Of a stretch of DNA of 64,000 bases, positions 1-64,000 are shown in pieces. This stretch comes from an uncultured Bacteroidia bacterium (GTDB lineage: Bacteria > CAIWAD01 > BS150m-G50), in the NCBI GenBank assembly GCA_964517435.1, contig CAZFEC010000001.1, positions 7,518-71,517 on the forward strand, written 5' to 3'. How positions within the stretch are numbered: the first letter of the stretch is position 1; every line of letters begins with the position of its first letter. The notes under the pieces are model-generated. The model did no database searches and was not told where the DNA came from. It worked only from the letters and a program-made list of their open reading frames with translations. Position numbers and translations under genes: made by a program.

Positions 1-1377
1 ACCCTCCGGAGCGCCGCAGCTGGCCCAGAGCACGCGCCCGTGGTGCCGGCTCCGAAAACCGTAAGCGTCCAATCCGAAAATCACCCGTCCCCACTTGGTA
101 CCCTTGATGATTTGCGAGATCATGCCCGCCTGCTGCTTGGCTACTACTTTGCGGCGGATGAAGTCCGCCTCTTCCACCAGGTTGCCCGTACCGTCGGTAA
201 AGGGGGTGAAGCCGAAGTCCTCCAGGTCTTTCCCCTCCTTCAGATTCTCGTAGTAGCCGTCCCCCTTGATGTAGTAAAGGCGGCTGTCGAGTTGGAAACC
301 GCTGCCCAGATCCCTCAGTAGAATCAACTCGAAGTGCGGCTGGCTGAAGTGATCGATGGAATTCTCGTAGTCGGCGTAGTCGTTCTGGCGGCGGTCCTCG
401 GCGTAGAGGGAAGCGGGAATCGCGTTGAAAGCCTGCTGTGATTCTTCAAGGCCGCCGTAGGTGTTGAAGGTGATTCTACCGTCGGTCAGGTAGCGGGTGC
501 CGCTCAGGAAGTAACTGTACATTTCCACGCCAGCGCGATGCCGGAACTCGTCCGTGCCCAGGGTAGAGAAACGGACGCTGAAGGCGCGATCCCTTTGCAG
601 ACCGCTGTTGTAGCCCCAGGCGTAGCTCCGGTAGTTGAAGGAACCGGCGCCCACACTCAACCAGCCGCCGCTGCTCTCCTCGCCGGTGGCGGTGCGCATG
701 TTGACCGTACCGGCGAACTCATTACTGCCCAGAAAGGAGCTGCCGACGCCGCGCACGATCTGGATGTCATCGAGACTGCTGCCCAGGTCCGGCATGTCGA
801 CCCAGTAGACATAATGATCTTCCGGATCGTTGAGCGGGATGCCGTTGATCATCACACCGATCCGACGCTGATCGAAGCCGCGCATCTTGATATCGCGGTA
901 GCCGAAATCGCCTCCGGAATAGGAGAGCACGGTCAGAGCGGGCGCTCCCTCCAGCAGCCCGGTGAGGTCCTGGGCGTAATTGGTCGCCTCCAGTTGCGCC
1001 CGGGGGATGTTGGTGAAGCCGGCGGGGCTGGCCCCTCGTCGCAGCCGGTTGGTGGTGATCACCACCTCCTGATTCGGCAGGATACGCGGCGACAGACGCC
1101 AGATGCGTCCGTTGCTCTCCGGTATCCAGATCTGCACCATCTGCAGCTGGTAACCCAGATGGCTGATGCTGACGGTGTAGCGGTTCGGTTCAAGTCCGCT
1201 CAGGCTGAATGCACCCTCCGCATCGGTTACGGTTCCGGTCCGGCTATCCTGTAGCCAGACATGACAGTTGCCCAAAGGCTGCCCGGTAGCTTCATCCATC
1301 ACCCAGCCGGTGAAATCCACCGCCTGGGATTCTATGTAGAAGCCGAGCAGCAAGAGCAACACAAACCACTGTTTCAT
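1..1377 (-). CDS. TonB-dependent outer-membrane receptor, N-terminal part (gene runs off the window start)
   Basis: Minus-strand frame open from the window edge to ATG at 1377..1375. Translation begins MKQWFVLLLLLGFYIESQA (signal peptide), followed by carboxypeptidase-regulatory-like and Plug-domain motifs (NRLRRGASPAGFTNIP, DIKMRGF, IQIVRGVGSS). Plus-strand track ORFs 40..321 and 538..1254 are antisense shadows. Confidence 0.65.
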   Translation of the reverse strand, partial: MKQWFVLLLLLGFYIESQAVDFTGWVMDEATGQPLGNCHVWLQDSRTGTVTDAEGAFSLSGLEPNRYTVSISHLGYQLQMVQIWIPESNGRIWRLSPRILPNQEVVITTNRLRRGASPAGFTNIPRAQLEATNYAQDLTGLLEGAPALTVLSYSGGDFGYRDIKMRGFDQRRIGVMINGIPLNDPEDHYVYWVDMPDLGSSLDDIQIVRGVGSSFLGSNEFAGTVNMRTATGEESSGGWLSVGAGSFNYRSYAWGYNSGLQRDRAFSVRFSTLGTDEFRHRAGVEMYSYFLSGTRYLTDGRITFNTYGGLEESQQAFNAIPASLYAEDRRQNDYADYENSIDHFSQPHFELILLRDLGSGFQLDSRLYYIKGDGYYENLKEGKDLEDFGFTPFTDGTGNLVEEADFIRRKVVAKQQAGMISQIIKGTKWGRVIFGLDAYGFRSRHHGRVLWASCGAPEG

Positions 1378-1581
1378 GAGAAACCTCGCATTTTGTGTTA
1401 CAAATGACATCGAGTCTGATCTTGGCACTCGGGTCGGATCAAGTAACCTTCTTTACGGGTAAATTGCCAACTCTGCATACGGTAAGCGTCGCAACCACTG
1501 GTTTCTCTTTTGAATTGGAGATGCCGCAGCCTATTTTTCAGGACGATTCCACAAGTTACGTGATACATCCACCGTGCACTC

Positions 1582-3600
1582 ATGATACGACTGACCGATA
1601 TCCGGCTCGCTTTCCCCGACAAGGTGCTCTACCGCGGTATCAATCTCCATCTGCTGCCGAGGGCCCGTTGCGGGCTGGTCGGTGACAATGGGACCGGCAA
1701 GACCACCCTCCTGCGCCTGATTCTGGATGAGATGTCTCCCGACACGGGACAGGTATGGCTACGTGCCGGTTTGCGGATCGGCTACCTGCCGCAGTCCTGG
1801 CAGGGTGACAGCGAGGGGAACCTGCTCAGCTGGACCACCAGCCGGGTGGGTGATCTCAAGCGCACCGAAAAGCGGATCGCGGAGCTGCACCAGTTGCTCG
1901 CCGCCGCACCGGAAGAGTCGCTGCAGACAGCCTACCTCAAGGAACTGGGACTGCTCCAGGAGCAGTTTGAGAGACGCAACGGCTACTTTCTGGAGCACAA
2001 CGCCAAGGTAATCCTGCGGGGGCTGGGCTTCCGTGAACGGGATTTCCAGCGCCCGCTGCAGGAATTCTCCGGGGGCTGGCGCATGCGGGCGGCGCTGGGC
2101 CGGCTGCTGCTGGAGGATCCCGATCTGCTACTGCTGGATGAGCCGACCAACCATCTCGATCTGCCGGCGCTGGAGTGGCTGGAACGCTACCTGCGCAGCT
2201 TTGACGGCGCTCTGCTCGCCATTTCCCATGACCGTTTCTTTCTCGACCGTACGGTGAACCTGATCCTGGAACTCGCCCATACCGATCTGCGTCAGTGGCC
2301 GGGGAATTACAGCAACTTTCTGCGACAGAAAGAGGAGGAGCGGCAGCGGCGCCTGGCTCTGCGTGCTCAGCAGGAGGAGAAGATCACCGAATTGAAGCGC
2401 TTCATCGAACGCTTTCGCTACAAGGCTTCCAAAGCGGCGCAGGTGCAATCCCGGGTCAAGATGCTGGAGAAGATCGAACTGGTCGAGGTGGAACGGGAGA
2501 CCGCCGGCATTCACTTTCACTTCCCGGCGGCGCCGCGTACCGGCGACTGGGTCCTGCGCGTTGAGCAGCTCGGTATGCGGTACGGCGATCTGGAAGTCTT
2601 CCGGGACTTGAGCTTCAATCTGGCCCGCGGTGAAAAGGTCGCCCTGGTTGGCGCCAACGGGGAAGGGAAGTCCACGCTCAGTCGGCTGATCTGTGGCATT
2701 GAGCAACAGGCCGGCGGTGAGCTGGTCCTCGGGCACAACGTCCTGCAGAAGTGGTATTCGCAGGACAGCGAAGAGCAGATGAATCCCGACCTTACCGTTC
2801 TGCAGGAGGTCACCCAGGTGGCCGGTCGCCGCACCCAGACCGAAGTGCGCACCCTGCTGGGCAGCTTTCTATTCAGTGGCGACAGCGTCGACAAGAAGGT
2901 GGCGGTACTCTCCGGCGGGGAGAAGAGCCGCCTGGCCGTCTGCAAGCTGCTGTTCGAGCGGTCGAACTTCCTGGTTCTGGACGAACCGACCAACCACCTC
3001 GACGCCAAAGCGCGGGGAGTGCTGATGGAGGCGTTGCGCGCGTTTCAGGGCGCGTTGTTGATCGTCTCGCACGACCGCTGGTTTCTGGACCGGGTGGTCG
3101 AGCGGGTGCTGATGATAGAACAGGGGATGCTGCTGGACTATCCCGGCAACTACACGGAGTTCCTGTGCTGGCGGGAAGAGCAACTGCAGGCGGAAGCGAC
3201 GGCGGCGGCAGACATGGTGGTGACCTCAGAACAATCCGTTGCCGCCTTATCTCGCAAGGAGGAGCGCAAGCTGCGCACGCAGGAGAAGATCGAACGCCGC
3301 CGCTATCTGCGCGGTTTCAGCGATGCCGTCGCCGCGCAGGAGCAGGAAATCGAACGGCTGAACCTGGAGCTGGGCCGGGTCGAGGAGAAGCTGCTGGACC
3401 CGCAGGTTTACGAGGATCAGGAGCTGTTGAAGAAATACCATCTGAAACACAACCGGCTGCGGAGCGAGAAGCAGTTGGCCGAAACGGCCTGGAGCGAAGC
3501 GGTCGACCGCCTGGCGGCCGCGGAACGGGAAGTGGCCGCCGCGGCGGAGGGTGAACAGTCCCCGCCGTTGACGGGAACGGACGTGAAGGGAGGAGAGTGA
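1582..3600 (+). CDS. ABC-F family ATPase (two ABC domains, no transmembrane domain, C-terminal coiled coil)
   Basis: Two Walker A motifs (GDNGTGKTT, GANGEGKST), two ABC signatures (LSGGWRMR, LSGGEKSR) and two Walker B motifs (LLLLDEPTNHLD, LVLDEPTNHLD). Long charged C-terminal tail. Confidence 0.9.
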   Translation: MIRLTDIRLAFPDKVLYRGINLHLLPRARCGLVGDNGTGKTTLLRLILDEMSPDTGQVWLRAGLRIGYLPQSWQGDSEGNLLSWTTSRVGDLKRTEKRIAELHQLLAAAPEESLQTAYLKELGLLQEQFERRNGYFLEHNAKVILRGLGFRERDFQRPLQEFSGGWRMRAALGRLLLEDPDLLLLDEPTNHLDLPALEWLERYLRSFDGALLAISHDRFFLDRTVNLILELAHTDLRQWPGNYSNFLRQKEEERQRRLALRAQQEEKITELKRFIERFRYKASKAAQVQSRVKMLEKIELVEVERETAGIHFHFPAAPRTGDWVLRVEQLGMRYGDLEVFRDLSFNLARGEKVALVGANGEGKSTLSRLICGIEQQAGGELVLGHNVLQKWYSQDSEEQMNPDLTVLQEVTQVAGRRTQTEVRTLLGSFLFSGDSVDKKVAVLSGGEKSRLAVCKLLFERSNFLVLDEPTNHLDAKARGVLMEALRAFQGALLIVSHDRWFLDRVVERVLMIEQGMLLDYPGNYTEFLCWREEQLQAEATAAADMVVTSEQSVAALSRKEERKLRTQEKIERRRYLRGFSDAVAAQEQEIERLNLELGRVEEKLLDPQVYEDQELLKKYHLKHNRLRSEKQLAETAWSEAVDRLAAAEREVAAAAEGEQSPPLTGTDVKGGE

Positions 3601-5324
3601 TGAAGAAAGTGCTGTTGTGGATTGGTTTGGTCGGGGCGGGGGTGTTTCTCGTCATCATGCTGATGGGTGTGCTGGCGTTGCGCAATCTCGGCAGCGGCAT
3701 TCAGGTGGAACCGAACAGCCTGCTGACGCTTGAGCTGGATAGCGCGATGCCGGATTATGACGCCGGTTCTCTGCGGACCTGGTTCGGTTATCCGCAACCG
3801 ACGATCACCAGTCTCGTGACCGTTATCGATGCGGCCGCCGCGGATGATCATGTCAGCGCCATTCTCCTCGAAACCGACCGGGTCGGCGGCGGTTGGGCCG
3901 GGTTGCGGGCCGTCCGCAACGCGCTGGCGCGCTTCCGTGCCACCGGCAAACCGGTCTATGCCTACCTGCAGATGACGGTCGACCAGGGTTACTACCTGGC
4001 TTCGGTTGCCGACAGTCTCTGGCTGACCCATTCCGCCAGCGGCGGCATTTTTCTGCGCGGCATTGGCTGGGAGCGTGCTTATCTCAAGCAGCTTTTCTCT
4101 AAACTGGGTCTGCGCTTCGAAGTACTCCACGCCGGCGACTACAAGGGCGCCTTCGAGAATTTCGCGCGCGAGAGCATGTCCGGTCCGGTGCGGGAAAACC
4201 TGACCCGTCTGCTGAAAGATGTCTCGGAGGTTTACATCACCGAGATCGCTCGTGACCGGGGCATCGAACCGGAACAGCTGCGAGAATTGCTGCGCGAACG
4301 GGAGTCGCTGTTTATCCACGGCGAGGAAGCGGAGCAACTGGGGCTGGTGGACGGGCGCCTGGACCGGGTGGCGCTGGCGGAGCGGTTGCGGGAACTCTCA
4401 GGCGACTCTCCGCGCCTCGACTTCCAGGAATACCTGAGTACGATCGATGTAGATCAGTGGCGGCGTCTCCGGGAACAGGTGGCGGTAGTGCACCTGGAAG
4501 GAGTGATCACCACGGGATCGGATCTGATCTCCCAGGGTGAGAGCAATATCGACAGTGATACTTTTCTACCGCTGCTGGAAAAGCTGCGGGAATGGGAGCA
4601 GGTGGCCGCCGTGGTGCTGCGTATCAATTCACCCGGCGGTTCCGCCGCGATTTCAGAAGATATCTGGCGGGGGGCGCGCGCCGTGGCCGGCGCTAAACCG
4701 CTGGTGGTTACACTCGGAAACGTCGCCGCCTCCGGCGGCTACTACATCGCCTGCGCGGGGGATTACATCATCGCGCAGCCCAACACCATCACCGGCTCGA
4801 TCGGCGTGGTGGGCATGCTGCTCGACGCCACCACCCTCCTGGACTGGGTGGATGTGAACTACGAACAACTGAGCACTTCTCCGTATCACAGTCTCGGCCA
4901 TCCCGCTTTCGGGCTGGCACGCCGGCAGCGACGTCAGATTGAAGCACTGCTGGGCGACACCTACCTGGAGTTCAAGGAGCGGGTGGCCGCCGGCCGCAAC
5001 CTGACGCTGGTGGAGGTGGAGCAGGTAGCGCAGGGGCAGGTCTGGTCCGGCCGGCAGGCGGTGGAGCTGGCGCTGGTGGACAGTCTCGGCGAGCTGCCGG
5101 ATGCGATCAATCTGGCGGCCAGGCGCGCCGGCCTGGATCCGTCCGTCACTGCCGTCGTGCACTATCCCGCACAGAAGGGGTTTCTGGAGTTGATCACCGA
5201 TCTCGATTTCCGCTCGCTGGTCTGGCCGGACGCCTGGTCGGAAGTGGAGACAGCGCTGAAGCAGGAAGAGGTCGATCTGTTGCGGGAGCTGCTGCAGACC
5301 CGCCTGATCTGGAACCTGGAGTGA
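3597..5324 (+). CDS. sppA: Signal peptide peptidase SppA (protease IV, 67K type)
   Basis: N-terminal TM helix and two ClpP/crotonase-like repeats; the second carries the catalytic-region motif VTLGNVAASGGYYIACAGDYIIAQPNTITGSIGV. The start overlaps the ABC-F stop (GTGATG). Confidence 0.85.
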   Translation: MMKKVLLWIGLVGAGVFLVIMLMGVLALRNLGSGIQVEPNSLLTLELDSAMPDYDAGSLRTWFGYPQPTITSLVTVIDAAAADDHVSAILLETDRVGGGWAGLRAVRNALARFRATGKPVYAYLQMTVDQGYYLASVADSLWLTHSASGGIFLRGIGWERAYLKQLFSKLGLRFEVLHAGDYKGAFENFARESMSGPVRENLTRLLKDVSEVYITEIARDRGIEPEQLRELLRERESLFIHGEEAEQLGLVDGRLDRVALAERLRELSGDSPRLDFQEYLSTIDVDQWRRLREQVAVVHLEGVITTGSDLISQGESNIDSDTFLPLLEKLREWEQVAAVVLRINSPGGSAAISEDIWRGARAVAGAKPLVVTLGNVAASGGYYIACAGDYIIAQPNTITGSIGVVGMLLDATTLLDWVDVNYEQLSTSPYHSLGHPAFGLARRQRRQIEALLGDTYLEFKERVAAGRNLTLVEVEQVAQGQVWSGRQAVELALVDSLGELPDAINLAARRAGLDPSVTAVVHYPAQKGFLELITDLDFRSLVWPDAWSEVETALKQEEVDLLRELLQTRLIWNLE

Positions 5325-5343
5325 GGGAAGTGGCAGGGCGGCT

Positions 5344-6276
5344 TCAGTTGGAAATAGTCGGGTGCTGTTTCTTCCAGACGAGTGAGGCGATAATCGAGAT
5401 CAGCAGTACCACGAAGATAGTCAGCAGTGACGCCATAATCGGAATCTCGTAAAAGCCGCTGATCAGCAGCTTGACACCGATAAAGGTGAGAATGAAAGCC
5501 AACCCGTATTTGAGGTAGTAGAACACCTCGAGGATGTCCGCCAGCACGAAATAGAGTGCCCGCAGACCGAGAATAGCGAAGATGTTCGATGTGTAGACGA
5601 TGAAGACATCCTCGGTTATCGCGAAGATCGCCGGGATCGAGTCGAAGGCGAATACTACATCCGAGACCTCAATCGTCACCAGCACCAGTAGCAGGGGTGT
5701 CGCCACCAGGCGTCCTTTCTGGCGCGTGAAGAATTTCCGCCCGTCGTAGGCACCGCTGATCGGCAGGATGCGCCGCGTCCAGCGCACCACGAAGTTGTCC
5801 TCGGGATGCTCGTTCTCATGCGCGTGCAGCATGCGGTAGCCGGTAAAGACCAGGAAGGCGCCGAAGATATAGAGCACCCAGTGATACTGATGGATCAGCG
5901 CTCCCCCCGCGAAGATCATGATGCTGCGCATGATGATGGCGCCGATGATGCCCCAGACCAGCACCCCATGCTGGTAGCGCGCCTCCACCCGGAAATAACT
6001 GAAGATCATGATGAAGACGAACAGGTTGTCGACGCTGAGTGACTTCTCCAGCAGGTAGCCGGTGAAGAACTGCAGAGCCTGTTCGTTGGTGAAATCGGGA
6101 TGCAGATAGATGCCCAGATTGAACAGCAGCGAAATGGCGATCCAGAAGCAACTCCAACCCAGTGCCTCCTTGATCGAGATCTGATGCGGATTGCGGTTGA
6201 AGACAATCAGGTCTATCCCCAGCATCAGCACGATGAAGGCGTTGAAAATTATCCAGAACCAGATACTCTCGAGCAT
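5344..6276 (-). CDS. TerC-family integral membrane protein (Alx/YkoY-like)
   Basis: Polytopic membrane protein with the TerC hallmark LEKSLSVDNLFVF and a repeated acidic-loop architecture. Confidence 0.85.
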   Translation of the reverse strand: MLESIWFWIIFNAFIVLMLGIDLIVFNRNPHQISIKEALGWSCFWIAISLLFNLGIYLHPDFTNEQALQFFTGYLLEKSLSVDNLFVFIMIFSYFRVEARYQHGVLVWGIIGAIIMRSIMIFAGGALIHQYHWVLYIFGAFLVFTGYRMLHAHENEHPEDNFVVRWTRRILPISGAYDGRKFFTRQKGRLVATPLLLVLVTIEVSDVVFAFDSIPAIFAITEDVFIVYTSNIFAILGLRALYFVLADILEVFYYLKYGLAFILTFIGVKLLISGFYEIPIMASLLTIFVVLLISIIASLVWKKQHPTISN

Positions 6277-6487
6277 GCAGGACCGTCTGTGTGAAGGTTT
6301 TGGTCTGTGAAAAGGCCGGGCGCGGATTGTGGAGCGAAACCGGCATTACGCTGCTGAGCATTACGCTACTGAAGTGAGCGTATCTAAGAAATACAACCGA
6401 ACGCAGGATAGCAAGGGAAGAAAACCGCCGGACAGGCGTCAGGAGTGGCAGCTGCCCGGAGTAGGGCCGCCTCAGCCCCGGCTGGTA

Positions 6488-9223
6488 CTAGTTATCGCGC
6501 GACTGCTCTTCGGCTCGCGTTTCGTTCGTCGCCGGCGAGCTTGAAACGGAGGATGGACTGCCGGTGCCGCCGCTGTACAACTGGCGCAGGATCGCTCTTA
6601 TCTCCTGCAGACGGCTGCTGACCAGATCGGAGAGGTCGGGCGACGCCTCCGCCTGGAGCGCGGTGTTGATTTCGCTCAGTATCGGTTGCAGGCGCTGCTC
6701 CAGGTTCAGGCCCATCCGGCGCAGCGCGCGATCGCGCGATTCGGCCAGTATCTGACGGTCGAACACATCCTCCAGCTGCACCAGAAAACGGCAGGCATCA
6801 GGCCGCTCGGCCGGAAAGGGGCTGATCTGCAGGCTGACTAAAGTGCGGGGCGCATTCCCTCCCGGTTCCAGCCAGAGGTCGTTCAGCTCAAACGGTTGTC
6901 CAGTGCGTACGCAGATCTGGAAGCCCTGGTGCAGCGGCGTATCACGCAACTGCGGGAATCCCTCGAACAATCCCGGCCCGTGCATCAAATCGGGCGGCGC
7001 GCCGAGCAGCTCCCGGGCCCGCCCGTTCACGTGCAGCACCCGGCCCGATTCATCGAGCAGCAGCAGTGCACTCGACACCTGCTGCAGCGAACGGCGGTTG
7101 AATTCTTCCAGGATCTGCAGCTGCTGGGCGTCCCAGGTGAGTTCGGCGCCGGTGCGATGCAGGATGTCCCGCAGGCTGGCCCGCTGTTGCGGTTCGATGT
7201 AGTGATCGGCCATTTCGTCTTCGAAGAAACGCAGGCGCCGGTTGAGCGCCTTATCGACGCTCTGCCGGATATCGGTCATCGCGAAGGGATGGACGATGTA
7301 GTCATCCGCACCCAGGCGGATCGCTTCCACCGCCGTCTGGATGGAGCCATAGTTGGTCAGTACGATCACCGGAATGGTGAGATCGACCGCCTTGATGCGT
7401 CGCACGAAATCGAGTCCCTTGATACCGGGCAGATGCAGGTTGGTGAGGGCCAGATCGCAGTTGCGCTTCTGCAGCGCCTGTAACGCCTCTTCGCCGCTGC
7501 CGTAAGCGGTCACCTCGTAACCCCAGTTTCTGAAGACATCTTCCAGCACGTCGCGCTGGTTGCTCTGGCTGTCGATGATAAAAATGCAGAAGCCGCGTTC
7601 CGTTGTCGCTGGATTCAGCTCCTCCACCTGGCGGCTCTCCAGGTCGCTGCTCTCCGCCGGGCTCGCCTCCACGCCGGTACAATCGATGAACTCGCCGGGC
7701 GGCGTCTGCGCGACTATCTGGCCGGGACCGCGGCGTTTGGCCTGCAGCAGTGCCTGGTCGGCCATCCGCACCAGGTCCCGCGCTTTATACTCGCCGGGAC
7801 ATTGCACGACCATCCCCAGCGACAGGGAAAGCGGGGCGTGGCTGCCGCCCAATTCCAGCTGTTTCACCCCCTGCCGGATGCGGTTGGCCACCAGTATCGC
7901 TCCGTTCAGGTCGGTATCGGGCAGGAGCAGTACGAACTCGTCGCCGCCGTACCGGCCGGCGCTGTCGATATCACGTAAGGATTCCTGCAGCAGGGCGGGG
8001 AGCATCTGCAACACCTGGTCGCCGGTCTGGTGGCCGTAGGTGTCATTGTAGACCTTGAAGAAATCGAGATCGAGCATGATCACTGCCAGGCAGCTGTTCA
8101 GACGCTGCGAACGAGTGATCTCCAGCTCCACCCGTTGCAGCCAGGTGTTGCGCGACATCAGGCCGGTGAGATCGTCGTAGTGGGCGCGACGCGTGTTCTG
8201 GCGGATCTCCAGCGCCTGCGCCAGCGCGATGGCCGCTTCCGTCGTCATCTGCATGATGCGGCGCATGTTGGCTTCGGTCAGCGCCGGTTCGCCGGGATTG
8301 AAGAGATGCAACCGGCCGATGATGCGATAACCGTAGAGCAGTGGAATCACGATCACCGATTTGAACTGCGGGATCCGGGCCAGGAAGTGGTAGGGATGAT
8401 CGGAGCCGAGCTCCCCGATGTTCTCGACCAGCGTGCCCCGCTCGCGGTGGAAGAATGAGTCGCCGCTGCTGCGTTTCAGGTTAACCACCAGCTGGTCGAG
8501 CACCTCCTCAACCAGACCGCGGGCGGCGAAAGTATCGTAACCGCGGTTGAAGTCCTGGAAGACTGTCAACAAGCCGAGATCGGTCTGCAGCAGCTTGAGC
8601 CCCAGGCTGAGCGTGAGGTCGACCAGTTTGTTGAAATCCCGGGTAGAGTTGAATACCCGGAGAGTGGTCACGGCTTCCGGTTGCGAGAAACCGGCGGCGC
8701 CTGGCTGTTCGCACCAGAGTTCGTCCGTCAGCAGCGCGGTCAGTTCCCGCAGGAGTGATTGCAGACGCTCGGCGGCGGGCAGACGCAGACGGCCCTGCCG
8801 GCAACCCGCGCACAACACCCCCCTGACCTCGCCGTCTCCCAGCGGCAGCAGGATGGCATCGGTCAGTTCAGGGCGAACCAGGGCGATGCCTTCCGGCAGC
8901 CTGCCGGCGGTCAGACGTAGAATATTCCCCTCGCGCACAACCTGGCCGGCGGCGCTTGTATCCAGCGGGCAGCGGGCAAAGCGTGTGATTTCTGCCGGCA
9001 GGCCGGTGGCGGTACAGAGGTGGAGGATCTGTTCCTCCCGGTCAAACCTGAGGAGGGAACCGGTCTGCGCGCCCAGCGTTTCCAGACAGAGATTCAACAG
9101 AAGATGGGTAAGTCGATCGTGGAGTTGAAACCGCTCTTCAAGACGGTCCCGTTCGATCAACCCTGTTTGTGGATCCCCCTGCTTTTGCCTGCTGTCGTCG
9201 TTTCCATTACACTTCTTCATCAC
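6488..9223 (-). CDS. Multidomain c-di-GMP signalling protein: GAF-GAF-GGDEF (diguanylate cyclase)-REC-PAS
   Basis: GGDEF domain with RYGGDEFVLLLPDTD; downstream receiver domain with the conserved Asp/Lys pattern (IDSQ...DLALTNLHLPGIKG...DDYIVHPF); GAF-like N-terminal modules and a PAS-like C-terminal region. Confidence 0.8.
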   Translation of the reverse strand: MMKKCNGNDDSRQKQGDPQTGLIERDRLEERFQLHDRLTHLLLNLCLETLGAQTGSLLRFDREEQILHLCTATGLPAEITRFARCPLDTSAAGQVVREGNILRLTAGRLPEGIALVRPELTDAILLPLGDGEVRGVLCAGCRQGRLRLPAAERLQSLLRELTALLTDELWCEQPGAAGFSQPEAVTTLRVFNSTRDFNKLVDLTLSLGLKLLQTDLGLLTVFQDFNRGYDTFAARGLVEEVLDQLVVNLKRSSGDSFFHRERGTLVENIGELGSDHPYHFLARIPQFKSVIVIPLLYGYRIIGRLHLFNPGEPALTEANMRRIMQMTTEAAIALAQALEIRQNTRRAHYDDLTGLMSRNTWLQRVELEITRSQRLNSCLAVIMLDLDFFKVYNDTYGHQTGDQVLQMLPALLQESLRDIDSAGRYGGDEFVLLLPDTDLNGAILVANRIRQGVKQLELGGSHAPLSLSLGMVVQCPGEYKARDLVRMADQALLQAKRRGPGQIVAQTPPGEFIDCTGVEASPAESSDLESRQVEELNPATTERGFCIFIIDSQSNQRDVLEDVFRNWGYEVTAYGSGEEALQALQKRNCDLALTNLHLPGIKGLDFVRRIKAVDLTIPVIVLTNYGSIQTAVEAIRLGADDYIVHPFAMTDIRQSVDKALNRRLRFFEDEMADHYIEPQQRASLRDILHRTGAELTWDAQQLQILEEFNRRSLQQVSSALLLLDESGRVLHVNGRARELLGAPPDLMHGPGLFEGFPQLRDTPLHQGFQICVRTGQPFELNDLWLEPGGNAPRTLVSLQISPFPAERPDACRFLVQLEDVFDRQILAESRDRALRRMGLNLEQRLQPILSEINTALQAEASPDLSDLVSSRLQEIRAILRQLYSGGTGSPSSVSSSPATNETRAEEQSRDN

Positions 9224-10601
9224 CTTTCTCTTTATCCCGGAATCCCAGTTTCATCATCTTCGAATAGAGGGTACCCCGGCTGATCTCCAGAATTTTGGAG
9301 GTCTTGGAGAGGTTCCAGTTCGTCTCATTCAGACAGTGCTCGATCAGAGCCCGCTCCGCTTCCTGCAGCGTGCGCGATTTCAACTGCAGCGTCAGTTCGT
9401 TGTGGTCGCGCTTATGCACCACCTCGCCGGAGAGATCGCTGAGGGAGATCTTGCGGCCTTCCGTCAGCACCACCGCCCGTTCCAGGACATTGCGCAACTC
9501 GCGGATGTTGCCCGGCCAATCGTAGTTCACCAGCGCGTTCATCGCCGATTTGCCGACGGCGTCGATCCGCTTCTTCGTCTCCTCGGCGAACTGGGAGAGG
9601 AAAAAATCGACCAGCAGCGGAATATCCTCGCGGCGCTGACGCAGCGGCGGCACATCTATCGGTATCACGTTGAGGCGATAGTAGAGGTCCTCCCGGAAGG
9701 TTTTGTCCCGGATCAGTTGCGGTAGGTCCTGGTGCGTCGCCGAAATCAGCCGCACGTCGACCTTGATGGACTCAGTGCCGCCCACCCGTTCGAATTCCTG
9801 TGTCTGCAGCACCCGCACCAGCTTGATCTGTGTATGCAGCGGGATGTCGCCGATCTCATCCAGGAAGAGGGTGCCGTCACTGGCCAGCTCGAAGCGGCCC
9901 TTGCGCTGGGAGACGGCGGATGTGAAAGCGCCTTTCTCGTGGCCGAACAGCTCCGACTCCAGGACCCCCTCGGAAAAGGAGGCGCAGGAGGTCTTGATGA
10001 AGGGCTGCGACGACCGGAAGCTGAAGTAATGTATCACATGCGCGAGCAGCTCCTTGCCGGTGCCGCTTTCGCCGGTCAGCAGAATGGAGGAGTTGCTTTT
10101 GGCGGCGGTCGCCACGTTGCGAAAGACGTCCTGGATGGCGGTGGAGTTGCCGATGATGCTGTCGAAGCCGTACTTGCGGCTGAGGTCGGGCAGGAAGAAG
10201 TTGCGGTCGAGAAAGACCTCTTTCTCGCTCTCGATGCGCCGGATGCTGCTCAGCGCTTCGTCCGGGTTGAAAGGCTTGAGGATGTAATCCCACGCTCCTT
10301 TGCGCATCGCCTCCACGGCGCCGTCGACGCTGCCGAAGCCGGTCAGGACGATCACCTTGATGGAAGGGTAGAGGTCATGGACCATGCTGAGCAGTTCCAT
10401 GCCACCGATGCCCGGCATCTTGAGGTCGGTGATCATCAGGTCGTAATTGCCGTTTTCCCGTTCCAGACGATCCAGCGCTTCCTGTCCGGTGGAGGCGGTG
10501 GCAACCTGGTAGCCCTCATCCCGCAGAACATCTCCCATCGACTCGAGCATGTTGATCTCATCATCGACCATTAAGATCTGAAGTTTGCTCTCAGATGACA
10601 T
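9207..10601 (-). CDS. Sigma-54-dependent response regulator (NtrC family: REC-AAA+-HTH)
   Basis: REC domain (MVDDEINM...DLMITDLKMPG), sigma-54 interaction AAA+ domain ([15 protein letters not shown]; GAFTSA motif present as GAFTSAVSQRKGRFELA) and a C-terminal Fis-type HTH. The start overlaps the upstream GGDEF gene by 17 nt. Confidence 0.9.
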   Translation of the reverse strand: MSSESKLQILMVDDEINMLESMGDVLRDEGYQVATASTGQEALDRLERENGNYDLMITDLKMPGIGGMELLSMVHDLYPSIKVIVLTGFGSVDGAVEAMRKGAWDYILKPFNPDEALSSIRRIESEKEVFLDRNFFLPDLSRKYGFDSIIGNSTAIQDVFRNVATAAKSNSSILLTGESGTGKELLAHVIHYFSFRSSQPFIKTSCASFSEGVLESELFGHEKGAFTSAVSQRKGRFELASDGTLFLDEIGDIPLHTQIKLVRVLQTQEFERVGGTESIKVDVRLISATHQDLPQLIRDKTFREDLYYRLNVIPIDVPPLRQRREDIPLLVDFFLSQFAEETKKRIDAVGKSAMNALVNYDWPGNIRELRNVLERAVVLTEGRKISLSDLSGEVVHKRDHNELTLQLKSRTLQEAERALIEHCLNETNWNLSKTSKILEISRGTLYSKMMKLGFRDKEKGDEEV

Positions 10602-10614
10602 GCATTACTCCTGG

Positions 10615-13278
10615 CTATTTGAACGGAATCTTGACGGTGACGACGGTTCCCTTATCCAGCTCGCTGTCGATATGGAGGCTGCCGCCGGTACGTTGAATGA
10701 TTGTATGGGTGAGGGAAAGGCCGAGGCCGGTCCCCTCGCCGGGTGATTTCGTGGTAAAAAACGGATTGAAAACGCTGCTGATCTCTTCCGGCGAGATGCC
10801 GACGCCGGTGTCGCCGAACTTGATATTGACCATGCTGTCGACGACGCTGGTCGAGATGGAGAGCGTGCCGCCGCTCGGCATCGCCTGGGTGGAATTGAGG
10901 ATGATGTTGAGAAACGCCTGTTTCAGCTGGTCCAGGTTCAACATCAGCGGCTTGAGCCGGGCGAAATCGGTTTCGAGGGAAATGTCATTGACCAGCAGCT
11001 CTTTCTGCACCAGGTCGAGCGTATTCTGCAGCAGCTGGTTGATGTCGACCGGTTCCACCTCCGCTTTGGAGATGCGGGAGAAGCTGAGCAGGTTCTCGAT
11101 GATGCGGCGGGAACGCTCCACCTCCGACTTGATGATGCCCAGATGCTTGCGGATGCTGTCGTTGAAGTTGAGTTCGTCCCGTTCCACACAGCTGTTGATG
11201 TAGTAAAGCGAGGAGTTGATGATCCCAAGCGGGTTGCGCAGCTCATGCGCTACGCCCGCGGACAGCTGTCCCAGCCCCGCCAGCTTCTGGCTCTGGATGA
11301 CGGAAAACTCCATCCGCTGCCGCTCGCTGATGTCGCGGTAGAAACTCTGCAGTACCTGCCGCCCCTGGAACTGGGTGACCAGGGCATCATACTCCACCAG
11401 GATCTTGCGACCCTCGGCATGCAGAATCGGAATGTTGTCGTACTTGCCGGCACCGCTCTTCACCGCCTCCTTGAAATTGCGTATCGCCGCATCCCGGTAG
11501 TCATCCGGACGCAGGTCCCAGATACACATCGCCAGCATCTGCTCCCGTGAATAGCCGAACAGCTCCAGCGTGTGCTGGTTGACATCGACGATGCGGCCTT
11601 CCTTCACGTCGGTGAGGATGATGGCGTGGCGGGAGTTATCGAACAGGTTCCGGTAGTTCTGTTCCGTCTGCAGGATCTCGCGGCGCAGCTCCACCTCTTC
11701 AAGGTAGGCGGCGATCTGACCGGCGAAGAGACTGAGCAGATCGATCAGAGCCGAATCCGGCATCAGGCGCCCGCGGGGGTGGTCCAGCAGCAGGAAACCG
11801 GCCGTCTTCCGCGGCTGCCGCAGCGGCAGCACCAGGTGGTGCTGATCGGTCCAGATGAAGTCAGCCAGCGGCACCAGGCCCTCCCGTTCGTGTATCACGA
11901 AGGCGTCCTTTTGCCGGCCGCTGCTCTCAGCGATCTGCAACAGTTGCGGAAGGTTGATGTTCTTGAGCAGCAGGTCCAGTTCTTCCTCGCCGAGACCGGC
12001 GGCATAACGCTCGCGGATGCCGTCCTCGTCGCGCAGCAGGATGACGGCCCGCTGAAAGGAATGGGACTGGACGATTTTGGCGGCGATCACGCGCAGTTTG
12101 TCGTGGGAGGTATCTTCCTCCTGCATCAGGCTGGTGGTATCGACGATCATCGAGAGCTTCTGGCGCGTGAAGGCCAGCTCGCTGCGCTGCCGTTCGATCT
12201 CCGTTTCCAGATCCTTGCGGTAGCTGACGTCGTCGATCTCCATTGCGAAGATCTTCCCATCTTCGGTACGCTTGAACTGGATATCGGCCCAGAAGGAGTC
12301 GTGATCGGGCAACAGGATGCGCGCGTGGAGTGCATCCTCCAGCTGTTCCTCGACGGCGACGGCGGTCAGGTGCCGGGTTTCATCGCCCAGCAGATGGGTC
12401 AATGGTTGACCGATCAGCTCCGCCGGTTGGAGGTCCACCAGCTGTGCCGTCTGTGGCGACACGAAGCGGATCCGGTAGTCGGCGTCGACATGGAGCACGA
12501 GTTTACGGTGAGAATGCCGGGCCGCGACCTCCCCCTCCAGCGGCAGGGAGGTGGGGAGGGTCGACAGGGTGGTGGCGGGCGTGAACCAGGCGGAAAAAAG
12601 CTCTTCCTCCGGGTGGAAGCTGAAATTGCAGATCCATTCTCCGTCGCCGCTCCCCGGGGGCGGCACAACCAGAATAGTGCCGCCGTTCTGCGTCGCAACC
12701 AGCTCGGACCAGTCATCCTGCAGGGGCGGCAAGCTGGTGAAGAGATTGTCGGCTTCTTCCGGCAGCATTTGCCGCAACGCGGGTGAGCACTCCCAGATGT
12801 CACCCGCCTCATTGAAGACCGCCGCCAGCCCCCAGTGGTTGAGCATCACGCCGGTCGCCGTCTTCTCCACTTCACCCTGGTTGCGGACATTGGTCACCAG
12901 TTGAAAACGGGCTTCCGCTTTCTGCAGCGAGGTCTTGAGCACCTCCAGCAGGAACGGTTTCTGCAGGAAATCGACCGCGCCGCAGCGCAGGGCCTGCAGC
13001 ACCGATTCCATGGTGCCGTACCCGGTGGCGACGATGATCTGGATGATGGGGTATTGCTTCTGGAGGATGTCGATAACATCGATACCGGAAATGCCCGGCA
13101 TGTTGAGATCGGTAATGACCAGATCGATCGGCAGGTTGTCCTTCAACATCTGGACCGCCTTCATCCCGTCGCTGGCGGTTTCGACATGATAGCCTTCGCT
13201 GGTCAGGAATTCGGAGAGGACGTGACGGGCATCGGCTTCGTCATCGATAACCAGCACATTCTTCAGATGCGGCATCAA
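10615..13278 (-). CDS. Hybrid sensor histidine kinase (N-terminal REC, PAS/GAF sensor modules, HisKA, HATPase_c)
   Basis: N-terminal receiver (VIDDEADARHV...DLVITDLNMPG), central PAS/GAF region, H-box AHELRNPLGII, and G-box GTGLGLSLTHTII. The TTG at 13278 is in frame with an ATG at 13275, which is preceded by a GGGAGCAGG ribosome-binding site. Confidence 0.85.
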   Translation of the reverse strand: MMPHLKNVLVIDDEADARHVLSEFLTSEGYHVETASDGMKAVQMLKDNLPIDLVITDLNMPGISGIDVIDILQKQYPIIQIIVATGYGTMESVLQALRCGAVDFLQKPFLLEVLKTSLQKAEARFQLVTNVRNQGEVEKTATGVMLNHWGLAAVFNEAGDIWECSPALRQMLPEEADNLFTSLPPLQDDWSELVATQNGGTILVVPPPGSGDGEWICNFSFHPEEELFSAWFTPATTLSTLPTSLPLEGEVAARHSHRKLVLHVDADYRIRFVSPQTAQLVDLQPAELIGQPLTHLLGDETRHLTAVAVEEQLEDALHARILLPDHDSFWADIQFKRTEDGKIFAMEIDDVSYRKDLETEIERQRSELAFTRQKLSMIVDTTSLMQEEDTSHDKLRVIAAKIVQSHSFQRAVILLRDEDGIRERYAAGLGEEELDLLLKNINLPQLLQIAESSGRQKDAFVIHEREGLVPLADFIWTDQHHLVLPLRQPRKTAGFLLLDHPRGRLMPDSALIDLLSLFAGQIAAYLEEVELRREILQTEQNYRNLFDNSRHAIILTDVKEGRIVDVNQHTLELFGYSREQMLAMCIWDLRPDDYRDAAIRNFKEAVKSGAGKYDNIPILHAEGRKILVEYDALVTQFQGRQVLQSFYRDISERQRMEFSVIQSQKLAGLGQLSAGVAHELRNPLGIINSSLYYINSCVERDELNFNDSIRKHLGIIKSEVERSRRIIENLLSFSRISKAEVEPVDINQLLQNTLDLVQKELLVNDISLETDFARLKPLMLNLDQLKQAFLNIILNSTQAMPSGGTLSISTSVVDSMVNIKFGDTGVGISPEEISSVFNPFFTTKSPGEGTGLGLSLTHTIIQRTGGSLHIDSELDKGTVVTVKIPFK

Positions 13279-13301
13279 CCTGCTCCCTCAAGTGTGCAGA
13301 A

Positions 13302-13330
13302 AATATACACCGGCGTGCGAGAGTTGACAA
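13302..13330 (-). promoter_or_regulatory. Sigma-70-type promoter for the kinase/EBP/GGDEF operon
   Basis: On the minus strand: TTGTCA (13330..13325), a 17-nt spacer, then TATATT (13307..13302), about 30 nt upstream of the RBS and start codon. Upstream direct repeats CGACAACTTG (13331..13340 and 13370..13379) and the imperfect palindrome ACAAC-ttgcc-GTTGT look like regulator sites. Confidence 0.4.
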
Positions 13331-13684
13331 CGACAACTTGCCGTTGTGTTCAATTTCCGACAGAAGTATCGACAACTTGAGTGCCGGAATTTAGACAATC
13401 GGAGAGATTATATAAGAAATAGTCTGGGAATATAGTGATGCTCACCTGAAATGTCCGTTTGAAACACCAATAGGAAGCATCACTTGTACGACCGAAGAGC
13501 TGGTGGTGATGCAAAAACTACCTACTGAGGTCTGCGGTCGCTTCAGGTTAGTATTTCCCGAAACAGGTAGCCTGTTCAGACATTTGAGCTGGGAAATACA
13601 ATAGATGGATGCGTACTGAGGTAAGGCGGTTACATTTGGAAACGCAAAGCCGGATGGGTATTGTGACTGTAAAAAGGAGCCGCA

Positions 13685-15136
13685 GTGACAGCCAAGATCA
13701 TCGTTGTATCCGCATATGCCCTGATGATAATCGTGGTTGGTTATCTCGGTTTGCGGCGCACCCGCACCTTCAACGACTTCTTTCTGGGCGGTGGCAACAT
13801 CGGTCCCTGGATGACGGCGTTCACCTATGGAACCGCTTATTTCTCCGCCGTACTGTTCATCGGTTTCGCCGGCAAGGTGGGTTGGGGATTCGGTCTGGCC
13901 GGTCTCTGGATTGCCGTCGGTAACACCCTGGTCGGCGTACTGGGCGTCTGGTGGTTGATCGGCCCCCGCGTCAAGCGGATGGCCACGGAATACGAAGTCA
14001 CCACGATGTCTGAATTTTTCGAACGACGCTATGGGAGCCGCTTTTTCAAACTGCTGGCGGCGATCATCATCTTCGTATTCTTCGTTCCCTATTCCGCGGC
14101 GGTCTTCATGGGGCTCTCCTATCTCTTCACCGCCAACTTCGGGATCGGCTACAGCGCCGCGCTGCTCTTCATGGGCGGCTTCACCGCCGTCTATCTGGTG
14201 ATGGGGGGCTACAAGTCGATGGCGATGATCGACGTCATCTTCGGTATGATCATGTGCGCCGGCGTACTCCTGCTGCTGGGCAGCGTCCTGCAGGCGGGGG
14301 GCGGTTACAATCAGCTGCTGACCGACCTGCGCGCTGTCGATCCGCGACTCACCGGTTGGACCGGACCTCCCGGTTTCTGGCCACTGTTCAGTCTGGTCTT
14401 CCTGACCAGCGTGGCGCCGTTCGCCATGCCGCAACTGGTGCAGAAATTCTACGCCGTCCGCGACCGCCGGGCCATCCGCACCGGTATGATCGCTTCCACG
14501 CTGTTCGCCCTGCTGATCGGCGGTATCGGTTACTTCACCGGCGCTACCATCCGCGTCTTTCTCACACCGGAAGGCAATCCGGCTGCTTTTGAAGCCGGCC
14601 GGCCGTTGTTCGACGCCCTGATGCCGGAGCTGATCGCCACGGTGATACCTCCCTATCTCAGCATCCTTATCCTCCTGTTGATTCTCTCCGCTTCCATGTC
14701 GACCCTCGCGGCGCTGGTGTTGATCTCCAGCTCCGCCCTGACACGGGACTTCTATGCCGGGTTCATCAATCCCGCCGTCAGCGACAGCCGGTTGACCCTG
14801 CTGATGCGGCTGGCCAGCGCCGGTTTCATTCTGCTTTCCGTCCTGCTGGCCTACTACCGTCCCGATACGATCGTCACCATTCTGGGCATCTCCTGGGGCG
14901 CTATCGGGTCGGCATTTCTCGGACCATTTCTCTGGGGTCTGTTCACCCGCTTCAGCAATCGGACCGGCGCCCTGAGCGGCGCGCTGCTGTCGCTGGCGGT
15001 CTGCCTGCTGCTCTACTTCCGCGGGCTCTCCTCGCCGGAGGCGGGTACGATCGGGATGATGGTCTCGCTCGTTTCGGTACCGGTGATAAGCCTGCTCACT
15101 ACCGCCAGAAGGGTGAAGAAAGAGGATCTCTCGTAA
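13685..15136 (+). CDS. Sodium:solute symporter family (SSS/SSF) transporter
   Basis: About 13 TM helices; the N-terminal region has the SSF pattern (VGYLGLRRTRTFNDFFLGGGNIGPWMTAFTYGTAYFSAV). The antisense 582-aa track ORF is spurious. Confidence 0.85.
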   Translation: MTAKIIVVSAYALMIIVVGYLGLRRTRTFNDFFLGGGNIGPWMTAFTYGTAYFSAVLFIGFAGKVGWGFGLAGLWIAVGNTLVGVLGVWWLIGPRVKRMATEYEVTTMSEFFERRYGSRFFKLLAAIIIFVFFVPYSAAVFMGLSYLFTANFGIGYSAALLFMGGFTAVYLVMGGYKSMAMIDVIFGMIMCAGVLLLLGSVLQAGGGYNQLLTDLRAVDPRLTGWTGPPGFWPLFSLVFLTSVAPFAMPQLVQKFYAVRDRRAIRTGMIASTLFALLIGGIGYFTGATIRVFLTPEGNPAAFEAGRPLFDALMPELIATVIPPYLSILILLLILSASMSTLAALVLISSSALTRDFYAGFINPAVSDSRLTLLMRLASAGFILLSVLLAYYRPDTIVTILGISWGAIGSAFLGPFLWGLFTRFSNRTGALSGALLSLAVCLLLYFRGLSSPEAGTIGMMVSLVSVPVISLLTTARRVKKEDLS

Positions 15137-15323
15137 AGCACGCAGAGAAGAGTTTATTGTTAACAGCGATGTTGGCGTATTTTCAGTCAAGCTGTTATCC
15201 CGTAAGTACCATAAATCGAATTCTGCGTTCTTAGCGATCTTTGCGAGAGGATTTCTTCTTCATTGCCTCTTCGTCTACTCCTTTTATATTTCTGCTCCCC
15301 GAATCAAAATCAAGGAGCTGGCA

Positions 15324-17291
15324 ATGCCTCAGAATCTGATAGAGAAAATAGTTCAGCGTTTCGCCGTGGGTCTGGCGGATGGTCAACTGGTACACAGCGG
15401 CGACTACCTTTCCCTGCGTCCGGCGCATGTGCTGACTCATGACAATACCGGCGCGGTCATCCCGAAGTTCCGCTCCATCGGTGCCGCCCGCATGGCGAAT
15501 CCCCGCCAGCCGGTTTTCGCCCTCGACCACAATGTGCAGGACGACGGTGAAGCCAACCTGGCCAAATACGAACGCATCGCCGCTTTTGCCTCCGAAATGG
15601 GCGTCGATTTTTATCCGGCCGGCCGCGGTATCGGCCACCAGATCATGTGCGAAGAGGGCTACGCCTGGCCCGGCACGATGGTGGTCGCCTCCGACAGCCA
15701 TTCCAACATGTACGGCGGTCTGGGCTGCCTCGGCACGCCTATCGTGCGTACCGACGCCGCGGCGATCTGGGCGACCGGACGCACCTGGTGGCAGATCCCA
15801 CCGGTGGCGCGCGTCAAGTTGCGCGGTCGTCTCACCGGCTGTGCCAGCGGTAAGGATGTGATTCTGGCGCTCTGTGGCCTGTTCAACGAGGACCAGGTGC
15901 TGAACCAGGCGCTGGAGTTCACCGGTGAAGGGCTGGCGGATCTCTCGCTCGAACAACGGCTGACCATCGCCAACATGACGACGGAGTGGGGCACCCTGGC
16001 GGGGATCTTCCCGGTCGACGCGGTGACGCTCAACTGGTTACGGGAACGGATTGAAGCCGTGGCGATGCGTGGTCCGGCGGGCGTTCCTTCCGACGCGGAT
16101 AATCCCGACGCGCATCCCCGGCTGAACCGCCGGCACCTGGAAGAGCTGGCGGCGGATCGTCTGGAGGCGGATCCGGACGCGGTCTACACGCAGGAGCTGG
16201 AGCTGGATCTGGCTTCGGTCCGGCCGCTGGTGGCGGGACCGCACCATGTGAAAACCGTAACACCGGTCGCGGCTTTCAGCGCGGAGCGGGTGAAGATCAA
16301 CAAAGCCTATCTCGTCTCCTGCGTCAACAGTCGGGGAGAGGATATCGTCGCCGCCGCTGACAAGATACGCGGCAAACAGGTTGCGCCCGGTGTCGAATTC
16401 TACATTGCAGCCGCCTCCGACGAAATTCAGGCGGCGGCTGAACTGAGCGGTGACTGGCAGGCCCTGCTGGACGCCGGCGCCATCGCCCTGCCGCCGGGGT
16501 GCGGCCCCTGTATTGGTCTGGGCCGGGGCCTGCTGGGTCCGGACGAAGTCGGTATTTCCGCTACCAACCGCAACTTCAAGGGCCGCATGGGCGATGCTTC
16601 CGCGCTGGCTTACCTGGCCTCGCCGGCTGTAGTGGCGGCTTCCGCCGCCGCCGGTTACATCGACTGTCCGGACGCAGAGAGCGGCGAACCACAGGGTGAG
16701 ATCCGCAGGTTCGAACCGCCCACAGCCGCTGCCGACGCGACGGAGCTGCTGCCGAACTTCCCGGTCAGAATCGATGCCGAGCTGCTTTTCTGTCCGCAGG
16801 ACAACCTCAACACCGACGGGATCTACCCCGGCAAGTATACCTACCAGGACGACATCACCCCGGAGCAACAGGCGGAGGTGGTGATGGAGAACTACGATCC
16901 CGCCTTCGGGCAGACGGTGAAGACCGGCGACATCCTGGTCGGCGGTTTCAACTTCGGTACCGGCAGTTCGCGTGAACAGGCCGCCACGGCCCTCAAGCAT
17001 CGCGGCATCCGTCTTGTAATCGCCGGCTCCTTCAGCGAGACCTACAAACGTAACGCGCTCAATAACGGACTGCTCGTTATCGAAGCGCCGCGGCTGGTGG
17101 CCGACCTGAAGGAACGCTGCGGCGAAGAGCAGCTGACGCTGCGCACCGGTCTGAGCGCGCGGGTCGACTTCCAGCGCGCCCTGATCGAAGTTGAGGAGGA
17201 CGTATACCCCTTCGCGGCGGTAGGCGTGGCGGCGCAGGAGTTGATCCTCCTGGGCGGACTGGAAAACTGGGTGAAAGAAAAACTGGATTGA
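15324..17291 (+). CDS. Aconitase-family Fe-S hydro-lyase with fused large (LeuC-like) and small (LeuD-like swivel) subunits
   Basis: Aconitase-family cluster-ligand motifs VASDSHSNMYGG, SCVNSRGEDI and GCGPCIGLG. The C-terminal LeuD-like swivel domain has GDILVGGFNFGTGSSREQAA. Substrate is not assignable from sequence. Confidence 0.8.
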   Translation: MPQNLIEKIVQRFAVGLADGQLVHSGDYLSLRPAHVLTHDNTGAVIPKFRSIGAARMANPRQPVFALDHNVQDDGEANLAKYERIAAFASEMGVDFYPAGRGIGHQIMCEEGYAWPGTMVVASDSHSNMYGGLGCLGTPIVRTDAAAIWATGRTWWQIPPVARVKLRGRLTGCASGKDVILALCGLFNEDQVLNQALEFTGEGLADLSLEQRLTIANMTTEWGTLAGIFPVDAVTLNWLRERIEAVAMRGPAGVPSDADNPDAHPRLNRRHLEELAADRLEADPDAVYTQELELDLASVRPLVAGPHHVKTVTPVAAFSAERVKINKAYLVSCVNSRGEDIVAAADKIRGKQVAPGVEFYIAAASDEIQAAAELSGDWQALLDAGAIALPPGCGPCIGLGRGLLGPDEVGISATNRNFKGRMGDASALAYLASPAVVAASAAAGYIDCPDAESGEPQGEIRRFEPPTAAADATELLPNFPVRIDAELLFCPQDNLNTDGIYPGKYTYQDDITPEQQAEVVMENYDPAFGQTVKTGDILVGGFNFGTGSSREQAATALKHRGIRLVIAGSFSETYKRNALNNGLLVIEAPRLVADLKERCGEEQLTLRTGLSARVDFQRALIEVEEDVYPFAAVGVAAQELILLGGLENWVKEKLD

Positions 17292-17324
17292 CGATTACAT
17301 CGAATTAACGCAGAGGACTATAGA

Positions 17325-18692
17325 ATGGAAAAGTCGATTTCTAGGAAGATGGCTGAGTTCGCGGTGGCGTTGAAGTATGAAGATCTGCCGTCCGCGGTGG
17401 TTGCAGAGGTCAAGCGTTATCTCTACGATTCCATTGGTTGCGCCTACGGTTCGATGGGCACCAGTGATGTCGGTATCATGCACCGGATTCTGGGGGAGAT
17501 GGGTGGCGCGCCGGAGGCGACCATTATCGGTTTCGGCGATAAATTGCCGGTGGTGAATGCGACGTTGCTGAACTCGCTGATGATCCGCGCCCTCGACTAC
17601 AACGACATCTACTGGAAGGAAGATCCCTCCCATCCCTCCGATATCATTCCGGCAGCGCTCTGCACCGGGGAGAAGGTGGGCGCCGACATGCAGGCGGTCA
17701 TCACTGCGATCGTGCTGGCCTATGAGTTCGAGCAGCGCCTCTGTGAATTCGCCAAGCCGGGCGTCCGGGAGCGCAAATGGCATCACGCCACCCTGACGCA
17801 GTTCGTCTCGCCGCTGGTGGCCGGCAAAATGCTGGGGCTGACAGTCGACCAGCTGGTGAATGCGATCGGCATCAACGGATCGCACAACCACACCATCGGC
17901 TGTCCCACAGCGGGCAAGCTGACCATGATGAAGAACACCGTCGATCCGATGGCGGTGCAGAGCGGGGTTTTCGCCGCCCTGATGGCCCAGCAGGGCTACA
18001 GCGGTACGGAACAGGTCTTCGAGGGCAAAGAGGGATTCATGGATGTCTTCGGACCCGACTGGGACACCAGCCTGCTCACCGAGGGATTGGGGGACGATTA
18101 CCGCATTCTGCAATGCAGCATGAAGGCCTTCCCGACCGAGGCGCTGACGCACACTCACCTGACCGCCACCCTCAAAGTGATCTGCGATCACGACATCGCG
18201 CCGGAGGATATCGAGGAAGTGCGGGTAACGACCATCGCCCGGGCGGTGGACATTCTATTCGATCCCCAGAAGTACCGTCCAGAGTCGCGGGAGACCGCCG
18301 ATCATTCGCTGCCGTACTGCCTGGCGGCGGCTATCGTCGATCGCCAGATCACTACCGCATCCTTCTCCGATGCCAAGCTGAAGGATGAGCGGATCTGGCA
18401 GGTCATCGACCGCATCAAGGGTGAGGCTTCGGTCGAGTTCGAGCAGATGTTCCCCGCCAAGCAGCCCTCGCGGGTGGTGATCCGGACTATGGACGGCGCG
18501 GAGCATGAACAGTATCTCGAGTATCCCAAGGGGGACCCGCGCGAACCGATGACCCTGGAAGACCTGGAGCAGAAGTTCAACGCCCTGGCGGACGAGCACT
18601 TCGATCCTGAACGCCTGCGGCGCCTGAAGGAGACAATCTTCGACTGTGATACGCTGACGGTCGCTGACTTCATGGCAGAGCTGGTTAAATAG
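17325..18692 (+). CDS. MmgE/PrpD-family protein (2-methylcitrate dehydratase / cis-aconitate decarboxylase superfamily)
   Basis: Full-length (455 aa) match to the MmgE/PrpD fold (LYDSIGCAYGS, LDYNDIYW, SDIIPAALCTGEK). It lies 33 nt downstream of the aconitase-family gene on the same strand. Confidence 0.85.
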   Translation: MEKSISRKMAEFAVALKYEDLPSAVVAEVKRYLYDSIGCAYGSMGTSDVGIMHRILGEMGGAPEATIIGFGDKLPVVNATLLNSLMIRALDYNDIYWKEDPSHPSDIIPAALCTGEKVGADMQAVITAIVLAYEFEQRLCEFAKPGVRERKWHHATLTQFVSPLVAGKMLGLTVDQLVNAIGINGSHNHTIGCPTAGKLTMMKNTVDPMAVQSGVFAALMAQQGYSGTEQVFEGKEGFMDVFGPDWDTSLLTEGLGDDYRILQCSMKAFPTEALTHTHLTATLKVICDHDIAPEDIEEVRVTTIARAVDILFDPQKYRPESRETADHSLPYCLAAAIVDRQITTASFSDAKLKDERIWQVIDRIKGEASVEFEQMFPAKQPSRVVIRTMDGAEHEQYLEYPKGDPREPMTLEDLEQKFNALADEHFDPERLRRLKETIFDCDTLTVADFMAELVK

Positions 18693-18749
18693 AAGCAGGA
18701 GACAGGAGTCGGTATCGGCATCAGGATCGGTATCGATAATGTTCGTCAA

Positions 18750-19502
18750 TTGACCAGGCAATCGATTACCGACATAATCTGCGGCCGCAACGCCGTGCGG
18801 GAGGCTCTGCAGACCGGCACACCGTGTGAGCGGCTGCTGGTGCAGAAGGGCGCTCAATCCGCACCGGTAAAGGTGATTCTCAGCCTGGCGCGGGAGTCGC
18901 AGCTACCGGTCGAATACCTGCCGGCGGCCGCGCTGAAACGTATCACACAGGTAAACTCTCACCAGGGCGTCGCCCTCCAGATCGCCGCCGCGCCGTATTA
19001 TCCCTCCGAGCAGCTCTCCGAGCTGTGCGAGCAGCCGGGACTGCTGCTCTACCTGGACCGGATTCAGGACCCGCAGAATCTGGGCGCCATCCTGCGCTCC
19101 GCCTGTGCCTACGGCGTGCGCGCCGTTATGCTGCCGTTTCGCAAGGCGGTCGGTCTGACCGCCACTGTCGTCAAGGTCAGTCAGGGGGCCGCCCTCCAGC
19201 TGCCTGTGATACGCCTGCGTTCGCCGCTAACCCGGCTGGCGGAGTTGCGTGACGCCGGTTACCGGCTCTACGGTCTGGACAGCCGCGGCTCCGTTCAGTT
19301 GCCACAGGCGTCATTTCCTTCCCGTTGTGTACTGCTGCTGGGCAGCGAAAGCAGCGGCCTCTCCACGCAGCTGAAGAACCTCTGTGATACACTTCTCACC
19401 ATTCCGATGCCGGGCGGCTTCGAGTCGTTGAATGTTTCCGCCGCGGCGGCGATCGCGCTTTATGAATACGCCCGTCAAGCCGGAGGATCCGCGGATGAAT
19501 GA
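18750..19502 (+). CDS. rlmB: 23S rRNA (guanosine-2'-O)-methyltransferase, SpoU/TrmH family (RlmB-like)
   Basis: N-terminal L30e-like substrate-binding region followed by the SPOUT fold (LYLDRIQDPQNLGAILRSACAYGV; LLLGSESSGLS; ESLNVSAAAAIALYE). Confidence 0.8.
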   Translation: MTRQSITDIICGRNAVREALQTGTPCERLLVQKGAQSAPVKVILSLARESQLPVEYLPAAALKRITQVNSHQGVALQIAAAPYYPSEQLSELCEQPGLLLYLDRIQDPQNLGAILRSACAYGVRAVMLPFRKAVGLTATVVKVSQGAALQLPVIRLRSPLTRLAELRDAGYRLYGLDSRGSVQLPQASFPSRCVLLLGSESSGLSTQLKNLCDTLLTIPMPGGFESLNVSAAAAIALYEYARQAGGSADE

Positions 19503-20277
19503 AGAGCGCCTCTTAGCCGGGTTGCTGGAGATCATGGATCGTCTGCGCGATCCCGGCGGTTGTCCCTGGGACCAGGAGCAGAACATTCACACTTTACGGG
19601 TTTATCTGCTGGAGGAGGTCTACGAGCTAGTAGACGCCATGGACGACGAGAACTGGCCGGTCCTGAAGGAGGAGCTGGGCGATCTGCTCTTCCACATCGT
19701 CTTTCAGACCCGCCTGGCCAAGGAGCTGGGACACTTCACCATGCGGGACGTGATACAAAACATATCGGAGAAGATCACCCGCCGCCACCCGCATGTCTTC
19801 AGCGAGGGTCGCAAACTGGATACTCCCGCCCAGGTTGAAAACCAGTGGGAGTCGCTCAAACTGCGCGAGGGAAAGCGTTCGGTGCTGGGCGGCGTGCCGC
19901 GCAGCCTTTCCGCGCTGGTGCGGGCGTATCGCGTGCAGGAAAAAGCCGCCAGCGTCGGCTTCGAGTGGGATGATGTCGAGGGTGCCGTCGACAAGCTGGA
20001 CGAGGAATACCACGAGTTCCGCGAACGCCTGGAAGAGGCTGACCGCAGCGGCATGCAGGAGGAGATGGGGGATTTCCTCTTCTCGCTGGTTAATGTATCA
20101 CGCTACCTCGGGTTGACACCGGAGGACGCGCTGCGCACGACGGTCAACAAGTTCATCACCCGCTTTCAATATATCGAAAGTAAACTGGCGGAGCGGAACC
20201 AGACCCCCGCCGACGCCTCCCTGTCGGAGATGGACGCGCTGTGGGAGGAAGCCAAGCGCGATCCGCATACCGGCTGA
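19495..20277 (+). CDS. mazG: Nucleoside triphosphate pyrophosphohydrolase MazG
   Basis: Tandem MazG domains (LLEEVYELVDAMD...ELGDLLF; second copy EEMGDFLFSLVNVSRYLGL). The ATG at 19495 overlaps the rlmB stop. Confidence 0.85.
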   Translation: MNEERLLAGLLEIMDRLRDPGGCPWDQEQNIHTLRVYLLEEVYELVDAMDDENWPVLKEELGDLLFHIVFQTRLAKELGHFTMRDVIQNISEKITRRHPHVFSEGRKLDTPAQVENQWESLKLREGKRSVLGGVPRSLSALVRAYRVQEKAASVGFEWDDVEGAVDKLDEEYHEFRERLEEADRSGMQEEMGDFLFSLVNVSRYLGLTPEDALRTTVNKFITRFQYIESKLAERNQTPADASLSEMDALWEEAKRDPHTG

Positions 20278-21041
20278 TGTCCGGCTACGGTTTCCCACCC
20301 GCCTGGCTGGCGGGAACTCCCCTGCAGTTGCCGTTGCGCTACTTCTCCCGCCAGGTGCCGCCCGGCCGCATCCTGTATCAAAGACAGAACAGCATCCTCT
20401 ATCATTACGCCAATCAGCTATTCGGTTGGGGTGAGCTGCCGCCGCCCCCATTGGTCAGCTGGCTGGAGCAGGGCGCGTCGCCGGGGCCGTTCTGGCTGCT
20501 GGCGCCGCCGGAGTGGCAGCCGGCCCTCGCCGCCTGGCTGGCGGGTTCGCGACTCACTCTCGCGGCGGGCGAACAGCAGTTGCTGGCCCTGCGGACTTCT
20601 CCGCCAGAACCGGTGCTGCTGCCCCCCGGCTTCCATTGCGCCCCACTGCGGGAGTATGACAACACGATCGGGGAACTGTATACGTTGTTCGAACGGGAGC
20701 TGCAGCTGCCCGCGAGCGGTTTGGAACCCCGGCAACAACTGGCGTCGGTCAACGAGCATGGCGAAGCCTGGGGTTTGTATCACGAGCGGGAGCTGGCCGG
20801 CAAACTGGATCTCCTCTACCCGGTTGACGACCAGGTCTGGGCCGGTGGCTTGTTTATTCGACCGCCATGGCGAGGCAACAAGCTGGGACGCCGTTTCCTC
20901 CTGCACCTGCTGCAGCAATCCCGCTTCCAGCGGCTCGAAATGCAGATCTCGCCGCAACTGTTGACTTACTACCAGGCGTTGGGATGCCAGCCGCTGTGTG
21001 AATTCATTTGGTACTATCTGAATCCAGTGAAAGTTGTCTGA
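20277..21041 (+). CDS. Hypothetical protein; the C-terminal ~90 aa resemble a GNAT acetyltransferase fold
   Basis: ORF start-coupled to mazG (TGATG). The C-terminus (VWAGGLFIRPPWRGNKLGRRFLLHLLQQSR...YYQALGC) has a GNAT-like beta-alpha pattern. The N-terminal 170 aa have no recognisable motif. Confidence 0.4.
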   Translation: MSGYGFPPAWLAGTPLQLPLRYFSRQVPPGRILYQRQNSILYHYANQLFGWGELPPPPLVSWLEQGASPGPFWLLAPPEWQPALAAWLAGSRLTLAAGEQQLLALRTSPPEPVLLPPGFHCAPLREYDNTIGELYTLFERELQLPASGLEPRQQLASVNEHGEAWGLYHERELAGKLDLLYPVDDQVWAGGLFIRPPWRGNKLGRRFLLHLLQQSRFQRLEMQISPQLLTYYQALGCQPLCEFIWYYLNPVKVV

Positions 21042-21186
21042 TGCGCCTGATTATTGCACAAACGCATATCATGTATTATCATACACTTAGAGACGCTGTT
21101 GTAGAATATTAACCAAAGTTATTTAGGAATAGAACCAGCTTCGCTTTAAGTGCCTGTTATGTAATCACTTTACAACGGACTAGTTC

Positions 21187-21202
21187 CGGCTTGATTCTTG
21201 CT
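21187..21202 (+). promoter_or_regulatory. Candidate sigma-54 (-24/-12) promoter element upstream of the LTD surface-protein gene
   Basis: cGGCttgattcTTGCt has GG and TTGC at the exact consensus spacing of TGGCAC-N5-TTGC(A/T). It sits inside a 257-bp AT-rich intergenic island, about 95 nt before the ATG at 21299. Confidence 0.3.
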
Positions 21203-21298
21203 GCTTAATTTTAAATGAGTGTTGAATTCCTGGTGGCTGACAATTTCAATCAAAAATAGAACTACATAACCACTTCACATTAACAAAATGGAGGAAGC

Positions 21299-24200
21299 AT
21301 GCGTAAACTCATCACCGGATTCATGATTCTGCTGACCGCCTCTTGGGCTATGGCGCTTAACCCGGGCGACCTGGTCGTCAACGAGATCATGCAGAATCCC
21401 GCCGCCGTCGCTGATTCGGATGGCGAGTGGTTTGAGGTTTACAACGCAACCGAACTAACCGTCAATCTGAATGGATTGGTTTTCACAGAAGATGCCTTCG
21501 GCAATATCTTCACAGTCGGAAGTGATGTTCTTATCGACGCCGGTGGCTATGCATTGCTGGCTCGGAATGCCGATCCGCTGGTAAATGGTGGTCTGCCTAC
21601 CGTCGACTATGTGTATCCCGGTGGTTATTATCTGGGTAACAGCTCTGACGAAGTTATCATCCTGGAGATCGTCGGTATCGATACCACTGTCATCGATGAA
21701 GTCTGGTACGACAACGGCGCCACCTTCCCCGATCCCAACGGCGCCAGCATGGCTTTGCTCAGCGTTGACCTGGACAACAACGTCGGTGCCAACTGGTACG
21801 AGGAATCGACCTTTACCTATGGTGACGGCGACTACGGTACTCCCGGCGCCGCCAACCAGCAGGAAGGTTTCCCGCTCATCACCGATGTTTCGCAGGTTCC
21901 CGGTGCTCCGGGCAGCAGCGATGATGTCGACATCACCGCGACCGTCACCGATCCGGCCACCCGAACGGTAGCCAACGTCGATCTCATCTATGATGTAGAT
22001 GGAGCGCCCGCTGTCATCGTCGACATGACTCCCGCTGGCGATATCTACAGCGGCACCATTCCGGCTCAGATTGCCGGCTCCGTCGTCACCTGGCGCATCG
22101 AAGCCACCGATGATGAGGATAACACCTCCTTCTTCGGACCGGTTGTCTACACCGTGGTGGATGTTCCGCTTTACAGCATCTACGATATCCAGTACTCAAC
22201 CGATCCCGATTACCCATCCCCCTATGAAGGGCAAATGGTACAGGTCACCGGTATCGTGACCGCCATCGGCCTCTCCGGCGACGGCAGCTTCTTCCTGCAG
22301 GATGACGAAGCCCCCTGGTGCGGTATCCAGATTTACGGCAACAACGACGGCGTCGCTATCGACGACTCGGTGACCGTCACAGGTATAGTCGAGGAGTATT
22401 ACACCCAGACCGAGCTGCACATCTACGGTTCGGATGTATTCACCATCCACTCCAGTGGCCACACTCCGGTGGAACCGCTGCTGGTTCCGGTCGGCACCGC
22501 TTACACTGAGCCTTACGAATCGGTACTGGTCCGGGTTGAGAATACCACCTGTGTCAGTCTGCCCGATGGCTACGGCGAGTGGGAAATCAGCGATGGCGTG
22601 GACACTGGTCTTGTCGATGACTGGTTCGTCAGCTTCACCCCGACTCTGGAACAGTGCTACGACATTCAGGGTCTGGTTTACTTCTACTATAACTACAAGA
22701 TCTGCCCACGCGACCTGAGCGAGATCACCATCTGCGGCGGCGGCAATCTGCCACCCACCATCACCGACGTCGCGCATGTACCGTTACTCCCGACCAGCGT
22801 CGATATCGTGACCGTCAGCGCGACGGTTACCGATGATGTCGGCGTCGCCAGTGTGGTGCTGAACTACAGTGTGGGCGGCGGCGGTTACGTACCAGTAGCC
22901 ATGACCCCCGGCATTGACGACCTCTACAGCGGTGACATACCGGCACAGGTTGACGGTTCGCATGTGGACTATTACCTCGTCGCCACCGACACGCCCGATG
23001 GGGATACAACTACCAGCGACATCGGATTCTATGATGTCATCGATGTCTACACCTGCGAAGACATCTCCAACATCCGTGTCGTTGACGTGGACGGCGTGCC
23101 GGTGATGGAAGGTCAAGCGGTGATGGTCTGCGGTGTGCTGACCGTCGCCCATGAATTCGGCTCCAGCGGCCCCGGCTATCTGGTTCATGAAACCGGTTCC
23201 GTAGCTTTCCACGGCGGCGTTTTCGGTGATGATACCAGTTTAATTATTGGCGACGAAGTCGAGGTTATCGGTATCGTCGGCGCTTATAACGGCCTGACCC
23301 AGATCCAGGATCCGCCGGTAGTCAACTTCATCGGCCATGTCGGTCCGCCCACTCCCACTGTCGTCACCCTGGCCACACTCGGTGCCGGCGGTGAAGCCTG
23401 GGAAGCGCAGCTGGTAACGGTAGAAGGTGTTACCCTGGTCGATCCGGAGAACTGGCCGGCTGAAGGGGATTACGCCACCGTGATCCTGCAACAGGGCGTC
23501 GATACTTATGACATGTACATTGACCGCGACACCAATATCGACGGTTCAATTGCGCCTACCGGCACCTTCAATGTAACCGGAGTCATCGGCCAGTACGACA
23601 CGACACTGCCTTGGACTGAAGGCTACAACATCTCTCCGCGTATGCTCGATGACGTCGGCGGCGGCGGCGAGCCTCCGGTCGTGACGATCTACGACATCCA
23701 GTACACCACAGATCCCTCCGGCGATTCACCGCTGGCCGGGCAGATGGTTACCACCAGCGGCATCGTCTACGCCGTCTCAGGCGCCGGTTTCTTCATCCAG
23801 GATGACGACGCCACCTGGTCCGGCATCCAGGTCTTCGGCGCCAACAACCAGATTGTGGTTGGTGATGAGGTCACGGTAACCGGCCAGGTTGTCGAGTACT
23901 ACAACTTCACCGAGCTGACCATCAGTGATTCCACCGCTTACACCATCCTGACGAGCGGCAATCCGCTCTATCCTGTAGCGCTGGGAACGATTCCGGCTAT
24001 CTATGTCGAGGACTACGAAGGTGTGTTCGTCGGTGTCCAGAATGTTACCTGCTCAAACATTGATCTGGGATACGGCGAATGGGAAATCACCGACGGTACC
24101 AACCTGGGTGTTGTCAACGACCTGATGTACGCCTATGTGCCAGTACTGGATGAGTGCTTCGACCTGGTACAGGGTGCTCTCACTTACGGTTTCGGTGCTT

Positions 24201-24454
24201 ACAAGATCGAACCGCGCGAGGCGGGTGATATCGTCAACTGTGCCACGCTGGATGCTCCGGTGGTCACCATCACCTATTCCGGCGGCAGTGCCATCCTCAC
24301 CTGGGATCCGGTCGACGGGGCCACCGACTACCGGGTACATGTCAGCACCGAGCCGTACGGCGGCTGGGATGCCGGCACTCTCACCGGCGGTCTGACCACC
24401 TACACCTACCCGTCAACAGGTATGTACTTCTTCCATGTTGTAGCGTTGAACTAG
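21299..24454 (+). CDS. Large secreted/surface protein with an N-terminal lamin-tail domain (LTD), three ExeM/NucH-N-terminal-like beta modules, two Ig-like modules and a C-terminal FN3-like domain
   Basis: Signal peptide MRKLITGFMILLTASWAMA; LTD signature LVVNEIMQNPAAVADSDGEWFEVYN. Internal repeats IYDIQY(S/T)TDP...GQMV...GIV...FF(L/I)QDD occur at ~22170-22640 and ~23680-24140, with a divergent third copy at ~23030-23640. The module pair (P(L/T)ITDV...TVTD...YSG(T/D)IPAQ(I/V)) is duplicated at ~21875-22130 and ~22750-23010. C-terminus is DYRVHVSTEPYGGW...FFHVVALN. No nuclease catalytic domain detected. Confidence 0.75.
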   Translation: MRKLITGFMILLTASWAMALNPGDLVVNEIMQNPAAVADSDGEWFEVYNATELTVNLNGLVFTEDAFGNIFTVGSDVLIDAGGYALLARNADPLVNGGLPTVDYVYPGGYYLGNSSDEVIILEIVGIDTTVIDEVWYDNGATFPDPNGASMALLSVDLDNNVGANWYEESTFTYGDGDYGTPGAANQQEGFPLITDVSQVPGAPGSSDDVDITATVTDPATRTVANVDLIYDVDGAPAVIVDMTPAGDIYSGTIPAQIAGSVVTWRIEATDDEDNTSFFGPVVYTVVDVPLYSIYDIQYSTDPDYPSPYEGQMVQVTGIVTAIGLSGDGSFFLQDDEAPWCGIQIYGNNDGVAIDDSVTVTGIVEEYYTQTELHIYGSDVFTIHSSGHTPVEPLLVPVGTAYTEPYESVLVRVENTTCVSLPDGYGEWEISDGVDTGLVDDWFVSFTPTLEQCYDIQGLVYFYYNYKICPRDLSEITICGGGNLPPTITDVAHVPLLPTSVDIVTVSATVTDDVGVASVVLNYSVGGGGYVPVAMTPGIDDLYSGDIPAQVDGSHVDYYLVATDTPDGDTTTSDIGFYDVIDVYTCEDISNIRVVDVDGVPVMEGQAVMVCGVLTVAHEFGSSGPGYLVHETGSVAFHGGVFGDDTSLIIGDEVEVIGIVGAYNGLTQIQDPPVVNFIGHVGPPTPTVVTLATLGAGGEAWEAQLVTVEGVTLVDPENWPAEGDYATVILQQGVDTYDMYIDRDTNIDGSIAPTGTFNVTGVIGQYDTTLPWTEGYNISPRMLDDVGGGGEPPVVTIYDIQYTTDPSGDSPLAGQMVTTSGIVYAVSGAGFFIQDDDATWSGIQVFGANNQIVVGDEVTVTGQVVEYYNFTELTISDSTAYTILTSGNPLYPVALGTIPAIYVEDYEGVFVGVQNVTCSNIDLGYGEWEITDGTNLGVVNDLMYAYVPVLDECFDLVQGALTYGFGAYKIEPREAGDIVNCATLDAPVVTITYSGGSAILTWDPVDGATDYRVHVSTEPYGGWDAGTLTGGLTTYTYPSTGMYFFHVVALN

Positions 24455-24477
24455 TTTCAGACTGCGACATTAACGAT

Positions 24478-24513
24478 AAAGGGCGGTCCCCCTTGCGGGA
24501 TCGCCCTTTTCTT
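24478..24513 (+). terminator. Rho-independent terminator after the LTD gene
   Basis: AAAGGGCGgtcccccttgcgggatCGCCCTTTTCTT: a GC-rich hairpin followed by a T-run, 24 nt after the stop codon. Confidence 0.5.
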
Positions 24514-24682
24514 ACGCCGGGTGCAATTACCGCGGATACAGTGGACGGATTAGTATGAATATTGCAAAAACCTCAATTCAACGAGACCTGATTCATCATT
24601 ATATTATTATATGACAAATTCTTTTCACTTTAAGCACTTCACTTTTATCAGATAGGGCTACTCCAGGATCGGAAGTGTTCAG

Positions 24683-26776
24683 TTGCTGCCCATTCGCTTC
24701 ACACGGATCCTTACCACGCTTTACTCGCTGCTACTGGCGTCGATGTTGTTCCTGCCGGAACTGTCGACGGCATTTGACGCCCACCGTGAGGGAGAGATGG
24801 TTCTTGAATACCGTTACCGTTTCAACTGCCAGAACCACGTCCCTGACCATCTGCTCGGCGTGATCGCGGTCAGCGGCAACCGGCTGGTGATCAGCGGGAA
24901 TCAGGGTTTAGCTTTGGTGGATCACTCCCTGCTGACCCCGGCCGGAACCGACATCGCCCTCTCCCGGCTCCTGGGTCTGAACGCCCGCGAGGTCTACCTC
25001 TACCAGCAGAACTATCTATTCGTCAATCTCAACGGCACCGGTGTGAATCCCGAAGCCGGTTTCGCTGTGGTCAGGATCGATGGGGACAACCTGACTCCGG
25101 TGACCATCGTCAGCTCCACCGCGGTGTTTTTCGAGAAGATGGCAATCGCGGGTAACTACTTGTACGTGGCCGCGCACAGCGGTGGTTTCCATGTCTATAG
25201 TATCTCCAATCCCGAAGCACCCTACTTTCGCGCTTCGATCCCGACCGGTTTTGTGAACGCCTATGCGGTCGCGGTCGCGGGTGATACCGCCTATGTCGCT
25301 GACGGCGGCGGCGGCTTGAAAGTAGTCGATATCTCGAATCCGCTATCGCCGCTTTTGGTTGGCGGCGAAACACTGGCTACAGCTGTCGGAACAGCGGAGG
25401 ATGTCACCTGTCGGAACGGGAAGGTCTTCCTGGCGGCGGGGGCGTCCGGTGTGGCGGTTTTCGACGGCGCCGATCTGGCCAGCCGGAGGCTGATCGAAGT
25501 CGGCGGTGCGGCGCGCTCTTTCAGCTGGGTGGGAGATCACCTGGCGGTCTCCACCATTCACGGTATCGCCATTCTGGGCGAGGTCGGTGGTGAGTATCAG
25601 CTGGTGGCGAGTGAGATCACCGGACGGCGTGGTCATAATGCCCGTCTGCGTCTGTGCGGCGCCATCGGCACTGCGGGTGACAGCCTGGTGCTCTGCGCCG
25701 ACTGGAACTGCATGGACGTCTATGAACTGATGGAGTTCAACACCGGCAGTCAACCCGACATCAGTTGCGACCGGCAGCGGATTCGTTTTCATCCTGATGG
25801 CGAATCAGTCACGGCCACCGTCTGGAACAATGGCGCCGGGGATCTTCACATCACCGCCGTCAATGTCAATCCACCTTCCTTCAGCAGCGATTTCACGCCG
25901 GTCACATTGCAGCCGGGTGAGAGTCTGGGATTTCAGATCAGTTATAACGGTTCCGCCCAGCAGGACAGCGGTCTGGTACGGATCATGTCCGACGATCCGG
26001 ACGAAAGTCCGTTTCCGATCCAGATCTTCGGCGAGACAGGATACCTGAATCCAGGGGACCAGGCACTCGACTTCACACTGCCGCTCTATACCCGTGATCA
26101 CGGGACCGGGACCTACAGCTGGGAGCCGTTCACCCTTTCAGAGCAGCTGGGAAAAGTGATCTGGTTCCAGGCCTACGGGAGCTGGTGACCTGCCTGCACA
26201 CCCGCGGTCGCGGATATGCAGAACAGCATTGTCAAGGAATTCACAGGCAACCCGCAGGTGCGGCTGGCACTTTTGAATCCAGGTGACAGCCATAGCGAGA
26301 CCCTGGCCTGGACGCAGCACTTCTGGGACAATAACTATTTACGGGGGAGTTTTCTCTACGACAACGACGGCAGCGTTGACTCGTTGTACGAGCAACCCGC
26401 CACCGGCCTGCCTTTCGGGCGCGGTTTCATCATCGACCAGCAGGGTAATGTCGATCTGCCGTTTTTCGGTCACAACCCGCAGATGGTGATCGCGCGGATC
26501 TATGAACTGTTGGAGGACTCACCTCCGACCGCTCCGCAAAACCTCGCCGCGTTTGTAACCGGCGCGGACCTGGAGCTGATGTGGAGCCCGGTCACCGCCG
26601 ATGTCTGGGGTAATCCGATGACGGTCAACCATTACCGCGTGTATCGCGGCCAGGAGCCGTATTTCACTTGTGATGGTGAGCACCTGCTGGGGGAGACCGC
26701 TGACTGCTTTTATACAGTCGCTGGAGCGATGAGTCAGCCCGGTGGCTTCTTCAAGGTAACCGCAGGTTACCCGTAA
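24683..26776 (+). CDS. Candidate selenoprotein: secreted LVIVD-repeat beta-propeller fused to a TlpA/redoxin-like thiol:disulfide oxidoreductase domain (U-x-x-C) and an FN3-like domain; in-frame TGA (Sec?) at 26186..26188
   Basis: Track ORFs 24683..26188 and 26216..26776 share one frame, separated only by the TGA. The redoxin fold spans the TGA: ...GDQALDFTLPLY...LGKVIWFQAYGSW-[TGA]-PACTPAV...GLPFGRGFIIDQQGNV. The TGA therefore replaces the first Cys of W-C-x-x-C. The N-terminus has a signal-peptide-like helix and LVIVD-like propeller repeats (YVAAHSGGFHVYSISNPEAP, AYVADGGGGLKVVDISNPLSP). Confidence 0.55.
26194..26221 (+). promoter_or_regulatory. SECIS-like mRNA hairpin immediately downstream of the in-frame UGA
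   Basis: CUGCA-ca-CCGC-GGUC-GCGG-aua-UGCAG: a 5-bp lower stem, an internal loop, a 4-bp upper stem and a GGUC apical loop. The upper helix starts 13 nt 3' of the UGA, comparable to the ~11-nt spacing and G/U-containing apical loop of the E. coli fdhF bacterial SECIS. Confidence 0.4.
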
Positions 26777-26830
26777 TCGCAGGTTACCCGTAATCGCAGG
26801 TTACCCGTAATCGCAGGTTACCCGTAATCG
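26761..26830 (+). repeat. Tandem 17-bp direct repeat (cgcaggttacccgtaat, 4 copies) spanning the stop codon, followed by a hairpin
   Basis: Four perfect head-to-tail copies starting at 26761, 26778, 26795 and 26812. The unit is not a multiple of 3 and carries TAA in shifting frames. Each copy has the palindrome-related GGTTACC, and the preceding GGTAACC can pair with it. A hairpin AGTCTCAgcgctgagTGAGACT follows at ~26833..26854. Confidence 0.8.
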
Positions 26831-26894
26831 CCAGTCTCAGCGCTGAGTGAGACTACCGCGTTCGTATGTGTCGGATCCTGATTCAACCTCGGGA

Positions 26895-27916
26895 TCAGGT
26901 AATCCCGAGGTACTTCCGCAGGCTTTCTATCTGGACGTCGGTGCCCAGTACTACCATCTGATCGCCCGTTTCGAGCAGCGTCCTCGCGTTAGCCACCTCC
27001 AGCTGGTCCGCCGCCTGCTTGCGACCGACATGATGAGGATCCCGTCGGTACGCTTGCGGATGTCGGTGTCATGCAGCTGCTTGTCGACGCAGGGGGCGTC
27101 GGGCGGTATTTCAACTTGCACCATGCGGTAGTCGGTCTCGCCGCGGGTGACGAAGGTGTCCAGGAAGTCGGCGACGGCCGGCTGCAGCATCATGGCCGCC
27201 ATGCGGCGCCCGCCGATCAGCGATGGCGAGATCACCTTGTCGGCGCCGGCCTGCTGCAGCTTCTTGTCGGCATGCGGTTCGATTCCCTTGGTGATGATAT
27301 TGAGAGTGGGATTCATTTCACGCGCGGTCAGCACTACGTAGAGGTTGGCCGCATCGCTGTCGAGAGTCGTCAGCAATCCCTGCGCGTGTTCTATGCCGCT
27401 GCGCCACAGGGTCTCCTCATGGGTGACGTCCGCTTCGATCACCAGCAGATCGCCGGCGCGAGCCTCCTCGCACCGTGCCGCGTTCTTCTCGATGATGACG
27501 ATATCGAGGTTGGCACTGGTGAAGGAGCGAGCCAGTTCGGCGCCGACATGGCCGTATCCGCAGATGATATAGTGTTCCCGCAGTTTGCTGATCAGAGTGT
27601 CCATTTTTCTGCCTCGCAAGAAATCCTGAATAACACCGGAGGTGATGGCGGCGGTCAGGGTGGAAAGGATGAACCCCGCCAGACCGACACCGGCCAGAAC
27701 ATAGAAAATCGTGAAATACTGACCCGCGACGCTGAGTTCGTGAACTTCGCCGAAACCGACGGTGGTCAGAGCGATAACCGACATGTAGAACGCATCGAGC
27801 GGACTCTACCCCTCCAGCAGCATGTAGCCGCTGGCGCCGATTCCGATCAGCACCAGCAGCATCGCGGGCAGCGCCAGTAGGCGCGGGCGGGAAATCGAAT
27901 GCGTTTTAAGTATCAT
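26895..27916 (-). pseudogene. RCK/TrkA-domain potassium channel gene, apparently inactivated (in-frame TAG at a conserved Trp plus a probable 3' frameshift)
   Basis: Minus-strand translation from ATG 27916 gives MILKTHSISRPRLLALPAMLLVLIGIGASGYMLLEG-[TAG at 27808..27806]-SPLDAFYMSVIALTTVGFGE (selectivity filter), then a TrkA-N Rossmann motif (IICGYGHVG). K+ channels have EGW-S..DA.Y at this point, so TGG to TAG is inferred. The track ORF 26951..27784 ends in non-protein-like sequence (ASRRRTSWRWLTRGRCSKRAIRW). A +1 frame continues with a typical TrkA-C ending (ANARTLLETGDQMVVLGTDVQIESLRKYLGIT) to a TGA at 26897..26895. Confidence 0.5.
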
Positions 27917-27921
27917 GTCGC

Positions 27922-29475
27922 CTACAGGGGAATGTTGCCATGTTTCTTGCCGGGATTTGCGTCAGCCTTGTTCCGGAGCATCCGGAAGGAGTGTATCACG
28001 TTTTCACGCGTGTTTTCCGGTTCGATGACATCGTCGATGTAACCGCGCTCCGCCGCGCGATAGGGATTGGCGAAATGCTCGGTGTACTGCTTGACGTAGC
28101 CCTCTTCCGCGGCCTTGGGATCGGCGGCGGCGGCGATTTCCTTCTTGAAGATGATCTCAACCGCGCCCTTGGGCCCCATCACGGCGATTTCGGCGGTGGG
28201 CCAGGCCAGGTTGATGTCGCCGCGGATATGCTTTGAACTCATGACGTCGTACGCACCGCCGTACGCCTTGCGGGTAATGACGGTTACCTTGGACACGGTC
28301 GCTTCGCAGTAGGCGTAGAGCAGCTTGGCGCCGTGCGCGATGATGCCGCCCCATTCCTGGTCGGTGCCCGGCAGGAATCCCGGTACATCGACGAAGGTCA
28401 GCAGCGGTATGTTGAAGGCGTCGCAGAAGCGGATAAAGCGCGCCGCTTTGCGGCTGGAATCGCAGTCCAGCACGCCCGCCAGCGCCGCCGGCTGATTGGC
28501 GATCACCCCGACCGACTCTCCGTTCAGCCGGGCGAAACCGATGATGATGTTGACGGCAAAATCGGCGTGCACCTCCATGAAATCACCGTTATCCACCACG
28601 GCGGTGACCACCTCCCGCATCTCGTAGGGCTGGTTGGGATTGTCCGGTATGATACTCTTGAGGCTCTCGTCGCGACGGTTGACAGGATCGCTGCAGGCCT
28701 GGGGCGGTGTGGTTTCGAGGTTGTTCTGTGGAATGAAGGAGAGCAGACGGCGCAGCTGCTGCAGCGCCTCTACTTCCGAGTCTACGGTGAAATGTGATAC
28801 ACCGCTGCGGGTGGCGTGCGTGTCGGCACCACCCAGTTCCTCCGAGGTGACCGTCTCGTGTGTCACGGTTTTCACCACCTTGGGACCGGTCACGAACATG
28901 TAGCTGCTCTTGCGTACCATCATCACGAAATCGGTAATCGCCGGCGAATAGACGGCGCCCCCGGCCGAGGGTCCCATGATGACGGAGATCTGCGGCACGA
29001 CGCCGGAGGCCAGGGTGTTGCGCAGGAAGATATCGGCGTAGGCGCCCAGCGACACCACTCCCTCCTGCACCCGCGCGCCGCCGGAGTCGTTCAGCCCGAT
29101 GATCGGCGCGCCGTTCTTCATCGCCATGTCCATCATCTTGGTGATCTTCTGGCCGTGCGCCTCCGACAGGGAACCGCCGAAGACGGTGAAGTCCTGCGCG
29201 AAGACATAGACCAACCGGTCCCGCACATAGCCGTAACCGGTGACGACTCCGTCGCCGGCGTAGCGCTGCCGGTCCAGCCCGAAATCAGTCGCCCGGTGGG
29301 TGACGAACATATCCAGCTCCCGGAAGGTGCCGGCGTCGAAGAGCAGGTCGATCCGTTCGCGAGCGGTCAGTTTGCCTTTTTCATGCTGGCTGTCGATCCG
29401 CTTCTGACCGCCGCCCAGACGGGCCGCTTCCCGTTTTTCCTGGAGCAGTTTGCGTTTCTCTTCCATCGCTGTCAC
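27922..29475 (-). CDS. pccB: Acyl-CoA carboxylase carboxyltransferase subunit (propionyl-CoA carboxylase beta / methylmalonyl-CoA carboxyltransferase family)
   Basis: Full-length two-domain carboxyltransferase (N- and C-terminal crotonase-like halves; [10 protein letters not shown]; [12 protein letters not shown]; [29 protein letters not shown]). Confidence 0.9.
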
Positions 29476-29507
29476 CTGGCTTTATGGTTGAGTGTGATAC
29501 ACTAAGT

Positions 29508-32066
29508 CTACTCCTGTGCCCAGACGATCAATCCCGGACAAAGCGGATTCGCCAGCTCCGGATGGTGCGGCAGCACGCGTACGTTGAAGCCGAACCGTCC
29601 GCTGGCGCTGCAGGGCAGTTCACCGCGCCAGGTGGTGGGGGAACCGGCTTTGACCAACTCCATCTCCGTGGTCTGACCTTTGGGCAGGTTTCCGGAACCG
29701 TCTACGCGTCCGAAGTAGAGCTGAACGGAGACCTCTTCCGGTTTGAGACCGCCGAGAGCCACCCGGCAGGTGATTTCGACCCGGTCGCCGGAGACCAGTT
29801 CATCCAGTCCCGCCGTTTTGATCCTGGAGATTTTCACCTTCGACCAGTGCTGCTGCAAACGCTGGCGCCAGGCGGCGAAGTCGCGGGTGAGTTCCCAGCC
29901 GTTGTCGGTGAAACGCCTGGCGCGTTCCCAGCCCGGCAGGTAGTAAAGCTCACTGTATTCCTTCAGCATCCGGTCGGTGTTGAAGACAGGGCAGAGGTCG
30001 CGCAACGAGGCCTTCATCCGGTCGACCCAGAGGCGCGGCACATCATGACTGTCCCGCTGGTAGAAGAGCGGGACGATTTCATGCTCGAGCAGGTCGTAGA
30101 TGTTGTTGGCGTCCAGTTCGTCCTGCAGTTCCGGCTCGGTGTAATCCTCATCGCGTCCAATGGCCCAACCGGTCTCGGGACTGTAGCCCTCCACCCACCA
30201 GCCGTCCAGGACACTGAGATTCAGGCCGCCGTTCGGCAGCACCTTCATCCCGCTGGTGCCGGAGGCTTCCAGCGGGCGGCGCGGCGTGTTCAACCAGACA
30301 TCCACTCCCTGTACCAGAGTGCGGGCGAGGTTCATATCGTAATCTTCCAGAAAGACCATCTTCTCCTGCAGACCGTGCAGCTTGATGAACTGGATCAACT
30401 CCCGGATCAACTCCTTGCCGCTGTCGTCGCGGGGATGCGCCTTGCCGGCAAAGACAAACTGGAGTGGCCGGGACTGGTGGGAGAGCAGGCGTAGCAGACG
30501 CTCCGGATGCCGCAGCAGCAGGGTCGCCCGTTTATAGGTAGCGAAACGACGTGCGAAGCCGATGGTCAACGCACCCGGATCGAGCACCTCGGCGGCGGTC
30601 GCCACCTGCTGCCTGGAAGCGCCTTTCGCCTCCAGCTGTCGCGCCAAGCGGTTGCGCGCGAAGGAAACCAGGTTGCTGCGGAGGTTCTGGTGTACGCGCC
30701 ACAGCTCCGCCTGCGGGATGGTATCGATTTTCTGCCAGATCTCCGACTTGGTGGTACGCTTCTGCCAGTGCGGTCCCAGGTAGCGGTTGAAGAGCCAGAT
30801 CATCTCGCGGCTGATCCAGGTCAGCAGGTGGATACCGTTGGTGATCGAATCGATCGGTATCTCCTGCCGGGGCACGGCGGGCCAGCGGTGGGACCACATG
30901 CGACGCGCCACCTCCCCGTGCAGGCGACTGACGCCGTTAATGCTGGATGCGAAATTCATCGCCAGGTAGGCCATGTTGAAGGGATCGTCCGCCGCGGAGT
31001 CCTCATGATGACCCAGCGCCTGAAACTCCTTCGCGCTCAAACCGAGCGGCTCACGCAGCTGCTCCGAATAACGGGTGAGCAGCTCCACCGGGAATTCGTC
31101 GATGCCGGCGGGTACCGGCGTATGGGTGGTGAAGAGGGTGCTGTTGCGGATCAGGGTGTTGGCCTCCAGGAAGGAGAGCCCCTCCCCCTGCATCAGGTCG
31201 GCCGCCCGCTCCACGGCCAGAAAAGCGGAGTGTCCTTCGTTCATGTGATACAGCGTCGGCTGCAGGTTCATCGCGGTCAGCGCCCTTACGCCGCCGACCC
31301 CCAGCATGATCTCCTGGCGGATCCGGTTCTCCTTGTCGCCGCCGTAGAGACGCCGGGTGATGCGACGGTCCTCCGGCGTATTCTCCTCCAGGTTGCTGTC
31401 CAGCAGAAAGAGCCGGGCGCGACCGACGCGCACCTCCAGAATGCGCGCTTTCACGGTGCGGCCGGGGTAAGGCACCTCGATCTGCAGCCAGCGCCCGTCT
31501 TTACCCCGCACCGGCTCCATCGGCAGATTATAAAAATCGGTCCGGGGATAGCGCTCCTGCTGCCAGCCGTCCACATTCAGGTATTGCGAAAGGTACCCTT
31601 CCTGGTAAAGGAGTCCGATCCCGATCAGCGGTACACCCAGGTCGGAAGCGGATTTTAGGAAGTCGCCGGCGAGAATACCCAGACCGCCGGAGTAGACGGT
31701 CAGGCTTTCGACGATCCCGAATTCCATCGAGAAGTACGCCACCAGATCCCCGGCATGTTGGGAAAACTTTTTCGTGAACCAGGTGGTATCGCTCAGATAA
31801 CTGCGCAGGTTCTCCACGCACTGCTGCATATGGGCGAGGAAAGAATCATCCTGCGCCAGCTCCTGCAGGCGCTCATCCTGGCTTTCACCCAGCAGCTGGA
31901 TCGGATTGTGATTCGAACTCTCCCAGCGGTCGCGATCGATACGACCGAACAGGTCGCGACTCTCGCTGTTCCAGGCCCAGGCGAGATTGTTGGCCAGCTC
32001 CAGCAGTGGCGCCAGTTCCGGCGGCAGATGCGGTTTTACTCTGAATGTACTGACAACGGTGGTCAT
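29508..32066 (-). CDS. glgP: Alpha-glucan phosphorylase (GT35 glycogen/maltodextrin phosphorylase family, ~850-aa GlgP type)
   Basis: N-terminal DUF3417-like region followed by a GT35 core with conserved blocks (YFSMEFGI; GGLGILAGDFLKSASDLGVP; TNGIHLLTW; EASGTSGMK for the PLP lysine). Confidence 0.9.
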   Translation of the reverse strand: MTTVVSTFRVKPHLPPELAPLLELANNLAWAWNSESRDLFGRIDRDRWESSNHNPIQLLGESQDERLQELAQDDSFLAHMQQCVENLRSYLSDTTWFTKKFSQHAGDLVAYFSMEFGIVESLTVYSGGLGILAGDFLKSASDLGVPLIGIGLLYQEGYLSQYLNVDGWQQERYPRTDFYNLPMEPVRGKDGRWLQIEVPYPGRTVKARILEVRVGRARLFLLDSNLEENTPEDRRITRRLYGGDKENRIRQEIMLGVGGVRALTAMNLQPTLYHMNEGHSAFLAVERAADLMQGEGLSFLEANTLIRNSTLFTTHTPVPAGIDEFPVELLTRYSEQLREPLGLSAKEFQALGHHEDSAADDPFNMAYLAMNFASSINGVSRLHGEVARRMWSHRWPAVPRQEIPIDSITNGIHLLTWISREMIWLFNRYLGPHWQKRTTKSEIWQKIDTIPQAELWRVHQNLRSNLVSFARNRLARQLEAKGASRQQVATAAEVLDPGALTIGFARRFATYKRATLLLRHPERLLRLLSHQSRPLQFVFAGKAHPRDDSGKELIRELIQFIKLHGLQEKMVFLEDYDMNLARTLVQGVDVWLNTPRRPLEASGTSGMKVLPNGGLNLSVLDGWWVEGYSPETGWAIGRDEDYTEPELQDELDANNIYDLLEHEIVPLFYQRDSHDVPRLWVDRMKASLRDLCPVFNTDRMLKEYSELYYLPGWERARRFTDNGWELTRDFAAWRQRLQQHWSKVKISRIKTAGLDELVSGDRVEITCRVALGGLKPEEVSVQLYFGRVDGSGNLPKGQTTEMELVKAGSPTTWRGELPCSASGRFGFNVRVLPHHPELANPLCPGLIVWAQE

Positions 32067-32375
32067 AGGAACTCCCCGGCTATACCTGTGAAGTGAGACA
32101 CAGTTCAGCTGCTGCGAACTTGAGTATTAATAAAGCGTCCAGCAACAAAATGCGCACGTAAATCACCGTTTTCAGGAACGCCTTGCATGGGGACCGTGGC
32201 ACATGCTAATTCAAGATGTACAAGTGATAAGTGACGAATGAGTACTTACTTTGATTTTCTCGTTCGCATGAGGAATCGCTGCAGCAGCTCGTATCGCGGT
32301 CACGCTTGTTGTATCCCGACACATCGGGATGTGACAAGCTTCGTCACATGATAATTCCTGGGGCAAAGAATAAGC

Positions 32376-33038
32376 TTGAAGATTAAAACTCTTATTCTCC
32401 ATATTTCAATTTTTCTGATGACGCTGTTTTTCCGGTTTTTCTTCAAGCTGGAGGTAAACAGCGCGGCCAGACCGCCACAGGCGGGGCGTTTGATTCTGGC
32501 CGCCAATCACCAGTCCTACTGGGACCCGCCACTGCTGGGGGTTTCCGTGCGCCGCCAGCTGTTCTTTGTCGCCAAGAAGCAACTCTTTGCGAGGTTGCCG
32601 GTACGCCTGCTGCTGCGGTCACTCAACAGCATTCCCCTTGATCGACGCGGCCTCAGTCCGCAGACACTGCGGCGCCTGGAAGCGATCCTCGATCAGGGAG
32701 ACGCGCTGGTTATTTTTCCGGAGGGTACCCGTTCCCGGACCGGCGAGATAGGACCGGGGCGCGAAGGTATCGGTTTGCTGGCCCTGCAGACGCAGGCCGA
32801 CATACAACCGGTCTACATTGACGGCACGCGCCACGCCTGGCCGAAACTCTGGCAGCGCCGCCGTCTCTATCTGAGCTTCGGTCCGATCATTCCGATTTCC
32901 TCTTATCTCGCTGCCCCGGAACCACGCCGTGAGGTGATGCGCCGGTTGCGTGACGAAGTGATGTCCGGCATTCGCGAATTGCGGCGCCAGAGTCAGGCGG
33001 CGCTATCCGATCAGGTCGAAAGAGCCGGATCGGATTGA
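32376..33038 (+). CDS. plsC: 1-acyl-sn-glycerol-3-phosphate acyltransferase
   Basis: Acyltransferase motif I (ANHQSYWDPPLL) and motif III (FPEGTRSRTGE); N-terminal TM helix. Confidence 0.85.
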   Translation: MKIKTLILHISIFLMTLFFRFFFKLEVNSAARPPQAGRLILAANHQSYWDPPLLGVSVRRQLFFVAKKQLFARLPVRLLLRSLNSIPLDRRGLSPQTLRRLEAILDQGDALVIFPEGTRSRTGEIGPGREGIGLLALQTQADIQPVYIDGTRHAWPKLWQRRRLYLSFGPIIPISSYLAAPEPRREVMRRLRDEVMSGIRELRRQSQAALSDQVERAGSD

Positions 33039-33201
33039 TCCGCCCGTTGTACCAGGGCACCGTCGCGCCGCTCGTTAGAGTGAAAGTGACAACTATCGAT
33101 CTGAACTGTCCGATCTGAATCGTCCGATCTGATTCGGTCGATTTTAAGCGTATTGAGATCGGCATCATAAACCGTAAGACACTCGCGGGAACAGTCCCGG
33201 G

Positions 33202-36045
33202 GTGTATGCAAATCAACCGGAGGAACAAACCGAAATGCTGGAAGAAACCAAAAACCAAAACAACCAAACCCCTGAAGAAAAACCTGAGAGTACACCGGAG
33301 ACCGAAACTGAGGCCACTCCCGTCCAGCCGGAAACGGCGGACGACGCATCCCCGCCGGCCGAGGAGCAACCGGCTGCAACTGAAAGTGTTCCTGATCAAG
33401 CCGAGCAGACCGAACCGGCTGAGCAGACAGAGCAGGCTGAATCGACTGATCCGGCAACGGAAGTTGCGACTGATCCCGCAACGGAAGTTGCGACTGAGCC
33501 CGCAACACCAGTTGCGACTGAGCCCGCTGCACCAGCTGCGATTGTGCCCGCTGCACCAGTTGCGACTGATCCCGCAACACCAGCTGCGACTGAGCCTGCA
33601 ACACCAGTTGCGACTGAGCCCGCTACGCCAGTTGCGACTGAGCCCGCAACACCAGTTGCGACTGAGCCCGCTGCACCAGTTGCGACTGAGCCTGCAGCGC
33701 CAGCTGCGACTGACCCCGCTGCGCCAGCTGCGACTGACCCCGCAACGCCAGCTGCGACTGATTCCGTAGCTGAGGTTGTAACCATCCCGACCAGCATCGA
33801 GGAGATGATCGCTTCGGAAGATGTGATCTACACCGACCAGGAGCGGGAGGAACTCGCCCGCATGTACGACGACACCCTGCAGGAGATCCACGCCGAGAGC
33901 ATCATCTCCGGCAAAATCGTCGGCATCACCGACCGTGAGATCTCCGTCGACATCGGTTTCAAGTCAGACGGTGTCATCCCCCGCGAAGAAATCGACGACA
34001 TCTCCAACTACAAGATCGGTGACGAGCTGGAAGTCTACATCGACAAGATGGAGAACTCCGACGGCCAGCTGTTACTCTCCAAGAAGAAAGCCGACTTCGA
34101 ACGGACCTGGAGTGATATTCTCAGCAAGGACAAGAGCGGTGAGACACTGGAAGCGCGTTGCATCCGCCGGATCAAGGGAGGCATCATCGTCGATATCAAC
34201 GGCGTGGAAGCCTTTATGCCCGGTTCCCAGATCGATATCCACCCGGTACGCGATTTCGACGCCCTCATCGGCAAGGTGATGGACTGCCGCATCGTCAAGA
34301 TCAACGAAGCGCGCAAGAACATCGTGGTCTCCCGTAAGGTGATCATCGAAGAGGATATGCGCGAAGTGCGCGAGCGGGTGCTGAAGGAGCTGGAGGTGGG
34401 CCAGGTGCGCGAAGGCGTGGTGAAGAACATCACCAATTTCGGCGTCTTCATCGATCTGGGCGGCGTAGATGCGCTGCTGCACATCACCGACCTCTCCTGG
34501 GGCCGCATCAACCATCCTTCCGAGATCGTCAAGCTGGATCAGAAGCTGGCGGTCAAGGTGCTCGACTTCGATCGGGAACGGCAACGGATTTCCGTCAGCT
34601 ACAAAGAGCTGCAGCCGCATCCCTGGGATGGTATCGAGGACCGCTATCCGGTCGACAGCCGCGTCAAGGGCAAGGTGGTTTCCATCACCCGCTACGGTGT
34701 CTTTGTGGAACTGGAGCCGGGTATCGAGGGTTTGATCCACATTTCGGAAATGTCATGGACTCAGCACATCAAGCATCCATCGCAGCTGGTCAACATCGGT
34801 GAGGAAATCGAGTGCGTCGTTCTGGCGGTCCAGAAAGAGGATCACAAGATCTCCCTCGGTCTGAAGCAGGTGGACCCCAATCCCTGGATCGAATACGAAA
34901 CCAAATATGTTAAGAATTCCCGCCACACCGGTATCGTGCGCGACCTGGTTCCGTTCGGCGTCTTTGTCGAGCTGGAAGACAACGTAGACGGCTTGATTCA
35001 CATCAGCGATCTCTCCTGGACGCGTAACGTGCGCCACCCCGGCGAACTGGTGAAAAAGGGCGACAAGATAGAGGTGATGGTCCTCAACTTCGACAAGGAT
35101 GAGCGCCGCATCTCGCTCGGTCACAAACAGCTGTTCGAGAACCCCTGGGACAAGTTCGTCTCCGAATTCAATATCGGCGACTCGATTTCAACCGAGATCG
35201 TCAAGGTAATCGAGAAGGGCGTCCTGGTGAAAATCTACGAAGACCTGGAAGGTTTCATCCCCAACTCCAAGCTCGCCCTGGTCGACGAGGAGGGAAAACG
35301 CCGTTCGGCGCAGGAGGGTGAAACCATCATAGCCAAGGTGCTGGAATTCGACCCCCGCAGCAAAAAGCTGATCCTCTCCTCGCAGGAAGCGCGGATGTCG
35401 CAGGATGAGCGTGATGTGGCTGAGTACAAGAAGAAGTCGCGCGGCTCTGCTGCCGGCGGCACGATCGGCGATGCGATCGGTGAGGCGCTCCTGAAATCGC
35501 GGGTCACGGCCGACAAACCGGCGCCGGAAACTGAAGCTGTGCCGGAAGAGAAAGCTGAAGCCGACGCGCCCGCTGAGGTTCCGGTAGTTGAAGAGACTCC
35601 GGAAGCTCCCGCAACTGAAGCTGAAGCACCGGCGGAGACAACCGAGGAACCGGCGGAAGCTGCGGAGGAATCGGCTGAAGCTGCCGAGGAATCGGCTGAA
35701 GTTGCCGAGGAACCAGCGGAAGTTGCCGAGGAACCGGCTGAGGTTGCCGAGGAATCGGCGGAAGCTGCCGATGAATCGGTTGAAGTTGCTGAGGAACCAG
35801 CGGAAGCTGAAACAGCGGCTGATGTTGAAGAAGCGGCACCGGTGGAAGATGAGCCGGTTGCTGAAGTTGAATCAGAAGAGGTTGCTGAGGCTGTAACTGA
35901 AGAAACAGCGCCGGCGGAAGACGAACCTGCGGCAGCAGCTGAGGAGGTGCCGGCCGCAGCGGAAGAACCCGCCGCATCGGAACCGGCACCGGAAACCGAC
36001 GCTCCTGAAACTGGGACGGAACCGGAGGAGCCGGAAGAGAAGTAA
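33202..36045 (+). CDS. rpsA: 30S ribosomal protein S1 with long low-complexity N- and C-terminal extensions
   Basis: Six consecutive S1 (OB-fold) repeats with canonical spacing (SGKIVGITDREISVDIGFKSDGVIP; EGVVKNITNFGVFIDLGG; VKGKVVSITRYGVFVEL; etc.). The core is flanked by a ~190-aa Pro/Ala/Thr/Glu-rich N-terminal segment (T/A)PVATEPA x ~12 and a ~190-aa Glu/Ala/Pro-rich C-terminal tail (EEPAEVAE repeats), both encoded by 24-bp tandem DNA repeats. Confidence 0.85.
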   Translation: MYANQPEEQTEMLEETKNQNNQTPEEKPESTPETETEATPVQPETADDASPPAEEQPAATESVPDQAEQTEPAEQTEQAESTDPATEVATDPATEVATEPATPVATEPAAPAAIVPAAPVATDPATPAATEPATPVATEPATPVATEPATPVATEPAAPVATEPAAPAATDPAAPAATDPATPAATDSVAEVVTIPTSIEEMIASEDVIYTDQEREELARMYDDTLQEIHAESIISGKIVGITDREISVDIGFKSDGVIPREEIDDISNYKIGDELEVYIDKMENSDGQLLLSKKKADFERTWSDILSKDKSGETLEARCIRRIKGGIIVDINGVEAFMPGSQIDIHPVRDFDALIGKVMDCRIVKINEARKNIVVSRKVIIEEDMREVRERVLKELEVGQVREGVVKNITNFGVFIDLGGVDALLHITDLSWGRINHPSEIVKLDQKLAVKVLDFDRERQRISVSYKELQPHPWDGIEDRYPVDSRVKGKVVSITRYGVFVELEPGIEGLIHISEMSWTQHIKHPSQLVNIGEEIECVVLAVQKEDHKISLGLKQVDPNPWIEYETKYVKNSRHTGIVRDLVPFGVFVELEDNVDGLIHISDLSWTRNVRHPGELVKKGDKIEVMVLNFDKDERRISLGHKQLFENPWDKFVSEFNIGDSISTEIVKVIEKGVLVKIYEDLEGFIPNSKLALVDEEGKRRSAQEGETIIAKVLEFDPRSKKLILSSQEARMSQDERDVAEYKKKSRGSAAGGTIGDAIGEALLKSRVTADKPAPETEAVPEEKAEADAPAEVPVVEETPEAPATEAEAPAETTEEPAEAAEESAEAAEESAEVAEEPAEVAEEPAEVAEESAEAADESVEVAEEPAEAETAADVEEAAPVEDEPVAEVESEEVAEAVTEETAPAEDEPAAAAEEVPAAAEEPAASEPAPETDAPETGTEPEEPEEK

Positions 36046-36065
36046 ACTCTGTTTGTAATCAAACC

Positions 36066-36100
36066 GGCCTGCCCGCCACCAGCGTGCAGGCCTTTTTTTT
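36066..36100 (+). terminator. Rho-independent terminator downstream of rpsA
   Basis: GGCCTGCccgccaccagcgtGCAGGCC followed by TTTTTTTT, 20 nt after the rpsA stop. Confidence 0.6.
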
Positions 36101-36134
36101 CTGTACGTACCACCCCTGCGCAAGGATAATCACC

Positions 36135-37484
36135 ATGCCGACCGTCGCTGCCTATACTTTCGGTTGCAAGCTTAACCACTACGAGACCGGCGTCGCCCTC
36201 AGCCGGCTGGTAGAGGCCGGTTGGCGCGAGGTGAGCCTGTCGGAGATCCCGGATCTGGTGATCATCGACACCTGTACCGTCACCGCACGGGCGGATTTCA
36301 AGGCGCGCCAGAAGATCCGTCAGCTGCGCCGCCGCTGCCCCGGCGCTTACCTGCTGGTCTGTGGTTGCCTCGCCCAGCGGGATGCGGAGATGATAGCCGC
36401 CATCCCCGGCGTACAGCTGATTCTCGGCAACCGGGAGAAGCTCGATCCGCTCCGGCACCTCGATTGGGATCGATTTGTATCACAATCCCGCTCGATCTCG
36501 TCAACTCCGCGTAAAGCGGTGGCACCGCTGCCGAAGGGGGATCGTCTGCAACCGGTAGCGCCTCCGCAGTTCAACCGGCAGACCCGCGGCTTCCTCAAGA
36601 TCCAGGACGGCTGTGATACATTCTGCTCCTTCTGCATCGTACCCCATGTGCGGGGACGTTCCCGTTCGCTGCCGCCGCGCGATGTCGTGGATGGTGCGCG
36701 GCGCCTGGTCGAAGCCGGCTACCGCGAACTGGTACTGACCGGGGTCCATATCGGCGACTACGGCCGCGACCTGACGGAGGAGATCGATCTGGCCCGGCTG
36801 CTGAGGCTGCTGGCGGAGAGCACCTCCCTGCCGCGCCTGCGGATATCGAGCATCGAACCGTGGGATATCAGTGAAGCGCTGGTGCGCAGCATGGCGGAGC
36901 TGCCTTTCGTCATGCCGCATCTGCATACCGCGGTTCAGTCCGGGAGTGACACCGTGCTGCACCGGATGAAGCGCCGTACCAGTGCCGCGACCATGCGCGA
37001 GACGCTGACGATGGTGGAGGAGCTGCTGCCGGGCACTGCTATCGGCACCGATCTGTTGACCGGTTTTCCGGGCGAGTCAGCGGCGGAACACACTGAGACC
37101 CGGCAGTTCGTCCAGCAGCAGGCGTTCGCCTATCTGCATGTCTTCCCGTTTTCAGTCCGGGAAGGGACGCCGGCGGCGCGACTGCCGGAACAGCTACCTG
37201 CCGAATGCAAGCGGGAGCGTACCGACAGCCTGCTGCGCTTGGACGCCGAGCTACGGCGGGCGTTCCTCGAACGGCATCTCCATACCGAAACGGAGGTGCT
37301 GGTGGAGAGTAAGCTGAGCGACGGGCACTATTCCGGGCGCACCTCTCATTATATACAGGTGGCACTGCCGCAGCATCTCGTCCAGCCGAATCGCATCGTG
37401 CGCGTGCGGTTAATAGCGTTTAACGGCCGGATCGCGCTGGCCATACCGGTAGCGCACACCGCCCCGGAAACAAGCGCTCCCTGA
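36135..37484 (+). CDS. mtaB: Radical-SAM methylthiotransferase, MiaB/RimO/MtaB family (MtaB-like)
   Basis: N-terminal MTTase domain (YTFGCKLNHYET), radical-SAM CxxxCxxC (DGCDTFCSFCIVP) and a C-terminal TRAM-like domain. The ATG at 36135 is chosen because the track start at 36084 lies inside the rpsA terminator. Confidence 0.8.
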   Translation: MPTVAAYTFGCKLNHYETGVALSRLVEAGWREVSLSEIPDLVIIDTCTVTARADFKARQKIRQLRRRCPGAYLLVCGCLAQRDAEMIAAIPGVQLILGNREKLDPLRHLDWDRFVSQSRSISSTPRKAVAPLPKGDRLQPVAPPQFNRQTRGFLKIQDGCDTFCSFCIVPHVRGRSRSLPPRDVVDGARRLVEAGYRELVLTGVHIGDYGRDLTEEIDLARLLRLLAESTSLPRLRISSIEPWDISEALVRSMAELPFVMPHLHTAVQSGSDTVLHRMKRRTSAATMRETLTMVEELLPGTAIGTDLLTGFPGESAAEHTETRQFVQQQAFAYLHVFPFSVREGTPAARLPEQLPAECKRERTDSLLRLDAELRRAFLERHLHTETEVLVESKLSDGHYSGRTSHYIQVALPQHLVQPNRIVRVRLIAFNGRIALAIPVAHTAPETSAP

Positions 37485-37567
37485 CAGTCTTATACCAGCG
37501 GTTGACATATTCACGGTGAGGTGGTAGAATTCACTGCCGTTCCGGAACCGTCAGCGAGAAAGGCTCT

Positions 37568-39388
37568 ATGGACATTCCACTCAAACAACAACTGCGTGAA
37601 GCTCTGGCGCAGGTCATACAGAATACACTGGCGGTGGAGATCAGTGTCTCCGCTATCAAGTTCGACCGCCCGCCCGAGACGGTCGAGGGCGATCTGGCTT
37701 TTGCCTGCTTCCCTCTGGCCAAACTGGCCCGCAAGGCTCCCCAGCAGATTGCGGCGGAGCTGGCACCACAATGTGGTACATTACCAGGTATCGCCGCCGC
37801 CGCCGCTGCCGGCGGCTATCTCAACCTCACTCTGCAGACAAGTCACTGGTTCGCCGCCGCGGTGCGGCACCTGTTGACCGAGGAGCAACCGGAGCGCGCT
37901 ACGACGGCGCCGCAGAGAATCGTCATCGAATACTCCTCGCCCAACACCAACAAGCCGCAGCACCTGGGGCATGTCCGCAACAATGTCCTGGGTGAGTCCC
38001 TCGCGGCGCTGCTGGCAGCCTGCGGCCACGAGGTCAAGCGGGTGAATCTGATCAACGATCGCGGAATTCACATCTGCCGTTCGATGCTGGCCTGGCAGAA
38101 GCTGGGCGACGGTGAAACCCCCGCCGGCAGCGATGAGAAGGGCGATCACCTGGTCGGACGTTATTACGTCGCTTTCAGCCGTGAGCTCGAACGCGAGCGG
38201 CAAGCCTACCTGGAGGCAAAGAACCTGGTACCGGCTGAGCTGAGCGAGGAGGAAACGGCCACGGTGGAAAAGGAATTCCTCGCCCAGTCCACCTGGCAAC
38301 AGGCAGCCGTGCAGATGCTGCAGCGCTGGGAGCAGGGCGACAGCGACGTCCGCGAACTGTGGCAGACCATGAACGACTGGGTCTATGCCGGTTTCGAGGA
38401 GACCTATGCCCGCTACGGAATCGAGTTCGATCGCCTCTACTATGAGAGCGATACTTACCTGCTGGGGCGCAGCGTGATCGAGCAGGCGCTGGCGGATGGC
38501 CTGGTGGAGCGGCGGCAGGATGGTTCCGTCTGGATCTCCCTGCCGGAGGCGGAGCTGGAGGACAAGCTGCTGCTGCGCAGTAACGGCACTTCCGTTTACA
38601 TTACCCAGGATGTGGGCACCGCCCTGCAGCGTTACGACGATTACAGTTTCGACCGCCAGCTCTACATCGTCGGCAACGAACAGCGTTACCATTTCCGCGT
38701 ACTCTTCGCCATTCTCAAGCAGCTGGGACACACCTGGGCGGACAACCTGGAACATGTCGCCTATGGTATGGTCAACCTGCCGCAGGGCAAACTGAAGAGC
38801 AGGGAGGGCACCGCCGTCGATGCCGACGACCTTCTGAACACGGTCAAAGCGGCTGCCCGGCGGGTTATGACCGAGTCTGAACGCCGCCAGGATTTCAGCG
38901 AACAGGAAATGGACGAGGTGTCGGAACAGCTGGCACTGGGCGCCATCAAGTATTACCTGCTGCGGGTGTCCGCCGTCCAGGATCTCCTCTACGATCCGGA
39001 GCAGTCGGTGGATCTGAACGGCACCACCGGACCGTATCTGCAGTACGCGCACGCCCGCATGGCTTCGCTCCTGCGCAAATCCGCCTATACCTGCAGTGAG
39101 ACGCTGGAGTTTACTCTCGAAAGTGACGTGGAACGGGAGCTGCTGCTGAAGCTGCTGGAATACAGCGACAGCGTCAGGCAGGCGGCGGAATCACGCAATC
39201 CCTCCCGTCTGGCGCAATACCTTTACGAACTTTCCCGCGGCTTCAATCGCTTCTGGCACGATCATCCCATCCTGCAGGCTGAAAGCGCAACGGTACGCGA
39301 TCAGCGTCTGGCCTTGACGGCTGCATGCCGGCGCGTCCTGCAGCGGGGACTGGGTCTGCTCGGTATTCCCACCCCGGAGCGCATCTGA
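37568..39388 (+). CDS. argS: Arginine--tRNA ligase
   Basis: Class-I HIGH-type motif (SPNTNKPQHLGHVRNNVLGES), Arg-tRNA-synthetase N-terminal additional domain and C-terminal DALR anticodon-binding domain; 606 aa. Confidence 0.9.
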   Translation: MDIPLKQQLREALAQVIQNTLAVEISVSAIKFDRPPETVEGDLAFACFPLAKLARKAPQQIAAELAPQCGTLPGIAAAAAAGGYLNLTLQTSHWFAAAVRHLLTEEQPERATTAPQRIVIEYSSPNTNKPQHLGHVRNNVLGESLAALLAACGHEVKRVNLINDRGIHICRSMLAWQKLGDGETPAGSDEKGDHLVGRYYVAFSRELERERQAYLEAKNLVPAELSEEETATVEKEFLAQSTWQQAAVQMLQRWEQGDSDVRELWQTMNDWVYAGFEETYARYGIEFDRLYYESDTYLLGRSVIEQALADGLVERRQDGSVWISLPEAELEDKLLLRSNGTSVYITQDVGTALQRYDDYSFDRQLYIVGNEQRYHFRVLFAILKQLGHTWADNLEHVAYGMVNLPQGKLKSREGTAVDADDLLNTVKAAARRVMTESERRQDFSEQEMDEVSEQLALGAIKYYLLRVSAVQDLLYDPEQSVDLNGTTGPYLQYAHARMASLLRKSAYTCSETLEFTLESDVERELLLKLLEYSDSVRQAAESRNPSRLAQYLYELSRGFNRFWHDHPILQAESATVRDQRLALTAACRRVLQRGLGLLGIPTPERI

Positions 39389-39399
39389 ACGGAGTAGTC

Positions 39400-40269
39400 A
39401 TGCTGACCATCCGCCTGCTCCTGCTGTTGTTCCTCGCCTGCCGGGCACAAGCCGCGGCACCGGTTGTAGTGGTTGTCAGCGTGCCGCCGCAAGCCTGGCT
39501 GGTTGAGCAGCTCGCCGGCGACCTGGTGCGGGTTGCGACCATGGTCCCGTCGGGGAACTCTCCCGCCACCTGGGATCTGATTCCGAGTCAGCGCCGCGAT
39601 CTGGACCGGGCCACCCTCTACTTCCGGATCGGCCATCCCGCTTTTCTGCTGGAATCCCGCCAGATCGATCCCCATCTGGCAGTACATCCGGAAATACGCG
39701 TCGTCGATCTTTTCCAACCGGCGGTCGCCGCCGCTCACCGCAGCGACCCGGGGGCGGAACTCGATCCACATGTCTGGATGAGCCCGGCGCTCATGCGCGC
39801 TTCACTGGTTCCGTTGACCGCCGGTCTGGCCGCGCTGCTGCCAGAGCAGGTAGAGCTGCTGCAGAGTAATCAGCGCCGTCTGGAACAGGCGGTGGACTCG
39901 CTCGATCTGGAACTGCGCACAAAGCTCGCCCCGCTGGAACAGCGCACATTCATGGTGCAGCATCCCGCCTGGGGCTGGTTCGCGAGCGAATACGGTCTGC
40001 GGCAGATCGCGCTGGAACACGAGGGCAAGGATCATTCGCCGGCACACCTGGTCGAGCTGATCGAGCTGGCCCGGGAAATCCGGCCGCGGGCGGTGTTCGT
40101 TCAACGCGGGTTTTCACAGCGCGCGGCGCTGACTCTGGCGCAGGAGACAGGCGCCGCCGTCATCGAACTCGATCCGCTGGCGGCGGACTGGCTGACGAAC
40201 ATGTATCACCTCGCCGAGCGGCTGCGGACCGCCCTGATGCCTTTACCTGTCGAGCAGGGGAGACCTTGA
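39400..40269 (+). CDS. Metal (Zn/Mn) ABC transporter substrate-binding protein, ZnuA/TroA family
   Basis: Signal peptide MLTIRLLLLLFLACRAQAAAP. Cluster-9 SBP pattern (VVVSVPPQAWLVEQLAGDLVRVATMVPSGNSPATWD; DPHVWMSP). Confidence 0.8.
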   Translation: MLTIRLLLLLFLACRAQAAAPVVVVVSVPPQAWLVEQLAGDLVRVATMVPSGNSPATWDLIPSQRRDLDRATLYFRIGHPAFLLESRQIDPHLAVHPEIRVVDLFQPAVAAAHRSDPGAELDPHVWMSPALMRASLVPLTAGLAALLPEQVELLQSNQRRLEQAVDSLDLELRTKLAPLEQRTFMVQHPAWGWFASEYGLRQIALEHEGKDHSPAHLVELIELAREIRPRAVFVQRGFSQRAALTLAQETGAAVIELDPLAADWLTNMYHLAERLRTALMPLPVEQGRP

Positions 40270-40270
40270 C

Positions 40271-41047
40271 ATGACTGATGCCGCACCGGTGCTGGAAGTT
40301 CGCGATGTCTCCTTCGCCTACGGCGACACACCGGTGTTGAGCGAGGTCAACCTCACTATCCGCCAGCGGGATCACCTGGTGATCCTGGGACCGAACGGCG
40401 GCGGCAAAACGACGCTGGCCCGTCTGATCCTTGGCCTGCTCACACCGGATCGCGGCACGATCGTGTACCTGCAGCCGGAGTTGCGTCACCGCATCGGTTA
40501 TGTTCCCCAGCACAGCGCATTCGAACAGTGGTTTCCACTGCGGGTGCGGGAAGTGGTGCGGATGGGACGGTTGGCGCAACGGGGCATCCTGCGGCCGTTC
40601 CGTCGGGAGGACAACAGACTGACGGATCGCATGCTGGAATCGCTCCAGATCACCGACCTGGCCGCGCTGCCGGTAGGCTCGCTCTCCGGCGGGCAACTGC
40701 AACGGGTCCTGATCGCGCGCGCCCTGATCGCGGAACCGGCGCTGCTGATTCTGGACGAACCCACCGCCTCCATCGACGCGGAATCGCGGACGCAACTGCG
40801 GGAGCTGCTGTCGGAACTCAACCGCCGCATTCCGATCGTCATGATCACGCACGACATGACGGCAGTCGCCGCCGACGTGCGCAGCATCGCCTGCGTCAAC
40901 CGCCGGCTCTATTACCACCGGGCGGGCGAACTCAGCAGTGAGACGATCAGCCGCGTCTACGGCTGTCCCGTCGATCTGCTCGCTCACGGTGTGCCGCACC
41001 GGGTGCTGGGAGACCACGAGCATCCGGGGGAGGATCGGGATGAGTGA
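40271..41047 (+). CDS. Metal ABC transporter ATP-binding protein (ZnuC-like)
   Basis: Walker A GPNGGGKTT, signature LSGGQLQRVLIARAL, Walker B LLILDEP. Confidence 0.85.
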   Translation: MTDAAPVLEVRDVSFAYGDTPVLSEVNLTIRQRDHLVILGPNGGGKTTLARLILGLLTPDRGTIVYLQPELRHRIGYVPQHSAFEQWFPLRVREVVRMGRLAQRGILRPFRREDNRLTDRMLESLQITDLAALPVGSLSGGQLQRVLIARALIAEPALLILDEPTASIDAESRTQLRELLSELNRRIPIVMITHDMTAVAADVRSIACVNRRLYYHRAGELSSETISRVYGCPVDLLAHGVPHRVLGDHEHPGEDRDE

Positions 41048-41870
41048 ACTGTTCGGATTCGAGTTCATGCGCAACGCGCTGCTCAGCGGTTTACTCGCCA
41101 GCGTGCTCTGCGGACTCCTCGGAACCTTTCTGGTGGTAAGACGCCTGGTCTTCATCAGCGGCGGGATCAGCCACTCCGCTTTCGGCGGGCTGGGCCTGTT
41201 CTACTTCCTGGGATACAATCCGCTGCTGGGCGGAGTGATCGCAGCTGTAGCGTCGGCACTGCTGCTGGCCGGCATCCCCGCTTCCCGGCGCTACTCCACC
41301 GACGCCTTCATTGGCGTACTCTGGGCGGGGGGCATGGCGCTCGGCATCCTCTGCGTGGCGCTCACACCGGGTTACGCACCCAACCTGCTGGGTTATCTCT
41401 TCGGCAGCATTCTCACGGTCACCACCGGCGATCTCGGACTGACCGCTGTAATAACCGGTGCCGTTCTACTCTTCCTGCTGCTCTTCTACAAGGAGCTGCT
41501 CGCCCTGGCGCTGGACGAAGAGTTTGCCCGGGTGCAGGGAGTGCCCGCCGGCAGTCTCCAGGCTCTACTGCTGGTTCTGACCGCCCTGGCGGTGGTGACC
41601 CTGATCCAGGTCGTCGGGGTCATCCTGGTCATCGCGCTGTTCACGATACCGCCCTTGATCGCGTTACGTCTGAGTCACCGTTTCAGCCTCATCCTCATCT
41701 ACTCCATCCTGACCGGTATGGTAATGACCAGCGGGGGATTGCTCCTCTCCTACTATCTGGATCTACCATCCGGGCCGGCGATCATACTCCTGGGCACTCT
41801 CCTGCTGTTGGTCGTCATCGGAGGCGACAGGCTGCGTATAATCCGTGCCCGGAGCGGCAATCTTGATTGA
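41040..41870 (+). CDS. Metal ABC transporter permease (ZnuB-like)
   Basis: ABC-3 family permease with 8-9 TM helices. Start-coupled to the ATPase gene (ATG at 41040 overlaps its stop). Confidence 0.8.
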   Translation: MSELFGFEFMRNALLSGLLASVLCGLLGTFLVVRRLVFISGGISHSAFGGLGLFYFLGYNPLLGGVIAAVASALLLAGIPASRRYSTDAFIGVLWAGGMALGILCVALTPGYAPNLLGYLFGSILTVTTGDLGLTAVITGAVLLFLLLFYKELLALALDEEFARVQGVPAGSLQALLLVLTALAVVTLIQVVGVILVIALFTIPPLIALRLSHRFSLILIYSILTGMVMTSGGLLLSYYLDLPSGPAIILLGTLLLLVVIGGDRLRIIRARSGNLD

Positions 41871-42474
41871 GTACCTGCCCCCGGTCAGTTCCGACGGCAA
41901 GCGGGTGTTGCTGCTGGACAACTACGATTCCTTCACCTTCAATATCGTGCAGGCGCTGCTGCGGCTTGGAGCCGCGGTGGTGGTGTATCGCCACGATGCG
42001 GTGCCATTGGAACTCACCGGCCGCGGCTTTACCCATCTGGTGATTTCACCCGGGCCCTGCCGGCCGGAGGATACCGGTCTCGCCGGTGAGCTGGTGCGGC
42101 GCTGGGCGGGCAGGCTGCCGCTGCTGGGCGTCTGTCTCGGACATCAGCTCCTGGCGACGCTCTGGAATGGCCGGGTAGGGCGGGTGACACCGGTACACGG
42201 CAAATGCGACACGGTCCGCCATTTCGGTCGGGGCTGGCATCGCGAACTGCCGGAGCGTTTCCCCGCGGCGCGTTATCACTCGCTGGCGGTGCTTGAAACG
42301 GGAGCGGAATTCGAGATCACCGCCCTCAATGACGAAGGTTTAATCATGGGAATGCGCCACCGCCGTCTCGCTGCGCTGGAGGGCGTGCAATACCACCCGG
42401 AATCTTTCCTGACACCGAGCGGTGAACAGTTCTTCCGCAATTTTCTCGACGCGAAGATCGAGGCGGAACGATGA
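41845..42474 (+). CDS. pabA: Glutamine amidotransferase component of aminodeoxychorismate/anthranilate synthase (PabA/TrpG)
   Basis: Class-I GATase (LLLDNYDSFTFNIVQ; catalytic Cys in GVCLGHQLL; H/E in the YHPES region). Start uncertain; an in-frame GTG at ~41905 is an alternative. Confidence 0.8.
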   Translation: MPGAAILIEYLPPVSSDGKRVLLLDNYDSFTFNIVQALLRLGAAVVVYRHDAVPLELTGRGFTHLVISPGPCRPEDTGLAGELVRRWAGRLPLLGVCLGHQLLATLWNGRVGRVTPVHGKCDTVRHFGRGWHRELPERFPAARYHSLAVLETGAEFEITALNDEGLIMGMRHRRLAALEGVQYHPESFLTPSGEQFFRNFLDAKIEAER

Positions 42475-43874
42475 AGACAACACCGTCACCTCCACAGATT
42501 TTCGCCGCCGAGCGGCATCCGCTGGGCCAACTGTCGACCGGGCAACTGGTCGGCTTGATCGACAAACTCGCGGAGCGGCAGGCAGTTGGAACCGCCGCTC
42601 TGATCGGTGGCGGCTGGCGGCGGGAGCTGGTGGCCCTGACGCCGCAACTGCGGCTGCAGGTTTCCGGAGTAGTTGCCCGGCTGGAGACACCGGGCGGGAG
42701 TCACAAGCTCGAGGATCTCGCAGCCGCCCTTGAGTTCCTGCATACGACCTCCCCGGAGGCGGACACGACCTGCGGCCTCTGGATCGGCGCCATAGCCTAC
42801 GAAGCGCTGCATGAACTGGAGCGGATCGCTCGTTGCCCGCTCGATCCGTTTCACGCGCCCGATCTTGATTTTCACTTCGCCGACACCCTGTTGACCCGCG
42901 ACCCGTCCACCGGCGAGGCGGAGTTGCTGCTGCTGGAAACAAACTACAGCTCCACACCGGTGGCGGAGCGGCGCCGGGAATGGCTGCCTTTCTGCCGGGA
43001 AGCGGCTGCCGCCGCGCCTTCACCACCTTTCAGCGGTGAGCTTTTCACTCAACCCCGACCGCTGCTGCCGTTCGCGCAATACCTGGAGCGGGTAGAGCGC
43101 ATCCAGGAATACATCCGCGCCGGCGATGTCTACCAGGTCAACTTCACCTATCCGGTGGCGGCCGAGTTGGCGGCGGGCGCCACCGGAGGCGATATCCTGT
43201 CTCGCCTGCTGCCCGCCGGCAACGCCGGTTGGGGGGCGCTGCTGCGCGACGGCGAACGCGAGGTGGTTTCGCTCTCACCGGAGTCATTCCTGGAGTGCAC
43301 GGAGCGCAGCCTGGTCAGCCGCCCGATCAAGGGCACCGCGCCCCGGGACAGCGATGCAGTCGCGGAGCGGGCGCAGCGCCGGCACCTGCTCGCCAGCGTC
43401 AAGGACCACGCGGAACTCAGCATGATCGTCGACCTGGTGCGGAACGATCTGGGCCGGATCTGCCGGGCGGGAACCGTGGAGGTCGCGGCGCACGCCCAAC
43501 TGCTGGAGCTGCCCGCGCTCTACCATCTGTTCAGCGAGATCAGGGGCATTCTGGACGCACCCGCTGCCGCCGTTCTGCCTGCGCTCTTTCCAGGCGGTTC
43601 GATCACCGGCGCGCCGAAAATCCGCGCCATGCAGATCATCAGCGAGCTGGAAGCGTGCCGCCGCGGTGTTTACACGGGTGCGATCGGCTGGATCGGGCTG
43701 AACGGTACTCTGCAGTTCAACATCGCGATCCGGACCCTGCAGCGCTTTGGAGAACAGTGGCACCTCTCCACCGGCGGCGGCATCGTACACGACTCTTCTC
43801 CGCAGGCCGAGCTGCAGGAGTCGCTGCAGAAACTCTATTCTTTCTCGGGAATCAGACTGGCGGAGTCGTCGTGA
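42471..43874 (+). CDS. pabB: Aminodeoxychorismate synthase component I (chorismate-binding enzyme family, PabB-like)
   Basis: Chorismate-binding domain motifs (FPGGSITGAPKIRAMQIISELE; RGVYTGAIGW). Start-coupled to pabA. Confidence 0.8.
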   Translation: MKTTPSPPQIFAAERHPLGQLSTGQLVGLIDKLAERQAVGTAALIGGGWRRELVALTPQLRLQVSGVVARLETPGGSHKLEDLAAALEFLHTTSPEADTTCGLWIGAIAYEALHELERIARCPLDPFHAPDLDFHFADTLLTRDPSTGEAELLLLETNYSSTPVAERRREWLPFCREAAAAAPSPPFSGELFTQPRPLLPFAQYLERVERIQEYIRAGDVYQVNFTYPVAAELAAGATGGDILSRLLPAGNAGWGALLRDGEREVVSLSPESFLECTERSLVSRPIKGTAPRDSDAVAERAQRRHLLASVKDHAELSMIVDLVRNDLGRICRAGTVEVAAHAQLLELPALYHLFSEIRGILDAPAAAVLPALFPGGSITGAPKIRAMQIISELEACRRGVYTGAIGWIGLNGTLQFNIAIRTLQRFGEQWHLSTGGGIVHDSSPQAELQESLQKLYSFSGIRLAESS

Positions 43875-44629
43875 TGACGCAGAAGGGCATGGTTGCATCG
43901 ACACCAATACCGTTAACCTGGCAGCGGGGAGGCGAAGTGGGCAGCGGCAACGAACTGCCGGGCGAACTGGCGCAGCTCCGGGAAGGGCTCCTGGAAACGA
44001 TCGCCATCCGTCAGGGGCGGCCGCTCTGGTTGCACCGGCATTGCCTGCGATTGCGGGAAGCACTGCACACCTGCTATGGCAGGGCTTTAACGCCGTTCCG
44101 GATTCACCAGCGGCTGCGGGCCGCCTGGCGCGGCCGGGACGGCAGGCTGCGTTGCCTTGCAGATCCTCGGGGTGAAATCACCCTTATCTTCCAGCCGGAG
44201 CAACCGCTGCTGACGCCGTTGCAGGTCTGTCTGCTGGAGGTGAAACAACCGCTTGGCGCTTTTAAAACCCTCGACCGGCGCCGTCACGATTCGCTGCGGC
44301 AACGCGCCAGCGCGGCGGAAGGCGAGGAGGCTTTGCTGTTCCAGGAGGGAGAGCTGCTGGAGGGCACTTACACGAATGTCTTTCTCCACGACCGGCACGG
44401 CTGGCACACGCCGCCCGCCGACGGTCGCATCCTGCCCGGCATCGCCCGGGAGGTGATCCTGCTCCACCTGCGCCGCTCCGGCATCGCCGTTGCAGAACGC
44501 CCGTTCCCCGTCGCGGCTCTGAGCGACTGCGACCGCATTGTTCTCTGCAACGCCCTGCGTGGTATCATACCGGTGCGACGGGTGATACTTCCGGACGGAA
44601 CCGTACTATTCGGCGCGCAACCGGACTAA
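43874..44629 (+). CDS. pabC: Aminodeoxychorismate lyase-like class IV (fold type IV) aminotransferase (PabC-like)
   Basis: Starts at an ATG overlapping the pabB stop (GTGATGA). Fold-type-IV pattern (EGTYTNVFL...ILPGIAREVIL). Its position after pabA-pabB supports the assignment. Confidence 0.6.
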   Translation: MTQKGMVASTPIPLTWQRGGEVGSGNELPGELAQLREGLLETIAIRQGRPLWLHRHCLRLREALHTCYGRALTPFRIHQRLRAAWRGRDGRLRCLADPRGEITLIFQPEQPLLTPLQVCLLEVKQPLGAFKTLDRRRHDSLRQRASAAEGEEALLFQEGELLEGTYTNVFLHDRHGWHTPPADGRILPGIAREVILLHLRRSGIAVAERPFPVAALSDCDRIVLCNALRGIIPVRRVILPDGTVLFGAQPD

Positions 44630-45502
44630 GAACAGATGAGGCCAGTTCTTACCGGTCAGCCAGAGTAGCTTGCGCTGTGCATCCCAGGCAATCCCGTTAA
44701 GAATCTGCTCTTTACCACGCGTCGGGATCAATTCGACCAGAGGACCGGCATCGATGATACCGGTAACCTGACCGTCCTCCGGTGAAATCCGCAGAATGAA
44801 GTCCTCGCCGTAGATATTGGCCAGGATCTGTCCTTCCACCAGTTCCAGTTCATTCAATCCCGGCAGCGGCAGATTGCCCAGCTTGACTTCCACCTGGTAG
44901 ATCAGGCTGAAATCGTTGGGGTCGCGGAAGAAGAGCCGGTGACTGCCGTCGCTCTGTACCAGCAATCCTTCATAAACAGTCAATCCCCAGCCGGCGCTGT
45001 AGTTGCACAGTTCCGGCAGGGGCTCAAGTTGGGCATCCCAGCGCAGCACGATCCCGTTCTGCCAGGTCAGCTGGTAGAAGCATCCTTCCAGCCAGGCCAG
45101 TCCCTCGCCGAAATAATCGGATGGCAACTCCCGCCGCAGGAGTATTTCACCGTTGTCCGGTGACAGCCGGCGCAGCGTCGAGAATCCGGCCAGGCCGGTA
45201 CTCTCGTAGAGATAGCCGTCCGGTGCCAGCACCAGACCCTGGGTGAAGGCATCGGTTGCATGAGGCAGGCTCTCCACCACCTCCAGCTGCAGAAGCGGGA
45301 CGCCGAATTGCTCCGCCAGGACGGCTGGCTGGACAGCCAGTACTATTGACGTCCACAGGAGTGGAAAGCACACCAGCAGTCCGTACCAGCGTAACAAGCT
45401 TCCGATTCTTCTAAGACTGGATTGCATGCTCGAAAGCACTCCTTTACTGCGGTCTATAGCCCTGTCGCGAAAGTTCCATTCCGGAAGCCGCGTACCTATC
45501 AT
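44606..45502 (-). CDS. Glutaminyl-peptide cyclotransferase (plant/bacterial beta-propeller type)
   Basis: N-terminal TM/signal segment; PF05096-like pattern (LPHATDAFTQGLVLAPDGYLYESTGLAGFSTLRRL; FGEGLAWLEGCFYQLTWQNGIVLRWD). Confidence 0.75.
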   Translation of the reverse strand: MIGTRLPEWNFRDRAIDRSKGVLSSMQSSLRRIGSLLRWYGLLVCFPLLWTSIVLAVQPAVLAEQFGVPLLQLEVVESLPHATDAFTQGLVLAPDGYLYESTGLAGFSTLRRLSPDNGEILLRRELPSDYFGEGLAWLEGCFYQLTWQNGIVLRWDAQLEPLPELCNYSAGWGLTVYEGLLVQSDGSHRLFFRDPNDFSLIYQVEVKLGNLPLPGLNELELVEGQILANIYGEDFILRISPEDGQVTGIIDAGPLVELIPTRGKEQILNGIAWDAQRKLLWLTGKNWPHLFLVRLRAE

Positions 45503-46366
45503 GACTGTCTACCAATGAGTCGCGCCGCGATTTACGAATCAAGTGATTCAACCGCGGATCTGCACTGGTGCAGGTCACGTGGAAATGCATCCCGTCAGAT
45601 GTGAAGCTTCAATCGCAGCGTCAGCCAACACGTCAGCCGAAGCGCAAGCCGAAGCGTCAGCCGTTCTGGACAGCTTTCGTCCGGAACTGGACACGATTGT
45701 CGTTTGCTGGGAGCGGGCTGGAGAATATCGATCACCGCAGGCCGCTCTGACAACCGCTCCCGCCGGTGTCAACCAGCGGTGACATCTCAGGCGATCGGCG
45801 GGTTCCCTGCCGTTGTTGATTCTTGATATACAAAGAGTTAACCGACAATTCCGATTGGCATGTTCTTTGTGTACGCACCAATACAGTTGGGTGCCCCCCC
45901 TGTCGCCCCTCCGGTCCTCACTCTCAGGCCCGCATACAACCTCATTGAACTTCATGCGCACCCGCGTTGCAACCACCTTCCACCGGAGGAGGTGGTTGCT
46001 GATCTTCATACGGGCGTATCCGGACAGGCAAGGTCGTGAAGCGGCTTCAGCAGGTGCTTGGGCGAGTTTCCGCTGTAATCCGCCGGCCGGATTTTACTTG
46101 GAAAAGTTATCGTGCAGTTCTAGTTTTTAAGTAGCAAATCCGCGCTTGTGGACCGGTATTATCTCGCATCTCTGAACCAGGAGTGTTCGCAATCGACTGC
46201 TTGCGCCCCCTCCGGGAAAGTGTTACCGGCTCCTGTTCAACAGCCAGTCCCAGGCGTGGTTCCGCGCTCGTCCTTAAGAGGCGACGCTCCCATTTCCAGA
46301 TATTTGCCATAAATCGCATCAAACTCCACGATCCCGTCGTTGCGATCTGGAGCTAAAGGAGTCAGT

Positions 46367-47428
46367 ATGAATATACCGATCACGAAAGCCACCGCCAGCC
46401 GACTACCGACCACCGATCTTTCCGATCCCGGTTTCGGATTGATCTTCACGGATCACATGGTGCAAGCCTTCCATGAGAACGGTAGTTGGGGCGAACCGGA
46501 GATCATACCCTACGGTCCCATGCGGCTCGATCCCGGCACCTGCATGTTGCATTACGGACAAGCGGTTTTCGAAGGACTGAAGGCTTTTCCCACCGACAAC
46601 GGTCATATCAACATCTTCCGCCCCGACAAGCATTACGAACGTTTCAATCGTTCCTGTCAACGCCTCTGTATTCCCGAAATCCCGGAGCACTACTTCACGG
46701 ACGCGCTGCCGGAGCTGCTGCAACTTGACCGGAACTGGCTCCCCCAGCAGGACGGTCAGGCGATGTATATTCGCCCCTTTGTCTTCGGTGATGAGAGTTT
46801 TCTCGGCGTCAAGCCGGCCAAGCGCTACCGCTTCCTGATCATCCTCTCGCCCGTCGGCGCCTACTATGCCGAAGGTATCAAGCCGGTCAAGCTGATGGCC
46901 TCACCCCGGTTCGTACGCGCCGTCCAGGGCGGAGTCGGCGAGGCGAAGACACCCGCCAACTATGCCGCCAGCCTGCTGCCGGCCAGCGAGGCGATGGCGT
47001 CAGGCTTCACTCAGGTGCTCTGGCTTGATGCGCACCAACATGAGTACGTCGAAGAGGTGGGAACGATGAATATCTTCTTCCTGATCGGCGATACTCTGAT
47101 CACTTCCCCCCTGGCGGGAACCATCCTGGGTGGTGTGACCCGGATGTCGGTCATCGCTTTAGCGAAAGAGTGGGGCCTCAATATCGAAGAACGCCCCCTC
47201 AGCATCAAGGAGGTGTTCGAGGCCAGTCGCAGCGGTGAGTTGAAGGAAGTCTTCGGCACCGGCACCGCCGCCGTCATCTCCCCGGTCGGGTTGATTCACC
47301 ACGAGGGTGAGGAGATCCAGATCACGGATGAAATCGGGCCCCTGGCCCAGCGTTTCTATGACTATATCACCGGCGTACAGTACGGCCGCGCGGCGGACGA
47401 CCATGGCTGGGTGACCTATCTCGATTAA
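46367..47428 (+). CDS. ilvE: Branched-chain amino acid aminotransferase
   Basis: Fold-type-IV aminotransferase; the ~355-aa IlvE-type N-terminus (GFGLIFTDHMV) and a conserved Lys region. RBS AAAGGAG precedes the ATG at 46367. Confidence 0.85.
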   Translation: MNIPITKATASRLPTTDLSDPGFGLIFTDHMVQAFHENGSWGEPEIIPYGPMRLDPGTCMLHYGQAVFEGLKAFPTDNGHINIFRPDKHYERFNRSCQRLCIPEIPEHYFTDALPELLQLDRNWLPQQDGQAMYIRPFVFGDESFLGVKPAKRYRFLIILSPVGAYYAEGIKPVKLMASPRFVRAVQGGVGEAKTPANYAASLLPASEAMASGFTQVLWLDAHQHEYVEEVGTMNIFFLIGDTLITSPLAGTILGGVTRMSVIALAKEWGLNIEERPLSIKEVFEASRSGELKEVFGTGTAAVISPVGLIHHEGEEIQITDEIGPLAQRFYDYITGVQYGRAADDHGWVTYLD

Positions 47429-47463
47429 ACAGCCAGTCCTGCTGCGGCTGGATTGAAAGGAGC

Positions 47464-48984
47464 ATGTACCAGATGATGGATTTCCTGAAGCAACTGGGTA
47501 TCGAACCTGTAAACTCCGGTGTATACGCCGGCGAATGGCTGGAAGGTAAGGGTGGGGAACTTCAGAGCCTGAATCCCCACAACAACGAAGTCATCGCTAC
47601 GGTGCGTCAGGCCGATCCGGAAGAGTACAACCGGGTGGTCGAAGTGGCGCAGGCGCACTATGAAAAGTGGCGGCGGCTGCCGGCTCCGAAGCGGGGCGAG
47701 GTCATCCGTCAGATGGGCGACGCGCTGCGCGCCAGCAAGGATTCGCTGGGACGCCTGGTTACGCTGGAATGCGGTAAGAGCCTGCAGGAAGGGTGGGGCG
47801 AAGTGCAGGAGATGATCGACATCTGCGACTTTGCCGTCGGACTCTCCCGCCAGCTTTACGGATTGACCATGCATTCGGAACGGGCCAACCATCGCATGTA
47901 CGAACAGTGGCACCCGCTGGGTCCCATCGGCCTGGTCACCGCTTTCAACTTCCCGGTCGCGGTCTGGGCCTGGAACAGCGCCATCGCCGGAGTCTGCGGC
48001 GATGCCTGCGTCTGGAAGCCCTCCTCCAAGACACCGCTGACGGCCATCGCCACTCAGAACATCGTCAACCCGGTCCTCGCCAAGCACGGCTTCGACGGTT
48101 TGTTCAACATGGTGGTGGGTCGCGGCAGCAGCATCGGTGAGTTGCTGATCGCGGATGAGCGCCTGCCGTTGATCTCCGCAACCGGCTCCACCCGCATGGG
48201 CCGCCGCATCGGCAACATCGTCGCCGACCGGTTCGGCCGTTCCCTGCTGGAGCTGGGCGGCAATAACGCCATCATCGTGACGCCGCAGGCCGATCTCAAA
48301 CTGACAATCCCGGCGATCCTCTTCGGTGCCGTCGGCACTGCCGGCCAGCGCTGCACGTCCACACGCCGCATCATCGTCCACAGTAGCGTCAGGGAGCAGC
48401 TGGTGGAGCGCCTGGTTAAAGCCTACGCCCAGATCACGATCGGCGATCCCCTCGATACCGCCAATCTGATGGGTCCGTTGATTGACGATACCGCCCTGCA
48501 GGTGATGCAGGACGCCATCGGCAAGGCCAAAGCGGAAGGGGGCGAGGTTATCTACGGCGGCGAGCCGATCGACGGTACCGGCAATTACGTCCATCCCTGC
48601 ATCATGTCCGCCCGCAACGATTTCACTATCGTCCAGGAGGAGACCTTCGCACCGATCCTCTACATCATGGAATACGACACCCTGGAAGAGGCACTCCGGT
48701 TGCACAACGGTGTCCCGCAAGGACTTTCTTCAGCTATCTTCACGGAGAACTTGAAGGAAGCGGAGTACTTCCTCTCGCATGTCGGTTCCGACTGCGGTAT
48801 CGCCAACGTCAACATCGGTACCTCCGGTGCTGAAATCGGCGGTGCTTTCGGAGGGGAGAAAGAAACCGGCGGTGGGCGCGAATCCGGTTCCGATGCCTGG
48901 AAGATCTACATGCGCCGGCAGACCAACACCATCAACTGGTCCGATGAGCTGCCCCTCGCTCAGGGAATCAAATTCGGCGACTAG
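47464..48984 (+). CDS. Aldehyde dehydrogenase, ALDH7 (antiquitin / piperideine-6-carboxylate dehydrogenase)-like
   Basis: ALDH fold with catalytic Cys (GQRCTSTRR) and Glu (LELGGNNA). The N-terminal region is most similar to the ALDH7 subfamily (VYAGEWLEGKGGELQSLNPHNNEVIA). Confidence 0.8.
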   Translation: MYQMMDFLKQLGIEPVNSGVYAGEWLEGKGGELQSLNPHNNEVIATVRQADPEEYNRVVEVAQAHYEKWRRLPAPKRGEVIRQMGDALRASKDSLGRLVTLECGKSLQEGWGEVQEMIDICDFAVGLSRQLYGLTMHSERANHRMYEQWHPLGPIGLVTAFNFPVAVWAWNSAIAGVCGDACVWKPSSKTPLTAIATQNIVNPVLAKHGFDGLFNMVVGRGSSIGELLIADERLPLISATGSTRMGRRIGNIVADRFGRSLLELGGNNAIIVTPQADLKLTIPAILFGAVGTAGQRCTSTRRIIVHSSVREQLVERLVKAYAQITIGDPLDTANLMGPLIDDTALQVMQDAIGKAKAEGGEVIYGGEPIDGTGNYVHPCIMSARNDFTIVQEETFAPILYIMEYDTLEEALRLHNGVPQGLSSAIFTENLKEAEYFLSHVGSDCGIANVNIGTSGAEIGGAFGGEKETGGGRESGSDAWKIYMRRQTNTINWSDELPLAQGIKFGD

Positions 48985-49038
48985 TGGGATCCGGGCTCTG
49001 CAGGCCGGCGCCCCGACGCCGATTGAGAAGGAAAGTCT

Positions 49039-49890
49039 ATGCTGACCATTGAGCAGATCGTTCAGGATGTGCAATCGCTGCCGATGCTGAACGAGGTGGT
49101 GACCAAACTGCTGCGCCTCCTGGAGGATCCGGAGGTCAGCGTCAATGAGGTTTCCGATCTGATCAACCTCGACCAGGGTCTGACGGCGGACATCCTCAAA
49201 CTCTGTAATTCGGCTTGCTTCGGTCTGCCCCGGCGGATCGATTCGATTCATCACGCCGCCGTCCTCCTGGGTACCGATATTCTCTTCGAGTTGACCCTGA
49301 CCGCCATCGCCGGCAACTACCTGGCGGAGGCGCAGCGGGGTTACTCGCTGCCGCAGGGAGTACTGTGGCACTTCTCCCTGGCCTGTGCCATCGCTTCCGG
49401 TCTCCTGGCCGAGGAACTCCGGTTCCCGGACCGCCAGTGTCTCTATACCGCCGCGCTGCTGCAGGAAGTGGGGAAGCTGATTCTCGATCCCTACCTTGAA
49501 CCCCTCGCGGAGGATCTGGGCCGGTTGGTGCTGGAAGAGAAGACCGATTTCTGCGTGGCGGAACGGCAACTGCTTGGAGTCGACCATGCCGAGGCGGGAG
49601 GCGCCATGCTCAGCCATTGGAAACTGCCGGACCGGATCAGCGCCGCCGTCAAGTACCACCACCAGCCGGAAGCCAACGACATCAGCCGCGAGCTCTCCGA
49701 CCTGATTCAACTCTCCGATATGCTGGTGGAATCGCTGGGGATGAAGGCTTTCCGTGAGAGCGCCTGCTACGCCCTGGATGTTGTGCTTTTCGAGCAGGCC
49801 GGTGTCGCGTCAGACCGTATTCCAGAGCTGACCGAGGCGTTGAGCACCCGCCTGACCGAAGCGGAGGAATTAATTCACAGGCCGGCCTGA
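49039..49890 (+). CDS. HDOD-domain signalling protein
   Basis: HDOD pattern (LPMLNEVVTKLLRLLEDPEVSVNEVSDLINLDQGLTADILKLCNSACFGLPRRIDSIHHAAVLLGTDIL). Confidence 0.8.
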   Translation: MLTIEQIVQDVQSLPMLNEVVTKLLRLLEDPEVSVNEVSDLINLDQGLTADILKLCNSACFGLPRRIDSIHHAAVLLGTDILFELTLTAIAGNYLAEAQRGYSLPQGVLWHFSLACAIASGLLAEELRFPDRQCLYTAALLQEVGKLILDPYLEPLAEDLGRLVLEEKTDFCVAERQLLGVDHAEAGGAMLSHWKLPDRISAAVKYHHQPEANDISRELSDLIQLSDMLVESLGMKAFRESACYALDVVLFEQAGVASDRIPELTEALSTRLTEAEELIHRPA

Positions 49891-49955
49891 ATATTCAGCC
49901 CGCTTCGCGAAGTGGAGGAGTTAATTCGCAGGCCCGCCTGTCTCCCAGCCCGCCG

Positions 49956-51323
49956 CTACTCGAGTTTGAACTTGCGAATGCGGTAGCGCAGTGTTTCCCG
50001 GGAGAGACCGAGCCGCCTGGCGGCCTGGCTGACGTTGTAGCGGGATTGCTCCAGTACCTCCTTGATGATCTGCTTTTCGTGCTCCACCAGGGAGAAACCC
50101 TCCTGCGGAATCATTAAACCGTTGTGGTTGTTCGATCGGGCCGTTTCCACAGTGTTGCCTTCCCGGTGCAGATACAAGTGATCGGGATCGATCCAGTCCT
50201 GACTCTCCACCAGCACCGCCCGTTCCAGCGCGTTGCGCAGCTCCCGGATATTGCCGGGCCAGTGATAATTCCGCATCGCCTCCCGCGCACCATCGGTCAG
50301 CCCCTGAATCTGCTTGCGGTATTCCAGGTTGAATTCACTGATGAAGTGCTCCGCCAGCAGAATGGCATCCTCTTTCCGCTCCCGTAGCGGCGGCAGCTCC
50401 AGCGTCAACACATTGAGGCGGTAATAGAGGTCTTCCCGGAAGCGTCCCTCCTTGATCATCTTTTCGAGGTCGCGGTGAGTCGCCGCGATGAAGCGGATAT
50501 CCACTTCCATGTTGGCGGTGCCGCCGAGACGGCGGATCGCCTTCTGCTCCAGCACCCGCAGCAGCTTGGCCTGCAGCTCCAGTTCCATGTCGCCGATTTC
50601 ATCCAGGAAGAAGGTGCCGCCGGAGGCCTTTTCAATCAGACCGATTTTTCGCTGACGGGCGTCTGTGAAAGCACCCTTCTCATATCCGAACAATTCCGAT
50701 TCCAGCAGGGTGGTGGGCATGGCGGAACAGTTAATCTCGAGAAACGGTTCTTTCGAACGCGTGGAGTGTTTGTGGATGGCGTGCGCCAGCAGCTCTTTGC
50801 CGGTCCCGGTTTCCCCTTTGATCAGCACGGTGGCGCTGGGACTGGCCGCCACGCGCGGCACCATGTCGAGCACCTTCCTGAAAGCGGGTGAATCACCCAG
50901 CATGCTGGGCGGTTCCAGCTTGCGTTGCCGGCTGGCCAGGATGTCGCGATCGCGTTCCAGCTTGCGCTGGGTGACGGCGTGTTCGATAATCAGGCGCAGG
51001 CGTTCCAGCTGGAGCGGTTTGGTAATGAAATCGTAGGCGCCCAGCTTCATCGATTTGACCACCATTTCGGTGTCGGTGTAGCCGGTGATCATGATCACCG
51101 GCAGGTCGGCGTCGGTCTCCCGGATCTTGCCGAGGAGATCCAGGCCGGAGATGCCGGGCAACTGTATATCGAGTAGAATCAGTTCGGGCGATTGTTCGTT
51201 AAAGGCGTTGAGAGCTTCCTCCGCATCCTTGAAGAGGTCGACCCGGTGCCCCTGATCGGTCAGGAATAGATCCAGCATCCGCCGGATATCCTGGCCATCA
51301 TCCACGACGAAAATGTGACTCAT
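49956..51323 (-). CDS. Sigma-54-dependent response regulator (NtrC/Fis family: REC-AAA+-HTH)
   Basis: REC domain ([10 protein letters not shown]...[10 protein letters not shown]), AAA+ sigma-54 activator domain ([15 protein letters not shown]; GAFTDA) and a C-terminal HTH. Confidence 0.9.
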
Positions 51324-51385
51324 ACTAATACCCGCTTGGCTTGGCGCCGCCTCTTCTCAGCCGGCGACGATTGTATCACAGTGTA

Positions 51386-52489
51386 TCACAATGTATCACG
51401 AATATGCAGATAGCTGCGATAGCGCTGCGCGGTCAGCGTCCCCGCTTCGACCGCTGCTTTGACAGCGCAATCCGGCTCCGCCAGATGCTGGCAACTGCTG
51501 AAGCGGCAGTCTCCCGCCCGGGCGACGAACTCCGGGAAGTAGTCGCGCAATTCCCGGGGATCTATGTTCCACAGCTCGAACAGATTCAGCCCTGGCGTGT
51601 CCACCAGATAGCCCTGATCGCGGTAGGGCAGCAGGATGGCCCGGGTGGTCGTGTGTCGCCCCTTGCGGGAGGAGCTGATGATGGCTCCCACCTTGAGGTC
51701 GAGCGAAGGATCCAGCCGGTTGGCCAGCGATGATTTACCGACGCCGCTCTGACCGGCCAGCACGGTCAGTTTCTCCCGCAGGAGCTGGTCCAGCTCCGCC
51801 AGTCCCTGACCGGTCTCGGCGCTGGTCAGTAATACCCGGAACCCGGCGGCTTGATAGACTTCCTGCAACGGTTCCCCGGTACCGGCGTCCAGGTCGATCT
51901 TGTTGATGCAGAGGACCGCCGGCAGGCTCTGAACAGCGGCGGCGATCAGCACCCGGTCGAGGAACTCCGGCTTGGGACGGGGATCAGCGCAACTGGTCAC
52001 CAGCAACAGCTGGTCGACGTTGGCCACTAGCACCTGCTCGATGTCGGGATGCAGGCGGGAGGCACGGCTCAGACGCAACCCGCGCGGGTGGATTTCGGTG
52101 ATGACGCCTTCGCCCGACGGCGCCAGCTGGATATCCACCCGGTCGCCGACAGCGAGCGGTGTTGAATCGTTGGAGTTGATCCGCGTGGTGGAGCGCAACC
52201 GGCAGATGTGATCCTTTCCATCGCTGTTCACCCGCACCGTCCGTCCCATGTATTCCACGACCCGGCCCATCTGAGCCTGGCCGGTCAGTTCCGGCTGCGA
52301 CGACTGGTCCGATACCGTGCGCTGCATCTCTTCGGCGATGTCGTCGGCGATCTCTTCCAGGTCTTCGCCCCGGCGGTCGGTCGACTGCAGCGCCCGGGTG
52401 CGCGCAGCCTCCCGGCGGGCATCGCGCTTATCCCATTCCTGGCGTTGCTGGCGGCGGCGACGTTTGCCGGTGCGCAATTGACGTGGCAT
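51386..52489 (-). CDS. rsgA: Ribosome small-subunit-dependent GTPase A
   Basis: Circularly permuted GTPase motifs (NKIDL; GQSGVGKSSLAN) and a C-terminal Zn-finger (CRFSSCQHLAEPDCAV). An Arg/Lys-rich N-terminal extension is present. Confidence 0.85.
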   Translation of the reverse strand: MPRQLRTGKRRRRQQRQEWDKRDARREAARTRALQSTDRRGEDLEEIADDIAEEMQRTVSDQSSQPELTGQAQMGRVVEYMGRTVRVNSDGKDHICRLRSTTRINSNDSTPLAVGDRVDIQLAPSGEGVITEIHPRGLRLSRASRLHPDIEQVLVANVDQLLLVTSCADPRPKPEFLDRVLIAAAVQSLPAVLCINKIDLDAGTGEPLQEVYQAAGFRVLLTSAETGQGLAELDQLLREKLTVLAGQSGVGKSSLANRLDPSLDLKVGAIISSSRKGRHTTTRAILLPYRDQGYLVDTPGLNLFELWNIDPRELRDYFPEFVARAGDCRFSSCQHLAEPDCAVKAAVEAGTLTAQRYRSYLHIRDTL

Positions 52490-52492
52490 CGC

Positions 52493-53833
52493 TCACTCCT
52501 CCCCGTCGGAATTGGAAGCGGCGTAGCCGGCGGGCGCGGTCAGTTGGTCGAAACGGACGGCCTGACTGATACCGCTCTTCTCGTCGATGAAGAGCAGGAT
52601 GACCGCACCTAGCGCGAAAAACACCAGCAACGCCAGCATACCGCTGCGCAGATCGCCGGTCCAGAGGATGATCAAACCGTAGAGCAGAGGGCCCAGGATG
52701 GTCGCGAATTTGCCGGAGACAGCGAAGAACCCGAAGAACTCGGCGCTCATGTGCTCCGGCGTAAAGAGCCGCTGCATGGAACGTGATACAGATTGCGAGC
52801 CGCCCATCACCAGCCCGGCCAGGGATCCCAGTATCCAGTATTCCTGTTTGGGTTCCAGCCAGATGCCCAGCTTGTACGCCCAGATCAACAGCAGCGACCA
52901 GATCACCATCTGCAACAGCAGCATCGGACGGTGACCGGTCCGGTCGGCAAGGCGTCCGAAGAGCAGGGCGCCCAGCAGCGCCGTACCCTGCACCATCAGG
53001 AAGAACAGGATCAACTCGCCAACCTGCATGCCCAGTACCTGCGCACCGAAAATTGAGGCCATGATGATCACGGTTTCCACGCCGTCGTTGTAGAGCAGGA
53101 AGGCCAGCAGGAACCTGAGCAGCTGTGGCAGCTGGTGGATGCGCTGGAAAGTGGTGCGCAACCGCCGCCAGCCGATTTTAAAGTAACCGCCCATTTCGCC
53201 GGCGGCGATCAGCGGCCGCCGGTCCCGGATGTGGCGGAACAGGGGCAGGCTGAACAGGAACCACCAGACGCTGACGGTCAGGAAGGTCATCTGTTCGGTG
53301 TAGCCGGGCAGAAACTTGAAGGCCAGGAAGTTCAACACCAGCAGCAGACCGCCCCCCAGGTAGCCGGCCGCGTAACCGAGGCCGGAAATCCAACCCGCTT
53401 CCTTCAGGCTGCTGATGTCGATAAGGAATGAGTTGTAGAAGACGTTGGCGCCGGCGAAACCGATGTTGCTCAGAATGAACCAGCCCGCCGCCCACTTGAC
53501 GCCGCCCGCCTGGCTGAAGTACAGCATGATGGTGGCGCCGATACCAAGCAGGGCGCAGATGATCAGGTAGCGGCGGCGGCGCCCGGAATAGTCGGCCAGA
53601 GCACCTAGCAGTGGCGATCCGATCGCCACCACCGTCATGGAGATTGCGACGATGAAGTTGAAGAGCGCCGCGCCGGGAAGATGCAGTTCCCAGCCGAACA
53701 GCTGCCATTCCACGCCGGCGACGCCACCGGCGACAGTCTGCGCGAAGAACTTGTTAAAGATCACCGCCAGGATGATGACGGCATAGGCCGAGTTAGCGAA
53801 GTCATAGAGGACCCAGGCGTAGGTGCGCTTCAT
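52493..53833 (-). CDS. MFS transporter (UMF1/Atg22-like family)
   Basis: 12 TM helices. The start is reassigned to the ATG at 53833 (MKRTYAWVLYDFANSAY...), overlapping the cdaA stop; the track's longer ORF adds an Arg-rich non-protein-like extension. Confidence 0.8.
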   Translation of the reverse strand: MKRTYAWVLYDFANSAYAVIILAVIFNKFFAQTVAGGVAGVEWQLFGWELHLPGAALFNFIVAISMTVVAIGSPLLGALADYSGRRRRYLIICALLGIGATIMLYFSQAGGVKWAAGWFILSNIGFAGANVFYNSFLIDISSLKEAGWISGLGYAAGYLGGGLLLVLNFLAFKFLPGYTEQMTFLTVSVWWFLFSLPLFRHIRDRRPLIAAGEMGGYFKIGWRRLRTTFQRIHQLPQLLRFLLAFLLYNDGVETVIIMASIFGAQVLGMQVGELILFFLMVQGTALLGALLFGRLADRTGHRPMLLLQMVIWSLLLIWAYKLGIWLEPKQEYWILGSLAGLVMGGSQSVSRSMQRLFTPEHMSAEFFGFFAVSGKFATILGPLLYGLIILWTGDLRSGMLALLVFFALGAVILLFIDEKSGISQAVRFDQLTAPAGYAASNSDGEE

Positions 53834-54630
53834 GCCTGCTGCACTCTCAGGGTCGGGGTGATGTCGCCGGCCTCCAGCAACAGGGCCGTGAGGTAGGTGC
53901 GCAGCTGCTCGCCGTCGCTGACCGGTACGAAGTCGCCGGCCAGCGCCAGGGTGATGTGACCGGTTTCCTCCGAGACGATGACCGTCACCGCGTCGGATTC
54001 CTCCGAAACACCGAGACCGGCGCGATGACGCGTGCCGCAGATGGTTTCGAACTGCGGATTGCTGGAGATGGGCAGGGTGCACTTCGCCGCCACGATCCGG
54101 TTGCGTTCGATGATGACGGCTCCGTCATGCAGGGGAGTACGGGGAAAGAAGAGCGAGACCAGCAGCGGCGCTTTGACCGCCGCATCGATTCGAATACCGG
54201 TTTCGGTGATCATCTTAAGGCCGACCTCGCGGCAGATCACGATCAGGCCGCCATACTGGCGCCGGGCGAGTTCCTCTGCCGCGGCGGCCACTTCCTCGAT
54301 CGGATCAGCCTCCGAGATGTTGAAGAAACGCCGGAAGATGTTCGTCTGTCCGAGTTGAATCAGGAAGCGCCTCAGTTCCGGGTGGAAGATGATGATCAGC
54401 GCGATCACCCAGATGGCGGCGAAATTCTGGAAGATCACCGACATGACAGAGAGGTTGAAGATGCGGACCAGGAAGGAGAGCACCAGCAGCAGCACCAATC
54501 CCGTGATCATGGCGGATGCCCGTGTACCGCGCACCAGTCTCAACAGCTGGTAATAGAGCGCGCCGACCAGCAGTACGTCGAGCAGATCCCAGATGGTGAA
54601 GGGGATGAAACCGACATGGAACAGTGTCAT
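53830..54630 (-). CDS. cdaA: Diadenylate cyclase (c-di-AMP synthase) CdaA
   Basis: Three N-terminal TM helices and a DAC domain with conserved motifs (LHDGAVIIERNRIVAAKCTLP; GTRHRAGLGVSEESDAVTVIVSEETG). Confidence 0.85.
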   Translation of the reverse strand: MTLFHVGFIPFTIWDLLDVLLVGALYYQLLRLVRGTRASAMITGLVLLLVLSFLVRIFNLSVMSVIFQNFAAIWVIALIIIFHPELRRFLIQLGQTNIFRRFFNISEADPIEEVAAAAEELARRQYGGLIVICREVGLKMITETGIRIDAAVKAPLLVSLFFPRTPLHDGAVIIERNRIVAAKCTLPISSNPQFETICGTRHRAGLGVSEESDAVTVIVSEETGHITLALAGDFVPVSDGEQLRTYLTALLLEAGDITPTLRVQQA

Positions 54631-55331
54631 GCCTTGTCTCCCTGACTGAGGGTCGGTTTGAATTCGGCCAGGTAAAGCGGTTCCGCGGCGGCCAGATCGC
54701 GGCTGCCGTGACGCGCTATCTCCTCGCAGCCCAGGTGATGGAGCCAGGCCAGCGACAAGCCCGGTTGGGGCGCCGGCAGCAGGTTGAAACGGCAGCTGTC
54801 CAGCCGGGCGTCGACCTCCGGCAGTACCCCCGCGAACTCACCGACCAGGTAGGCCGCGTCGGGCAGCCGTCCTAAATCATCCGCTTTCAGGACAAACGGT
54901 TCCGCCGTGCGCTGCACGATCGAATCCCGCTTGCGGTAGGCAGCGGTGAATACGGCATCGCGACGGTAATAAACACAGGGATAGATGTCGGCCACCGGGG
55001 CCGTTACGTTGCGGGCCAGGGTGTCCAAAGTAGAAACGCCGGTGTATTCAACCGGCGTCTCGTTCTCCTCCGTGTAGAAAAGACCCTTCAGAAAAGCGAG
55101 TCCGACCCGCAGACCGGTAAACGAGCCGGGACCGTGCGCGAGGATCACGCGGTTCAGCTCCGGTAACGTCAGCTCCAGTTCCGCCAGCATCGCCGCCAGA
55201 TAGTCGCCGAGAACCTCGCCGGAGCGACGCAGATTGCCCCAGCTTCGCTCGAGTGCCATTTCCCCCTCCTGGTAGATCGCCAGGGCAGAGGGGGCGGTAG
55301 CACAGTTTAGAACCAGTGTGTTGCGGCTCAT
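54627..55331 (-). CDS. tsaB: tRNA threonylcarbamoyladenosine biosynthesis protein TsaB (YeaZ-like, inactive Kae1/TsaD paralogue)
   Basis: ASKHA-fold N-terminal half only (~230 aa) with a Gly-rich TsaB-like pattern (RVILAHGPGSFTGLRVGLAFLKGL). Stop overlaps the cdaA start. Confidence 0.65.
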   Translation of the reverse strand: MSRNTLVLNCATAPSALAIYQEGEMALERSWGNLRRSGEVLGDYLAAMLAELELTLPELNRVILAHGPGSFTGLRVGLAFLKGLFYTEENETPVEYTGVSTLDTLARNVTAPVADIYPCVYYRRDAVFTAAYRKRDSIVQRTAEPFVLKADDLGRLPDAAYLVGEFAGVLPEVDARLDSCRFNLLPAPQPGLSLAWLHHLGCEEIARHGSRDLAAAEPLYLAEFKPTLSQGDKA

Positions 55332-56427
55332 CGGCTGAACTTTCGGTTATCAGGTGGATCCAGCTGCAATATGATTATTATCGACAGACGAACCAAGGAT
55401 ATTTGGTGATATGCACCAGGTTGGTTCTTTTTTGGAGGAGCAAGAAAGAATGCTCACAGAACCACGAATTCGAATCTGCAATTTCTGAACTGACTTGTTG
55501 GCATCATCGCCTTGCGTTTGTTGGGCTCATACATTAACGCGAATAGGATTGGTATCTTTTCGGGATTCGGAATCGGTATCGGAATTCGGTTTTCAACAGC
55601 AGTCAATTAACCGCGAATGAACGCGCTTTCGAACCTGTAACGGTTGAATAAACCCGCACGATAGTCTGCCTTGTGCCGAAGGCACTGGAATAGACGCTAA
55701 TTTGGGTTAGTATGGTGCCGGGATTCGGAATCGGGATCGGTATCGGTCCTAGAAACGTCATTAATGAGAGATAATGTCTGGTGTTGAGCCCGAAAACAGC
55801 AGGTGCGTAAACAGTCGCGTTCATTCTCGGTTCAATAGGTAATCTCAATCGAATGCCCGAGGTCGAGGCCGGAGCAATAGCAATTCGCGACCATTCGTGG
55901 TTCCAGGATATCCCAGCTTCACATTAACCCATCTCACATAAAGCAATCCTTCACCGATATCCCAAATATCGTTGCTGGCCAACGAGATCGCGCGTCATCC
56001 AATCTCCCTGTCTTGAGATCGCTCCCATTTGTTTACATAATATATCTTATGCGAACATACTGATATTTTAAACCGGCTGCCATAGCGCCTCCTGCGCTCT
56101 TCCCTGTCGTGTGGAAAACCGGTTTGATAACTCGGTTTTTTCATTTTTTTGACGATTCCCCCGATTTTCCGGTTATCCGGTCTCTGAAAGCGTGACGAGG
56201 CGGCGCCTGGGATAGATCCCACTCCGAGCAGCTCGCCGGAACCAATACCTGTCCCCCGGCCCAATTTTCGTAAAAAGTTGACATGCGAATCCTTTTTTCC
56301 GAAATTGGGTTAAATACCGGTCCGATACTGAAATCCCCCGGTAAGCGCCCGGAATGGCTCAAACCTGATCGCAACAGGCTGCAGATTCGCACTTGATCAT
56401 CATCGTGGTGATTTCATTCGCGCTTGA

Positions 56428-59034
56428 ATGCGACGCGACCCTGCAAAACAGATGGAATCCAGCTTGACGGAACACCCTGCCCTTTGCCTCGCCGATAAGT
56501 TCTACCAGCTTTCCTTCCCTTCATTCCTTTCAGCTGTAAATCGTGTCACAACCTTTGCTATCTCTATAATTATCATTCTGTTGGGACTGCTGCCGTTCTG
56601 TCCACCTGCTTTCTCGCAAACCGAGGGTGCTCAGACCGACAGCATCTACGCCGTCAACCTCCTGCCGGTCGCTGACTGGCAGTTCGTTGCCGATAGTAAA
56701 GCTGCGGGTGATGAAGGCAAATCTGTTTCACTTCCCTTTATCCTTTTAGACGGATTGGCGCAACAGTTCAATCTCAGTTGCGAGTTCTCGCTTCCGCCGG
56801 ACAGCAACCGTATCTACCTGCTACGATTCGACGGCATCAATCACGCCTGCCGCATCACTATCAACGATCGCTTTCTCCACAGTCACGCCCTGGGCAACGC
56901 CCCATTCCAACTGGAAATCCCGGGTGAAATGCTGCGTCTGGGAGAGTCCAATGAACTGCGACTGAACATCGACAACTACCTAGACTACAAGCGTACAGTC
57001 CCTTCCCTGAGCGGCAACCAGCAACCCCGCAATGAAACCGGTCTCATACGCACTGTCGAACTGCTGTCGATGTCGGAGGTATACATCAGTGCCATCGAGC
57101 TGTTCCAGGAGCCGCTGTCCCGGGACCGCCGCCGGCTGGAAGCGCGGGTGACCCTGCGCAATGGAGCAACTGCCGTCGGTCTGGCGCCGGCCGTTGAATA
57201 CCAGATCACGCTGGAAGTGGAGGGCAGATCCACGCGCCTGACTGTGCCGCTGCACCCGCAGTCGACCGCGGTCAGCAGTCTGGAGTTGACCCTGCGCGAT
57301 GTGCCGACCTGGAGTATCAGCGAGCCGCGACTGGTGCCGGTGCGGTTCATTCTACACGATCCGGACGGCGTCCGACTGGATCAACGCTCGTTCGCTTACG
57401 GTTTTCGCGATCTGGAGGTGAACGAAGGTGAGCTGCAACTCAACCGGGAACCGTTCGAGTTGCAGGGGCTGGTCTACCATCTCGATGGCGAGGCGGGACA
57501 GCTGCTGACGGAACAGCAGCTGACCAATGATGTGGAGCTGATCAAGAATCTGGGTTTCAACACGATCCTGCTCCAGGGATCCTGCGCGCCGCGCGAACTG
57601 CTGAGAGTCTGCGATCGCAGCGGGCTTTTCGTGATCGACAACCTGCCGGTCGAGCACCCCACCCGTGCGCAGCTGCAGAGTGAGCCGTTCAATCAGGCGG
57701 CGGCGGCCTACCTGGTGTCGCTGCTGGAGCGGGATTGCAGCCATCCCTCCCTGCTGGCGCTGAACCTGCTTACCGGTGGTCAGCTGGGCACTGAGGCCAC
57801 GGAAACCTACCTGGCACAGCTGGCCGCGGTCCTGCCGGATCGGGCGCCCTTGACCGCCGGGCGTTTCATCACCGTCACCCACGCGCCGGGTCCCTTTCCC
57901 GCTTTGCTGTTTCTGGACGGACGGCAACCGATGGCGGAATTGGCACTGCAACCGGATCAGGTGTGGTTGGCGGGCGGCATCGGCCTGCTGGCGGAGGCGG
58001 ACAACCGCACCGGTTACGCCGATCCCTTTTCGGAGATCCATCAGGCGCACGCACTCGATCTGCTGTTACAGGAATATGCCGCCAGCGTGGGCTACGCCGG
58101 CCTGCTGCTGCACAGTTTCTCCGACTGGCACACCGCCCATCCGCTGCTCTGGGGCACCGATCCGCGCGATCTCAGCCTGCGGACGGACGGGCTCTACACC
58201 ATCGACCGTCAGGAGAAAATCGCCGCCCGGGTGGTGCATTCCCATCTCACCAGCGCCGCGCTGCCACCCCTGACCCGCGGCGATTACCAGGCTACCACTC
58301 CGATCTGGCCGGCGATCATTCCCCTCCTGCTGCTGCTCTTCCTGGTGATCGCCATGAAGCACAACAACATCCTGGCGCTCAATCTCAAACGCTCCCTGGT
58401 CCATGTCGAGGGTTTTTATCTCGACATCCAGGCCCGCCGCATTCAGCAACAGGGCCAGGGAATCTTCATTGCGCTGATCAACAGCCTGATGCTGGCTTCG
58501 CTTCTGGCGGTCACCTTCTACTTCTTCCGCAAGAACCTGCTCTTCGACGAGATCCTGACCCTGCTCATGCCGTACGCCGGTTTCAAGACCCTTTTCATAC
58601 GCCTGAGCTGGCAACCGCTCCTGATGGCGCTCTACAGCGGCCTGGTTCTCTTCCTGCTGCAGTGGATCACCGGTCTGCTTCTCTTTCTGCTGGGGCTCAT
58701 CTTCGGCAGCACCACGACGCTGCGGCAGATCCTGCAGTACCTCTTCTGGTCGGCCGCACCCCTGCTCTTCCTGCTCCCGGTCGCGGTGGCCGCCGGTCAC
58801 CTGCTGGCGATTTCAAGCGGTACGGTCATCCTGCTGCTGTTGCTGGCGATCTTCGCGCTCTGGCACCTGGTACGCCTCTACCGGATCTCGCATTTCGCCT
58901 ACCCCGCCCATCACGGCAAGGTGATCGCGGTACTGCTGGTGCTGTTGGTGCTGCTACTCGCGGGATTCTTCTTCTACTACGAAACCGGCCTGGCTTTCAC
59001 CGACCGACTGCGGTATCTGTTGGGGGTGTATTGA
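56428..59034 (+). CDS. Membrane protein with an N-terminal GH2-like (beta-galactosidase-fold) extracytoplasmic domain and a C-terminal Yip1-like polytopic membrane domain
   Basis: Signal/anchor helix, then a GH2 sugar-binding jelly-roll (YLLRFDGINHACRITINDRFLHSHALGNAPFQLEIPGEMLRLGESNELRLNIDN), an Ig-like sandwich and a TIM-barrel start (LNREPFELQGLVYHLDGEAG...NLGFNTILLQGSCAPRELLRVCDRSGLFVIDNLPVE). The canonical acid/base NE motif is not evident (HPSLLALNLLTGG). The C-terminal ~280 aa are 5-6 Leu-rich TM helices. Confidence 0.55.
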   Translation: MRRDPAKQMESSLTEHPALCLADKFYQLSFPSFLSAVNRVTTFAISIIIILLGLLPFCPPAFSQTEGAQTDSIYAVNLLPVADWQFVADSKAAGDEGKSVSLPFILLDGLAQQFNLSCEFSLPPDSNRIYLLRFDGINHACRITINDRFLHSHALGNAPFQLEIPGEMLRLGESNELRLNIDNYLDYKRTVPSLSGNQQPRNETGLIRTVELLSMSEVYISAIELFQEPLSRDRRRLEARVTLRNGATAVGLAPAVEYQITLEVEGRSTRLTVPLHPQSTAVSSLELTLRDVPTWSISEPRLVPVRFILHDPDGVRLDQRSFAYGFRDLEVNEGELQLNREPFELQGLVYHLDGEAGQLLTEQQLTNDVELIKNLGFNTILLQGSCAPRELLRVCDRSGLFVIDNLPVEHPTRAQLQSEPFNQAAAAYLVSLLERDCSHPSLLALNLLTGGQLGTEATETYLAQLAAVLPDRAPLTAGRFITVTHAPGPFPALLFLDGRQPMAELALQPDQVWLAGGIGLLAEADNRTGYADPFSEIHQAHALDLLLQEYAASVGYAGLLLHSFSDWHTAHPLLWGTDPRDLSLRTDGLYTIDRQEKIAARVVHSHLTSAALPPLTRGDYQATTPIWPAIIPLLLLLFLVIAMKHNNILALNLKRSLVHVEGFYLDIQARRIQQQGQGIFIALINSLMLASLLAVTFYFFRKNLLFDEILTLLMPYAGFKTLFIRLSWQPLLMALYSGLVLFLLQWITGLLLFLLGLIFGSTTTLRQILQYLFWSAAPLLFLLPVAVAAGHLLAISSGTVILLLLLAIFALWHLVRLYRISHFAYPAHHGKVIAVLLVLLVLLLAGFFFYYETGLAFTDRLRYLLGVY

Positions 59035-59154
59035 GAAAGAAGATAGAAGACAGGAGACAGAAGGTGAAGCTATTGCCTGGATCATAGTAGCGTTGAATCG
59101 CTAACTGTGATCACATTCTGTCTTCTGTCTCCTACATTCTATCTTCTTGTCATG

Positions 59155-60597
59155 CTACTTGATTCCCACCTCGATATTGCGGAACCGCGCCGGCGAGGAG
59201 GCGTGTGTCATCTCGGCGGTCTGGCCCGGCTGTCCCTTGCCGCAGTTGTCTACGCCGTGCAGCTCCCAATACTTGTAGTTGCAGATCGCGTCGCAGGAGT
59301 TCCAGAATTCAGGCGTGATTGACTGGTAGTTCGGGTTCTTGAGAATCTGTCCCAGCTTTCCACCCTTGACTTCGCGTGCCAGCTCGCATCCGAACTGGAA
59401 GTTGAGCCGCTCCTGGTCGATCGACCAGGACTTGTTAGTCTCCATGTAAATGGCGCCATCGGAGTCGGCGAGCATATCGTCCCATTCCCAGTCACCCGGC
59501 ATCAGGCTCAGATTACAGATACGGGTGATCGGCAGATGGAACCAGCCCTCCGCCCGGTTGGAACCCTGACTACGCTCCAGGCCGATCTGTGCGGCCAGTT
59601 CGCGGTTGGTCATGTAGCCGCGGAGGGTCCCCTCCTGCACGATGTGCCAGCGTTGCGCCTTGACGCCGTCGTCGTCGTAGCCGGCCGTGGCCAGGCCGCC
59701 CGGGAGGGTAGCGTCCGCCACCAGGTTAACGATTTCCGCGCCGTAGCGGAAGTTGTTCAGCTTCTCAGTCGTGGCGAAGGAGGTGCCGGCGTAGTTGGCT
59801 TCATAACCCAGCACGCGATCCAGCTCGGTGGCGTGACCGACCGATTCGTGGATCTGCAGAACCAGCTGGCTGGGGTGCAGGATCAGATCGCGGCGACCGG
59901 AAGGAACGACAGGCGCCGTCAACAGGGCGATCGCCTCTTCGCGAATGCGTTCAGCGTTGGCCAGCAGCGGCAGTGACCGCACGAATTCGTAGCCGGCAGC
60001 CATGTAGTTGCCGCCATGCGTGCCGGGCCAGGAACGGATCTGCATGTCGTCGTTGCCGACCGCGGTGGCGGAATAACCGACGCCGCTGCGCAGCAACACC
60101 TGTTCGATATCCGCCCCTTCACTGTTGAGATAATGTTGATGTTCGCGTCGGAAGGACATGCGCCCTTCCGCAACCTTGATTCTGTCGTCGACCCGCAGGA
60201 TCGCGTCGATCTCCAGCAGCAACTCCAGCTTCTCCTCGAGGGGAACGGTGAAGGGATCCTCCTGGTAGGGAGTCTGCCAGAAATCGTGATGCGGCGGTTC
60301 CGGAGCCAGCTGTACCCGCTCGCGATTGAAGGCGGACGCCGCCCTGGCAGTTGCTACCGCCGACGCCGTGGTCTGCTCGATATCGCCCGTGCCGAACAGG
60401 TTGTTGGAAGCGAAACCCCAGGCGCCCCCGACCAGGACGCGGATGCCGTAACCGAGGCTCTCGTTGACGACATGGCCGCCGACCTGACCGTTGCGGGTGA
60501 GGATACCTTCGTTGCGGATATCGATGACGCGTACGTCGACCCAGTCCGCTCCCTGTGCCAGTGCACTGTCCAGGGCTAACTTGGCATGGTCTCTCAT
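59155..60597 (-). CDS. tldD: Metalloprotease TldD
   Basis: TldD/PmbA fold with the TldD-specific HESVGHATELD metal-binding motif; 480 aa. Confidence 0.85.
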   Translation of the reverse strand: MRDHAKLALDSALAQGADWVDVRVIDIRNEGILTRNGQVGGHVVNESLGYGIRVLVGGAWGFASNNLFGTGDIEQTTASAVATARAASAFNRERVQLAPEPPHHDFWQTPYQEDPFTVPLEEKLELLLEIDAILRVDDRIKVAEGRMSFRREHQHYLNSEGADIEQVLLRSGVGYSATAVGNDDMQIRSWPGTHGGNYMAAGYEFVRSLPLLANAERIREEAIALLTAPVVPSGRRDLILHPSQLVLQIHESVGHATELDRVLGYEANYAGTSFATTEKLNNFRYGAEIVNLVADATLPGGLATAGYDDDGVKAQRWHIVQEGTLRGYMTNRELAAQIGLERSQGSNRAEGWFHLPITRICNLSLMPGDWEWDDMLADSDGAIYMETNKSWSIDQERLNFQFGCELAREVKGGKLGQILKNPNYQSITPEFWNSCDAICNYKYWELHGVDNCGKGQPGQTAEMTHASSPARFRNIEVGIK

Positions 60598-60607
60598 AGG
60601 ACAGCTC

Positions 60608-61948
60608 CTAGAAGTTGGTGGTGGAAGAGAACTTGAAACCGTTGACCTTCAGCGCGGGGACGATGAAACCGCCCCCGAAAAACGCACTGGCGAGAATCGT
60701 GTCGCGCCCAATCAGTTCGACTGAATTCAACACGCGCAACACCGAATCGGTGAAGCGAAGATTGTGAACCGGATGGGAAATCCTGCCGTCCTCGATAGCG
60801 AAGACGCCGTCCCGTGTCATGCCGGTGATGGACAACTCGCGCGGGTTGACGACGTTGGTGTAGTGGAAATGCGTCACCAGCAGACCCCGGGAGGTGGAGG
60901 CGATCATCTCCTCCAGCGTGGAATCCCCCGGCTGCAGACAGAGGTTGCCGGGATAGCCGCCGCCCGGATTGGGCGCGGGAAAGCCGTGCCCGGTGGATTC
61001 GGTGTCGGCTCGCTTCGCTGTCCGGCGATCATGTGCGACATGACGCAGGATCCCCTGCTCGATAAACGGCAGCGTCCGCTTGGGTAGTCCTTCTCCGTCG
61101 AACGGTGCCGAATTCATGCGGGGATGGAAGGGATCATCCATGATGGTGATGTTCTCGCCGGCGATCTTCTCCCCCAGTTTGCCGGACAGGGGTCCGGTGC
61201 CCTCCAGGTAATCCAGCCCGCCGAAACCGAGCCAGGTGAGGAACAGCAGGAAGTCGGTGACCGCGGCGGGCGGCATCACCACCGTGTATTCCCCCGGTTC
61301 CACCGGTTGCGGTTTATCCGCGCGCAGGCAGATATCGGTTGCCTGGCGGGCCAGCTCCTCCGGCTTGAGGTCCCCGGTGCACTTGGCGTTATCTTCCGCC
61401 CAGCCTGAGACCTCCCCCCTGGCCACCGTGATGGAGAACTCCGCTTCTGTGGCGGCGTGATAGTGGAACATCCCGGCGGAGTTGCCGATGGCGTACTGGG
61501 AATGGGAGGTGCTGTAGATGCCGGCTCCCTCCAGGCCCTGCTCCGGCAGCCCCTGCAGTGCGGCGGCGATTGCCTCCGCCTTGGCGGTCGGGGTAAGGGT
61601 CACGGTCGCCTCATCCACCTGAGGTTGTTCCGCGATTTCGATCTGTTCCTGCAGCGGCAGGCACTCCGGGTCAGCCTTCTGCACCTTGGCGGAGGCGGCG
61701 GCCGCGGCGATAGCACGCGCGAGCGATTCGCGGTCGAAGCGTCCGGTGTTGACGACGCCGTTCCTGCCGTCCAGCAGCACGCGGATGGTGAGACTGCTCT
61801 CGCCCTGCGAGATGTTCTGTCGGATTTCGTTGTTGGCGAAACGGGACAATCCCTCGTTTTCGCTGGAGTAGACCAGCTCTACCTGTTGACCGGCGGCCAG
61901 GTCGATAACCTGCTCCAGCAGTTCCTGCACCTCGTCTCGGCTTTTCAT
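60608..61948 (-). CDS. pmbA: Metalloprotease PmbA (TldE)
   Basis: TldD/PmbA family paralogue (446 aa) lacking the HExxxH-like motif, directly downstream of tldD on the same strand. Confidence 0.8.
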   Translation of the reverse strand: MKSRDEVQELLEQVIDLAAGQQVELVYSSENEGLSRFANNEIRQNISQGESSLTIRVLLDGRNGVVNTGRFDRESLARAIAAAAASAKVQKADPECLPLQEQIEIAEQPQVDEATVTLTPTAKAEAIAAALQGLPEQGLEGAGIYSTSHSQYAIGNSAGMFHYHAATEAEFSITVARGEVSGWAEDNAKCTGDLKPEELARQATDICLRADKPQPVEPGEYTVVMPPAAVTDFLLFLTWLGFGGLDYLEGTGPLSGKLGEKIAGENITIMDDPFHPRMNSAPFDGEGLPKRTLPFIEQGILRHVAHDRRTAKRADTESTGHGFPAPNPGGGYPGNLCLQPGDSTLEEMIASTSRGLLVTHFHYTNVVNPRELSITGMTRDGVFAIEDGRISHPVHNLRFTDSVLRVLNSVELIGRDTILASAFFGGGFIVPALKVNGFKFSSTTNF

Positions 61949-61961
61949 ATGCAGCTCCGGT

Positions 61962-63374
61962 TTATTCGCGTTCGTTGTTTTCCAGTTGCCGGCGATAGGC
62001 CGCGGCCCGCCGGCGCATTATTTCAGCTTCCTCCGGGTCCAGCTCCTCCAGAACGATGACGATGTGATCCAGGATCTCCAGCTGTTCCGGCGACAGGCGT
62101 AGTGCCTGCTGGAGGTAGGCCAGCGCCTTTTCCGGTTCTCCCCGCCGGTAGTGGATCCAGCCGATGGTGTCCAGAAACGAGGGATTCTCCGGCTCGATTT
62201 CCAGCGAAAGGCGCGAATAATGCAGCGCCTCGTCGAGTTCCGTTTCGGAAACGGCGGTCGAGTCATCCACCAGCAGGTAGGCATAGTTGTTCATCAGGGT
62301 GGCGTCTTCCAGCTCCATATCGATCAGCAGGTAGCGGAAGTGCGCCAGGGCTTTGGCTCTGTAGCCGGCATGGCGCTGATAGAATTCGCTCAGATAGAAA
62401 TCGGCGGTCAACTCGTCGGTTAACTCGCGCAGCTCGAGCAGCAGCTCTTCCGCCGCTGCCAGACTGTCGCGCGCTTCCTCCAGCGTGGCCAGCTCCAGCA
62501 TCAACTCCGGTTGCAGCGGAAAGCGCTCCAGCCCCTCCACCAGGGTGAGATAGGCGGCGCTGTCGTCGTCGAGCGAATTGCGCTGGAAGTAGGCCAGCGA
62601 ATACCAGGCTTCCACCCGGTCCTGATTGGCGGCACAGGCCCGCAGCAGCAGCTTTGCGGCCGCGGGCAGGCGCTCCGCCCTCAACAGCAGGTCGGTCTGC
62701 AGGAGCTGCAGGTGGAACGCGGCGGGTTGCTCCCCGCCAAGCCGGCGGAGGAAGGCCAACTCCCGATCGACGCTTTCCCGTTCCTCGACCAACCGATGAT
62801 AGACGGTGAGTATTTCCACCTCGGGCAGGTAACCCCGCGCCAGAAAGCGGTGGAAGACTTCCAGAAAGGCGTCCCCGTCAGCCTTGACGGCGTAGAGTTC
62901 CAACAGGAGGGAGAGCAACTCCTCTTCACCGTAGTCGGGATCGTTCCGTTCCTCCTCCGTCATCGCGTTCAGCAGGAACTCGATCTGACCGATGGTGGCC
63001 GGCAGGTCGCCCAGGTGGTGGTAGACGATGGCCAGCCGGGAGCGCAGTTGGTGGTTCAGCGGTTCCCGGTGCAGCACGAACCGGGTGTGCTTGATAAAAC
63101 TCTCGTATTCGCCCAGCCGCAGGTAGTTCTCCGCCAGGGCGCGGCGGATCTCCACCGAGGTGGAATCATGCAGCAACGCCAGGTTGTACTCGTAGACGGC
63201 GCGGCGGGGATCCCGCAGGCTTTCCTGCCAGGCGCCCCGGACTACATGCTTCAGCGCTTCTTTCTGCAACTGGACCGGTTCCGCCGGAGCCGGCGGCCGT
63301 TGCAGGAGGGGTGAACATCCGGACAGCCAGAACAGCAGGAAGGCGAAGAGGGGGATGACAAAGCGGTGCATCAA
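61962..63374 (-). CDS. Tetratricopeptide-repeat lipoprotein
   Basis: Lipoprotein signal (FAFLLFWLSGCSP) followed by multiple TPR-like helical repeats (W/LG/Y/A/F/A/P positions). Confidence 0.7.
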   Translation of the reverse strand: MMHRFVIPLFAFLLFWLSGCSPLLQRPPAPAEPVQLQKEALKHVVRGAWQESLRDPRRAVYEYNLALLHDSTSVEIRRALAENYLRLGEYESFIKHTRFVLHREPLNHQLRSRLAIVYHHLGDLPATIGQIEFLLNAMTEEERNDPDYGEEELLSLLLELYAVKADGDAFLEVFHRFLARGYLPEVEILTVYHRLVEERESVDRELAFLRRLGGEQPAAFHLQLLQTDLLLRAERLPAAAKLLLRACAANQDRVEAWYSLAYFQRNSLDDDSAAYLTLVEGLERFPLQPELMLELATLEEARDSLAAAEELLLELRELTDELTADFYLSEFYQRHAGYRAKALAHFRYLLIDMELEDATLMNNYAYLLVDDSTAVSETELDEALHYSRLSLEIEPENPSFLDTIGWIHYRRGEPEKALAYLQQALRLSPEQLEILDHIVIVLEELDPEEAEIMRRRAAAYRRQLENNERE

Positions 63375-64000
63375 TCTCCCCCGATTCCGAACAGGCCGAT
63401 GCGAAGCAGATCGTTGCGCAGCGCAATCAGCATCAGGAAGAGCAACAACACCAGACCGACCTGTTGAATACGGATTTTGAGCGTCAATGAGATCGGCCGT
63501 CTGATCAGCGCTTCGATGGAATTGATGACGATATGACCGCCGTCGAGAACCGGCAACGGCAGCAGGTTGAGAAATCCGATATGCAGGGAGATCACCGCGA
63601 TGAAGGAGAGAAAGGACAGCAGCCCGCTGCGCGCCGCTTCACCCGAGAGCTGCGCGATGAAGATCGGCCCGCCCAGGTCGCCGAGCGAGGCTTCTCCCTT
63701 GATGAGAATGATCACATGGGAAATGGAAAGGCGCAAGAGACTGTAGGATTGTCGCGTCGAGATGGCGATCGCATCCAGCCAGTCGGCGTCGCGCTGATGC
63801 ACCCGGGGCGCGATACCGATCAGACCGACTTCCGTCAGTTCCCCATCGATCAGGATGCGGTCCGGTTCCGGTATCAGGGTGTCGACAAAGACGGCTTCGT
63901 TCCGCTCGATCGTGAGCATGATTTCCCGTCCCGGGTTGGCATGAATGCCGTCACGCAGGTTTTCCCAGTTGTGCAAAGGCGTGTCGTTCAGGCGCAGAAT
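63371..64000 (-). CDS. rseP: RIP zinc metalloprotease RseP (site-2 protease, M50 family), C-terminal part; gene continues past the window end
   Basis: C-terminal M50 region with the conserved LNLLPLPVLDGGH motif and a PDZ-like segment. The minus-strand frame stays open to the window edge. Stop overlaps the TPR gene start. Confidence 0.75.
   Translation of the reverse strand: MLRLNDTPLHNWENLRDGIHANPGREIMLTIERNEAVFVDTLIPEPDRILIDGELTEVGLIGIAPRVHQRDADWLDAIAISTRQSYSLLRLSISHVIILIKGEASLGDLGGPIFIAQLSGEAARSGLLSFLSFIAVISLHIGFLNLLPLPVLDGGHIVINSIEALIRRPISLTLKIRIQQVGLVLLLFLMLIALRNDLLRIGLFGIGGD

Follow-up and report, generated by a model that had tools for sequence, protein, structure and literature searches.

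A bacterial SECIS-type hairpin inside the coding region of a predicted thioredoxin-fold selenoprotein gene

Introduction

Two open reading frames (24683..26188 and 26216..26776) share one frame in the 64,000-nucleotide stretch of DNA from an uncultured Bacteroidia bacterium that was analysed here as a whole and is referred to as the window. The first of them ends at a UGA that is followed closely by a potential stem-loop. This raises the question of whether the UGA terminates a gene or is decoded as selenocysteine (Sec), and whether the hairpin is the SECIS element that such decoding would use. A sequence-only reading had described a stem-loop directly 3´ of the in-frame UGA and taken it for a bacterial SECIS that supports Sec decoding rather than termination. 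We have followed up this proposal by RNA folding, by comparison of orthologous loci and by an analysis of synonymous sites. The hairpin at 26194-26221, with its core at 26200-26215, is very probably a bacterial SECIS within the reading frame of a gene for a thioredoxin-fold selenoprotein, and for this verdict the comparative evidence (Sec and Cys loci, frozen synonymous sites and compensatory change) is decisive.

Bacterial SECIS elements have been described by a consensus model in which the loop measures 3-9 nt, the upper stem 4-16 bp and the distance between UGA and loop 16-37 nt. The first two bases of the loop include at least one G, typically as GG or GU, and the minimum free energy (MFE) is -7.5 kcal/mol or lower (PMC13188914, Fig. 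2A, which in that figure summarises the bSECISearch consensus of Zhang and Gladyshev, 2005). Among the selenoprotein families tabulated in the same paper are a Prx-like thiol:disulfide oxidoreductase (PF00578, UxxC) and a thiol-disulfide isomerase-like/TlpA-like family (cd02966, UxxC) (PMC13188914).

Results

Host gene

Read through the UGA, the gene would encode a protein in which a signal-peptide-like N-terminus is followed by an LVIVD repeat (beta-propeller; Pfam match at 3.6e-17), an Ig-like domain (6.5e-4), an AhpC/TSA domain with the motif W-U-P-A-C (4.9e-08) and a C-terminal domain of ~100 aa (Table 1). When U was replaced by C for the Pfam scan, the AhpC/TSA domain scored 33.4 bits against PF00578, for which the cut-off is 26. 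Its sequence matches in the PDB are the extracytoplasmic "thioredoxin family proteins" 4EVM, 4HQS and 2YP6, and the W-U-P-A-C motif aligns with WCSIC of the solved TlpA-like thioredoxin 4EVM such that the UGA takes the place of the first Cys. Matches in NCBIfam were weak and confined to ResA and choice-of-anchor domains, and none of its selenoprotein-specific models matched the host protein.

Table 1. Coordinates of the predicted selenoprotein gene and of the elements of the hairpin in the window.
Feature	Position	Strand	Remarks
Selenoprotein gene read through UGA, 697 codons (predicted)	24683..26776	+	Start uncertain, TTG at 24683
AhpC/TSA (TlpA/ResA-like) thioredoxin-fold domain with predicted Sec codon and SECIS	26051..26452	+	Pfam PF00578, residues 457-590
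In-frame UGA, predicted Sec codon	26186..26188	+	First (nucleophilic) Cys position of WCxxC redox motif
Lower helix, 5´ arm CUGCA	26194..26198	+	MFE fold; overlaps codon of second Cys of UxxC
SECIS core A CCGC GGUC GCGG A U	26200..26215	+	Suppressed synonymous variation from third base of codon +4 to end of codon +9
Upper helix, 5´ arm CCGC	26202..26205	+	Pairs with 26210-26213 in MFE and centroid folds
Apical tetraloop GGUC	26206..26209	+	SelB presumably contacts G26207 and U26208
Upper helix, 3´ arm GCGG	26210..26213	+	MFE and centroid folds; pairing kept across orthologs
Lower helix, 3´ arm UGCAG	26217..26221	+	Inside Met-Gln codons; MFE fold

Folding of the hairpin

The sequence-only reading was correct with respect to the UGA, both helices and the coordinates and bases of the loop, and also in its spacings: the whole hairpin (26194-26221) starts 6 nt and the upper helix 13 nt past the UGA. 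The distance from UGA to loop is 17 nt (26189-26205). The two helices are separated by a 3x3 internal loop that can be closed by A-U or G-C at 26200/26215. A stable fold had been expected, and the hairpin is indeed both the MFE and the centroid structure of a 39-nt segment (-13.5 kcal/mol, z -2.0, with 8 of 200 shuffles equally stable) and of a 41-nt segment (-14.2 kcal/mol, z -2.6, with 1 of 200). In a context of 65 nt the same hairpin is still the centroid structure, at a z-score of -0.83 only. Of the 2065 TGA triplets on the two strands of the window, 64 are followed by a hairpin with 4 bp or more and a loop that contains GU at +20 to +25, and for nine of these 64 the fold also reaches -13 kcal/mol or better. 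Apart from the present element, these are eight TGAs that are out of frame with every gene in the window. The signal from the single sequence is modest, since z is about -2 and nine of 2065 TGAs in the window are equally good; what places the element far above chance is its conservation across orthologs and not the fold alone.

Sec and Cys orthologs

In 77 orthologous loci, the codon corresponding to the UGA is TGA in 64, TGC in seven and TGT in six. The tblastn alignments of these orthologs cross the TGA/TGY codon at 27-74% identity, and in most of them the reading frame is kept for ~180 aa downstream of the TGA. The domain order of the Sec form is shared by full-length Cys proteins (P0008, P0010, P0014, P0022, P0045 and P0047); in the Cys forms, a dockerin or a T9SS sorting domain comes last, and one Cys homolog carries the JGI name "thiol-disulfide isomerase/thioredoxin". 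The peptide after the redox motif is PAVAD in the Sec forms and SAEAD in most Cys forms, with the loop codon specifying Val in the former and mostly Glu in the latter. In one ortholog (locus L094), a tRNA-Sec gene (Rfam RF01852, 66 bits) is found ~550 nt upstream.

It had been expected that the structure would be kept in orthologs that retain the TGA. This was borne out in the main clade, where all four pairs of the upper helix are standard in 54 of 54 distinct TGA orthologs. The loop bases G22 and U23 (26207 and 26208 in the window) are invariant among these orthologs, 52 of which have GGUC as the loop and two AGUU. A divergent subfamily with the motif W-U-P-V-C (five sequences from Calditrichota, Marinimicrobia and Fidelibacterota) has a similar hairpin of other sequence, UCCGG-AGUUK-UCGGA, at an equal distance from the UGA; its loop contains G21 and U22, and one pair changes from G-U to C-G.

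Selection at the RNA level

Synonymous sites were analysed in 55 distinct Sec-form sequences that span GC3 values of 0.37-0.93, at least eight phyla and amino-acid identities down to ~36%. In 53 of the 55, codons +5 to +8 have frozen synonymous sites. The codon string GCG-GTC-GCG is present in 52 of 55 sequences, compared to 3.1 expected from each gene's own codon usage. Third-position entropy at codons +5 to +8 is 0.23 bits in the Sec forms vs 1.3-1.8 bits at the remaining four-fold sites of this alignment; in the Cys forms it is 1.4-2.0 bits at the same codons (1.9-2.0 at the four-fold ones). The RNA-level selection is thus specific to the TGA genes.

The pair 26203/26212 changes from C-G to U-A in the two genes of lowest GC (L014 and L092), in which the loop changes from GGUC to AGUU with the GU retained. 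At GC3 values of 0.37-0.42, this compensatory variant is found in L014 and L092, and the GC-rich core is retained in L084, L006 and L093. The pair 26200/26215 is G-C in 45 sequences, G-U in five and A-U in three. Compensatory events are few, approximately one at 26203/26212 and two at 26200/26215, because most helix positions are invariant. The observed covariation score was reached by none of 500 shuffles, and standard pairs fill 87% of cells in the true register vs 16-44% in registers slid by 1-3 columns. In the Cys forms, pair 18-27 is unpaired in seven of 12. A covariance model built from the 54 Sec-form elements finds the element alone in the window, the next match being at 14 bits, and scores the Sec forms at 52-77 bits vs 23-40 bits for the Cys forms. 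No extra SECIS copies were found with this model in the 76 loci searched.

The lower helix behaves differently. The Cys and Gln codons dictate its pairs 10-35 and 11-34, which the Cys forms possess equally; the helix is lost in Sec-form orthologs of the UxxT/UxxS type, from which the second Cys is absent, and it does not appear in the RNAalifold consensus. On these three grounds the lower helix was rejected as part of the selected signal. Of the two-helix element first proposed, the upper helix with its loop is under selection, and the lower helix is largely a by-product of the conserved Cys and Met-Gln codons, auxiliary at best. Judged from the alignments, the selected core is 26200-26215 only.

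Comparison with known SECIS elements and selenoproteins

The earlier statement that position, size and loop fit a bacterial SECIS agrees with the published consensus model, since all of its constraints that can be assessed from sequence accommodate the element (loop of 4 nt, GGUC, UGA-to-loop distance of 17 nt, -13.5 kcal/mol), with a stem of 4 bp that is the minimum length permitted. The model is permissive, and a match to it proves little by itself: 7.5% of the TGAs in the window pass a simplified version restricted to contiguous stems, in which the isolated 4-bp upper hairpin, at -5.0 kcal/mol, would fail the energy cut. The published constraints were for this reason rejected as a stand-alone test.

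The likeness to the SECIS of Escherichia coli fdhF (sequence verified in 5419 E. coli genomes) holds. Both elements are located in the coding region directly 3´ of a Sec UGA, and both have a short G+C upper helix topped by a tetraloop of identical sequence, GGUC. With numbering that starts at the U of the UGA, the loop is at +21 to +24 here and at +22 to +25 in fdhF, that is, 1 nt nearer the UGA in the present case, and G and U are at +22/+23 compared to about +23/+24 in fdhF-type elements. The minimal element of fdhF is reported at 11 nt after the UGA, and the upper helix here starts at 13 nt. The G and U of the loop, which are SelB determinants in fdhF, are the invariant bases of the present family. 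The four pairs of the present upper helix are contiguous and lack the bulged U that is among the determinants of SelB binding in E. coli. The two elements further differ in that the host genes are unrelated and that an internal loop separates the helices in the present one.

The protein shares with the PF00578 and cd02966 UxxC families a Sec in the UxxC of an AhpC/TSA TlpA/ResA-like fold and the existence of Cys homologs. It differs in that the redox domain is the third module of a ~700-aa exported protein, after the LVIVD beta-propeller and the Ig-like domain. Its architecture, with the fusion to an LVIVD propeller, differs from that of WP_010940744.1 and MGB1650493.1, the references of these families. 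No link of LVIVD with selenoproteins or selenocysteine was found in searchable papers or in the main text of BSepDB.

Context in the window

Of the 42 genes in the window, 24 use TGA as their ordinary stop, which is also the commonest stop there, so that a general reassignment of TGA was rejected. Pfam scans of 40 other candidate genes detected no selA, selB or selD in the 64-kb window, which also has no tRNA gene, including tRNA-Sec, and neither a further selenoprotein nor another copy of the element for comparison. Rfam gave no family at gathering thresholds over the whole window and, with E values up to 10 admitted for 26150-26280, nothing but a chance match to a snoRNA at 8.8 bits; a scan for terminators and promoters around the gene returned nothing beyond shuffled expectation. 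Two other pairs of neighbouring genes in the same frame (aconitase/PrpD and Atg22-like/RsgA) were judged coincidental.

Discussion

The hairpin downstream of the UGA is a genuine but ordinary bacterial SECIS, a signal of a known kind. From established knowledge of the bacterial Sec pathway, the following course of events can be envisaged. The 4-bp CCGC/GCGG helix would present the GGUC tetraloop 17 nt downstream of the UGA at 26186-88, and SelB carrying GTP and Sec-tRNA(Sec) would bind the loop (G26207 and U26208) and the backbone of the helix via its C-terminal domain. With the UGA in the A site, the lower helix would already be unwound and the upper hairpin would be located at the mRNA entrance, where the tethered SelB could deliver Sec-tRNA(Sec) in competition with release factor 2. 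Sec would then be inserted as the attacking residue of the U-P-A-C redox motif, after which the hairpin is expected to be melted by the ribosome and translated into Pro-Ala-Val-Ala-Asp, with which the helix downstream of the redox motif begins. Because the hairpin is itself translated as part of the protein, the RNA signal fixes both codons and amino acids at this site.

The gene could instead end at the UGA, as automated annotation has it: the public gene calls split it there into ORFs of 501 and 186 aa, an ATG is found 27 nt past the UGA, and TGA is the favoured stop in the window. In that case the hairpin might serve in translational coupling, attenuation or mRNA stability. The split would, however, fall in the middle of a thioredoxin-fold domain and within its WCxxC motif, and the nine codons between UGA and ATG are conserved in-frame as protein. 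The downstream ATG is replaced by a codon for Ile, Leu, Thr or Ala in ~25% of orthologs, and 13 orthologs are continuous with Cys at the position of the UGA, all of which makes a true stop most improbable. An error in sequencing or assembly, or a pseudogene, would likewise interrupt the frame, and nothing else speaks for it. Contigs of two further JGI samples carry the identical TGA and hairpin, the TGA recurs in the 64 orthologous loci from many MAGs and metagenomes, and the downstream frame is conserved; we give this explanation practically no credence.

If the UGA is read through, this might occur without Sec, the hairpin stimulating a near-cognate tRNA (Trp or Cys) or another SelB-free form of recoding. 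Sec insertion at this site is predicted, and no Sec machinery was detected in the 64-kb window. Yet a catalytic Cys site with Cys homologs is a hallmark of Sec and not of leaky stops, the hairpin agrees with the SelB-dependent element of fdhF in its invariant GU, its spacing and the sequence of its loop, and a tRNA-Sec gene adjoins one ortholog, so that we consider recoding of this sort highly unlikely. A different objection is that the hairpin has no RNA function and merely results from a conserved Pro-Ala-Val-Ala-Asp peptide combined with a preference for G+C-rich codons. Codons for Ala-X-Ala (GCN NNN GCN) are partly self-complementary, and Cys-form genes, in which a SECIS is not needed, still pair standardly in 74% of cells; the lower helix is accounted for in this way. 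The upper helix is not readily explained by it, given the excess of GCG-GTC-GCG over the expectation from the genes' own codon usage and the persistence of pairing in the five genes at GC3 0.37-0.42. Among the Sec-form genes, the Ala two codons downstream of the UGA is mostly encoded by GCC (34 of 48), and the peptide differs between Sec and Cys forms exactly at the hairpin. An origin of the whole hairpin in codon choice thus has very little probability; like sequencing error, it is already contradicted by the ortholog evidence. With a SECIS as the preferred reading, the locus is a textbook case of an RNA structure constraining a protein, with sites that are frozen in the TGA genes and drift freely in the Cys forms.

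A broader proposal, which we put forward tentatively and rate somewhat below an even chance, is that the gene belongs to an undescribed, widespread family of exported selenoproteins with several domains (LVIVD beta-propeller, Ig-like domain and TlpA-like Sec domain) that is truncated at the UGA by annotation and in which a 16-nt core (A/G-CCGCGGUCGCGG-A-Y) is essentially invariant across at least eight phyla. If so, the family would either contain a near-universal SelB-binding hairpin that is usable as a portable SECIS or have been spread by repeated horizontal gene transfer, and its Cys-form relatives would hold decaying "fossil" hairpins that record conversions of Sec to Cys. The near-invariant core with its fdhF-like GGUC loop is a candidate for a heterologous SECIS and a putative broad ligand of SelB.

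The understanding of Sec decoding itself is unchanged by the finding; its more immediate bearing is on annotation. Recognition of the SECIS restores a protein of ~700 aa with a predicted Sec as its catalytic residue. Like this gene, at least 50 clusters of orthologous proteins are split at the UGA and labelled "hypothetical protein", and in a database of 5.8 billion proteins at least 51 clusters stop exactly at the Trp before it.

Structure of the element and of the interrupted gene

The in-frame UGA is followed by a hairpin within the sequence UGA CCU GCC UGC ACA CCC GCG GUC GCG GAU AUG CAG AAC AG (26186-26226), and the reading frame resumes in phase to give ...QAYGSW-U-PACTPAVADMQNSIVKEF... 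on read-through (see table). The two helices and the GGUC loop proposed in the sequence-only reading were correctly observed, being both the MFE and the centroid structure in ViennaRNA. The fold has -13.5 kcal/mol over 39 nt (z -2.0, 8 of 200 shuffles equally good) and -14.2 kcal/mol over 41 nt (z -2.6); in a 65-nt context the same hairpin is the centroid, yet z is just -0.83, and the upper hairpin on its own has -5.0 kcal/mol. Of the 2065 TGAs of the window, 64 have a suitably spaced GU-loop hairpin after them, equally stable in 9 cases. As a single-sequence feature, the element is thus not rare and not compelling taken alone.

Features of the window
Feature	Position	Strand	Basis or remark
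ORF ended by the UGA	24683-26188		501 aa in public gene calls
ORF resuming in the same frame	26216-26776		186 aa in public gene calls; TAA stop at 26774-26776
Lower helix	26194-98/26217-21	+	ViennaRNA MFE and centroid
Upper helix	26202-05/26210-13	+	ViennaRNA MFE and centroid
Apical loop GGUC	26206-09	+	ViennaRNA MFE and centroid
Footprint of RNA-level constraint	26200-26215		third base of codon +4 to codon +9, counted after the UGA
Tandem repeat GTAATCGCAGGTTACCC	26756-26831		17 nt, 4.5 copies, 98% matches, TRF score 145
Hairpin CCUCGGGAUC ... GAUCCCGAGG	26886-26911		perfect, 10 bp; MFE -21.5 kcal/mol, z -2.6
TrkA-N/ion-channel gene	26951-27784	-	
Lamin-tail-domain protein gene	21299-24454		1051 aa
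G+C hairpin then T-run (AAAGGGCGGTCCCCCTTGCGGGATCGCCCTTTTCTT)	24470-24515		read by eye
Aconitase and PrpD/MmgE genes	15324-18692	+	adjacent, same frame, TGA between
Atg22-like MFS and RsgA genes	51386-54082	-	adjacent, same frame, TGA between
Region of ambiguous strand	39300-41900		
331-aa ORF	40160-41155	-	no Pfam hit
Overlapped ORFs	39325-40269, 40271-41047, 40938-41870	+	

The element satisfies every constraint of the bacterial SECIS model (loop of 3-9 nt, upper stem of 4-16 bp, G in the first two loop positions, spacing of 16-37 nt, and MFE at or below -7.5 kcal/mol; PMC13188914 Fig. 2A), its stem length being the minimum. In E. coli, the fdhF hairpin (sequence confirmed by 100% matches across 5419 genomes) also has a GGUC loop, at a distance from the UGA that is greater by one nucleotide, and it contains a bulged U that the present element lacks. 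A search of Rfam gave no matching family for the element.

Scanned with Cys in place of U, the read-through protein has hits to three Pfam families, namely LVIVD repeats (3.6e-17), an Ig-like domain, and AhpC/TSA (residues 457-590, 33.4 bits vs a cut-off of 26). Solved structures of TlpA/Etrx-like “thioredoxin family proteins” align with the redox-domain segment so that U falls on the first Cys of WCxxC (FWASWCSIC vs YGSWUPAC). Existing catalogues already list UxxC selenoproteins whose redox domain is of the PF00578 or TlpA-like type (PMC13188914); no mention of a fusion of such a domain with an LVIVD propeller was found in the literature searched, and an NCBIfam scan matched no selenoprotein model. 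In our own reading of the translation, the protein begins with what resembles a signal peptide, and its full-length Cys homologs share its domain order and end in a T9SS sorting domain or dockerin, which together suggest that the selenoprotein is probably exported. By family resemblance, it may function as an extracytoplasmic thiol-disulfide oxidoreductase.

Orthologs and alternative explanations

We consider the finding to be real and the element to be a SECIS of the conventional kind, lying in a UxxC selenoprotein with a thioredoxin fold. Public gene calls break the gene at the UGA, as two separate genes would have it; NCBI labels the truncated orthologs “hypothetical protein” (the proteins P0017 and P0025 are tied to split calls), and TGA is an ordinary stop codon in 24 of 42 window genes. 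A search of 5.8 billion proteins returned at least 51 clusters, each about 480-530 aa long and stopping at the Trp preceding the UGA, and six clusters of about 700 aa in which Cys occupies the codon and the protein is continuous. In genome and metagenome contigs, 158 loci were detected, in 77 of which the tblastn alignment spans the codon (64 TGA, 7 TGC, 6 TGT), and the frame is kept for about 180 aa downstream; two separate genes are at best an unlikely explanation. The same grade applies to a sequencing error at the codon: contigs of two other JGI samples hold an identical TGA and hairpin, and by MAG labels TGA forms occur in Bacteroidia, Thermodesulfobacteriota, Acidobacteriota, Fibrobacterota, Eisenbacteria, Cloacimonadota, Planctomycetota, and Gemmatimonadota. 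The window is syntenic with a further MAG locus, L001, across six neighbouring genes at 47-86% amino-acid identity. Read-through inserting a residue other than Sec is likewise contradicted or unlikely. No tRNA was found in the window, and the 40 other window genes scanned include no SelA, SelB, or SelD; an orthologous locus, L094 (Ga0187893_10002640), carries a tRNA-Sec at 2357-2451 (ARAGORN anticodon TCA; Rfam RF01852, 66 bits vs a threshold of 47), which shares the strand of the selenoprotein gene, lies about 550 nt upstream of it, and adjoins an HNH endonuclease gene.

The remaining alternative, that the hairpin is a by-product of peptide conservation, is contradicted or improbable on the following evidence. 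When 55 distinct Sec-form sequences spanning GC3 0.37-0.93 are compared, the third positions of codons +5 to +8 (CCC GCG GTC GCG) have an entropy of 0.23 bits; comparable four-fold sites nearby have 1.3-1.8 bits, and in 12 Cys forms these codons have 1.4-2.0 bits (1.9-2.0 at four-fold codons). GCG-GTC-GCG occurs in 52 genes vs 3.1 expected from each gene's own synonymous usage. Across 54 distinct 48-mers, the upper helix shows four standard pairs without exception. At 26203/26212 the pair is C-G in 52 sequences; the two lowest-GC genes (L014 and L092) have U-A there, together with an AGUU loop in which GU is kept. At 26200/26215 the counts are 45 G-C, 5 G-U, and 3 A-U, the last being those of the window, L001, and L084. 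None of 500 shuffles equalled the observed covariation score, and 87% of cells pair in the true register vs 16-44% in slid registers. Cys forms mostly have a Glu codon (GAA) in the loop in place of Val (GUC), pair 18-27 (counted from the U of UGA) is unpaired in 7 of 12, and nothing stands out against shuffles except the two-sided change count (38/500).

The RNAalifold consensus comprises the upper helix and tetraloop only. The lower helix joins the second-Cys codon to the Met-Gln codons. Cys forms have it equally, and U-P-Y-T or U-P-A-S orthologs have lost it while keeping the upper hairpin intact, so that it is not shown to belong to the selected signal. Its destruction in these orthologs, which have no resolving Cys, shows it to be apparently dispensable. 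The Sec forms in question (L031, L091, and L100 with U-P-Y-T; L017 and L097 with U-P-A-S) lack the second Cys of UxxC, which hints at a different catalytic cycle.

Conservation of the structure rather than the sequence, which the sequence-only reading had proposed to look for in orthologs, is seen in a divergent subfamily with the motif W-U-P-V-C, including Calditrichota, Marinimicrobia, and Fidelibacterota MAGs. In this small sample, five distinct sequences have UCCGG-AGUUK-UCGGA in the same register, with a stem of 5-7 bp, G21 and U22 in the loop, and one pair switching from G-U to C-G. Phycisphaerae include both Sec and Cys forms. A Cys form (TGT) from the Phycisphaerales MAG HKST-UBA08 (L035, 1628-1675) has a nearly intact hairpin, CCGU-GGUG-GCGG, and at 40 bits outscores all other Cys forms in the covariance model; it looks like a “fossil” SECIS from a recent Sec-to-Cys conversion.

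Proposed mechanism

The earlier proposal of a SECIS supporting Sec decoding is supported by the observed fold and its position, by Sec/Cys pairs, by conservation of the frame, and by an RNA-level constraint seen in TGA forms alone. SelB binding and Sec insertion are inferred from what is established of the bacterial Sec pathway. In the standard bacterial pathway (summarised in PMC13188914 section 4), SelB with GTP and Sec-tRNA(Sec) would bind the SECIS, the arriving ribosome would unwind the lower helix, and Sec-tRNA(Sec) would be delivered with the UGA in the A site; the hairpin would be translated afterwards as Pro-Ala-Val-Ala-Asp. The main value of the finding lies in the correction of annotation and in unusually clean conservation across phyla.

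Surroundings and other loci

The selenoprotein gene is probably its own transcription unit, as suggested by the hairpin and T-run directly after the Lamin-tail-domain gene and the A+T-rich stretch, seen by eye, that follows. At its other end, the tandem repeat, whose period is not a multiple of 3, starts in the last six codons and crosses the stop into the intergenic region. The 10-bp hairpin between the selenoprotein gene and the convergent TrkA-N/ion-channel gene is probably a transcription terminator; it is without a clear U-run and was not picked up by a simple terminator scan. The aconitase/PrpD and Atg22-like/RsgA same-frame pairs are probably coincidence, all partners being complete standard proteins, and no SECIS-like hairpin passing a -13 kcal/mol filter follows either TGA. 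In the region of ambiguous strand, the 331-aa minus-strand ORF overlaps plus-strand ORFs that run into GATase/chorismate-binding genes.

Follow-up and report, generated by a model that had tools for sequence, protein, structure and literature searches.

Immediately downstream of a carboxyltransferase gene in the 64-kb stretch of DNA analysed here (the window) lies a minus-strand gene that reads as a K+ channel and is interrupted twice, once by an in-frame TAG and once by an apparent frameshift. A first-pass annotation, made from the letters of the window, took it for a decaying gene with two independent lesions, observed that an adjacent gene also contains an internal stop (TGA), and held that a local assembly problem had to be excluded before either gene was interpreted. 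The question raised by the locus is whether the interruptions are real and, if they are, whether they mark a gene that has died, one that is decoded in an unusual way, or one from which some useful fragment is still made.

Direct reading and three-frame translation place the start of the gene at ATG 27916..27914 on the minus strand, from which 36 sense codons (MILKTHSISRPRLLALPAMLLVLIGIGASGYMLLEG) lead into TAG 27808..27806. Past this stop the same frame resumes as SPLDAFYMSVIALTTVGFGE... and runs on through TrkA_N and an initial portion of TrkA_C. Beyond ...GILIMSV, the Val codon of which occupies 27025..27023, frame 0 passes into 23 nonsense codons (ASRRRTSWRWLTRGRCSKRAIRW) that end at TAG 26953..26951, and the homologous channel C-terminus (RKQAADQLEVANARTLLETGDQMVVLGTDVQIESLRKYLGIT), with its stop TGA at 26897..26895, sits in the -1 (= +2) frame. 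When the repaired protein was compared with the window by tblastn, two HSPs were obtained, 27916..27023 and 27023..26898, and the fact that base 27023 is common to both points to a single missing nucleotide. The first-pass annotation was thus right about the nonsense tail and about a TrkA-C terminus in another frame, although that frame is -1/+2 rather than +1; likewise, the gene ends at 26895 and not at 26891 as it had proposed. Because the frame is interrupted at codon 37 by the TAG and after codon 298 by the 1-nt deletion, so that no single uninterrupted frame spans the gene, we filed the locus as a pseudogene of the MthK-like 2TM RCK K+ channel family. Its parts and the gene upstream of it are listed below, where L010 and L011 denote the two genomes that carry its closest intact orthologs.

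27922..29475, minus strand: putative upstream operon partner, a carboxyltransferase (PccB/methylmalonyl-CoA carboxyltransferase-like) ending ...GNIPL-TAG; Pfam Carboxyl_trans 2-493 of 493, E = 1.5e-198, and synteny with L010 and L011
27809..27916, minus strand: N-terminal channel fragment, the M1 helix up to ...GYMLLEG; aligns with ...GTTGYMLLEGW of the orthologs
27806..27808, minus strand: lesion 1, in-frame TAG for a conserved Trp codon (TGG to TAG transition); from the ortholog codons and the homolog column
27023..27805, minus strand: main body in frame 0, with pore helix, selectivity filter TTVGFGE, M2 helix, TrkA_N (RCK Rossmann domain, CGYGHVG) and the first ~34 residues of TrkA_C; from Pfam and a tblastn HSP
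27022..27023, minus strand: lesion 2, site of a single-base deletion, between ATG TCG GTC and GC AAG CAG; from ortholog comparison and the HSPs that share base 27023
26951..27022, minus strand: frame-0 nonsense tail ASRRRTSWRWLTRGRCSKRAIRW and premature stop TAG 26953..26951, where the 277-aa ORF of gene callers ends; from translation
26895..27023, minus strand: displaced last 42 codons of TrkA_C in the -1 frame (RKQAADQLEVANARTLLETGDQMVVLGTDVQIESLRKYLGIT), with stop TGA 26897..26895; 51-65% identical to the L010 and L011 C-termini

Only 5 nt separate the TAG stop of PccB from the channel ATG, and the two genes are probably co-transcribed. The short fragment at 27809..27916 was called as a 36-aa gene of its own in eight of the nine copies of the locus that we fetched from other assemblies. 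The 277-aa ORF (26951..27784) begins at Met45, inside the pore helix, and its TrkA_C is truncated; as it comes without M1, its product would be unable to form a 2TM pore.

The family to which the gene belongs was examined using the repaired protein, in which both lesions were mended in silico. Pfam places Ion_trans_2 at residues 19-92 (profile 2-78 of 79, E = 4e-14) and TrkA_N at residues 116-231 (profile 1-116 of 116, E = 1.5e-31), the latter with CGYGHVG as its GxGxxG motif. TrkA_C is found at residues 265-339 (profile 1-71 of 71, E = 5e-13) only once the frameshift is mended. Between two TM helices lies TTVGFGE, which agrees with the K+ selectivity filter pattern T-V-G-[YF]-G, and residues 10-337 align end to end with positions 12-334 of 336 in MthK chains (8djb, 1lnq) at E-values of 4e-29 to 9e-29. 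Taken together, the Pfam domains and the end-to-end alignment identify the gene, as read from its sequence, as an MthK-like channel with two transmembrane helices and a single RCK unit (Ion_trans_2, TrkA_N and TrkA_C). Translation and Pfam thus agree with the earlier description of an RCK/TrkA-type K+ channel that starts at ATG 27916 with a TM helix and goes on to a selectivity filter and a TrkA-N domain.

A search of 5.8 billion proteins returned one near-identical match, P0001, which is exactly the truncated 277-aa ORF 26951..27784 with its nonsense tail included. Intact proteins of 340-342 aa came next, at 65-68% identity, and a Candidatus Delongbacteria MAG was the source of one of them; no intact channel allele above 68% identity was found among the 5.8 billion proteins, and the GTDB representative genomes gave no match closer than the 68%-identical orthologs. 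The two genomes in GTDB that carry these orthologs are L010, Ca. Delongbacteria BS150m-G50 (P0002, JADHUQ010000026), which is a Black Sea MAG (PMC8067304), and L011 (P0004, CAZCRT010000004). Both proteins come from Ca. Delongbacteria MAGs and are annotated as 'potassium channel protein', and the source of the window is an uncultured, marine-type bacterium related to Candidatus Delongbacteria. The gene order GlgP, PccB carboxyltransferase, channel and LTD is common to the window, L010 and L011, with an LVIVD/AhpC gene before LTD in the window and L011 only, and this shared order makes the L010 and L011 channels positional orthologs.

Although the window copy has the same Pfam architecture and the same GlgP-PccB-channel-...-LTD neighbourhood as these orthologs, at 65-68% amino acid identity, it differs from them at precisely the two points of interruption. 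In both orthologs the Trp is encoded by TGG and the 340-342 codons run on in one frame, whereas the window has TAG and one base fewer. At the stop site the window reads GGG TAG AGT, L010 GGG TGG AGC and L011 GGT TGG AGT, a difference at the Trp codon of one G>A transition, and of 119 homologs, 102 have W in the corresponding column. Thus, the claim that the TAG stands at a conserved Trp holds. At the shift site the orthologs read ATG TCG GTC AAG AAG CC. (MSVKKP), where the window has ATG TCG GTC GCA AGC AGG; its -1 frame gives MSV followed by RKQ, with one base lost relative to the orthologs. The comparison with orthologous genes that had been proposed as a check therefore found intact, single-frame relatives, and the earlier view of a decaying gene with two independent lesions is borne out by a TGG-to-TAG change and a 1-nt deletion measured against syntenic copies.

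Apart from the lesions, the repaired protein is about as well preserved as its intact relatives. It deviates at 3 of the 42 columns with at least 90% conservation among 119 homologs, compared with 2-3 for the closest intact orthologs. With outgroup proteins it shares 50, 48 and 42% identity, 0-4 points less than the intact clade (52-54, 49-51 and 42%). Neither the relative-rate nor the conserved-column test for relaxed constraint uncovered a clear excess of change in the repaired protein; dN/dS is unsuited to this comparison, as synonymous sites are saturated at 68% amino acid identity. Inactivation of the channel appears to be recent, in view of a repaired protein as conserved as the intact orthologs.

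We conclude that the locus is very likely a true pseudogene of recent origin, derived from a gene for an MthK-like K+ channel with two transmembrane helices and RCK gating. According to this interpretation, a G>A transition would have turned the codon of a conserved pore-helix Trp from TGG into TAG, so that translation would end after 36 residues with M1 alone, and a one-base deletion at 27023 would have put the last 42 codons of TrkA_C out of frame. The two mutations would be independent of each other; both are found in the consensus from every population of the source organism that was sampled, and no full-length channel would be expected from the locus. We infer from these features of the gene that its function has been lost.

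Of the readings in which the gene retains some use, the one that survives best accepts that the channel is dead and proposes that an internal start, such as Met105 in RGRKMD, still gives a soluble RCK/TrkA_N fragment that works together with a different partner. In MthK an internal start, Met107, is known to give rise to a soluble RCK domain, and Met105 lies near its position. This precedent is joined by RCK-only PDB entries among the structure matches, by the position of TrkA_N (residues 116-231), which neither lesion hits, and by the proximity of PccB, 5 nt away, with which the gene is probably still co-transcribed. Nevertheless, TrkA_C loses more than half its length to the frameshift, which leaves the RCK module itself truncated; no partner channel or paralog of the channel was found within the 64-kb window; and the clonal population yields no evidence of selection. 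We consider such a fragment improbable. Less probable again is that the lesions are tolerated or bypassed, through near-cognate Trp or Gln readthrough at UAG-A together with low-level slippage, or that an internal Met serves as the start for the undamaged TrkA_N part, which would then act as a free RCK regulator. Under either scenario the gene would not be dead but down-tuned or repurposed, and it would be kept in the population.

Further still from the pseudogene that we favour is programmed recoding, according to which a regulated full-length channel would be made by decoding the TAG, through pyrrolysine, Trp readthrough or a suppressor tRNA, and by a programmed -1 frameshift that brings the C-terminus back. 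The repaired protein is indeed wholly family-like and free of further decay, and the shift needed is -1, the direction of most programmed frameshifts. However, TAG is an ordinary stop in the source genome, since it ends 13 of the 43 predicted complete genes of the window (30%; TGA ends 23 and TAA 7), including the adjacent PccB directly upstream, where the GNIPL that precedes it is a typical C-terminal motif of the carboxyltransferase family. Moreover, neither event is conserved: both orthologs have TGG and a single frame, and in neither L010 nor L011 is there an in-frame TAG or a two-frame arrangement. Inspection of the junction C ATG TCG GTC GCA AGC revealed no slippery heptamer of the form X XXY YYZ, and the 101 nt at 26960..27060 around the shift fold no better than shuffled sequences (z -0.16), which speaks against a stimulatory structure. 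A tRNA scan of the 64-kb window found no tRNA at all, and hence no suppressor, Sec or Pyl tRNA there, and no precedent is known for pyrrolysine at a conserved Trp. Nothing in the window reached the Rfam gathering threshold, and at a permissive threshold 26100..28000 gave only chance-level matches, with no SECIS or other family among them. With TAG as a normal stop, lesions that are not conserved and a junction lacking shift signals, programmed readthrough, pyrrolysine and programmed frameshifting are all unsupported, and we regard recoding of the channel as highly improbable.

The suggestion that other genes be searched for in-frame TAG codons at conserved positions was followed within the 64-kb window, where each candidate proved to be either separate genes or ORFs that are antisense to, or overlap, real ones. 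The most conspicuous was a chain of same-frame ORFs, 15117..17291, 17292..18692 and 18693..19502, which was rejected as a stop-interrupted gene because it consists of three genes, each with its own ATG. These genes (15324..19502, plus strand) encode an aconitase family protein, an MmgE/PrpD protein and a SpoU methyltransferase, have complete domains and are separated by TGA 17289..17291 and TAG 18690..18692; that they share a frame, and so mimic a long gene with in-frame stops, is a coincidence. The remaining same-frame ORF pairs split by TAG are those that run antisense to, or overlap, real genes.

All of this presupposes that the lesions are real, and here independent assemblies are informative. 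In JGI, ENA and Logan data, 23 contigs are listed for the truncated 277-aa product P0001. We fetched nine of the loci, from four JGI metagenomes (3300009320, 3300009431, 3300013117 and 3300013111), three ENA assemblies of different BioSamples and two Logan per-run assemblies, and all nine are 100% identical to the window across 26891..27920, both lesions included. The window is identical to the locus on the 246,979-bp contig Ga0117909_1000018 of JGI 3300009320 (L003). Outside the channel gene the loci do differ: three carry a SNP at 29463, one carries a SNP at 29806, four have one unit fewer of a 17-bp tandem repeat, and further loci have a scaffold gap or a contig end within this repeat. Such differences indicate independent consensus sequences of a nearly clonal population, and the sampled assemblies, with approximately one SNP per 7 kb, cannot speak to the age of the lesions or to their spread across strains. 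Finding the same lesions in nine of nine loci that differ elsewhere makes a local assembly error very unlikely, and both lesions can be taken as real; the precaution urged at the outset has in this way been taken. Neither lesion lies within a homopolymer. When the ~40 other predicted genes of the window were compared with Pfam, their matches were full or near-full length, or partial or repeated as expected for the family, with one ORF lacking a match, and the channel is the sole broken gene found in the 64 kb. That the true gene is intact, with the TAG and the missing base being local consensus errors, is an idea that draws on the presence of two lesions inside 800 bp, on the TGA-interrupted gene that adjoins them and on the tandem repeat 60 nt downstream, which does break some assemblies, but it has as little to recommend it as recoding, given an identical sequence from three pipelines (JGI, ENA third-party and Logan per-run) and several samples with consensus differing at other positions, the lack of a homopolymer at either lesion, the apparently intact state of ~40 other genes and the conservation of the neighbour's TGA across species.

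Because the local sequence can be trusted, that TGA may be read on its own merits. The plus-strand gene 24683..26776 encodes an LVIVD-repeat protein with a C-terminal AhpC/TSA (thioredoxin-fold) domain, the first redox residue of which is encoded by TGA (SW-U-PAC). The codon, at 26186..26188, stands within ...FQAYGSW-TGA-PACTPAVADMQNSI..., and both the TGA and its context recur in the L011 ortholog, which is 67% identical over 661 residues. With Cys put in its place, Pfam finds the AhpC/TSA domain at residues 457-590, and since this domain spans the site, the TGA corresponds to the opening U of a UxxC redox motif. It is followed by a hairpin, CCGC-GGUC-GCGG, with its GGUC loop beginning 21 nt after the U of the UGA (fold z -1.9), which in spacing and loop would resemble the SECIS of E. 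coli fdhF. Given the conserved TGA, the UxxC motif in AhpC/TSA and the hairpin, the codon very probably does encode selenocysteine and has nothing to do with the lesions of the channel; the link between the two stops that the first-pass annotation had entertained is not supported.

Several further features of the window were recorded in passing. Public gene calls split the selenoprotein gene into ORFs of 481/501 aa and 186 aa, and this gene, present between channel and LTD in the window and L011, is absent from that position in L010. The 17-bp tandem repeat (GTAATCGCAGGTTACCC) occupies 26756..26831 in 4.5 copies with 98% matches. It begins within the final codons of the selenoprotein gene and fills the convergent intergenic space before the 3' end of the channel. 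Its copy number varies among samples, with one unit fewer in L001, L002, L004 and L006, and it breaks assemblies, as seen from an N-gap in L005 and contig ends in L007-L009. Elsewhere, an intergenic stretch of ~1.1 kb (55332..56427) contains no convincing ORF, tRNA or Rfam match and is flanked by a TsaB-like gene (54627..55331, minus strand) and a large membrane/glycosyl-hydrolase-like gene (56428..59034, plus strand); a second gap of ~1 kb lies at 45398..46366.

The biological weight of the finding is small, as it concerns one K+ channel gene recently dead in one uncultured lineage. For annotation, the two lesions should be recorded as one pseudogene and not as two or three small ORFs, whereas 'proteins' of 36 aa and 277 aa are at present listed in public calls. 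Compared with MthK, the Ca2+-gated K+ channel of Methanothermobacter (PDB 1LNQ, 3RBZ), the gene shares architecture and length, with M1, pore helix, filter, M2 and one RCK unit made of TrkA_N and TrkA_C, but sequence kinship is only distant, and the window copy, broken by a stop and a frameshift, would not be a functional member of the family. Set beside ordinary bacterial pseudogenes that arise by a nonsense mutation and an indel, it displays no distinctive feature: one transition creates a stop, a one-base deletion shifts the frame, and the rest is well preserved, which is the classic signature of recent inactivation. In our view the locus is simply a young pseudogene of the ordinary kind, in a channel family that is well known.
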